The notes: generated by a model from the letters alone, not told the origin. A stretch of DNA of 46,174 nt, filler included, from Sphacelaria rigidula (GCA_964200075.2; 2 parts of 2 records of this genome joined end to end with filler, not necessarily neighbours in it), one strand, 5' to 3'; shown: positions 1-46,174, counted from the first letter of the whole stretch. Numbers and translations are program-made.

Positions 1-191
1 TCCATGTGAATTTGACATGGAGGGGATGATGACCCTACCCCATCCGTACTGGTTATATTTTCTGTATTTTGGATTTGCATGTAAGGTGGTCAACCTTCAT
101 GCTAATATTTATATGTCTAGGTTTTGGGTTTTATTCTTGTCTTGCGTTTGTTATAATATGACGGGGGAGAACCTCGGCTATTTTCTGCGAT

Positions 192-388
192 TCCATGTCC
201 ATGTCCGGGCTGTGTTATAGTAGGTTAAAGAAAAAGGAGGGTTAGCTTCTCTATTTCATGTCTATGTCCGGGCTGTGTTATATGGTAGGTTAAATAAAAA
301 GGGGGCTAGCTTCTCTTTTTCATGTCTATATCCGGGCTGTGTTATAGAAGGCTAAATAAAAGGGGGGTCAGCTTCTCTACTTCATGTC
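192..388. repeat. ~63-bp tandem repeat, ~3 copies
   Basis: Unit TTCATGTCTATGTCCGGGCTGTGTTATA..TAGGTTAAATAAAAAGGGGG.TAGCTTCTC recurs at ~192, 255 and 319, with a partial copy at 381. Confidence 0.9.
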
Positions 389-499
389 AGTTTGACTTGC
401 TCTGTTTCGTGCTCGCTGCTGTCTGCGAGCCGCGTCTGCCGTTCTCGTAGTCAATGTCGATTTTGGCGAGAATTTGTGGGTGACGGGGGCGGGGGGGCA

Positions 500-1480
500 G
501 CAAACGTGTTTCATTGCAAATCGGTCACATCCGTCGAACACCAATGTTTTGCGACAATCATGTCGAAACCCATTCCACTTGGTTGGGTAGCTCTGGACAA
601 ACAGAAAGCTTAGAGCTCTGCGAACGTGTTCGTCGAGTTCGGCGTTGCCAAACACGGAGAAGAATCCTTAAATTTGTTCCGAAAATCCGGGGATAGGCCA
701 ATTTATTCCCCGAATTGCCTCTTTTCCCTCTTTGATGCCAGAACGTGAGGCATTGTGAGGCCTTGTGATGCATTGCGATGCGAAAAGGTTTGTGCCGGAG
801 GAAAATATCTGAAACGTCCTGGCTCTAGGTGTTGCATTTTCGCAGCTTTGCCGATTTCTGGTGATTAGGGAGCATCACTCAACGTGCGTCATAGGACCTT
901 AATCGTAAGGCATGAACGCCAGATTTTGGGAGATTACTGTCAAAACGTATCTCGATGGGTTAATAAAGGAAAAAAAATAACGTTTTCGTCGAGTACGGCG
1001 TTGCCAAACACAGAATTAATGGCGAAATTTGTTCCGATACCTAAAGAATAGGCCATTTTCATCCCCAGATTTTTTTTTTGCAAAACGGACTGCACTATAG
1101 TCATACACATTCGTATCAAAAGAGGAGGCCTGAAACGTCCCAGGTGTTCCATTTTCGTAGTCATTATCGATTTCTGGTGAAAAATGAATGATGAGGGAGC
1201 ACGACTTAACGTGGGTGATAAAGTAACTTAATCACAACCGATGACCACCAATTTTTGGGAGACTACCATCAAAACGTATTTCGATGGGTTGAAGAAGAAA
1301 AAAAGAAAACATTACTTTTCGTCGAGTACGACGTCGCCAAACACCGACTTGATGGCGAAATTTGTTCCAAAAAACAGGGGATACGCGATTTTCATCCCCG
1401 CATTAATTTGCTTCTTTCCTTGTTTTTTTCAAACTGACCGCACTTATGTCATGAATATTTGTACCAAAGGAGAAGGTCTG
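500..1480. repeat. Diverged ~340-bp tandem repeat, ~3 copies
   Basis: TTCGTCGAGT.CG.CGT.GCCAAACAC...AAATTTGTTCC recurs at ~629, ~985 and ~1318. The block TGAAACGTCC...ATTTTGGGAGA.TAC..TCAAAACGTAT.TCGATGGGTT recurs at ~810-960 and ~1131-1290. Confidence 0.85.
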
Positions 1481-3916
1481 AGAGGTCTACGGTCGCGAGA
1501 AATCAGCTGCTGCGTAAAGTGTACCGTAATTGAAACAGGTGGTGTTTTTGCCCCATTTTTAACGTCAATAGTCATACTCCACATCTACGCCTGCGACTTG
1601 GTTTGATTATTTTTTCAATTTTGAGAAGCTTCGGTAACAAAAAATTAAATCACCTCTCTCCGGATACTCTGGGCATTGTTCTACGTGTTGTGGTGTCCAC
1701 GAACGAGAGTTTTTCCCGTCAGGTGCCTTCAGCGTACCTTAATTGATACGTTGGCCTCGATATGCGTGTGTATTCCGAACCTAGTGGGCTAGACTTGTTA
1801 GGATGATGAGCGCTTCGTTGCCGGCATGGCACCATTGATGTATGCGATGATACATAAAAACAGTGTTGGACATGGCCCGAATCCTCAAATATGGTAGATT
1901 CAGTGACTGGTAGAGAGAAGTTTTAAAGTAAACAAAAAAACAAATAGAACAGGAGTTGTATTGTTGTTAACCAACAGTTCATGATACTAGAAAAAATCAG
2001 GAGAAGATCGATGCAGCAATTCACGAACTCGAATTTCGTGGCTGCTGCATTTCGGAATTAGGTGATGCTGCTGTCTTTCTTCAAGTTGAATTGTTAAAAT
2101 CCGATGGACTAGACAGTTTTCGATTACACTCAACACGTATCTCCGGCCGTCATGAACGGACCATTCTTTACTCTGTCGTGAAAAGCGGGCAATTCCGCAT
2201 CCCACACCCTTCCACATGTACTTCACGCTTCCGTTTTTGGGGTATGTTAACGTGCCGCCGGTTGTGCCTGCGCGCGCATCTACTGCAGGTGCCCTAGAAG
2301 AACGACAAAGTAGTGGGTGGTGATGTCCACAGAGCTTTGTAAAGCGTGTTCATAGAAATCGCTTTTCCAATACTGACCGCGTGCCCTGCCCACCGCTAGA
2401 ACGTCGGCTAGAAACAACAAAGAACGAATTATACTGCGTGCCCCCGCCGTTGCACGGTGAAAAACACTCTCCTGTACAGTGTCCGGTGAGAGACAAGCCA
2501 ATCCCCACAACCGAAGTCACTCAGAGAAGTAACGGGAAACCGTCACGACTACAGTCGCTCAGAGCGTTACACACCCGTGATCCTTCGAGAGCTGTCGTAT
2601 AACGGTTGGGTTGATTCACTTGGAGGCTTGCGGGTTAGCTCGACGTTTGGCTTTGTAGAGACGGGGACATGGACTGTAATCCACAAGTCCCTTTGCGACG
2701 CGCTTGAGAAAAACTCGCGCGAACAAACAGTCTCTCTCCTCGAAAAAACATGCAAAATCGTGCAGGTATGCATGAAACTGGAGGCGTCAGTATTGGATAC
2801 ATGGAACCCAATGCCCAAGTGACCCGAAAGTCATTTATTTATGCGTTTCTTCTTCACATCCTTGACTTGGATTTCATTTCAACTCTTGGTTTAGATGGCA
2901 TCAAAATAACAACCCTACCCCTCGGTCTTCCCAAATTGAGAATGTTCACAGAGAATTGCGATCCCTGTTTCTGCTTTTTTTTTGTTCTACCGTACACAAT
3001 ACTTCGTAGCCTCCATCGGAGAGGGTAAAGGAGTGCAAGCGTAAGCCCGCGATTGAACTCTTCAAGAGCCACCTCCAAACCTCATCACACCCACCAACCA
3101 CCAACCGTATTATAGCGTTCCACAATCCATAGAGGCTAGCTTGGGCGTTGCCCAAACACTCATCAATACACCATCACTACACACAATCCATCCCCGCCAA
3201 CCGGGCAAATCTCACGTCACGGAAAGAAAGAGAAAAAAGCTGCCGTTTTTGATGCCCAGCAAGCACGCTGCAGCACACTATACATACGGCCCTGATACGC
3301 GCCCCGTGCTTTCATATCTCTACTCCCCTCGTAAGGTGCCGTGTCGCACCTGTAGCTTGGCACTAGGAAACGCGAGAGTTCATGGCCATTACACAGATGA
3401 CTTTATCTCGCCATCACCGGCTACGACAAGTCCTTAAACGAAGGCGAAGGACTGACGTCAGATACGTGATTCGGCTCAGCCATAAACGATGGAGGCTGCC
3501 TGCGCCGTTTTTGTCCAAGGCTTAACAAAAGCTCAAACGTAAAAATGTACAACACGCGGACGACAGCAGGCGAGGCACAGGCCTTGCTAGCTACCGTATA
3601 ATAGTATGCTTCCGCATCTAATCATCAATTAATTTCACACGGAACGTGCGTGGTATCCGAGTATTTCAACTGTACTTCACACACTCAACACAATGTCGCT
3701 ATGCAGTGTACACAACAACCGCCTTTCACACAGCGAGAGCTCAATATGCCACCAATGCACTCCGGATGATCTCGACAGCATCCGTCATATGTATGTGATG
3801 CTGGAGGTCGCTCCACGACAGCATGCTCATGTCTTTGACCACGGTTGAATAGAGGATTGCAATTGGATGCCCCAAGTGGCGGGAACATGCTTCTCGCGCG
3901 GTAGCCGGGGTGAGTA

Positions 3917-6900
3917 TCAGCCGGAGGTGTTCCTGACAATCCAGGGGTGCTGAGGCACCCTCTCCAACGGCAAGCGGTCAGCCGGTTTCTTGCGGATGAG
4001 GCGTCCAATAAGATCTCGGGCGTCCGGCGTCACATGCTGATCAATCAGTCACACGCCAAATACAAGCAAACAAAGCGAGATACATGAAATACGTGTACGA
4101 GTAGGGCACGTTTGTGTCAACATATTTATTTAGAGCCAGCACGTTAAACGGTGAGTCATCACATAAAAAAACGTGGCTATAGCGACAAGAGGACCTGTCC
4201 ATCTGGCCCGGCTAGCTCGTGGTTTGGTGATAGCACGCCGGACGCAGCAGGCGTTGGGATGCCGCAACAGCGACATAGCATCGTACATTCGACGCACGCC
4301 CGCCTACGTGAAGGGTCGGGCTGTCGGGATTCCATTTCGCCCCTGCTTCTCGTGTACTCAAATACCACCCCACGCTCCCTGGCCTGCCTATAGGTGCATA
4401 GCGCACCTTGTCTGGGGTCGTGCGGGAGCATGCGGAATGTGCATTTTTCATCTTCCATCTTGCTGAAAGAAATTTCAATCTCACCTCTCCTTTCTTTTAG
4501 GAAATAGTCACCAATCTCTAGGGATCAACACGAACCACAAGTTGGTACGCGTGAACCTGTCTCACCTCTTCATGATAGAGAGTTCGTTCAATAATCTCGC
4601 CCCAAAAGTGACCATCATGTGTCCTCCTGTTTTGGGGCGAGGACATTCCCACATAAGACCATGAATTTCAATACCAGAGTGGAGCTTCGGACCCGCGGAC
4701 TCCGCCACATAAAGCGCTGATACTCAAATATAGCCTTGCCAAAAGGGTGTGTGCACAACAAGATATGTGCCCAAAACGAGCTATGCAAAGACTGCATGTT
4801 GTCGACCAGGAAGGACACGTGAGTGACGGGGCTGATCCGCTTTTTTCCCTGTGCATCTCTGCACCTCCCCCCCGCCCCTTGTGTGCTTCTCTTCACACCC
4901 TGAGCAACAGACTACATTGCCAAAAAATGTACCACGTACAGAGTCGACTGTGGCGTCTATTGCAATGGACTACACTCTATACTGTACGCAGTACACTTTC
5001 GAAAAATGTAATCGTGTGCAGGGCGTGCTTGTCTCACAATACAACATCACCAATACGTACCGAGGGGTACCGTAGGTCGACGTTGATGATGCGGCGGTAC
5101 GTGGCGCTGTGCCCCTGAGCGTCGAAGGGCGGGTTGCCGACCAGCAGCTCGTACATGAGCACCCCCAAGGCCCAAATGTCCACGGCTTCGTTGTGCTCCT
5201 GTAGAAAACACAACAGCAAAGACCGGCGGCGGGTGTTATGTGAGTGTTGAAGTGTTTGGGGGAGGCATGGCCAAAAATGACAACGGCGTGACGTACCGAA
5301 GTCGATGCAGTACCTCTTTGAAGCTTGAGCATGTAGGCATGAAAGTTAAATCAAACGGTTGCCATGAAGTATATCCGAAAGCTCGGCAGTCACCAGTAGC
5401 TACGGCAGCGACAGAGCTGGGCTTAACCGAGTTTACATCTCCGAACGTACAGCATCATCATTTCAATCATATATTGCATAGTGTGGAATTTTGTCGTGAG
5501 CGAGATTCATTTTACATGTTGCTAGCACTTCACGTCAGCAGTTCGCATACCATACAATGAGAAAATCGTACCGGGCGAGAGGCTCGACACACCCAACTCG
5601 AAGCCGTTACGGGTTGCCACTGCCGGGTACAGTACTGCGCCCCAGGATGAACGCCGCGGTTACGTATCGTTTGCGGACAAAACTGTATTTTTTCTCCACA
5701 AAAGCTGGGGCATCGAGGCGTTTACCTCGAGGAACACTGGGATATGAATTGTTCGACTACGACATGCGAAATTCATGGAGAGCAAGCAATAACTAACCTT
5801 GCCCTCCACCATCTCTGGGGGTAGGTAGTCGAGGGTACCGCAGAAGGTCTGGCGACGGTTGGACGGGGCGTGCACGGACCATCCGAAATCCGCGATCTTG
5901 AGCTGTGATGCGATAATGTAGGTGTGACGGCGTGTGATGATGCATGCAAGAGCAGCGGTCACGCACGCGAGCGCACGGAGGGATCACGATAAGTGTGAGA
6001 GAAAAAGCTAATGATATGAGAAAGAAAAAAAACAGCGTAACAAAAGTCGAATCAAGAGCGAACAAATACTTTCCCACATTGCAAGAACTATCGCAAGAGA
6101 ATTCAATCGCAAAGTCTGGTCGGGCAGAGGCGCGCTTGAACTCCTGGAGGATGACCGGAAAATCTGGTCAGTCGATGTCAGCGCCAGTACAGTACAGTGC
6201 TGAGCTAAATATGAACCATATGCAGGACAGAATCCAGCCTCCGCGCAGCCAAATCAACGTGCGCTGCAACGGAAAATCATTCATCATACTCGTTTTTCTT
6301 TAATTTGTGCAGGTTCGCCCGACCACGTGGTGTTGAGGGCAAAAAAAACTTCCCTCATATCATCTACACTATTTCAAGAGAAGATAACCTCTTCACCCCA
6401 CCACCGAGCTTTCAGCCGTGATCCGCATGGCACATTGTTTGATATGATTTGGTTTGATTGTCGCACTTCAAGTGACTCCTAAGGGTTCTCTCCTAAGGGT
6501 TCTCTCCTAAGGGTTCTCTCCTAAGGGTTCTCTCCTAAGGGGTCCAGACGTCGTCTCATGGTAGACGTACGTACCCACGAAAAACTCAAACACGCTCTGA
6601 GAAAAAAAAGGGGGGAGTCGAAACACATATCTTCTCTTTTCAGAGAGGTGAACGCTTGAATTCTCACATCATCGTCAACGATATCCTCACCACCACGAAA
6701 CGAGGCTGCGCTGCTGAGATGATCATTATGGGGAGACTTTTTGGGCTATCATATCAAGTACTTGGAGACAGTGTGACGGTATAAAGACACAAGAGTAGAC
6801 ACAGAACATGACCAGTGAGGTGACATAGCTACCTCGCCGTTGTGCCCGACGAGGAGGTTCTCGGGCTTGATGTCCCTGTGAATCACGTGCTTCGAGTGGC

Positions 6901-9900
6901 AGTAGCTCAACGCGTCGGCCACCTCCTTCACGTACTGCGCGGCCCTTCGCTCCCTGCAACAGTCACATTTTCCAAAAAAAATATACGGGGACATTCGTGT
7001 GTTTGTTTAGGTAACGGGGGAATTACCATTTTTCCAATTCCTTGTCTCATCAAGCCTTATTCTCGTTCCTTGTTTTGGAATTTCTCGGGGACGTACAAAA
7101 CAGTAGAGCCAGAGCTTTGGTCGTACACTATGGTTGACACAAGGACTACTTGATTTTAGACTTGGGGAAAGTTTTGAGAAAACCTAGAGTTGGAGGCATG
7201 GCGAGTAGTGGACCCAGCTCGTCCAGAACGTGTTCTTGTCGAAACCGGCGCGGCGTCAATTTCACGTCTGCTTGAACACCCCGTCGCCCGAGGGTCTCGT
7301 GTGCCTTGGGTCGGGGTTAGGGTTAGGGTTTGCGTTATCATTAGTTCGAAAAAATCAACAATGAAAATACGACCAAAACTTGGATTCGCCTCTATAAAAA
7401 CGCCTCGACGACCATCCACACACCAGTTTTACCTCACACCGGGGCATAGCGGTACTTCTGTGTTGTAAATTCAGGACATAAAATAGTCCTCCGCCACGCG
7501 GATGTACAGCTAGCAGCGGAGTTGGACCCACACCACACGGGTCGTCTTTAGAGCCTACACTCTGGCAAAAAGCACAACGAGCACAGTTACGCTGACGACA
7601 CTCATCACCGGGATCGAGGCTCAGGTAAACAATGTTCACTTGTAGCAATGAAAGGTACATGGTTCTCCGGGCTCCTCCCCTACAACGGCAAGGTGAAGAC
7701 GAGAGGAGAAGGCGGGGTATTGATGTATCCATCAGAGCACAGCGGAACTCCACGTTCTAGATATAACTCAACCACAGAGTATGGCTGACGACAAGAGCAC
7801 ACTGTCTGTTAGTGGAACACGGATGGTGAAACGCTCGCGAGTCAGCCCGTGGAAACGCTAACGCCATGAAAATACCATGTGCCTATTTCACGCAGCTTGT
7901 GATCGCAGATTTGGAACCTCCCCTCCCCCAACATCACCACCTCTACGACTGCCAAAAAATAAGCCATTCAACGGTTTTGGAGGGTTTGATCACGAGGCTT
8001 GCTTACCCGAAGCACCCGGCTTCAACAAGCGAGTTGTAGAGCTCCCCGCCGCTAGCGAGCTCTAGGATGAGATAGATCCGCTTGTGGTCGTAAAAGAAGC
8101 CCAGCCTAAAGGAGGACAAAAAAGCATGAGGTAATAGAGAGGGAAGGAACAGAGGAAATAAAGTGGAAAACACCGGAGCTTCTTTAGGATGTCAGCCGAT
8201 CCGATGAGCACTCGAGCAATGACACTGATTGAATACATTAGGGAGGGCGAGAGGAGTCGATAAACTTCAGTGGGTACAGACATCTCAAAACCTTGGTGCT
8301 TGTCCGCGATACACACTCGACAAAATCAGTGTCGACATCCACAACGGCGGGGATGCGACGACTTCGACCTCCGACGCCCAACTCTCGGGACAGGGATACT
8401 TGATGAGGGAGCGAATATCCCTACAGTGAAGAAGCAGCATCGCCAACAATGTTCGTCCGTGAATCAGCACAGGTGTGCAAGATGAGATGCGAGATGCACA
8501 CAAACTGTGGGCGGAACCCACATTCGGAGAATATTCCGGTGTCGGAGGTGCGACTGAATTTCAATCTCTCTTCGCAGCTGATGCTCCACCCCAGACTTGG
8601 AGAGTTGCTTCTTCTGCAGCACCTGTCGCGCACGCACACCCGTGCGTGAAACACACACAAAAAAACGATGGAGGGAGAAGGAACGTGAGGAATCATGTCA
8701 AGACGTGACTTCTAGACGCCCGCCGTGCATGATTTCACCATTCCTTCCCTCTTGCGTGACGTGCACTCTTGTATGCGCAACTGAAACAGAGTCGAGTAGG
8801 CGACAAAGATTGTTTTACTGTATGCTTCTGCTTCATCTGCGACTGTGAGATGTTGCTGGAGGATGTTCAACATCTGCTGAAATCGCCTCGTGGAAATACA
8901 ATATGGGCACACACGGACTCAGATGAGGCACCAATATAGATAGAGAGTTGCGAAAAAAAAGTATCACCCAAGCAAGCTGTGGAGAACTTCACGTAACACG
9001 AGAGAAAAGTGTCCCCACCGCCAACTGACGCGACAGTACACGCGCAAAACCCTCTTGGAATAAAAAAAGAGTGATTCCAAACATTGCACAGGGATACATC
9101 TGAGGAATTTCCAGCAGAACTGCGCAACGTATGCGCCTGTGGCAACCTACATTGTCACTCATGTTTATCGGGTTGTACATGAATTTCAAACTTCGTCATG
9201 GTTTGGTCACATGTTTGAATTTGATTATTCCGAGCTTTTCCGCGAAACTGACATTTTTCAGGTCAAGGCCATTTCCGCAAGGAAATGACCCGCTCGTGGC
9301 ATAATCTTTCATCCAACAATTTTTCAAGCAATCCGAGGTCGAAGTTTGCCCCCAGATGCCTTTGGTGGAGGAACCTTGCTTCGGCGTGAAGCGCAAGAGA
9401 GCGAGCGCCGGTGGTACCATTTCCAGAGCAGGAGGGAGTGTACACCCATCTCAAACGGACAACCTATGTCACGCAATACCCAGGCTCGTCGGGGGTAAAA
9501 GTAAACAAGTATCTTCGTTGGGCAGCACAGCCGAAGGAAACCCTCTTGGCTGTCGACTTTATGGAAGTACCTGGACCATACTACTAGCAATAACAATGAA
9601 CGGTGCCAACTGACCATAGCAGCGGGGAAAACAGATATTTTCGTGGTGAAAGCTTGGGAAGCCAAATAACACAGGGTGTACCTTACCCCCGTTTCTACAT
9701 TTCCAAAGGGTAGTCGAAATGTAAATGTCACGGAGTCTTCCATCCCAAGCGTGCCAGGATCGACTGGCGGGAAATTACACCATGTGTGTGTGCATCAGGT
9801 CTTGACGCTGACCGAAGATGCCACTCAAGCTATGAACGCTTCATGCGGTCAAGGGGCTCAAAACACGACTCAATACTGACACCGGCTCGGGAACCTAGGC

Positions 9901-10088
9901 TCGCCGTGTGATGCTGTACCGCACCTCACCTTAATGGCTGTCACGTATCCTGAGGTTTTCTCACGGGCCAGATATACTCTCCCGAATTTGCCCTGTCCCA
10001 GCCGCCGTCCGATCTCGAAATCTTCAAGGGACCATCCTCGCCGGGGCGCTCCACCCTGACCCACAGGACCTCCTCCAACTGGCCTCAT
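3917..10088 (-). CDS. AUR: Aurora family Ser/Thr kinase, 7 coding exons, ~280 aa
   Basis: Exons (minus) 10088-9930, 8622-8522, 8105-8007, 6953-6833, 5902-5798, 5198-5061, 4036-3917, all GT-AG and phase-compatible. The product has [52 protein letters not shown], the Aurora signature [27 protein letters not shown], and C-terminal [13 protein letters not shown] ending in TGA. The ATG at 10088 directly follows CGCAG, so an upstream (UTR) exon may exist. Confidence 0.96.
4894..5027. mobile_element. Hairpin MITE, family A (TIR CACACCCTGGACAA-like), copy in the last Aurora intron
   Basis: CACACCCTGAGCAACAGACTACATTGCCAAAAAATGTAC ... GTACACTTTCGAAAAATGTAATCGTGTGCAGGGCGTG forms an imperfect long palindrome. 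Flanks CTTCTCTT / CTTGTCTC match at 6/8, consistent with a TSD. Homologous to 36646-36786 and 40055-40129. Confidence 0.75.
6476..6541. repeat. 14-bp tandem repeat (CTCCTAAGGGTTCT) x4.7 in an Aurora intron
   Basis: Four perfect units plus a partial unit, read directly. Confidence 0.95.
7314..7330 (+). repeat. Short interstitial telomere-type repeat (GGGTTA)x~3
   Basis: GGGTTAGGGTTAGGGTT inside an Aurora intron. Confidence 0.7.
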
Positions 10089-10526
10089 CTGCGACTGCCA
10101 AGGACAACATATGGCCAGATGACGGGATAGTGACATGTATATTAAAGTTTTGACCGTTGTTTTGGATTCGTGACCCGTCAGCTCTTCTGCAGTTGATGAA
10201 CCAATAAATTGATCGATCAACTGAAGGCTTGAGTCACCCAATTGATGTGTGAGAAACGTCGCCAAGTCCATGTTTTGGGAGCGGCCAAGAGAAAAGCACG
10301 CGCGCGGGGGGATGGGGGGGGAGGCGGGACGCGCTTTCCCAAGAACCATACTGTACTTCTCCAAAAAATCGTCAAATCGGAGAAATGAATGGGGGCGGAG
10401 GTGGGGGCTACGCAAGCTTTCAACTTACAAGTGTTATTTTCCTTCAAAATCGACCTCGTTCTCTCTTCCTGTCATAAATTCAAAAAGTATGCACTACATA
10501 TACTCGTCTTGGCCCTAACCCTACTC

Positions 10527-10746
10527 GTCACCCCGGTGGCTCAGTTGGTAACCGCGAAAACTTTTGACAGTTTGGAGGTGGGTTCGAATCTCGATCAGAT
10601 CACACGATGTGAGATTTTCCTCCCAAGACATACCCAACAATGGAGAGCGATCACGTCATGGGTACACAAAGTTCGACTTCACGGTCAACGAGGGATGGGG
10701 GGCGTACTAAATTAAATTGCAAAGGCACCGGAGGTGAGGTAGGTAC
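10527..10746 (+). mobile_element. tRNA-derived SINE-like element, copy 1
   Basis: A-box TGGCTCAGTTGG and B-box GGTTCGAATC with tRNA-like spacing but no complete cloverleaf. It aligns over ~200 bp with the minus-strand copy at 24139-24381. Confidence 0.75.
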
Positions 10747-10769
10747 CCGGTATCGGTATTTGGGACTTT

Positions 10770-11045
10770 TAATACCCTACCGATACAGGTCCAATCGAGT
10801 ATTGTCGAATGGCATACCTACGATACAACGGTATCTCGAGATACCAAGACCTACCGTACCCGCCCAATCGGGTATTTTCAAATGCCGTTCCTACGATACC
10901 ACGGTATTTCGAGATACCAATACCTACCGTACCCGCTCAAGCAGGTATTTTCAAAACTCATACCTACGGAATCTCAGTATTTCGAGATTTCAATACCTGC
11001 CGTCTCTGCTCAATCGAGTATATTCAAAACTCATACCGAAGATAC
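10770..11045. repeat. 73-bp tandem repeat, ~4 copies
   Basis: CAATACCTACCGTACCCGCTCAATCGAGTATTTTCAAA...CATACCTACGATACCACGGTATTTCGAGATAC recurs at ~10770, 10845, 10918 and 10991 (period 73). Confidence 0.9.
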
Positions 11046-13359
11046 CTATGCAAAACACGGTATGGGATACCCCGGTGAATACCGGGGTATACCCTGTAAT
11101 AACGGACGCCATGCACTCCCCATGGTGCAGAAGTTGTCGGACCAGGTACGTTTTGTTTACACAAGTGATATGTACCCAGATTCCCCCTGCCTTGTGTGTT
11201 TGGACCAATTTGGATAAACTCATCATCATGTAGTCTGACACCTGTGGTCGATTTTTTTTGGGGTCTGATAGGTCCGCCACATTTTTGGTCTTCGGAGGCT
11301 TCTCCAATTTGGAATTAGTGGCGCGCAGAGAAAAACTACATAACAAGCTAAGCTTTATCGATCGAAAACATACGGTCGAAAGGCACGAAGCAGCACTCGA
11401 CTCATATCTTACAGACCATCACGCCAGATAATACCCTTTCACAGAACCATGCTCGCTCCATCCAACTCATTCTCAGCTACCATCCCAACCCTGACGGCAT
11501 CGAGTACGAGTTAAGCACACAGGGGTAGATACCCTGCAGTAGTTGGGTGTGCTTTGTTTATTTTTTGTGGGCAAAAACTTACGTATCTTCTGCCATGGTA
11601 GGATCAGCGACGGAACTGCGTGGTACGGTGTGCAACCAAATTGCGTACACGCTCATGAACAAACAGTGCAGGCAGTACAAAGCTGCACGTTTTTGAAGTT
11701 CTCCTCACGTCGAATTGTGAGCAGAGAGAACCTCTAGTCCTCGGCTCTCTGCACTGCACGTCGCCCGCTTTCGTCGAAGATCCATCCTACTGTACGAAAC
11801 ACGCACACGCGCGCTCGAGACACACTGCTTGGAAGCGGTGCAGACAGTACAGACTGTCTGGACTGTACACGATTGGGCATGTACCGTTTCATGAATTTCA
11901 CCGTCTTTTTTCGATCGAAAACTTGAAAAAATTTGTTCGCCTCAGCCGTGTGCCGTTCAACAATTGACCAGACATCCCTCTCGAAACAGACCACCGTCTC
12001 GGACGAAGGCGGCTCAACCCTCCTCGCGATAAAAAAGAGCACCGACAGCACGATAAAAACATCTGGGTTGACCTTTCCCCCGTATGTGATTGACCTCCCC
12101 CCTGTGTGTGACGCCGGCTGACGTACACACCATATATTCCGAAAGGCGGAAGACTAGCGTCGAGAAAAGATGGGATGACTACACACACCTACTGCACTAC
12201 TGTATGGTGCGGTAGTAGCATCCATTCTCCTGCGCTGTGCCAACCCCTCGTTTGGCCAAAAAGCGAGTGCTACAGTGGAACTCCGAATGCCCGCGCCGAT
12301 CATTTTTAGTACTGGGCAATAACTGCACGGGAGTACACGACGGCAGACTTGCATGACTTCAGTACACGTACGAGCGGCAGCTCGGTCTAGGACGGCGCGT
12401 GTCGGCCTTTTTCTTGGTAATTCGACAGCACAAATGGCAACACGACTCAACCATTAGACAATCTTGCTCGAAAGAACATTTTTCTAGAGTTTCGACGCTG
12501 CGACAGACATATAGTTGTCGTCTTCACATTCAAAACCGTTCCGATATGTGCGCAGTACCCTATACTGGACATCTGATACTGACACCTTCCGCGGTCACCA
12601 GCTGATACCCCTAAGCCACGAGTATAGTTGAGAAAAAAAATAGGACGCGAAGTGAACAGCCAGTTTTTTTCCCGCCAATATTTTGTCGAGTACTGTACAG
12701 ACAAAGCAATCCACAGGAGCAAAGCTGCAGTTCCAATCAGTTTCGGAAAGAGGACATTACCTGACCAGCTAGCTGCTGTTACCACACTTTCATGTACACA
12801 CGGAAAAGCGTCGTGCCGACAGCGGCACGGGGCATTGCAGCCTTGTACCGCTAATCATCATGCCACGTTTTGCAAATATAAGTGCTGTTCAACACTCGGG
12901 TACGTGGGCAGGGTCCGCTACCTCTAACCCTAAAAATGTGACGGTGAATAACACCCCGGCGGGTCTTGAGGGCTCAACCTCGATATATTGCAGAAGCGAG
13001 GCCTTATACTGCAAGCTCATCTTGTGCGCGAGGAAGTGCTGACTCATCAGATTCCACGAAAAACTTGTTGGGGGCGGAGTATCCGCATTTCTAGAAGAAT
13101 TTCAGGTTCAAAACACTCGCCGTAGGGGGTGTTAACCTGCGTTATTTTCCACACAAGAGACATCGTACATGTCGCGGGTGAAGACGGCATCAGCGCTCTA
13201 TAACATTGAAACGGTGTCCATCTTGCGCAGCTAGCTACGAACACGACCGACACTTGACGTTAAATGACATTCGAGTGGTAGGCACACCAACCGTCAACAG
13301 AAAATAATTGAGGCTGTAGGGTAGGAGGGTGTTGAGCGTGTCACCATCTTCGCGCGGGA

Positions 13360-16300
13360 ATGGCTTTTTGCGTCAACGGGGAGGAAACAAGGGACACAAG
13401 TGTCGGTTTTAGCGGTGCACCCGTCACAACTCCAGAAACAAGAGCCAAGCGCAGAATCGACAAATCGAATGTCAGGCTAAAAGCCACTGAAATCTCAAGG
13501 CAACGTGCATAAGAACTCACCACCGCGGTAGACGCCATTCCTCGTTTGCACTCTCAACAAGGCGTTGTGTCGACCCTGTCAGCTCCTCTCAAGTACAGAC
13601 AGTTGGTTGTCTCGAGGACGGTATGATCAACCGTAGCTGAACGCTCAACACGGAACACCACCCGGTACCGAATCACAATCGAGATACAGCGCAGTAGGTA
13701 TCTTTTGTACCAGCACTTTTGTATATCTGATCAGTGTGATGAACTCGAGTGGCTGCAGGAAGTTTGCTGTGGTATAAGTAGACGATACTACGTGATGCAG
13801 GCAGGAGGTGTGTCGTGCGCGCGACCGCTGAAAGTGGCAAACGGCCACATTTGCGCACAAAATCATGGAACTGACATTTTGGTTTCACCGCATTTTCAAC
13901 AAATATCTTCGGGACCCCGAAACAACGGCCACAACTACCCGAGGTAGATGCCCCGCTATTCTGGACCCCCACGCCCCACACCACCCCCCACCCCTGCAAC
14001 GACTGAATCACCCGTGGTGCTGTGGAAGTAAGATAGTTGACGTACTGCACGCTACATGCCGCCGCAATAGCCTGCTTCTGTATACACGTGATGTCTGTAT
14101 GCCCGTCACTATCACCACAACCACCACGATGTAGGCTTAGCGCAACGGTTGTCGAACTCTTGCAGCACGCGATTGTTGGACCTACCAGCAGCGATGCTCC
14201 AACGCCACCTAGTAGCGCTGGCAGGGACATATCTAGTACTTCACTTGGAGAGAACGAGCACTACCGCTGCGAGGAAGAGAGATGGATCCTTGACCGATTG
14301 ATTTTCGCGGCCAACTGCCCTCATGACGAGAGGGAGGCGAAGTCGACCCCTGCCCCTACCGCTTCTACCTGTGAGGTGTGATATCTGCCTGTTCGTCCGG
14401 TGTGTGCAACTGGCGTAGACACGCACCTGAAATTCAAGTACTGTAGGCGACCCCACCGAATGCTTTAGATTATTCTCACCCACCTCGGTCAGAGGATGCG
14501 ACCTAGCTACTATGCGCGGCCTTCACGTTGCAGGAACTAATTGTACTGAAACAAACAACCTCTGTGCTCGAGTAGTTGAGGTTACAATGTTTTGCTGGAG
14601 GCGCTGGGTTCTTTACCGTACAGTGCTGGGTATGGACAGCAACATGAACCGCAAGTTGTACCAGACCCGGGGTCTTCATTTAGCAGGGATGGCCAAAGGC
14701 CACCGCCTGCTCGTTTCTGTTGTCGCCACTTGTTGCCACAGTACGGTAGCTCTAAAGTGAACGATGTCTCTGTGAGTCAGTAACCTCACTTGCCCGTCCC
14801 GTGTTGTTGACTGTACGGAACCAAGCGCCTGTCGGTCGTATTTACTTGTACCCCACTACCCCTGTGGGGTGTGCGGGGCGGAAATCAAACGGAGAGTCGT
14901 GTGTTGTACTCCATCGCGTACCCGCACGGACCATGGCACCCGTCGTTGTTCGCTGATGACCCCTTTTTTTTTTTTATAATACCTCCTTACTCCCGTCCTC
15001 GTCCGCCCCAAGAAAAAATTGAGATGCCGTGTGGGGTACGGGTATGAAATTCGGTACAGAACTCACAAAAGTGTGGTATGGAGGAGGTTTAACAAGAAGC
15101 CTTGCATGAATCCGTGTATTTCTACAAGAGAAGACCCCCGTACCCCGGATAAGGGTATGCATCTTGTGCCGATCGTTCAAAACTGTAGGGTACCAACATG
15201 GAAGGCTTACCGAATTCAAAAAACTGACAGGTACCGGTAATACCTGGGTGAAGTACCGCGGGAATACACATGTTTGTACCGTACACGACGACCTAGATGG
15301 CCTTCGAAACATTCCGAGATCATGATTCGATATAAAATGGTGTTGCGCATGATCAGCTTTGGGTTTGGTCTAAATTAGTCCACGAAGGATTCCCCGAGGA
15401 CAGTGAAGCGGAAGAAATTTTTAAGTTCATGTTTTGTAGGGCATGAATATATTGTCCAGGGTGTAACATTTATCACCGAGTTTTCGAAACTGTCGGGTGC
15501 GGTATGGGGTATACAGAAGCCCCTACCCGCGACCAGGTATACCTCCAAGGGTATACACATACGCCGGGTAAGGGTAGCCAGTTTGACCAGATCGTACACA
15601 ACTGTTGGGTACGGGCATGGGAGGCTTACAGAGCTCACAAAAGCTGTCGGATACTGAGAATACCCGGGTAAACACCTCAGGTATACCAAAAATCGTGCTC
15701 TACAGAACGAAGCCATACGTTGTATTCTGAAGGGTATGGTACATCCCAGAGTAAAATGATCGGGGATGACGCGTTTGGTGCGCATAGCTGAGATTGTCCT
15801 GTGAGTGCACGAACATCCTGATGACCAGCGACATGACAGCTCCAGTAGTGTCGTTTGGCAGAGTGCAGTGAATCTGACGCCGCCGTCGGCTTCCATGGCT
15901 GGTGTTAGCGATTTGCTGTTGTCGTGTAAAGTCGGAAATGTTGCTGGTTGAGCTCTTTTTGGCTCTCGTACCAATGTGGTCTGCTGCTGGGAACTTGAAT
16001 GCTGTTGAGCACAGGGCACATACGTACCAGCATGTCGTGTGAAAGTGTAAATGATAAGGAGACACTGTCTCTACTACTGTATGCATCCTAGTCCATGCTC
16101 GGCTTTTCGGCTCAGTTCTTAACCACAAACTTGTACCTGAACGTGACCATAACCTTGACACGATCTTCTCAATACACGGGACTAGAATATAAAGAGCCAA
16201 CCAAACGTTCGATCCGCCTGAAACGCAGCACTCCAAGGGTATATTCATGTTTTGTGGAAGTAACTACTGGGTTAAAAAAAATCTTCACATGCGGATGTCG

Positions 16301-19300
16301 AAGCTTGGTGAAATTGTGTGTTGCGTGGATAATATGAACGCACGAGATGAATGAAGCCCGGGGGTGTATGGTTGTCCGAAGTAGGTTGAAACTCCGAGTG
16401 GTTCATGTCTGGTTTTGAAAAATTTCGCATTCGTCCCAGGAAAGTAGACGTACATCATTTTCATGAGCGCCGTGGATCGGCGGCATGAAGATGCTAGATG
16501 AGGTATGGGAGGCGCCCCTCCTGTCTGCACACGGCCCCCCGGCAACCGGCAATCTTGCATTTCGAACCCGCCCCCGCTTGACACACTATCCTCTTCGATT
16601 CCCTCTCCCTCATGAAGAAGGCCCACATGTACCGCCCACCATCCCGCGCAACCATCGAGGCAGCCGCTGATTGTGGAAGTTCTTCCTTCTTCCTGGGCCA
16701 TCTCCTTTCCTTTGGCTTCCTTTCCTTTCCCGGCGAAAATGGCCTCGAAAAACCACACACAGGAGCAGAATACTGACCCCATAGGCGCGTTGGGCACACT
16801 GCAGCTGCGTCGCGTGCTCCGCGCGATAGGATTGCCTACCGTAGGTACGCAGCAGGCGGTGCTTGCCGAACGATTGAGAGAGGCAGTGCAATCGGGACAG
16901 GCCGCGTCTTACGCGGACAAGACGAATTCTACGGCAGCTGGACCAAATCAATGCGGTGGGTCTTGCGTCGTTGTCCATATTTTTTCCGTCTCCATTTCTG
17001 CTGTCCGGTGTACCCTTCGAGAGTTTTGTACGGCTTCATGAATCGAGGATGGAATTGCGTGGTCACAACATACATGCACCTGAACGTAACGCGAGAAAAT
17101 CATCACTTGAGGTTCATTGTAAGGGCGGCTGAACGTGTCCCCGTGATCTTGCATGCCGTAGTCGTGGTCCTCTGCAGCGTGTGACGACGTGAAGATGAAC
17201 TCCGGCGCAACTGGTGACACCGTAACAGATGAGCATTCTGTTGCACCGGTGGGATGCCTTCTCTATGGTGCATGCGGAATGACGAAAATACATGTCAGGA
17301 GCCCAAGCGACTTTGCGGCAGGAGTGAAGCTTAATCTCGTTCTCTCTCCTTGCCGAAGTTACTATTTCTTCTTTTAGCCGCGCTGGGCTCTTTTTACACA
17401 CAGTCCCGAGCAAAGTTGGTGGTGCCACTTGGCCCTGGCCGCTGGAGTAATATCTGCTACGTGTAGCCCATGTTCCGTGCTGCATGTGGCAGAGTCTCAT
17501 TTTGACCTAGCCTTGATTTATGGGCAAAAAACTGTTCAGACTGTTGCCGATTACTTTCTCCGTTTCCTCTTGCTGATCTTTTCGGCCATTTGTCCGCTCT
17601 GCATGTAACCTCGTTCAAACAGTTGTCCAGGCACGAAAGGCCAAGGCCACGCTGGCTCTCGTAGAATCCCTGCTGTCGGGCTCGACTGACATCGCTTCGA
17701 TGTCCGTGAATCAGCCGCACGTACCATCCTCGCCCATCTCAGACGAGCCTACGATATCTTCAAACGAAAGCGGCTTCGACATCCCCATTACCGCCACCGC
17801 CATCGCCACCGCCAACAGTAGCACCGACACCGGTGATGATATAATGAGCAGCACTAGCCCCATCGTCGACAACGACGGCGTCCACAGCGATAACGCCCCC
17901 AGTGCCACCACTACCACTGAAGCCAGCAGCAGCAGCAACAACAACAAGAACATCAGTGAAGCCCTCTCAAACACAATCGCCGACAACAACACTCCCGCCA
18001 TTTCGACAACCACGACGACGAAGCCCCTTGCGGAGACCACAATTCTGACAACAGCAGGCGCATCAGCACCTGTACCGGTCCCATCATCCCAGACCTCGAG
18101 TACTACCGAAGCCATAACCAGCCCAAATGCAGTAGCCGCCCCCCCAGCGACCGTATCCCAGTCGTCTACATTGGCCACCGCCGAGGTGCCAGCTACGGAC
18201 GAACCACCCGGTTTCACAAGCACAGAGCCCGTCGCCGCCGTTGTTGACGGAGATGAAGACGGAGGAGGGGTGGTGGTGAAGGTACCCTCGGCCGCCAGCC
18301 TCACATCCACAACGTCTGTCACTGCCAGCGAGACTTCACTGTCGTCGTCATCATCGTCGTCGCCATCGCCTCCATCATTACCGTCGTTTGCGCCGCACGA
18401 ACGAACCCCTCCGAAGTCGGCACCGGCCGGTGCTACCTCTGCTCCCGTCGTGAAAACGAGTGGGGAAGATGTAGAAAAGTCAACGAAGACTATAACACCA
18501 TCGCGAGATGTGACCGGAAAAACGGCGGTCACGCCAGTAGCAACGGAGACGACAGCGAGTGCGTCGGATGTTGTCGACGCAAAAGGCGTCGCGGAGAAGA
18601 CAGGCGAAAAGACTACTGTCGCCTCAAATACCGCGGAGAACAGGGCGGGCGTGTCTTCGGCGTCGAAGAAGACGGGCTTACCGGTGCAAGGTCGCGCTAT
18701 CCATACCTCACCGTGGGGGTCTTCATCGTCTGCTCGCTTCGCCACTACTAGTAAGAAGGCCCCAATGCCGGCGCCAGCGCCTGCGGCGCCCAAAGGTGAG
18801 CAAAGGATGGCATGTTTAAATATTGGTAGGGTATTGCAGATTATAAAGTCCTCGGACATCCTGTTTGCTCAAAAAACTGCACTCGCATCAAAATATTGGC
18901 TGCGGGGTGTGCTGTGGTTTGAATCGTCTCCTCTTCGGATATCGCATATCTGCAACGGGGCAGCCGTACAGCACCGTACCGCACTGACTTGTGTGTCATA
19001 GATTTCCACACTTTGAAGCGACGAATGCCCACACGAGGAAGAAATCACGGTAGCAGTGTAAAGCATTTTTATAACCTGGATCAAAACATTCGTGTTACGG
19101 AATACACGAACTTTCATTATCGTCCGGCGTACCCGAAGCCAAGAATTTTCGCAATCTTGGTCGCGAGCAGCTTTCGGTCTGTCGTCCTACGCAGATTAGG
19201 CTCTGGTTCCGCACCAACCGGCGGACAAAAATGACCGAACACCGTCTTGAAACGGGGGTGCGAGAGCCCTAGCCTCTGGAAGATTGCATGCACTTGCTTT

Positions 19301-22300
19301 AATTTGTCAGCATCATCCAGACACTAAAAAGGCTTGGTGTTTATGGCCTCGTTCACGGGAACACTCAGCCCCATTTTTGAAGGTGTGGAATGAAAGCAAA
19401 ACGATGAAGCCGGACTCACGAAAAAATCCAGTCATCACTCGTGCGTGTCATGCTCCACACGAGATTCGCTTACCCCCATTCGGTTCCACCGCATCCTCTC
19501 TCCTCCGAACCCCCGTTACCTTTACTGAAGGCAACCCGTGGCGAAGAAGACAAGCCGGCGGTGGGCGGGTCGCTGCTCTCATCGGAAACTTCGATGCGAA
19601 GAGCAAGGAAGGCAAGGCCAAAGTCAGGGACGTCAAGGATAGGGCCAAAGAAGTCAAGGACAGGGCAGTAGGCGCTATGAAGGACAAAAGGTCATCGACG
19701 GACCTGAAAGAGAAAGCCAGGGACGCGAAGGCCAAGGCGAAGGGGTGGACCAAGACAAAGGTGGAGATCAAGATCGTGAGGGTTAGCCCGGGAGACGACG
19801 GGAGTAAACATCAGGAACGCCAGCAAGAGCATGGCACACCACTCCAGGCGTCGGCGGGGGTCATCGGGGGCGCTCAGCAACCGCTGCCAACGGTCGGCAA
19901 CAGTTGCAACGCGGCGAGCAGCCCTGCTCACGGGGCGATCAACACGAGTAACCCGGGTCAGTCGGAGGGCAAGTCGAACAGTGGTAACGTTGTGCCCAAC
20001 AAAACCGCCGATATCTCGCCGACAGCCGACCCGGAGGTTGACCCGCAAGTCGCCGGAGAGATCGCTACCCCCCAAACCGTCTCAGCCTGTCCAAAAAACG
20101 GCAGCCACTTTGAGGTGCCGACCTCGGTGTACCCTGCATATAGTCCTGGGGCAACCACTCCTACTACGAAAGAGACCACTCTCGCTGTGGACACATCTAC
20201 GAAGCGCGGCTGGGGTCCACCGAAAGCTGCGCCGCTGACGAAGAGCATCAGCACACCGGTGTCTCCCACACCATCAATTGCGAGCGCCTCGACCATGAGT
20301 CTCAGCCCTCCTCCGTCCCCTAGACCCGGTAAAAACAGGTCCGCTGGTTCCTCTGCTTGCCGCAAGCTCTTCAGCCCATCCACGTCTGGCACTGCCAACT
20401 CCTCCACTCAGTGTCCGTCCACCACTACTTCCACTACTGCTAATGCCCTGCCGAAGTCCAGGTGGGGGCCGCCGTCCGCCACGCCGTATTTGGTGAACAG
20501 CGTGTCATCACCGGAGGCTAGCCGACCGGGTGGTGTAGCTGATGTGTTGCCGGGTTCTTCACCTTCCGGTAGTATCCCCAGCCTTCCCAAGAAGCCATCA
20601 CCGCCATCATCTTTTTCGAAGAAAGTTCCTGCGGGTGCGAGCACCGCGGTAGGTGGCGGAGGAGGTAAAGCGCCTCCGCTGCGAAGTAGTCGCGACGTGC
20701 CAACCCAGTCTGCCAGCAACGACAGCAACGGCAGCAACTCCCCGTCTCCCCCGTCCTCAGCTGCCTCCACTACTGCGGCACCTCCCAAAAGCAAAGGCCA
20801 GGCAACACCAACACCAAACCCCAACCCCAGCGCACGGAGCGCCTCGAACATCAACAGTAGCAACAACACCGAACCCCAATCCGCGACAGCACCACCAACC
20901 AAGAGTGCTCTCAAGAAGCTACGGCCGCCGCCGCCCAGCAGCCCAGCACCTCCGGTGCCCCAGCGTTTGATCATGGCCCAAACCACCCCTGCAACAGCGG
21001 CATCGGGCGCTTCGCAACTGGGGGGCTGCTACAACCCGCTGCTGCCCTCGAAGCTCGTCGGCGGTAGTGGTGGTGCACGGCCCGCGATTGGAATAGCCAC
21101 CGGTACTGCTTCTTCGATAGCCAACAGCATGGGTGGTGGACTCAAGAGGGTCGGTAAAAAGGCCGGAGGGGGTGGAGCTACCGTTGGTTTTTCGACTAGC
21201 GGGCCAAGGTTGCCTGCGCCGCCGAAGGCAACGGTGGTGGCTAACGCCGCCGTGAGTGGTGGCCCCTTGTCTCCGGTGCAGCAACCGCCGTTGTTCCAGG
21301 GAAAGGAAATCATGGTGGATTATGGCTTCGGTGCGGGAGATGGACACGACAGCGACAGTGACGGGGGAGAGGAACACGAGAGCGACGACGAGTACCATGT
21401 GTGAGTTTCACGCTATCTCGTCTTGAACGACGTTTTCACCATGTCGGTCCTGGTGATGATGGTCTCTGATGATGCTCTCTGATGATGGTCTCTGCTGGTG
21501 CCATGGGGTCTGTCGGCCCTGGTGATGATGGTATCGGGCGTCCGTGCGTACGCTTTTGCTCACTGTATGGTGCTTTCTTGTCCTCATGTGCTGTCGTTCT
21601 TGCTGTTATTGTATTGATTGACTTGCTTGGTGTCTTCTTTTGAGACGCTTTCGGACCTAGCCTGTGCTCGTTGGTCTGGTTGGTTATATTGTATATGGGC
21701 CAGCCTTTGACACTTCTAGCGCACGTAATTGTACCGGAACGGCTGCTCTACTCGGACCGCGTGATGCAACAGAAAACCGCATCGAAACTTACGCCAGGGC
21801 GTTGGTGATGCCAGATGACGCTCAAGGTGAAGGGTCATACGACAACTGGTATCGATGCCCTCGTAAAGCAAGTTGGGCCTAGGGAACTATCTGCACAAGT
21901 GCTGTATCCCGTCTCCCCGGTATGCCCTCACGTGTATCATACAAAGGAGGATGGCGGACTCACATATACTGTTTTGGCGTTGACCTAACGCATATGTACG
22001 TCTTCTCGTTGTCCCCGTTGCCCCCTCCAATATCGCCCCCCCCCCCCCTCCAATATCGCCCGACGGGTTACTTGTGCGCGTTTTCCAGCGGAGAGTCTGG
22101 TTCGTCGGAGGAAGAAGATGATGACCCTGTCCTGAAGCTACTCGAACCGTGAGTAAATGATGGCTTTCTCACGAAGTCCCTGCCGTCCCGGAAATGATGG
22201 GGTTGTTCGGGGTTCCAAGTGAGAAAACCAAAGTGAACCCATCGTGTCGTCATAGACCATGACTGTAGCCCACGGTTTGGTCCTCGTGGGTGATCGAACA

Positions 22301-22786
22301 CTCCCACGACCTTCTCTGCAGTAGGTATCAAGTACAGTATGCCGCGCTGAACTGATGAGCTTGGAGTTACTGGACACTCGAATAACCATGTCGTGGGGCT
22401 CGGATGGAATCTTGTTTGGGCGCCATGGCTTGGTGGACGTCTCATTGAGGACAGCGACTGGTATCTGGTTGTGTACGTTAATCTCTGGGACCTCTCGTCG
22501 AATAATGGGTCTGGTCTGTCTAGCGGCATGACTTCGGGTCGCTTGTCACAATGTAATGACTCAATCTTGTCGTTGCGTCTTTCTCTTGTGTTTTCTCTTG
22601 CCTCTCTTGCTTCGGCAGGGCGGTAATGCCCGAGTGGGCACGGAGCAAGGCCGTGGCCGAGGCTCTCCAGCGGCAGTTCGGGGGTGATACGCCCGTGAAT
22701 CCCAACCACATCTTCGTGGATTTCTTCACATGCAACCTGGAGAACATCTTCGATACCAAAAAGAAAAAATGGAACCGCAGAAGCAC
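13360..22786 (+). CDS. INCENP: INCENP-like chromosomal passenger scaffold (putative CEN-box, SAP domain, S/T/P-rich disordered region, C-terminal IN-box); >1365 aa, 3' end lost at assembly gap
   Basis: Phase-consistent GT-AG model: 13360-13504, 13583-13620, 13714-13943, 14135-14375, 16763-16955, 17178-17248, 17715-18795, 19531-21400, 22089-22148, 22619-22786. The last exon encodes MPEWARSKAVAEALQRQFGGDTPVNPNHIFVDFFTCNLENIFDTKKKKWNRRST, matching the IN-box pattern PxWA...Q...P..IF......L..IF......R(T/S)S, and follows an acidic stretch. Exons from the end of 17715-18795 onward are well supported; the 5' exons and their linkage are less certain. Confidence 0.72.
15020..15715. repeat. Two diverged copies of an interspersed GGGTAC/ACAGAACTCACAAAAG-type repeat in an intron
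   Basis: CCGGATAAGGGTA...GATCGTTCAAAACTGTAGGGTAC...GGCTTACCGAATTCAAAAAACTG...AATACCTGGGT (~15146-15260) matches CCGGGTAAGGGTA...GATCGTACACAACTGTTGGGTAC...GGCTTACAGAGCTCACAAAAGCTG...AATACCCGGGT (~15563-15675). Confidence 0.75.
16781..16888 (+). other. SAP-domain-like motif within the INCENP-like gene
   Basis: IGALGTLQLRRVLRAIGLPTVGTQQAVLAERLREAV fits the SAP consensus (L..L...ELK..L..RGL...G.K..L..RL). It lies in an exon whose acceptor CACACAG at 16762 follows a long pyrimidine tract. Confidence 0.7.
22626..22786 (+). other. INCENP IN-box (Aurora kinase-binding domain) coding segment
   Basis: PEWA / QRQF / NPNHIF / CNLENIF / WNRRST pattern. Flanked by acceptor CTTCGGCAG (22618) and donor GTGAGT (22787), and in frame with upstream exons. 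Confidence 0.82.
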
Positions 22787-22887
22787 GTGAGTTTCTGCCT
22801 GTTTTTTCTTGTTCATTTTTTTCCCTTTTTTTATCCTGCTTCACTCACTTGGTTCCACCTTGAATCTTGACCTTCGTCTTTTCCTAT

Positions 22888-22940
<53 letters not shown>

Positions 22941-23042
22941 CTTTGTTTTTTTTTTTTTTTTTTTTTTTCTCGGCTCTGTCTTCTTTTTCTTTCTGTTCGA
23001 TCCCTTTCTTTTTCTTTTTTTTTGTTCCTTTTTTTTTCTTTT

Positions 23043-23142
23043 NNNNNNNNNNNNNNNNNNNNNNNNNNNNNNNNNNNNNNNNNNNNTTAATTAATTAANN
23101 NNNNNNNNNNNNNNNNNNNNNNNNNNNNNNNNNNNNNNNNNN
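23043..23142. other. Artificial assembly spacer: 44 N + TTAATTAATTAA + 44 N
   Basis: Exactly 100 bp and symmetric, with a six-frame stop linker at 23087-23098. It is preceded by a low-complexity poly-T contig end (~22888-23042). Confidence 0.9.
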
Positions 23143-24138
23143 GTCCATGATTGTTGGCCATATCTGCTACCACAAGATGCGACGCACATTGGACGCAAAT
23201 TGACGGTGCAGATAGATGCGTTTAGTTCGATTGAACAAGCCTTGCAGAGCATTGTGATATTTGTCTGGTCTTGTTCTTGTTGTGGAAGTGTGTTGTGCAA
23301 TATAACTTGACCTTACTTGGCTCCGAAGGTATGCGAAGAATGAAAACTTCATTAACACGAATTTTGTTTTTTACATACTCTTGAGCTTATTTATTTTTCA
23401 TCTCTTATTTCTCATTTCTATTTTATTTTATTCATTTATGGGATTTAGTAACCCCCCCCCCCCCCCCCCCACGTCCCGGGATCCCCAAATGTGCACCCCG
23501 GGCCCGAGCTTTTTTTTTGGGCACTCTCGGATGACATTCAAATCCCATTCAATGCCGTGAGCGATTCGAAAACCATTAATCTGTAACAAGCCAACGCTGG
23601 CAGCACGTGGGGATAATAGCGCGAAATTATTCACATCCGGACCCACAAGCACGCATGCACTTGAATTGCAAGCCATGATGTACTTTGTATTTCGTGGTCG
23701 CGGGAAACCGTTTGTTTGCTATTTTTGATTCCAGATGTGCTATGAAACGACAAACCTGGCATATATCCGCAAATATCCACAATATCTCTTCCAGGTGAAG
23801 TGACCACGAGTACTGTACTCTACTGTCTATACCTGTACTGTTGTCAGGTGCAGACCTCAACCCTACTGTCATGTTGTTCGTAATCATGTAATAATAAGCA
23901 TCTTTGTTATAAACTCACGATACAAAAAATGGTATAAACATAGCCGGTAACGGCAAATTTCAAATAAACTGGATAAACTGGAGTCCTCATCACCAGTTCC
24001 AGTTTAGCTGCCAGTACAAACTGGACCAGTTCACAGCCGTAGTTTTCGTTCCATCTATTCTGAGCGCCGGGCTACACGTTCCGGTATATGTGGGCGGCCC
24101 AGCCGGTGTCACACACGAGGAAGGTCAACACGGGAGCA

Positions 24139-24381
24139 TTTTTTTTTTGTTCTTCGTATCCGACCTTCCTTCTGCGGTGCTTGCCTTTTTTTTTCGCGAG
24201 AGAAGTTTAGCAGTCTTTTTCCCTCGTCGACCGTTAAGTCGAATTTTGCGAACCCACGACATAGTCGCTGTCCACTGTTGTTGGGCATTGCGTGAGAAAT
24301 ATCCCAGATCACTCCGAGAATTAAACCCACGACCCAACCGTCAGAAGGTTTTGAGGTTGCCAACTGAGCCACCGGGGCGAC
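24139..24381 (-). mobile_element. tRNA-derived SINE-like element, copy 2, with A-rich tail
   Basis: Minus strand reads GTCGCCCCGGTGGCTCAGTTGGCAACCTCAAAACCTTCTGACGGTTGGGTCGTGGGTTTAATTCTCG...AAAATTCGACTTAACGGTCGACGAGGGA...GAAGAACAAAAAAAAAA, collinear with the copy at 10527. Confidence 0.75.
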
Positions 24382-24718
24382 CGGCTTATATATCTAGTGA
24401 AGGAAAACATCTAGAGTGTGAGCCGAAGCGTTTCAAATCCCCATCTCGAAACAAATCTATCCTGCAGTTCTTCGCGAGGTCATCACTTCTTCCCATTGAA
24501 GAATGCAAGATGCGACAACATCGTGCAGTTGGTGGGATGTATTGGTGCGATCTACTCGATGTTTGTTGCGTTAACACTCTGAAGATACCTTGCTGGGAAC
24601 AAACTCCTCTGTCATGTTCAATCTCAAACACGTACTCGCGCAAACACATTTTTTTCATGAAATGAAACCAGATTCGCCGTCGCTCCCCAGTGACGCCTTC
24701 AGGTTTAGTTACGTTGAC

Positions 24719-27700
24719 CTAAAACACCGCGCTTCCATCCATCGGCGGTAGGATCTCTCGGCTATACGGCCGGTTTGACACTACTCGTCCTTCAAGCTCC
24801 GTTATCAAGGCTCTGAGTTCGGCGATTTTTGTCTGTCAGCGGCAAGCGGGCCACAGGGTCGGGTTGATGGTAGGCACGCAGTGTAAGCGGTACGTTCCTG
24901 GTTAGCTCTTCGGTGTCGCGTGACGAGTAAGTGGAGAACGCAGAAGCTGCGTCTTCGCGTTCGGACGTTGACCCTTAGACCGGGAGAGTGGGTCATCCGT
25001 TGAATCGTCATCAATTTTACTTGGAAAAAGAACGCATGATCCAGATGAACTACCCTCGCGGTTTACGCGTTAACTCTGCGGGTAAAATTGTTTTTTGTTG
25101 ACGGCGCACTGTAGCCCCGCCGACAAGAAGAGAGGGTTGTTAGCGTCCAGCGAAGACCTGTATCTCTGTGGAGACAAGCCCGCTCTGTACGTAATTATTG
25201 ATCGATAGCATGTTTTCACCTTGTTGCCTTCAAGCGCCTTTGCTGGGTCATCCTCGCTAGTCTCGGGTTGGTCGCCTACCGAAACTATGGCCGTGGACAT
25301 GGTGAGTTTTGTCGTATCCCTTTTCTTGGCAGAAGCCCCGAAGCGTTTGAGCATGTTGACCTGGTGAGAGCAAGTACCGATTTGGCCGAAAATACTATCG
25401 CCACTTACACAAAAAACAGCGATGGCACGTGTGCAGTACACTCATCACCACACTTGACCGTTATGCAATTTTTAGGTTTGTGTCAAGAAATTCCTTTATA
25501 TCAACTTCCGGTGGATTACATCAAAATCCGAAACTTACCACCGGTTTGTCCCATCTCATACGCAGCGAAGTGGAACAAAACAAAAATTCATCAGTTTGTT
25601 TCAATGCATCTGTCGCATTGTTCATCCTCTCAATGCTTCTTGTTGTAATGGTAACCCAATCACTTGACATCATGATCGGGCAAGATCACATCCATCGACA
25701 GCGCAATGTGCTCATGGTGTCTGTTGTATCTGAGCTCTACTCACGCCGAAGTACATTGGACACGTAGTCGAGAGCTGCTTCTCAGGGATGCCTCTTCCGA
25801 AAACCGTGCTAAATCGAGAGATTTAGTGGGGGGAAAAGCGTTTTCCCCAGTTTCTGCACCAAGTCAGTTCAAGTTTTCTGAAATCGCGACTACACCCTTG
25901 CTCTGAGTTCAGTGACGCAGATCGTTCTCACTTTGGTCAGCTTAAGTTTAGCGGTGGCTTGATAACTTGGATTTATATTACACCCTTCCCACCCTCCCGT
26001 TTTGGGATAAAATGGAATATGATGCTGCTTTTCAGAGGCATCAAACGATACCCCTTGAATTCATAACCCTTTCACCCATCCCTTTGAGAGACCTGAGCAG
26101 CGTTAGCAGTCCCACTTTTGAGCTCCGACGTGGTCATTCAAGTGTTACGTGTTGGTAGCAGCAAGTCATCTAGGAGTAGGTGGATATCATGATTCGCCGG
26201 CCATAGAGTGGGGCACGTAGATAAGTGTTGGGTTAATATGGGTGTAATGCATTCAAAATTATTCCGGATAGTAGAGTTCAGTCAAGGCAGGGATAACCGA
26301 ACCCATGAGATCACCTGTGCTTCGAGTACACGTTTAGCCGCCTTGTTGTGCCCTCGTTGCATATTGATTTCCTTAATCAGTAGCATGTTATCTTGCATCA
26401 CCTGCCGAAGAACCGTGTACCACGACCAGGTCATCCTCAGTCCACGTGCAACGGGTTCAACAACAGGAATTTAGTGCCAACAGCGACAGTCTGACGTGTC
26501 GACAACATGTATTTACGTACTTGAGTTGCCACCTGGTGGTGTTGGCCAGCTCCCTTGGACTCACAGATCTAACTCGCGAAGACTTACTGTTTCACTCGGT
26601 ACTCCAGCCAGTAGCAGTTAGACGTACACTGGGGAATAGTTCACCTGTGACTGCGGTGCTTAAACAACGGGGTAGGACTCGGAGATTCAGAGCGCATTCT
26701 CCATGCATTCATTTTGTACAAGGGGCGCGGTGTCCCAAACTCTTACAGGTGACAACCTATGGAAATGGCCAAGTGCAGCCTAGAGACGCATAAGACTGGT
26801 GGAAGTAGTGGGCTCAGACACGATAGGTTACTCAAGGGCAACAGGGGTTTCAATAGCACATGACAGGGAAATCAACGAGTCCCCTTTACAGGAACAAAAC
26901 ACAGTCACGGGTAGCCTTCGCGAACCAACCCATGCACGCGTAAGGACAGGTGAAGAGCAATCAGGCGAGGCGAAAACCGCACCAAGGACAGTAGAGAATG
27001 GACCGAGCAAGGCATCGAATCGATTTGCCTCAACGTGTAATTAAAAAAAAAGTAATCGACTCAGAGTGAAGGCGGGATGTGTACGCCAGCCGCGGCTCAG
27101 GCGTGGCTGTTGCATCCACAGATGCATCTCATGCTATTTGACGAGAAAGGTGGCCACAGAGATACACTGCCACCTTTTGACAACGAGTCCTTCATATCGA
27201 CGTGGGCGTTGTGATACCCTACCCATCAAATGAAGGGCTATCCGATAGCCACACATGCTCACTTCTTGACTGATTATCGCTCCTTGCTCATGGAAAATAA
27301 CATGAGGAGTAGGACCCGATACGAGAAACCACCCACCCACCCGACAATGTGTTAGCGTATAGACCCCCGAGATGGACGGTGAGTGTATTTGACTACCCAC
27401 ACTTCCCCGCGTGCAACGAGACCCCCGTGTGTTGCTATTGATGTTCAAGGACAAAACACTCGGGGTACTCTCCGCACGAGGAAGTTAGCACAATAACCCA
27501 CGCGGCCGGTACATCCCCAGAATCATCACATACATACTCTATGTGCACTATTGTACTTTGTCTAGTACAAGCAATGCATTGTGCTCGCCTTAACATTCTC
27601 CGTGCGGTGGCTGTTGACATCTGTGATGAACTTGTGGTGCAAATAGTGCAGGCTGGACTCTAGGTACTCCTGGATAGACGAGCACGGCAGTTGCAGGATC

Positions 27701-30700
27701 GGTTCGGTTGCGTGATAGAACGAGAACATGGTGTAATTTTCAAGTTGATTTCTACTTGCAGCGTGTTTGGTTCTAGTGACAACGTGCTCTCCACTCAAAG
27801 CAGGGGTTTGTGCCCTGGACAGATTGTGATAACATTCCTCCGCCAAAGCTAGAGTAAGCTCTTGCATCACTCTTTCAGCCAGCGAGTACGCGGGGGTATA
27901 CATACATGGAGTCTGTTTGTCAGCAACCCATTGGAACAAGGAGATCCTTCGGGGAGAGTTATCCAGAGACGAGAGAGACAAGAGAGACCTACCAGGCAGT
28001 ACAGTACTTTTTGTGGACGAACGAGACGTTCGCCACTGTTACTTGGGCTGCATCACCCCCCCCCTTTACCCGCCTTGTGTCGGTGGTACTCATGCACCAC
28101 GTTCGCATCTATTTCACTTCGTGGAAGGTCCACGTCCACGTTCGCTCTGTACATGGACGACACGTGTTCCCGCAGTGCGGCCGGATCTTGAATATGCTGT
28201 ACGCACTCGTGCAACTCTTTCTGCCACGTCAGGAAGGGTAAGCAATGTGCAACGTCAGCAAAATGCAACGCACGAGACGGGCAACAACTCTGAGCAATGT
28301 AAACAGCAAGGGACTGCACAAAAATACTCCCAGTGACGTTCTTGAAAACGCCCAGGGAGCGCCACGCGGACGTCCTCGTTTTGTGCTCGCTGCCACATAA
28401 ATAAACGGAGACGGCGTGAGCAGCACAGCACCACCCGACACGGAACGGCATACCTGAAGTCTCCCACGCGAAGCCTCTTGATCAGCAATTCGTTTCCTCT
28501 GATCCAAGTTTTGTGCCTGCATTTCATCGAGCTTTTGCCGCAGCTCTCCAATGAGAAGATCTAATTGGGCGTTGCTGTTATGAAACTGCAGGGGGGGGGG
28601 GGGGGCGAACGTGAGCGCACAAGGTTTTGCAACTACCGTCGGGCCCTGCATGAACGAGGCACTACAATACAATTAAAGTGTTGGTGTGGAGCTATGACAC
28701 ATCGAACAGGGACGATACAGGAGCCTTGAAACTACAATATACAGCGCCTACTCATAACTCCCCTTGCAGTTTCTTGCGCACCCACCTGCTCGAGTTCTTT
28801 GTCCATCTCTTTTATTTGTTCCTTCATGCTGCCGATTTCCGTCTCGCGCGGCTCAATTTGGCGTTTCAGTTCTTTGATCTTGAAATCGAGCACGAACTTG
28901 AATTTTTCGAGCTGCGGAACGCATGGAAACCAATGAGATGTTCACATGAAGGTACGTTGGTCCCAGAAGGCAAGGCATAGACGCAGTAGCAATAACCATT
29001 CCTTCAGAGACTACTTCGTAACTCTCTCCCACATAGAGTACATGCAGCACCACCCACTCGCAGTACGTACGACGCACCTCTTGGTTCTTTTTCTTCAGCT
29101 CATAAATTTTCTTCTCCTTTTCGCCGATGGTATCATCTCTGCACTTGATTTCTCGTTTATGTGCCGCGATTTCCCTTTCTAATCCCTTGATCTTTTGCTG
29201 CAGATCCTTCTCTTTCTCGTGAAGCCCTCTGATCTCTTCCTGGTCATGTGAGCAGACACTGATTTTTTTCGTGTGCCGCTAGGGAATGTTCAACTGTAGC
29301 ATATGCAATCGTGTACGTCGCCCCCAAGCAAGTCGTTGTGCAATGTCATTGGTGATGATGTTAGAACGTCACAACCGGATGTAGCGTGCCGCTCTCGATT
29401 TCTGTGCGTTGAATCTCACCTTTTGGTCCTCAATGTCCTTCGTCAGTACAGTGAATTTCTTCTTCATGATACCATTTTCTCCTTTATACCTCAACGTTGC
29501 CTCCCGCTCGGCTGAAAGTTGGCTTTCAAAACGATGTCTTCAGTAGTACAGTTTACGTGACGAGGCGACATTGAAGTGAGGGTGCGGCAACGGAAAGGGA
29601 ATACAACGATGAGTAACGTCTTCAGATATTTGTACTGCGTAGGCATAATCTCTGAATCAAATTGTATGCCACGCATGGCACCCACCGCAAGTTGTCTATC
29701 TCGGTGTCGATATCATCCTCCACTTGATGCTTTGTCTCGGTAAACTCTCTGTCAAGCTCAGTCTTCTCTTCGTGCAGGTGGATGCGCAGGTGGCGATCCT
29801 CCCCGAGCTTCTGTTCAAACTCTTCCGTTAGCTCCGCAACGTATCTGCAGAAGGGTCGTGGTTTTTGTGACAATTTCGTAGCGATTTTCACAGCATGGCC
29901 ATACAATCAAAAGATTCGACCGAGATGAGGGTCGTGTACCAGAGATCCCATCGTAACCTGCTGTTCGCGTGCCAAAAGGGACGCGACGAACGCCGAGAAT
30001 GAGCATAGCGCCATCCATTAAGGGGTCGGACGGGACATGCGGTGTACATCGATCGCCAACCTTGATTGCGAAGTTGATCTTATACCTGCCTGCCCAACAT
30101 GCAAGCGGGTGCGAAACCGCATCGCACAACGATGCGTGCCCTACCTTTCGTGTGTCGTAACGAGAAGCTGCTGTTGTTCGTCCCATCGCTCCTGCTGCAT
30201 ATTCCGCTCTTGTACAAGTGCCTGTTGGGTGTGATGGACCTTGTAAGGACTTGACAAGCCTCTGCAAGACAACAGCGTCGGGGGCCAGGATACGCTGAAG
30301 TTGTGACGGGGCAACAAAATAAAGTACACTAACGACTACAGCTTCCAACGATATCCTTCGTAGCCCCTAGTCACCTGATATCGCTCGACCTCGCCCATAA
30401 TCGTCTGTTGGTATGCGTTTTCAAGTTCTTGAAGCTCGTGCTGGTGCTTTTCGTCCATTTCCCTCAAGCGCGCTTCGTACTCCATCTCAAGATCGCTCTT
30501 TTCTTCCCTGGGACAGCGAAGGGTTGAAGTCTTGAGATGAAAAAGGTGCAGCAGGGATGACTACCTTCTGTCTGGCTCTCACGTCCACGCAGTTGCTAAC
30601 CCACTTGTACACGATGAAGCGACCGAATTGGAGCTGGCAATGCTTCGAGCATCGTGCTCGACACCCGAAAGTGCGACACCGTAATCCATCCCTTTCTCCG

Positions 30701-33700
30701 GAAAAGTCACCGCCACCTACCTTCCCACGCACCTACCTCAGCAACTCGAACTTATTCTTGCTTTGCTCCAGGTCCTGGGTGAACCTTTCCGTGATTTCCT
30801 GTGCGTTAGTGCAGCGGGTGCGAAAGTGCCGATCTGGTCGTCGGAGTAAATAGGGATTGTTTGTCTGCTGCGGCGAAATGTCACTCATGGCAAGAGCGAC
30901 TTGGTGCATGTGAATAGGACACACACACATACCTTAATTTTCTCGGAGTAATTCATGTCCTTCAGCCGGAGCTGGTATTCGTTGTGAAGGGCCAACTCGT
31001 CCACCTTGTTTTTGAGCTCCACCATGAGAGTGTTTTTATCTTCGAGATTGCTCCGTGTAACGAGAATCTCCTGCACATCGTTAGCGAATGCACGACCATG
31101 ACCGTGTGAGATGATCAGCAAGCCAAACATTATTTTGGCCGTGCAAGGTGGACATCGGCCGGGTAAACCACGGGAGCGGCCAAGGCAGGTCCATTGTCAG
31201 GGCGATCACTCAAGATTAGTGGAGTACCGTACTTGCTTATCGAGCGCTACTGAAGAAATATTGTTCCGGTATGTCTCACGGATCAACCCTCGTAGCTAGT
31301 CGGCTTGTACAACGCAACTGTGGGATGCGTGTAAGAGCAGTAGAGGAACTGGCCATATTTTGGACAAGTACAAGCATCAGATCCGAACAGGTACGGATAG
31401 GAAAGACGGCGGAGATCGTATGATCTAGCCTGGCGTGGGGAGACTTCAACGAGTGCTTTTTCGATGTCACACCTCCGAGGCTGCAAGATGTTGCAGCTCG
31501 CCCCCGCCTAGTTTGGAGTTTGATGGACCTCGATCTTGTCGATCTCGCACATCAAATACGAAAACACAGCCGGCCTCATCCGCTGCTAGCAAAAACTGAT
31601 CGTCGTGAGTTATGCACAAGCGTGTTACCGATGTGCCGACACATATGTACTGGTGGCCCAGAAAACGCGCGAGAGGACAGCCGATGAAGGGCAAAGGTGC
31701 AGACATGGTCATAGCGTCGGTTGACAAAAATACAGAGAGTGCGATGAAGCAAAGCGTTCATCATGGCCATTTTTTCAGTACCGTTTGGGTCAACCGCTCC
31801 CGCTATAGACAACTCCAATATTGCCTCGAAGGCTATCTACAAAACAAGCTCAAAAATACCTCCAAATAATCTCCGGTCAGCGGAAAACTGTACGCTCGAA
31901 CGCAGCCCGGCTTGCCGGCTTCCGAAGTTCCTGCGAACATCATGTGTTCTGAGTTGGAAAGTACGATCTGGCCAAGGATAACTCCGGTATTGAGCTCCTT
32001 GATAACTTGTAGATCAGGCACCTCCAGCTCTTTCAGCATTCGATCATTACCCACAGTGAAGACCGATTCCTTGGTGCTGCTCGTGCGAGGGGTAGGGAGG
32101 TCTTGATTACATGGGAGTCGGCCCTCTCAATCCCTAGATCACAGAGATTTGCACGGAAGACTATACAGCATGCATTCAACTATCCATATCATTTCCAGAT
32201 ACAGGTCTGACCTGAGAGCGCAGCTGTACGCTGTCCCCTTTTGGACGAACTCGCCCAGTCGCTTGGCCTCGTCAACGTCCCACTGATACACGGCCCCATC
32301 TTGGCCGCAACTTAGCAAGGTTTGGTCCTGGATCCCCCAGAAAAGATGGCGAACCTGGTATAATGATTTTAGTACGTCCGGTGCAGATGTATGTATGTTA
32401 GTAAAGGCAGAAATACAACCACGAGCGGCTTAGATAAATGAAATGCACACGCGCGATAAAAAGGATATCTTCGTCACCTTGCTGTTATGACCGCGAAGAT
32501 CCGCCAGTTTTTCGTACGTGTTGAAATCGAAGATGGTGATGACGTTCCCATTGACCGCCGCCAGCATGCTTCCGCCGTTGCTATACTTGACTTCTCGGCA
32601 CTGCTTGATGGCAATTTCGTGGCACGTCCTTACGTCGTCCATCAGTAGATTCATTAGCCGAAGCTTGTCTGCGAACCCCACAACAATGTGTAGCCCTGAC
32701 GGATGCAGTGCAAGGCTGAACGGCTCTTCCTGGAATATCTTCCAAATGTCTAATCGCTGCTCCACAATGTTCCACACGCGTACTGTACGGTCCATACCAC
32801 AGGTTGCGACAAGCGGTTTACGAACACAGGTGTCCATACCCGTGATGCCACCCGCGTTTACACCCGGTCCATGGAACAGGGATATTACGGGCTTCACGTC
32901 GCTGTCCTTGATGTGCTGGTTCGTGATTTTCACCTCAAACAGCTGGTTTTCATCTGTCACAGCGCATAGCCTGTCTTCACTTGGACACAACGCAAGGCTT
33001 ATCTGCTCCATACCACAACAAGCAATGGGTGGTAAGCATCGTCAGTGTGTGTGAAGCAGTCGTCAACAACTTCAGTTGGCTCCGACAGCGCTATGTGGAT
33101 TACGTATTTTCCGCTTCAATAGCCGGTGGTGGGTATAGATAGGCGCCGTTCCACACTGCTCGTGATGACGAAAACCTGAAGATCTGCATCTCTCGCTGGC
33201 TATACCCGTGTAGCTCACCACAGCAGCCGTGGTGTCCACGCGCCACGTTTGCTTGCATTCGAACATTTTCGTCGGGCTCGGGTTCTCCGCGTGGTTCATC
33301 ACGTACAGGTATAATCCTCCCTCTGAGCATCCTGCGATGAAACCCTGCGAGGTATACAGCGATAAACGTAGTGACGAGACTGACGGCGTTGAAAGGCGTA
33401 TTCAGAGCAAGGATAAACCATGCAGAACATGCGGTTTGGACGATTGGGCTATTTTTCGACAGAGCTAGGCAGCAGATATGTAAAGAGGAAGGATGGGGCT
33501 GTTCCAATTCAATCCTACATTGGGGGTAATATCTTTCACACCATGAATATCTGGTCAAGTCGGCAAATAGAGGAGTAACCAGAAACGGCAGCCAAGGCGT
33601 ACCTGTGAGTAGGCCAGCAGCGAAGTGACTTTGATGTCTACGCCAGGGGCGCCCACCAAGTAGCATACGAAATCACCAGACCTGAAAAGGACCAACTGTC

Positions 33701-35041
33701 CAGTCTCGGTGCCCAGCACAAGGTGATCCTCTGGTTGCTTCAACCACGTATGAGACAAAAAATTGTGCTTCTTCACCCTTGGTGCCGTCATGGCCCGCAA
33801 GTCTCCTTCCGTCACGCGGTAAAATTGGAACGTGGAGTTTCCACACACGCAGGCAAGTGAAGTATCTACAGGACTAAAGCTGACCTGCACCATTTTTAAC
33901 ACGTTAGAGCGCGAGCAGGACGTACAACCGTAGCATAAACTTTCGAAACACAGCAGAAGTCAAGCTTCGCAGCACATTATTATGTGGTCCTTCTCACCCC
34001 TGGGCAATGCATGCTCAATAGTTGCAATAATTGAACAAACGTACTACAGTAGTATAATACCTTAAGCACAGGGACTATCGTCGAGGATTATGAATTGTCC
34101 AGGGTGTGCTCCGTTTAAAAACTACCGACAGTATTGTACAACGGTAGAGGATGCTTAGTGCAAACGCCACAGTATTCATTGTACATTTTCTTGTACTCTG
34201 GAATACCGGATCGACAATACTTGCAGGTCAATTTGCAATTCTGTCCTTTGTACCAGACGGTCACCGAATGTTTTTTCTTCAGAAATGTTGGATAAAAAAA
34301 CGAAAATATACCGCAAAAAATTCACGCAACACCTACATGTGCGATTGCAGTGCTACATTTGGTGAAACCTTCAGCGTTCGCACTTTGGTACTGGAGAACG
34401 GTTCTCACGTGGATCACCCTGGATCATGGATCACCTGGTAGATGGAAAGTGTCTCAGATGTGCGGATCTTCGCGAGAGGACGCGCTTTTGCCCAATTCCA
34501 CAAGACTAGATTCCAGTGCGGTGCTCCACTCTGAGAAAGCAATAAGTTGCTGTCATGGCTGAATGCCAAGCTGATGCATCGATTTCCGTCTCCCTCTATG
34601 TGCAATACCTTGCGTACCCGTAGAGTGCGAAGATCGGATACCGACACCTAGAGTAGAGGGTACGGTGTGCGGATGTGAGCGATAAGAACGGACTTGCTGT
34701 TTTTCACTGTATTCGTGTGTGTTGTTGAGCTGCTGAGTGAGGTGTGTATGATTCCACCCATTCGGTAGAATCGACCGACAGGCACGTTTCTTACGCACCG
34801 TGGATTTCTCGCCATCTTCTGCGAGTGCTACAAAGCGCGCAGATGGACAGAGTGACATCGCTGTGATGAGGTCCGAAGTGTCTGAGCCATGGATGAAGCG
34901 CTGCTGCCCCTCAAGAATGTTGTAGATTACGATGTTGTGACCTGCGACGTATACAATTGTGGCTTGATCACAAAACGCAATTGCGTTAGAGCGACTGCCC
35001 TGTATTCCGAACACGAACCTATGAGATAGGCATGACGCCAT
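24719..35041 (-). CDS. CFAP57: Cilia- and flagella-associated protein 57 (WDR65): WD40 repeats plus coiled coil, 22 exons, ~1200 aa
   Basis: Exons (minus): 35041-34799, 34647-34435, 33884-33603, 33344-33219, 33002-32478, 32354-32212, 32076-31860, 31649-31473, 31070-30933, 30798-30737, 30507-30375, 30221-30145, 29844-29686, 29537-29420, 29239-29078, 28911-28786, 28585-28454, 28220-28074, 27669-27589, 26401-26315, 25360-25220, 24832-24719 (3603 nt, open to TAG). Family motifs: [133 protein letters not shown]. Confidence 0.95.
33993..34108. mobile_element. Degenerate MITE of family A in CFAP57 intron 2
   Basis: Ends CTCACCCCTGGGCAAT ... ATTGTCCAGGGTGTG match the family TIR. The interior is diverged and no clear TSD is seen. 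Confidence 0.5.
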
Positions 35042-35292
35042 TTGAAGTCCTCTATTTTTCTCAGTGTGGGCAACACACCATTCGCCCGGTCACCTCTCGG
35101 CCGTATACACCAAGATGTGTTACAGCGATATGTCACAGCGCGGAACTGTCAGGATGGTCATGGTAAAATCTGTCCGACATAATGCCTCCTCGTTTTCAAA
35201 CATTTGTTTTCTGACAGTCATTTTCTACCGGGAAAATCTGGGTGGGGCAAACCAGAAACTGAAACAAGTAAAATCTTGGTTTTGTGTTGATC
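35042..35292. promoter_or_regulatory. Putative bidirectional promoter/5' UTR region between CFAP57 and COG1
   Basis: Only 251 bp separate the divergent start codons (35041 minus, 35293 plus). Confidence 0.6.
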
Positions 35293-38200
35293 ATGGACAG
35301 AAGCATCACCGGGGATGACGAGATGGTGCCTGCCGAGCATGCCTTGGAGCTCGTGTCTGTGGATAAAGCATGGAAACTTCTGGCAACATTGTCGACCCAA
35401 GTTGTTCACAAGCAAAGCGAACTACAGGTACAATCAGCCTCTGTCTGTACTGACTGTATTACCGTAACGTACCGTACTAGAGCGCAACAGTAACAGTACA
35501 GGAGCACAAACGGCACAGCATGAGACGACGTGGTGCATCTATAGTGCATGCCAGGCAGTTCACTACAGCATGCTAGGGCGGCGTGTAGGCATAGCCATCG
35601 CATTCATCGTTCCATGAGAGAATCGGCTCTCAAGTGTTCGCTTCCGCTGTTCATCTGCGCCCGTTACCGTTTGTGAATGTTCTGCACCGACTGCTGCGGA
35701 ACATCAGCTGATGGTGGGCTCCCGCTATCACGAGCTCATCGATTCTGCAGACAGCATCGTTTCCATGAAGGAAATCAGCACGGAGGTGCTGGACCTCCTC
35801 CAGGGTTTTCCGCAGGCGTGCTCCAGCGTGCTCAATCAGGTAACGGCGAACGAAAATATGAGATTAACATGCCTGATGACGCCAACCGATGCCTACTCGT
35901 TCCGTGTCCGGTTGCCAACTTGCTTTCGGCCGCCATGGCTGTTCGGTTGCTACCCAGGATGGCACGATCAGGTGTCCCAAAAATCTCGAGAGCTTCACGT
36001 GTTCAGGCCTGTATATTGCACTAATGCATTAACTAGCCCCTCAAGAACTAAGGCTTATGAACAATCGAACTACTTTTTCAGGGATCGTCATTTTTGAGTG
36101 GCGACTCATTTCACGTTATCACCAGATGACAGCACTGTAAGCCCTACGAAACGTATCCCTAAAAGAATTGCTCCGCCGGTTACAGTATCACGTTTGTTAC
36201 CACCCCTCCAAAAACAAGCATGGTGGATTCAACAATCGCCATGAGGCATGAACTGGAAAATATATTGGTGTAATGTATTTGTAGTTGAGTGTACAAAAGC
36301 CTCTATGGCTACGTTCTCCGAGAAATCAGGTGCAACTCAACTCGCCACAGCCCACGAACGAGCCATGTATATTTTCCCAAAAGCTGGCACGCCGCAAAGA
36401 TTGTGATGTACAAGCCCCATGGCCATTTTTTAGTCTGGGATCCTAAACGCGGTCGCATTGGCGCCTGCACGATGATAATGGGTCCTTGCACATAGGGCAA
36501 GCCGATAAAAATTGCTGCCATCAACGTTTATATGAGGCCATGTAAGACTCCCTCGTGTAGGCACATATTATTATTAAGCTCCAGGCGTCTTCCGGCAATA
36601 TCTTCAGAAGTATCCTTGTCTACTCGTGTTGTGATGCGAAAACAAAACAACACGGACAATAGATTACATTGTCAGAAAGTGTACTGCATGCAGTATCGAC
36701 TATTGCGTCTACTATATTGCAATATGCATAGATTCCACACTGTACGCAATACACTTCTTGATGATATAGTCTATTGTCCAGGTATGGAAAACAGCACGAC
36801 CGCGCTCTACCCGCACCGGTGGGTGGCATGGGTTCGAATCAGACCGTCTTCACCGGCCAGATGCATATGCTGTTGGCGCGTGTGATTGAAACGTGAGCTT
36901 GCTGCTGTTCGGCAGCCTGGCTCGCAACATGAGCAACTGCGGGTGAGGGGTGCAACTACGGCAGCAGCAGCACAACTAGAAAGTGCCCGAAGAGCATTTC
37001 CGTGGAGTAACTTTGTGGGGTGTGGATCATTGCCGTTGTGAAGTACCATCATCTATAACATGGAGCTCACCCTTTAATTTTCGACGCACACGAAGCCACG
37101 AATAACAACGATTTCAACCACGTAAGGTGATGGAATTGCCTCGCACCTACCTACTACAGGTATCCCGACGGTAGCGAACATTTCGTACGTTGGCGATGTT
37201 TTGAATGAAAAATAGGAAATTGTTAACTCGCTCATTAATAGACAGGAAATTGTCAGTCGCGTTCGAATCCCGACTTAAGGGATATTTTGAGCAGAAACTG
37301 GATTCCGTCGGTGAAAGCGTGACGACGCAAGAAACAAAAGAAGACGAGAATCAACGCCGTGCGGGAGTGCTGATCAAACCCGCGATACCAAAATTTCAGG
37401 CAGGCAGCGGTTGACTTCTTGTGGCTACGGACTCATCCCGAGGAAGCGGGGGGAGTAGAGACTACGACGAGAAAAGGAAAACACCGCACCATGCACATTT
37501 TGTTATACTAATATTATGTTTGAAAGCAACCTGTATTGTAGGCTAAAAACGGCGTGCACAGTACAGTATAGTACAACACATTGTACTATAACACATTACG
37601 AACGTTGAATTGCTCCCTCTTGTTCTGTAGAACACGTTCACTTGGAGTACAAGTCAAATACGTTGCACCTCACGCTTGGATCTATTCAGAGCAGCTTTTC
37701 GTGAGGACAATACAACGGCCCGAAGGGATTATCCTACGTATGTTGTTCACAGTACTTGGAGAGTGTAGCATGCTTCGCGGTCTCACCTGCAGTTCAGAGT
37801 GGCGCCACGTTTGATATTGGGCTGTTGTTCTCTATGTATTCGTGGAAGAAACGTCTCTCCTCGCTGGTGCTTTTGCATGTGAACCGTCTTTGCTGGCGGT
37901 CAATCTAAGGGGCTCCGTGGGATGAAGGTTCTAGAACCCCTTCCCCACCCTCCTCGCTCCCTGCCCCCAGAGGGGAACTGTCAACTTTTGTGCACTAGTA
38001 GTACGGTAGTGCTTTGACAAAGAAATTAATGTCTCTTCCACCCCTCGGTATGGTACCGCAAGAAACAGATGCAGGAATATACCTTTGATGCTCCCAGAAA
38101 TACTGCTCTCTCACTGCCCCCCGCCACCAAGATATCAGCAGTCACAACAAGTAAAATATTGTATTTCACAGTGGGACAAATGAATGGCCTGGCAGGCCTA

Positions 38201-41200
38201 GTTCCCTTTTTTTCGTTCAAATGGGACCCCTCTTCAAAATATATGAGCAAGAGTCCTCACTTAGTACTAAGACCTGCTGCCTTGGTCTCTATTAACTTCC
38301 GAAATGCTCGAAGTCATTAAGTTGGTGATTTCCTGGTAATCGGCGAATTTCATAGGTTCTTTCTTGCGCTTTCCACCGCTCATTACGTTGGCGATCTTAG
38401 GAAACGAGTATTCGCTCCACATTCCAAGAAAAACAATCATCCGTACTCAATATTGGATTACGGGCAGACCGGTCATCGGGGGTCCTGCCACTTTTCAGCC
38501 AAGATTCTGACTCTTCGGTATTTTCGGTCGATCAAGCCTGTCCCGATCGTATTTGTGAAGAAATAAGAAGGCTTGTTTCTTCAAAATTCTACCTAGTTAT
38601 TACACTAAAGCCGAATAACTGTGTTTCACGGTCAATAGTACCCTCCTGATGAACGGAGCATATACTCGTATTGCCCGATAACGTCGATTAGCAGTAACTT
38701 GGGCACGGGGGGAAGACGATTTATTCATTTTACCAAAACCTATCGACGCTAGCAAATTCAATGTCTATCGAAGAGTACACGCGAAAAACATCCCAACTTA
38801 GACTTTTCCCGATGGCACGTAGGATTCTAACCACCGCCCCCAAAACTCCTCTCATCCGCGTTTGCCTTCAGCTGGAAGGACATCGAGTCTTCACGGGTTT
38901 ACACCGCACTCCTCAGCAGTTCCTGTGTTCATGAATTTCGGGTGTACAGTATCAACTGAAGGGCTATGATGAACATCTGATATTGTTGGCGTGCGTCCAA
39001 ACAGGTAGCCTCTGGAAGTTGTACCCATACCGTCAAGATGTGTACTTCTGTGCAGGGCGACAGGGCAAAATTTGCGTGATAGTTTGTCTACTCATATGTG
39101 GACATGAAGCCATCTAGATCCACCTGCCCGCAGTCGGAGCTCTCACGTCTTGTTCCAATCTTGTCGTCACATAGGCCCTGTTCGCGTCGACATCCGCATG
39201 TTCCGGGGACCGAGACGCGAACACGGAGTCAGTGGCGCCTGTTGTACGACTTTCTGAGGTAAGCTTAGGTAGCTGCAGGAAGAAGCACCAGCCATTATCA
39301 TCACTGCTTAGTTCACGGCATCGTTTGCATGCTTGATCTATTCCGATTGCTCCGAAACTTGCTGGCATTGCACAACTCTTGCGACAGCCAGCGTTTTGAT
39401 ACTATGTGTGCTAGCGGTAGCTAGCGGTATAATCTGCTCTGCGTTCTTATTTGAAGACATACTTTTAAGATCGCCGAGATAGTTTTCAGCGTTGCTACGA
39501 CTCGCTATTCCAAGAATAGCCTCCATGGTTTGTCGTTCAGTGGGTAAAACACGCGGTTTTATACCTTTTTAGATGTTAGATCTGAAAAGCTCGCCGCAGC
39601 TCATGTCACAAGTCCCATACTACCATTGCGCTTGTGATCGAGGCTCGCCCTCTCCTCGCAGCACAGCGTGTCCACCACCAGCCAGAATATCCCTTACACG
39701 GACAAGATATCACACTAACGATCTCACACATGCCGGCAATTATGTTTCCTCTTGTGCTGTCGTGCTGACGGCCAGTACGCTATAGTTGATGTATTTAATG
39801 CCGGTGTGTATGTTGCTGGGAGTCCAAGTCAGATTAAATTGCACCTGGACTTGAGCCCCCTCTCGCTTTCGAGATGATCCATTTCAGGGTGAACAGCCCA
39901 ATAACCCGAAACACTAGTCTAAAGTACACGTGAGTGCACTTCACTCTGTCACAAAGTTCCAAACAAGTCGGCGCAATGGGTTATATTTTCTGGCTCCTTT
40001 GATGATGAGCACGCCGCGGCTCAACGGCGGTGACAGTACAGCTTCGGATCGCACCACACCCTTGGCAATATATCACATTATAAAAAAATGTACCTTGTAC
40101 AGTATGGAGTATTTTTTGTCCAGGGTGTGGATCGCACTCACTCAATGTGGCACATGTACACACACGCTGGTCCGTACAAATCAAGTATAGAGACGTGGAA
40201 ACTTTTCGAGAGTGGTCTACAGCGCATGATCGTACCCATGTGGAGTCGCAGCAAATCAGTGAATGTGCGGAAAGCACCCTGAAAAAAGCGGCGCATAGTG
40301 TGTCGGGTTTCGTTGTAGGCGACGCGTTGATTTATAGTGATCCATAAAAAATTGTATGTACGAGCTGGGCCAGCAGTAAATCCCGCATTTCCATGTCACA
40401 CCATAACTTATCAAGTTTACCAAATCAGCCCGACTTGAGTATATCGGTGTGAACTGCGGACCAACCTGGTAACGGACGGCACCGCCGCTGGAGGAAGAAG
40501 GAATTCAAGAAAAATGTACTGCATAATGTATGACCTTACCGACGGAACAAAACAAAAAGCAATCCGTCGGGATTCGAACTCGTGACCTCCATAACTGGAG
40601 TCTCCTGTATCACTTGGATGAAACGGGCGCAGCGGTGTCACACCAAAAGTACCCTGCTGCGCCCAATTTGAGGTATTTTTGGCCGAAATTGCCCCCGAAT
40701 CTCCTGCACACAAATTCGCACAAGAACCCGAGAGATGTCGATGTACTTATTTATTTTCACGGAGTTATAGAATTTTCCCAGTTTTTGCAGAAACTTCAAA
40801 TCGCTCCATTTTTTTTTTTTCCGTTGCATCCCGCAGAAGGTTATGCGTATTGATGATGAAAATGTCATGTTGAAGTTTCAGCGCCCAACTTCTCGAATTA
40901 CCCACAGCCGTGTCCGGAAACATAAAAAAATCACGATCAGCTGGCCCAGCTCGTACTTGAAGATGAGGACTCTGCTGCGCTAACTCGATCATTCAAGTTT
41001 TCTTTACGGACCCCGACATTCTGATGTTGCTTATCCCTCACGACGGTTGTGAAGCTTCCAATGGTAGTATGGAAGCCCGTAGCAGAGTCTAAAACTGGAG
41101 GAGAACTTCCTATGAGTGGAGACCCCCAAAAGCTATCCAAGCCAGTCGAACAGCCAAAGATTAGATATCGTGCATCATGATGTCAACATGTTAATTCCAG

Positions 41201-44200
41201 CAGCTGATATAAACACCTCCACCTCAGGCAACCACATTCTCTGTGCACCGCACCCCCCCTTTCCCCAATTCAATACATATGCAGCTGCTCGGTGCCGTCA
41301 TTTCAATCGCTTACTCATTGTCCATGGTGCCCTGTTTCCCGAGATAAGTGTAGGCTGCCTGCCCTTGTTTTGTACGATACATTAGAAGGTTTTTCACACG
41401 TGTCACTTTGAGGCGCAGCACGTGTAAACGCGTTCGCTTCCTGGGGTATACTGGTCAGGACCCGCAATGTCAAAGACTGGGGGCAGCCTAGATTTCGAAC
41501 CGCCATGTCTCGTGTGCATGTGGGTGAAAATCCGAGAACAAGAACACAGAGTTACTTCCACTGACGGCATAAAAGTACCAAGAGCTGATATTCTACCTCA
41601 CACGGATATATTCTTGCGTCGGTATCAGGCGATACAGGTGATGCTACACGCACCCGCAGGAATGTGGGCAGCACTAGATTCAAATCGGATTCTCGTGGCG
41701 TCTAATCTCCTGCTGAGGTGCAGAAAAAGCTGGGCGGATGTATCTTCCTCTTGCTTCGCGGACGTTGATCCGGGTGTCGCCGCCTTCCTGCGTAGTCATT
41801 TGACCTACGTGGAGCAGTTTCCTCAACGCATCGTTTTGGCGGGCTTTCGTGTGCTGACATCATCACGCAGTACAGAAGAGACTGCAGGAGCGCTCACGGC
41901 ATTGCTACAACTGGAGGCGCATAAAGAGGCCGATCCTTTGCGGTGAGCGGACGTGCAGCGATGAATTTTGTCTTTGAAGTTCAAGTTACACAGTGTCGAA
42001 ATGTTTTTTGTCAACGTGCAATACGACCGTCTTCGAACCACTATAACCGTCCAACCGTCCGTCCCTGGTTTGCAGATGCTTGCTGGAGCTTCTGCTTAGG
42101 CGAAGAGGTGGCGCCATATTGGCCATGTTGAACCGAGCAACGAAGGAAAGAATTGAGGAGGAAGCAGAAGAGGTTTTGCGCAAGTCCTTGGCTGCCGTAC
42201 AGAGGACCATTTTAGACGTGTATACCATGTTGGCGCCAAGACCAAGTGGCGAGTGCTGGGTGGTGGAGCTCGCCCAGTCGTCCCATACCACCCTGGAAAG
42301 CTTGAAATTGGCACCACACAAGGTCAAGGAGCTTTGCACGCAGTGGCTAACTGTGCTGACCCCCAAGATCCGTTCGTCTAGTAAGCATCTCCTTAGCGCT
42401 GTCGGCAACACGAACACCCTGGCGCGTATCCGAGGGGCTTTATGGGGACTCACCCATGGACCTGGGGCATGGGGTGCGTTTACGCCAGAGCAGTATACCA
42501 TTGGCCTCGACAAGGTCAGCATGCAGAACGTGTGGACGAACGCAGTGGCGTTTGCAATCGATGTATCGGTTGTTGGTGACGGTGCGGGCATCAGGGGGGC
42601 GGTTGTGTCTCCTTCGCTGAACTTGTGGGCGCTTTTCTTTGGTAATATATTTGCGGAGCTTGCAGAGGCATTGCTAAAGGACTCTCTGCTTTGCATCCGT
42701 CGAGATGTAGAACACCGCCTTGACTCTATTCTGCTCGCCATCACGGGGAGTCAGGCAAGAGGACCCCTGGAAGAGGACGCCAGTGACCACCTCAACCACA
42801 ACGGGCAGCGGACGGGCGCACTAATGGCACACCAGGTCCTGGCAGCATCTGAGGCGGTCGTTTTTCTGCTGACGTCAGAGCTTCGTCATCTCTCTGAAGA
42901 CGCATGGAGTTTAACGGAACGCGGGGATGAGGCAGCTGCAGATGCATTAAAAAGTTCATTTTACCTTCTCTGTGTTGACATGGCTGCCGGTCTAGCAAAC
43001 CACTTCCGCATCGCTCTGCAGGAGATACGCTCCTGCATCAAAGATGCCGCGAAAAAGGAGCATGGGCTTGCGCCTGACGGTGGACTGCGGGAGCGGGAAG
43101 ATGTCGTGAGGAGCTTAACTGATGCAGCGCTCGTGGTGGGTCGTGTTGCGTGGATGCTGAATGGTCGCAGCGGGCGTCCGTTGCAGTCTGCCTTGACGTG
43201 CCCGGGCTCATTCGCCAAGCGATTGCGCGGACGCATTGAACAACAGCAACTGGAGGCAGCATTCGTCATTGCCGACACAGATGGGGATGGCATCGTAGAT
43301 GCAGATGAGGCAGCTGAAGCGCTGCAGGCGGTTTCGTTTGGGTCATGTGCCGAACTTGTCCTTGATCCCATGTACTCTTCCTTGACCCTCACCGAGTTCA
43401 TATTGCTCGCCACGCGTTTGCTGGAAGAACAAAGACCTCTAGAGCACCTCACCAGTTGCTTTGACGACCTGCTCGTGGAGGCGTTGGCTGCATGGGCTGA
43501 GTGGGCATTGGAACGCCCCGCGGAGCTTCTCGCGAGTGGATGCATCGATTTTGCTGCTCTCTGCCGGGACCCTTGTATGACAGACAGCTTGTGGCGGCAG
43601 ACCCACGGTATCTGGGAGGATACAACGATCGAGCTTGACCGGGATGATGGACATGGAGTTGAAGAAACGATACACTCTCCTGTTATGATATCTCCCGCGT
43701 TCCTGTGCTACATCGAAGGCGTGGCAGCTGAACTTGGTCGTATACTGAGTACTTCCGACCTCGTAGCGGCGCGTTCTGTTGACAAGCACACCACCGACGG
43801 CACTCATCGGCCACAAGCGGAGGGTAATGAGCAGCGGGCAAAGCACAAGCATTCACCAAGGAACGATGGATTGCAAGAAACCGCGCACCGAGCACGATCC
43901 TTAGCAGCAGCTCGAGCATCTAGCGACCTTAAAAAGGCACTTTCAGCACTGTGTGACGGGCCGCATTCAGCGGCAGCACAGGCATGTGAGGCGGCACACC
44001 TACAGCTACTGTTGGACGCCCTATTTTTGCAGAAGTGGGTGTTAGATGACGACTCATCTCCTTCAACCCAGTCCATCGTCGACACTCTTTCCGACCTAAT
44101 GGATCCGATCAATCTGCAGATATACCTGCCGCACCTACAGAGAGCAGCCTCTGTGTGTTGGTCAGCATGTTATACTTCGTTGTCTCTCATTTTTGAAGAA

Positions 44201-44611
44201 GTCACAACCCAGGGCATTTTCGTGTCAGCGGCCTCGATGACCCCAGGTGGTGCTGTAGGCTCCTCGTCCAGTTTCGTTGCGCTAGCCCCAAAGGTTCGTC
44301 GGTTTGAAATCCTCCCGCTTCCACTGGACGCGGTGCGATTGTTGCCAGCGAACGTTAAACAGCGCGTAAGGAGCTCCCCGGCGCAGGCGTCGTCTGGAGG
44401 AGGCGAGGAAGATGGGGCGGGTTCCTCCGCCCAGTCAAGGGGTATGCAAGCTGGTAGACAAGCTCTGGCCGGGTTGATGGATCAGGTCGGCAGTGTGGGC
44501 AGCGTGTTGAGCGCGCAAAATGTCAACGTTCAAAGTGTGTTGGGTGCGGCGTCTCTGTTCTTGGGGGGAAGGACCCGAAGAGGCGATGGTGAAGAATTCC
44601 GGGAATTCTAG
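35293..44611 (+). CDS. COG1: Conserved oligomeric Golgi complex subunit 1 (Vps51/COG1 N-terminal domain) with an internal EF-hand, ~1040 aa
   Basis: Exons 35293-35427, 35708-35839, 41629-41942 (acceptor uncertain) and 42076-44611; a possible extra 27-nt exon lies at 36916-36942. Motifs: KQSELQLMVGSRYHELIDSADSIVSM, IQVMLHAPAGMWAALDSNRILVASNLLL, QLLLDALFL, LMDPINLQIYLPHL and LAPKVRRFEILPL, all matching the COG1 pattern. Confidence 0.88.
36646..36786. mobile_element. Hairpin MITE, family A, in COG1 intron
   Basis: GGACAATAGATTACATTGTCAGAAAGTGTA pairs with TACACTTCTTGATGATATAGTCTATTGTCC. Flanks GAAAACAA / GAAAACAG match at 7/8 (TSD). Confidence 0.8.
40055..40129. mobile_element. Internally deleted MITE, family A, with perfect 8-bp TSD
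   Basis: TIRs CACACCCTTGGCAA / TTGTCCAGGGTGTG, flanked by direct repeat GATCGCAC at 40047-40054 and 40130-40137. Confidence 0.85.
40361..40953. mobile_element. Non-autonomous Tc1/mariner-like element, 593 bp
   Basis: Perfect 14-bp TIRs CGAGCTGGGCCAGC (40361-40374) and GCTGGCCCAGCTCG (40940-40953), flanked by TA on both sides. No transposase ORF. Confidence 0.75.
43274..43309 (+). other. Canonical EF-hand Ca2+-binding loop within COG1
   Basis: QQLEAAFVIA-DTDGDGIVDADE-AAEAL has D1, D3, D5, G6, I7-V8, D9 and E12. A degenerate partner (LTLTEFILLA) follows. Confidence 0.8.
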
Positions 44612-46174
44612 GTAGAGCAGCAAGATATGATGATCGAGTGAAACATTGTTGGTTGCAAGCATGATCTTGCCTTGGTACTGTATTCTGCACTGTATTACTC
44701 ACTGGGTGACATGCAGCATAAGAAGCATGGTTGATGTTGGATCACGAGCAATAGAGCTCGCACGTCATGAGTGTAGTGCTGTGTGTATCCTAGCTTGCAC
44801 TAACTAACCGCTTCTCACTCTCAATTGTATCTATCCTCTACTCGCATTTTCACGAAAACGTTTAATGTCATCTAAGAATCCTGGCTCACCAATGTGAGGA
44901 GTTATATTATTTACAAGTATCCACGGTTTTCAAGGGAAAACAAGCCAAATAGCGCATTTTTTTTGCCTCCCACGTATAGCGCTCCCGCGAGCCCCCCCCA
45001 ATAGCCGGGGGGGGGGGGGGGGGGCGGTGTGGCCCGAGGCTTCGTCGCTCGCCGCTGTTCCCCATATAATCGGCTTCGCCGATTAACTAGAAAAACAGCG
45101 ATGCAATGGCCACTGGCGCGGCCAGTTTAAACTTGACTGACCAGAGCTGCCAGTTCACAGCACTGATTTCAGGGGACTCGATTTTTTCCCGACTCGATTT
45201 TTATTCTCCCCTCCGCCCCCACTGCCCCCCCCTCCCCCCTCCGGTCCCTGTGTGCCTTTCGCGGTGTCCGGGGGCTGTACGAAATCGTACTCTTTGAAAG
45301 AATTCACATGGACATTTGGGAGGGGGTTTCTGTGTTGTCTGCCTTCTGCCTTCGAAGATATTTTCTAGGAGAGTGGACGTGCTCCAAACGGTGGGGCTTC
45401 TTAAGCCACCGCATACGTGAAACGATAATCTTCTCTTGGTAACATTAGCGGAAAATGGTACCCCGCGGACATACCTATGAGTAGCTCTACAACCTCCTGG
45501 TCCGGCTCTCCGTGACTAGGTTATCGTTTATATAAGGTGCCTTGCTTTTCACCTGCGACACGCGTCCACTCTCCTAAGAAGTACCTTCGAAGGCGGACAG
45601 TACAGGACAGTGAAGAAACCCTAGAATGGTTGGCCACATGAAGGCGCTTCAGGCGGTACGATCTCGCGCAATTCCGAGAACCGTAAAAGATCCAGCGCGA
45701 GCGGGGGGGCGAGGGTCATTTTTGCACGATTTCGAGCACCGAAATATGTTTTCGTTCGATAAAAGAACTTCGTTTTCCATTTTCCAGGATCCCGTTATCT
45801 GGAGGGGAGAGAGCGGGACATCAAAACTACCGATAACTACCCGACCGGTAACTACCCGACGAACGCTAAGTGGGGTCGCGGCTTGACTCATATTTCTCAC
45901 TCTTTTTTCCGATAAAATATAATGTTGGCGCACCTGTGATCGGCCGATTCTGGAACCTTTTCATTTTTATATGCAACATCGTGTTCTGGCAGGGATCGGT
46001 AGCGACCAAGGATGGTGCGGCTAGAATTTTCTAAATACCATGAATAAATCGTTTCAGTTCTGAAATGCCCCTCCACGAGGCCCGATATGCTTTCTGTAGT
46101 AGCTTACTACTGAGGCCCTTGATATCCCTGAGTAGCATGTCGACGTATAGCTGTAAGCACACGCCAGTGATGGA

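What the first reader, a model, noticed from the sequence alone, without database searches (positions are those of the whole stretch)
3917..22786. Aurora kinase and its predicted activator INCENP sit head-to-head: a candidate chromosomal-passenger gene pair
Seen: a complete Aurora kinase gene (minus, ATG 10088) and, divergently about 3.3 kb away (predicted ATG 13360), a gene whose last visible exon encodes an IN-box that the ORF track misses. Both lie on the same contig, left of the gap. Established: the INCENP IN-box binds and activates Aurora B/Ipl1 in the chromosomal passenger complex, and I know of no physical linkage of the two genes in model eukaryotes. Inference: this may be a co-regulated enzyme-activator module under a shared bidirectional cell-cycle promoter, or a co-evolving paralog pair specific to this lineage.
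Basis: partly seen in the sequence, partly recalled or inferred. Interest (0 to 1): 0.85.

Follow-up and report, generated by a model that had tools for sequence, protein, structure and literature searches.

The report
Aurora kinase and INCENP share a promoter
In this brown-alga sequence the gene for the mitotic kinase Aurora and the gene for its activator INCENP really do sit back to back and start within a few hundred bases of each other, a tidy but so far single-species arrangement whose meaning depends on whether other algae keep it.

Summary

**Aurora gene (minus strand).**
- It has 8 exons, not 7.
- Spliced contigs from 3 runs join 10094 to 13521.
- The true ATG is therefore at 13538, in a 5' exon covered to about 13799. 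The ATG at 10088 is an internal Met.

**IN-box gene (plus strand).**
- Its contigs start at or before 13987, with a probable ATG at 14091.
- They splice through 14375/16763, 16955/17623, 18795/19531, 21400/22089 and 22148/22619 to 22786.
- The transcript then continues off the contig.

**Spacing.** About 187 bp separate the outermost transcribed bases, and 552 bp separate the two ATGs.

**Identity of the two genes.**
- Exon F hits Pfam INCENP_ARK-bind at E 3.2e-9.
- A profile built from it hits only INCENP chains in the PDB, 9 of 9.
- The kinase is 273/289 identical to an Ectocarpus fasciculatus protein, whose best PDB matches are all Aurora A/B.

**New in this work.** This INCENP carries a SAP domain. 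So do 12 of 27 long relatives, which come from diatoms and the PX clade.

**Not tested.** Synteny in other brown algae, paralog counts and co-expression could not be examined. Divergent pairs with short spacers are the norm in Ectocarpales, so chance adjacency remains a live rival.

The parts
3917..4036 (-). Aurora last coding exon (stop TGA at 3919-3917). The 3' UTR continues left of 3917, beyond 3600.
   Evidence: Joint 4036->5061 in X1-X3. The contigs run on past 3600.
5061..5198 (-). Aurora coding exon (kinase subdomains after the activation loop).
   Evidence: Joints. Pfam Pkinase on the ORF piece.
5798..5902 (-). Aurora coding exon with DFG and the activation loop (…[15 protein letters not shown]…).
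   Evidence: Joints.
6833..6953 (-). Aurora coding exon with the catalytic loop (HRDIKPEN).
   Evidence: Joints.
8007..8105 (-). Aurora coding exon.
   Evidence: Joints.
8522..8622 (-). Aurora coding exon.
   Evidence: Joints.
9930..10094 (-). Aurora exon 2 (glycine loop).
   Evidence: Joints 8619->9927 and 10094->13521.
10095..13520 (-). Aurora intron 1 (3426 bp). It is full of high-copy repeats, including a 73-bp tandem array at 10776-11028.
   Evidence: Joint 10094->13521 in 3 of 3 spliced runs. DNA depth is 4,568-25,602 in the bins 10030-12601, against about 26 elsewhere. Tandem repeats.
13521..13799 (-). Aurora exon 1: 5' UTR plus the start codon at 13538-13536, coding MASTAV. The left edge is exact; the right edge is the furthest contig end.
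   Evidence: The E. fasciculatus ortholog P0004 also begins MAAAV before the conserved block.
13800..13986 (.). Stretch between the outermost covered bases of the two transcripts: the putative shared bidirectional promoter. It holds two copies of AACGGCCACA, at 13840 and 13924.
   Evidence: Contig ends. Motif count 2 against 0.09 expected, with both copies here.
13987..14375 (+). INCENP-like exon A: 5' UTR with a 4-codon uORF (ATG 14056), then the probable start ATG at 14091 and 95 codons.
   Evidence: X3 record 12 starts at 13987. Sequence and frames. GT after 14375.
16763..16955 (+). INCENP-like exon B: SAP domain.
   Evidence: Pfam PF02037 at E 1.9e-5, 24.6 bits against a cut-off of 23.9. 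The N-terminal SAP regions of relatives align here by tblastn, E 1.3e-7 to 3.3e-5. A 194-nt piece lies between joints.
17623..18795 (+). INCENP-like exon C: low-complexity, rich in S, T, A and P.
   Evidence: Joints. Frame. No Pfam hit.
19531..21400 (+). INCENP-like exon D. It has a 60%-charged K/R/E/D stretch from about 19605, a long low-complexity region, and an acidic ESDDEY motif at 21378.
   Evidence: Joints.. The motif aligns with RESYDxY of relatives.
22089..22148 (+). INCENP-like exon E: the acidic lead-in to the IN-box.
   Evidence: Joints 21400->22089 and 22148->22619 in 3 of 3 runs. Sequence.
22619..22786 (+). INCENP-like exon F: IN-box core (…MPEWAR … IF … LENIF … KKKKWNRRS.). The transcript continues beyond it.
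   Evidence: PF03941 at E 3.2e-9. PDB profile hits are INCENP only, 9 of 9. A loose end of 255+ letters follows 22786 in X1 and X2.
23043..23142 (.). Artificial linker (N44, TTAATTAATTAA, N44) after an 80-nt poly-T. The last INCENP exon(s) are missing from the window.
   Evidence: The loose-end sequence is absent from the window. There is no tblastn hit for the C-terminal tail of relatives.

Best explanation
This is a genuine divergent (head-to-head) gene pair in an Ectocarpus-type brown alga.

- An 8-exon Aurora kinase gene and a gene of at least 7 exons for a SAP-domain INCENP start from the same short stretch. The transcript ends are about 187 bp apart, and 552 bp lie between the ATGs.
- The two mRNAs are made and spliced independently, on opposite strands.
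- The most likely working: both promoters sit in one nucleosome-free region, as described for divergent pairs in Ectocarpus. The kinase and its activating scaffold are therefore switched on together, presumably in dividing cells.
- At the protein level, the C-terminal IN-box of the INCENP clasps the Aurora kinase domain. Its RRST..W tail is phosphorylated to give full activity, as in the chromosomal passenger complex of animals, fungi and plants.
- The N-terminal SAP domain probably adds direct DNA binding.

Shown: gene structures, transcription and splicing, domain identities, the distance.
Inferred: shared regulation, timing, physical binding, the role of the SAP domain, and any selective value of the adjacency.
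For: GENE STRUCTURE AND LINKAGE
- Spliced contigs of 3 runs give 7 joints in Aurora and 4 listed joints, plus 1 inferred, in the INCENP gene. All have canonical ends and none is seen in the DNA run X5.
- Aurora exon 1 with its ATG at 13538 lies on the same DNA contig as the whole INCENP gene (X5 record 22, 11894-22860). The linkage therefore does not depend on how the repeat in intron 1 was assembled.

AURORA IDENTITY
- The model is identical to E. fasciculatus P0004 in 273 of 289 alignment columns.
- P0004 hits Pkinase at E 1.9e-74.
- All 60 listed PDB matches of P0004 are Aurora A or B. The top one is 4af3_A, Aurora B, at E 2.5e-116.

INCENP IDENTITY
- PF03941 at E 3.2e-9.
- 87 relatives at E <=1e-3. 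Of the 35 longer ones that were scanned, 35 carry PF03941.
- A profile with the window's exon as first row hits 9 distinct PDB sequences, all INCENP. They include chains crystallised with Aurora B, 4af3_D and 2bfx_C.
- The RNA loose end after 22786 reads on in frame to ...RRS-T-GDW-RTDRLT. This is like the RSSSGNWhtDRLT of relatives.

SAP DOMAIN
-.

CONTEXT
- In Ectocarpales more than 60% of neighbouring genes are on opposite strands.
- Divergent pairs there have short spacers, with common nucleosome-depleted regions (passages read in 10.1101/2024.02.19.579948).

COMPLEX PREDICTION
- Weak support: score 0.44, best of 3 controls 0.00.
- The mark was reached by 51 of 78 solved complexes and 2 of 108 mismatched pairs. 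At 0.60 or under, it was reached by only 5 of those 78 and by all 4 mismatches that passed.
- The runs agree in >=82% of contacts, and the partner's pLDDT is >=64.
- A like complex has been solved, so the pass may come from the model's memory. It shows likeness, not that this copy binds.
Against: - No test of co-expression was possible. The runs are contigs from one study, and the tool states that their depth cannot rank genes.
- Contigs cannot fix a transcription start, so the 187-bp figure is an upper bound on the gap, not a mapped pair of starts.
- The X2 Aurora contig carries 30 further letters after 13799 that lie nowhere in the window. An additional upstream exon or a chimera is possible.
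- Conservation is untested in brown algae. In the one informative foreign locus (L009) no Aurora lies within 660 bp upstream or 9.5 kb downstream of a SAP-IN-box gene.
- Head-to-head neighbours are so common in this genome that a second such pair lies in the same window: a WD40 gene and a Vps51/COG1-like gene around 35.1-35.6 kb.
- Exon A shows no detectable likeness to the N-termini of relatives (best E 0.037 among 87) or to any Pfam family. The Borealin/Survivin-binding end of a canonical INCENP is therefore not demonstrated.
- The number of Aurora and INCENP paralogs in this genome is unknown. Chrysoparadoxa has two SAP-IN-box proteins.
Confidence: 0.6

Rival explanations
1. Chance neighbours. 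The pair is real, but the adjacency is an accident of gene order in a genome where roughly a third of gene junctions are head-to-head with short spacers. Each gene has its own core promoter and its own regulation, and nothing selects for the linkage.
For: - More than 60% of gene pairs alternate strand, and divergent spacers are short, in Ectocarpales.
- A second unrelated divergent pair lies in the same 46-kb window.
- L009 shows a SAP-IN-box gene without an Aurora next to it.
- No linkage of these genes is known in model eukaryotes. This is my recall, and searches found no paper on it.
- The finding came out of a scan of very many windows, so some striking pairs are expected by chance (inference).
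Against: - For a given Aurora gene, the chance that its head-side neighbour is one particular gene among roughly 17,000 is of the order of 1e-4. The gene number is recalled, not computed here.
- Even chance neighbours at 187 bp would share chromatin state.
- The 10-mer AACGGCCACA occurs twice in the window, both times in the shared stretch. The motif was picked after looking, so this weighs little.
Confidence: 0.3
2. Lineage-specific matched paralog pair. Brown algae have several Auroras and more than one SAP-INCENP. This linked pair is one specialised kinase-activator couple (for example meiotic, or stage-specific) that co-evolves because it is inherited as a unit.
For: - Chrysoparadoxa australica (PX clade) has two distinct SAP-IN-box proteins, P0027 and P0090.
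- Epithemia has two near-identical copies.
- Aurora families expanded independently in many clades (statement read in the introduction of 10.1101/2022.01.07.475321).
Against: - Nothing here shows a second Aurora or a second IN-box gene in this organism. Only one of each lies in the window, and no genome was available.
- The kinase is highly conserved and equally close to Aurora A and B structures, as expected of a generalist.
- The transcripts were assembled in all three spliced runs laid.
Confidence: 0.1

Closest known systems
Aurora B-INCENP module of the chromosomal passenger complex (animals; Ipl1-Sli15 in yeast; AUR3-INCENP/WYRD in Arabidopsis)
   Same: - An Aurora-type kinase domain and a C-terminal IN-box.
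- The IN-box has the conserved IPxWA Trp, the IF and LExIF positions and an R-S/T-S/T..W tail.
- The INCENP is a long, mostly disordered scaffold with a charged stretch ahead of the IN-box.
   Different: - In those organisms the two genes are unlinked (recall). Here they are divergent neighbours about 187 bp apart.
- This INCENP has an N-terminal SAP domain, which neither search 33 nor the passages read in PMC9680938 mention for any INCENP.
- Its N-terminal three-helix-bundle segment could not be recognised.
- Komaki et al. report that Ectocarpus Borealin is itself unusual, with its N-terminus fused to an FHA domain (passage read).
SAP-IN-box proteins of other ochrophytes (diatoms Epithemia and Thalassiosira punctigera, Chrysoparadoxa, MMETSP transcripts)
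   Same: - The same architecture: a SAP-like helix-turn-helix near the N-terminus, a low-complexity middle, an acidic RESYDxY-like motif and a C-terminal IN-box.
   Different: - They are 508-775 aa, while the window's protein has more than 1249 codons spread over more than 8.7 kb with large exons.
- Their genomic neighbours are unknown, except for L009, which has no Aurora nearby.
- The long chrysophyte relatives (Chromulina, Paraphysomonas) were not among the SAP-bearing ones.
Conserved head-to-head functional pairs, e.g. M1PDH3-M1Pase1 of the brown-algal mannitol cycle
   Same: - Two genes of one pathway, divergent, with about 500 bp of intergenic region in Ectocarpales (passage read in 10.1101/2024.02.19.579948).
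   Different: - That pair is documented as conserved across brown algae. For Aurora-INCENP, conservation has not been examined.
- That pair is two enzymes of one cycle, whereas this one is an enzyme and its protein activator.

Membership tests
Aurora kinase family | Complete Ser/Thr protein-kinase domain. | tested here: met
   Seven ORF pieces hit Pkinase in order along the profile, positions 1-211. The ortholog P0004, identical in 273 of 289 columns, hits PF00069 at E 1.9e-74 over profile 1-263.
Aurora kinase family | Closest solved relatives are Auroras rather than other AGC/CAMK-like kinases. | tested here: met
   In the P0004 search against the PDB, all 60 listed sequences are Aurora A or B, including fusions. 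The top hit is 4af3_A, Aurora B, at E 2.5e-116. The test was run on the ortholog, not on the window's own spliced protein.
Aurora kinase family | Aurora-type activation loop (DFGWS…[13 protein letters not shown]). The motif is recalled from memory. | tested here: met
   Read directly in exon 5902-5798: [28 protein letters not shown].
Aurora kinase family | Assignment to the passenger-complex (B-type) function rather than the A-type. | not testable with these tools
   Scores against Aurora A and B structures are equal within noise. The A/B split is animal-specific (recall). A paralog count and localisation data would be needed.
INCENP | C-terminal IN-box (Pfam INCENP_ARK-bind). | tested here: met
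   PF03941 at E 3.2e-9, 37 bits against a cut-off of 22, profile positions 17-55 of 55. The profile search against the PDB returns INCENP only, 9 of 9.
INCENP | Conserved Trp of IPxWA and the downstream Phe positions that contact Aurora. Their roles are recalled from the Aurora B-INCENP structures. | tested here: met
   W6, A7, L16, Q19, P28, F32, C38, L40 and F44 of exon F are invariant in 23 sequences. The same columns are invariant.
INCENP | Phospho-acceptor tail (TSS-like) followed by Trp. | tested here: inconclusive
   Exon F ends ...NRRS plus 2 bases. The RNA loose end after 22786 continues in frame to T-GDW-RTDRLT (my reading). The genomic exon is not in the window.
INCENP | N-terminal helix that bundles with Borealin and Survivin. 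| tested here: inconclusive
   Exon A has no Pfam hit and no significant match to the N-termini of 87 relatives, best E 0.037. These segments are short and diverge fast, so this is no evidence of absence.
INCENP | Physical binding to and activation of Aurora. | tested here: inconclusive
   Complex prediction gave weak support: 0.44 against a best control of 0.00, with >=82% contact agreement and partner pLDDT >=64. A like complex has been solved, so the pass may come from the model's memory. Biochemistry is needed.
Bidirectional (head-to-head) promoter pair | Adjacent genes on opposite strands with starts less than 1000 bp apart. This is the definition given in the abstracts listed. | tested here: met
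   The outermost contig-covered bases are 13799 (minus-strand gene) and 13987 (plus-strand gene). The ATGs are at 13538 and 14091. Contig ends are bounds, not mapped starts.
Bidirectional (head-to-head) promoter pair | Correlated expression driven by the shared region. | not testable with these tools
   Only contigs of one study were available, and their depth cannot rank genes.
SAP-domain proteins | SAP motif (Pfam PF02037) above the curated cut-off. | tested here: met
   Exon B scores E 1.9e-5, 24.6 bits against a cut-off of 23.9. 12 of 35 relatives match at E <=0.01, the best at 1.1e-11. DNA binding itself was not tested.

The most novel reading that the evidence does not exclude
The Aurora-INCENP head-to-head pair is an old, selectively kept co-regulated module of brown algae, possibly of the wider PX clade: one short cell-cycle promoter fixes the stoichiometry of a kinase and its obligate activator. 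The duplicated AACGGCCACA boxes would be its Myb-type mitotic elements. In addition, ochrophyte INCENPs use an N-terminal SAP domain to bind chromosomal DNA directly. That would partly replace the Survivin/Borealin reader module, which is rearranged in this lineage.
Probability: 0.2. Interest if true: 0.75.

Novelty: new variant of a known kind. Interest (0 to 1): 0.5.

Why it matters
Aurora B and INCENP must be made in matched amounts and at the right time, and how cells ensure that is usually explained by separate cell-cycle promoters. A natural case where the two genes share one promoter would have three uses:
- It would be a compact, testable model of enzyme-activator co-regulation.
- It would be a ready-made bidirectional mitotic promoter for brown-algal genetics.
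- If conserved, it would be evidence that gene order can be selected for complex stoichiometry in a multicellular eukaryote.

Separately, a SAP domain on the passenger-complex scaffold of diatoms and brown algae suggests a different way of attaching the complex to chromatin. This is a lineage where the Survivin and Borealin parts are known to be rearranged.

If the adjacency proves confined to Ectocarpus, the finding shrinks to a corrected gene annotation and a curiosity.

Tried and rejected
GENOME AND EARLIER NOTES
- Whole-genome search and laying the genome: no genome is held for this window.

PROTEIN SEARCHES THAT FOUND NOTHING
- The search for homologous proteins with the IN-box exon, longer proteins: 22 candidates, none at E <=0.01.
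- The same tool with exon D, longer proteins: 8000 candidates scored, none at E <=0.001, with low-complexity crowding.
- As a result, no full-length brown-algal INCENP was recovered.
- Protein atlas with P0026: no usable hit.

RNA RUNS
- No listed holder is on record as RNA. X1-X3 were treated as RNA-derived only because their contigs are spliced.
- Parts without contig cover say nothing. This applies to the bins 8744-9386 and 12602-13244, which had depth 0 in X1-X3, and to the 187 bp between the two transcripts.
- Contig depths were not used as an expression measure. They were 261/251/84 for the Aurora contig and 59/46/12-15 for the INCENP contig in X1/X2/X3.

SYNTENY
None of the 10 holds an Aurora by tblastn at E <=1e-3.
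- Nine of these loci are 1-4 kb and uninformative. Only L009 counts.

MISSING PIECES
- The next INCENP exon (loose end after 22786) and the 30 loose letters after 13799 were sought in the window with up to 3 mismatches: 0 matches each.

OTHER NEGATIVE SCANS
- Rfam at gathering thresholds and ARAGORN over the window: nothing.

REJECTED READINGS
- An ATG at 13360 as the INCENP start: the position lies in the intron that the Aurora contigs join across.
- Assembly artefact: Aurora exon 1 and the whole INCENP gene lie on one DNA contig of X5.
- E2F-like reading of TTTGCGCAC near 13850: it does not fit the recalled consensus.

MOTIF DENSITY
- AACGG occurs twice in the 188 bp between the transcripts, against 0.37 expected. 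This is suggestive at best, and the motif was chosen after looking.

LITERATURE
- Searches found no paper on Aurora-INCENP gene linkage or on a SAP domain in INCENP.
- Judged from search listings, except for the passages read in three texts: PMC9680938, its preprint 10.1101/2022.01.07.475321, and 10.1101/2024.02.19.579948.
- The supplements of these papers were not seen and may bear on both points. They include the paralog counts of Komaki et al. and the gene-order tables of the Phaeoexplorer preprint.


Full report
WHAT THE WINDOW IS

The window is eukaryotic DNA with many introns. A block of N44-TTAATTAATTAA-N44 at 23043-23142 follows an 80-nt poly-T. It is an artificial linker, so only the part to its left is one physical contig. 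The closest named protein to the kinase is from Ectocarpus fasciculatus, so the source is an Ectocarpus-type brown alga.

THE AURORA GENE

- Stop-to-stop ORFs on the minus strand carry kinase pieces in the order of the Pfam profile.
- Exon borders were placed at AG/GT sites: 10094-9930, 8622-8522, 8105-8007, 6953-6833, 5902-5798, 5198-5061 and 4036-3917.
- Contigs of three public runs (X1-X3) skip exactly these six introns. Contigs of a DNA run (X5) run through them. X1-X3 are therefore spliced RNA, although their records do not say so.
- The same contigs carry a seventh joint, 10094->13521. It skips 3426 bases with ends that are GT..AG on the minus strand.
- The exon beyond that joint reads ...ATG GCG TCT ACC GCG GTG | GT, so the protein starts MASTAV at 13538.
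- The E. fasciculatus protein P0004 likewise begins MAAAV ahead of the conserved block.
- The full model has 288 residues and is identical to P0004 in 273 of 289 alignment columns.
- P0004 is an Aurora. It hits Pkinase at E 1.9e-74, and all 60 PDB sequences listed are Aurora A or B, with 4af3_A (Aurora B) on top at E 2.5e-116.
- The activation-loop sequence typical of Auroras is read directly in exon 5902-5798.
The gene reaches from before 3600 to at least 13799.

THE IN-BOX GENE

- On the plus strand the spliced contigs show joints 16954->17622, 18792->19528, 21400->22089 and 22148->22619 in all three runs.
- X3 record 12 starts at 13987 and runs to 14373. It then has 194 letters before 17622. 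X2 record 10 has 506 letters before 17622.
- With the AG ambiguity, this puts an exon A/B joint at 14375/16763, both sites being GT/AG.
- The six exons give 1249 open codons without a stop. Composition is 14% Ser, 12% Ala, 11% Pro and 10% Thr.
- The first ATG opening the long frame is at 14091. A four-codon upstream ORF starts at 14056.
- Exon F hits INCENP_ARK-bind at E 3.2e-9, 37 bits against a cut-off of 22. Before trimming the score was 3.8e-9.
- A search of 1.84 billion representatives found 87 relatives at E <=1e-3.
- A profile with the window's exon as first row hits nine distinct PDB sequences. All are INCENP, and they include the chains crystallised with Aurora B.
- After 22786 the contigs go on for at least 255 letters. 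In frame these give T-GDW-RTDRLT, matching the R-S-S-S-G-N-W..DRLT tail of relatives.
- That exon is not in the window. The X2 contig holds about 2.2 kb beyond 22786.

THE DISTANCE BETWEEN THE TWO GENES

- The Aurora contigs end at about 13743 (X1), 13799 (X2) and 13791 (X3), by record arithmetic.
- The INCENP contig of X3 begins at 13987.
- That leaves about 187 bp between the covered ends, and 552 bp between the ATGs.
- Contigs cannot map true starts, so these figures are bounds.
- Aurora exon 1 and the whole INCENP gene lie on one DNA contig of X5 (11894-22860). The arrangement therefore does not rest on the assembly of the repeat-filled intron 1.
- There is no room for a gene in between.
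- The 10-mer AACGGCCACA occurs twice in the window, at 13840 and 13924, both in this stretch, against 0.09 expected.
- It contains the AACGG core of Myb-type mitotic elements (recall). The motif was chosen after looking, so this is only a lead.

A SAP DOMAIN ON THE INCENP

- Exon B (16763-16955) hits Pfam SAP at E 1.9e-5, 24.6 bits against a cut-off of 23.9.
- The N-terminal regions of relatives P0026, P0027 and P0030 align to it by tblastn, at E 1.3e-7 to 3.3e-5.
- Of 35 longer relatives scanned, 35 have the IN-box and 12 have SAP at E <=0.01, the best at 1.1e-11.
- An iterated search with exon B finds the same 12. They are 12 of the 27 relatives of at least 400 residues.
- Named members come from Chrysoparadoxa australica (two proteins), the diatoms Epithemia and Thalassiosira punctigera, and MMETSP transcriptomes.
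- Two long relatives without it come from the chrysophytes Chromulina and Paraphysomonas.
- Two papers hold both 'INCENP' and 'SAP domain', and both concern SAF-A (search listing).
- The CPC evolution paper of Komaki et al. does not mention SAP in the passages I searched. It does note that Ectocarpus Borealin is fused to an FHA domain.
- Exon A has no recognisable likeness to anything, so the Borealin/Survivin-binding end is not shown.

DO THE TWO PROTEINS BIND?

- The complex test used the P0004 kinase domain with the 55 residues of exon F. It gave weak support: 0.44 against a best control of 0.00.
- The mark was reached by 51 of 78 solved complexes and 2 of 108 mismatches. At 0.60 or under, it was reached by only 5 of the 78 and by all 4 mismatches that passed.
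- Contacts agree in at least 82% of cases, and the partner's pLDDT is at least 64.
- Aurora B-INCENP complexes have been solved, so the pass may come from the model's memory. It shows likeness, not binding by this copy.

IS THE ADJACENCY MEANINGFUL?

- In Ectocarpales more than 60% of neighbouring genes alternate strand.
- Divergent pairs there have short spacers with common nucleosome-depleted regions (passages read in 10.1101/2024.02.19.579948).
- A second divergent pair lies in this very window, on the other side of the linker: a WD40 gene and a Vps51/COG1-like gene.
- So the geometry is ordinary. What is unusual is who the two partners are.
- I know of no linkage of these genes in model organisms (recall), and no paper on it turned up.
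- Conservation could not be tested.
- Nine of those loci are too short to tell. The eleven-kilobase L009 has no Aurora within 660 bp upstream or 9.5 kb downstream.
- Co-expression could not be tested from contigs of one study.

VERDICT

A true bidirectional Aurora-INCENP pair exists and is transcribed. Shared regulation is likely on general grounds but not shown. Selection for the linkage is open.
- The SAP-bearing INCENP of ochrophytes is a second result, possibly the more useful one.

Noticed in passing
window 16763-16955; relatives P0026, P0027, P0030, P0060, P0062, P0063, P0072, P0074, P0087, P0090, P0100, P0101: The INCENP-like protein carries an N-terminal SAP (DNA-binding) domain. The same SAP plus IN-box architecture is found in 12 of 27 long relatives, from diatoms and the PX clade. 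No paper found links SAP to INCENP.
   Followed up: partly
window 10030-12600 (Aurora intron 1), also about 6815-7457: Very high-copy repeats. DNA contig depth in run X5 is 4,568-25,602 in the bins from 10030 to 12601, and 5,491 in the bin 6815-7457, against about 26 elsewhere. A 73-bp tandem array lies at 10776-11028. There is no Rfam or tRNA hit.
   Followed up: partly
window 22889-23142: An 80-nt poly-T followed by N44-TTAATTAATTAA-N44, an all-frame stop linker. The sequence to its right is probably an unrelated contig, and the last INCENP exon(s) are missing from the assembly here.
   Followed up: yes
window about 28000-35089 (-) and 35618-44611 (+): A second divergent gene pair. On the minus strand is a WD40 beta-propeller gene with a coiled-coil piece. 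On the plus strand is a gene with a Vps51/EXO84/COG1 N-terminal domain (E 8.4e-6) and an 854-codon open exon. Their 5' ends are about 0.5 kb apart.
   Followed up: partly
window 14056-14070: A four-codon upstream ORF (ATG CCG CCG CAA TAG) in the 5' leader of the INCENP-like mRNA, 35 bases ahead of the probable start codon.
   Followed up: no
window 13799 and 17144: Unexplained loose ends in the spliced contigs. Thirty letters follow 13799 in the X2 Aurora contig and lie nowhere in the window. At 17144, inside the INCENP intron, contigs of X1 and X2 continue upstream with different G-rich sequences. These may be alternative 5' exons or assembly chimeras.
   Followed up: partly
window 6476-6541: A perfect 14-bp tandem repeat (CTCCTAAGGGTTCT, 4.7 copies) in an Aurora intron.
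   Followed up: no
L009 663-2236: A compact metagenome version of the SAP plus IN-box gene with a single short intron. It is flanked downstream by a sugar-transporter-like ORF and a PP2C-like ORF, and there is no Aurora on the 11.7-kb contig.
   Followed up: partly
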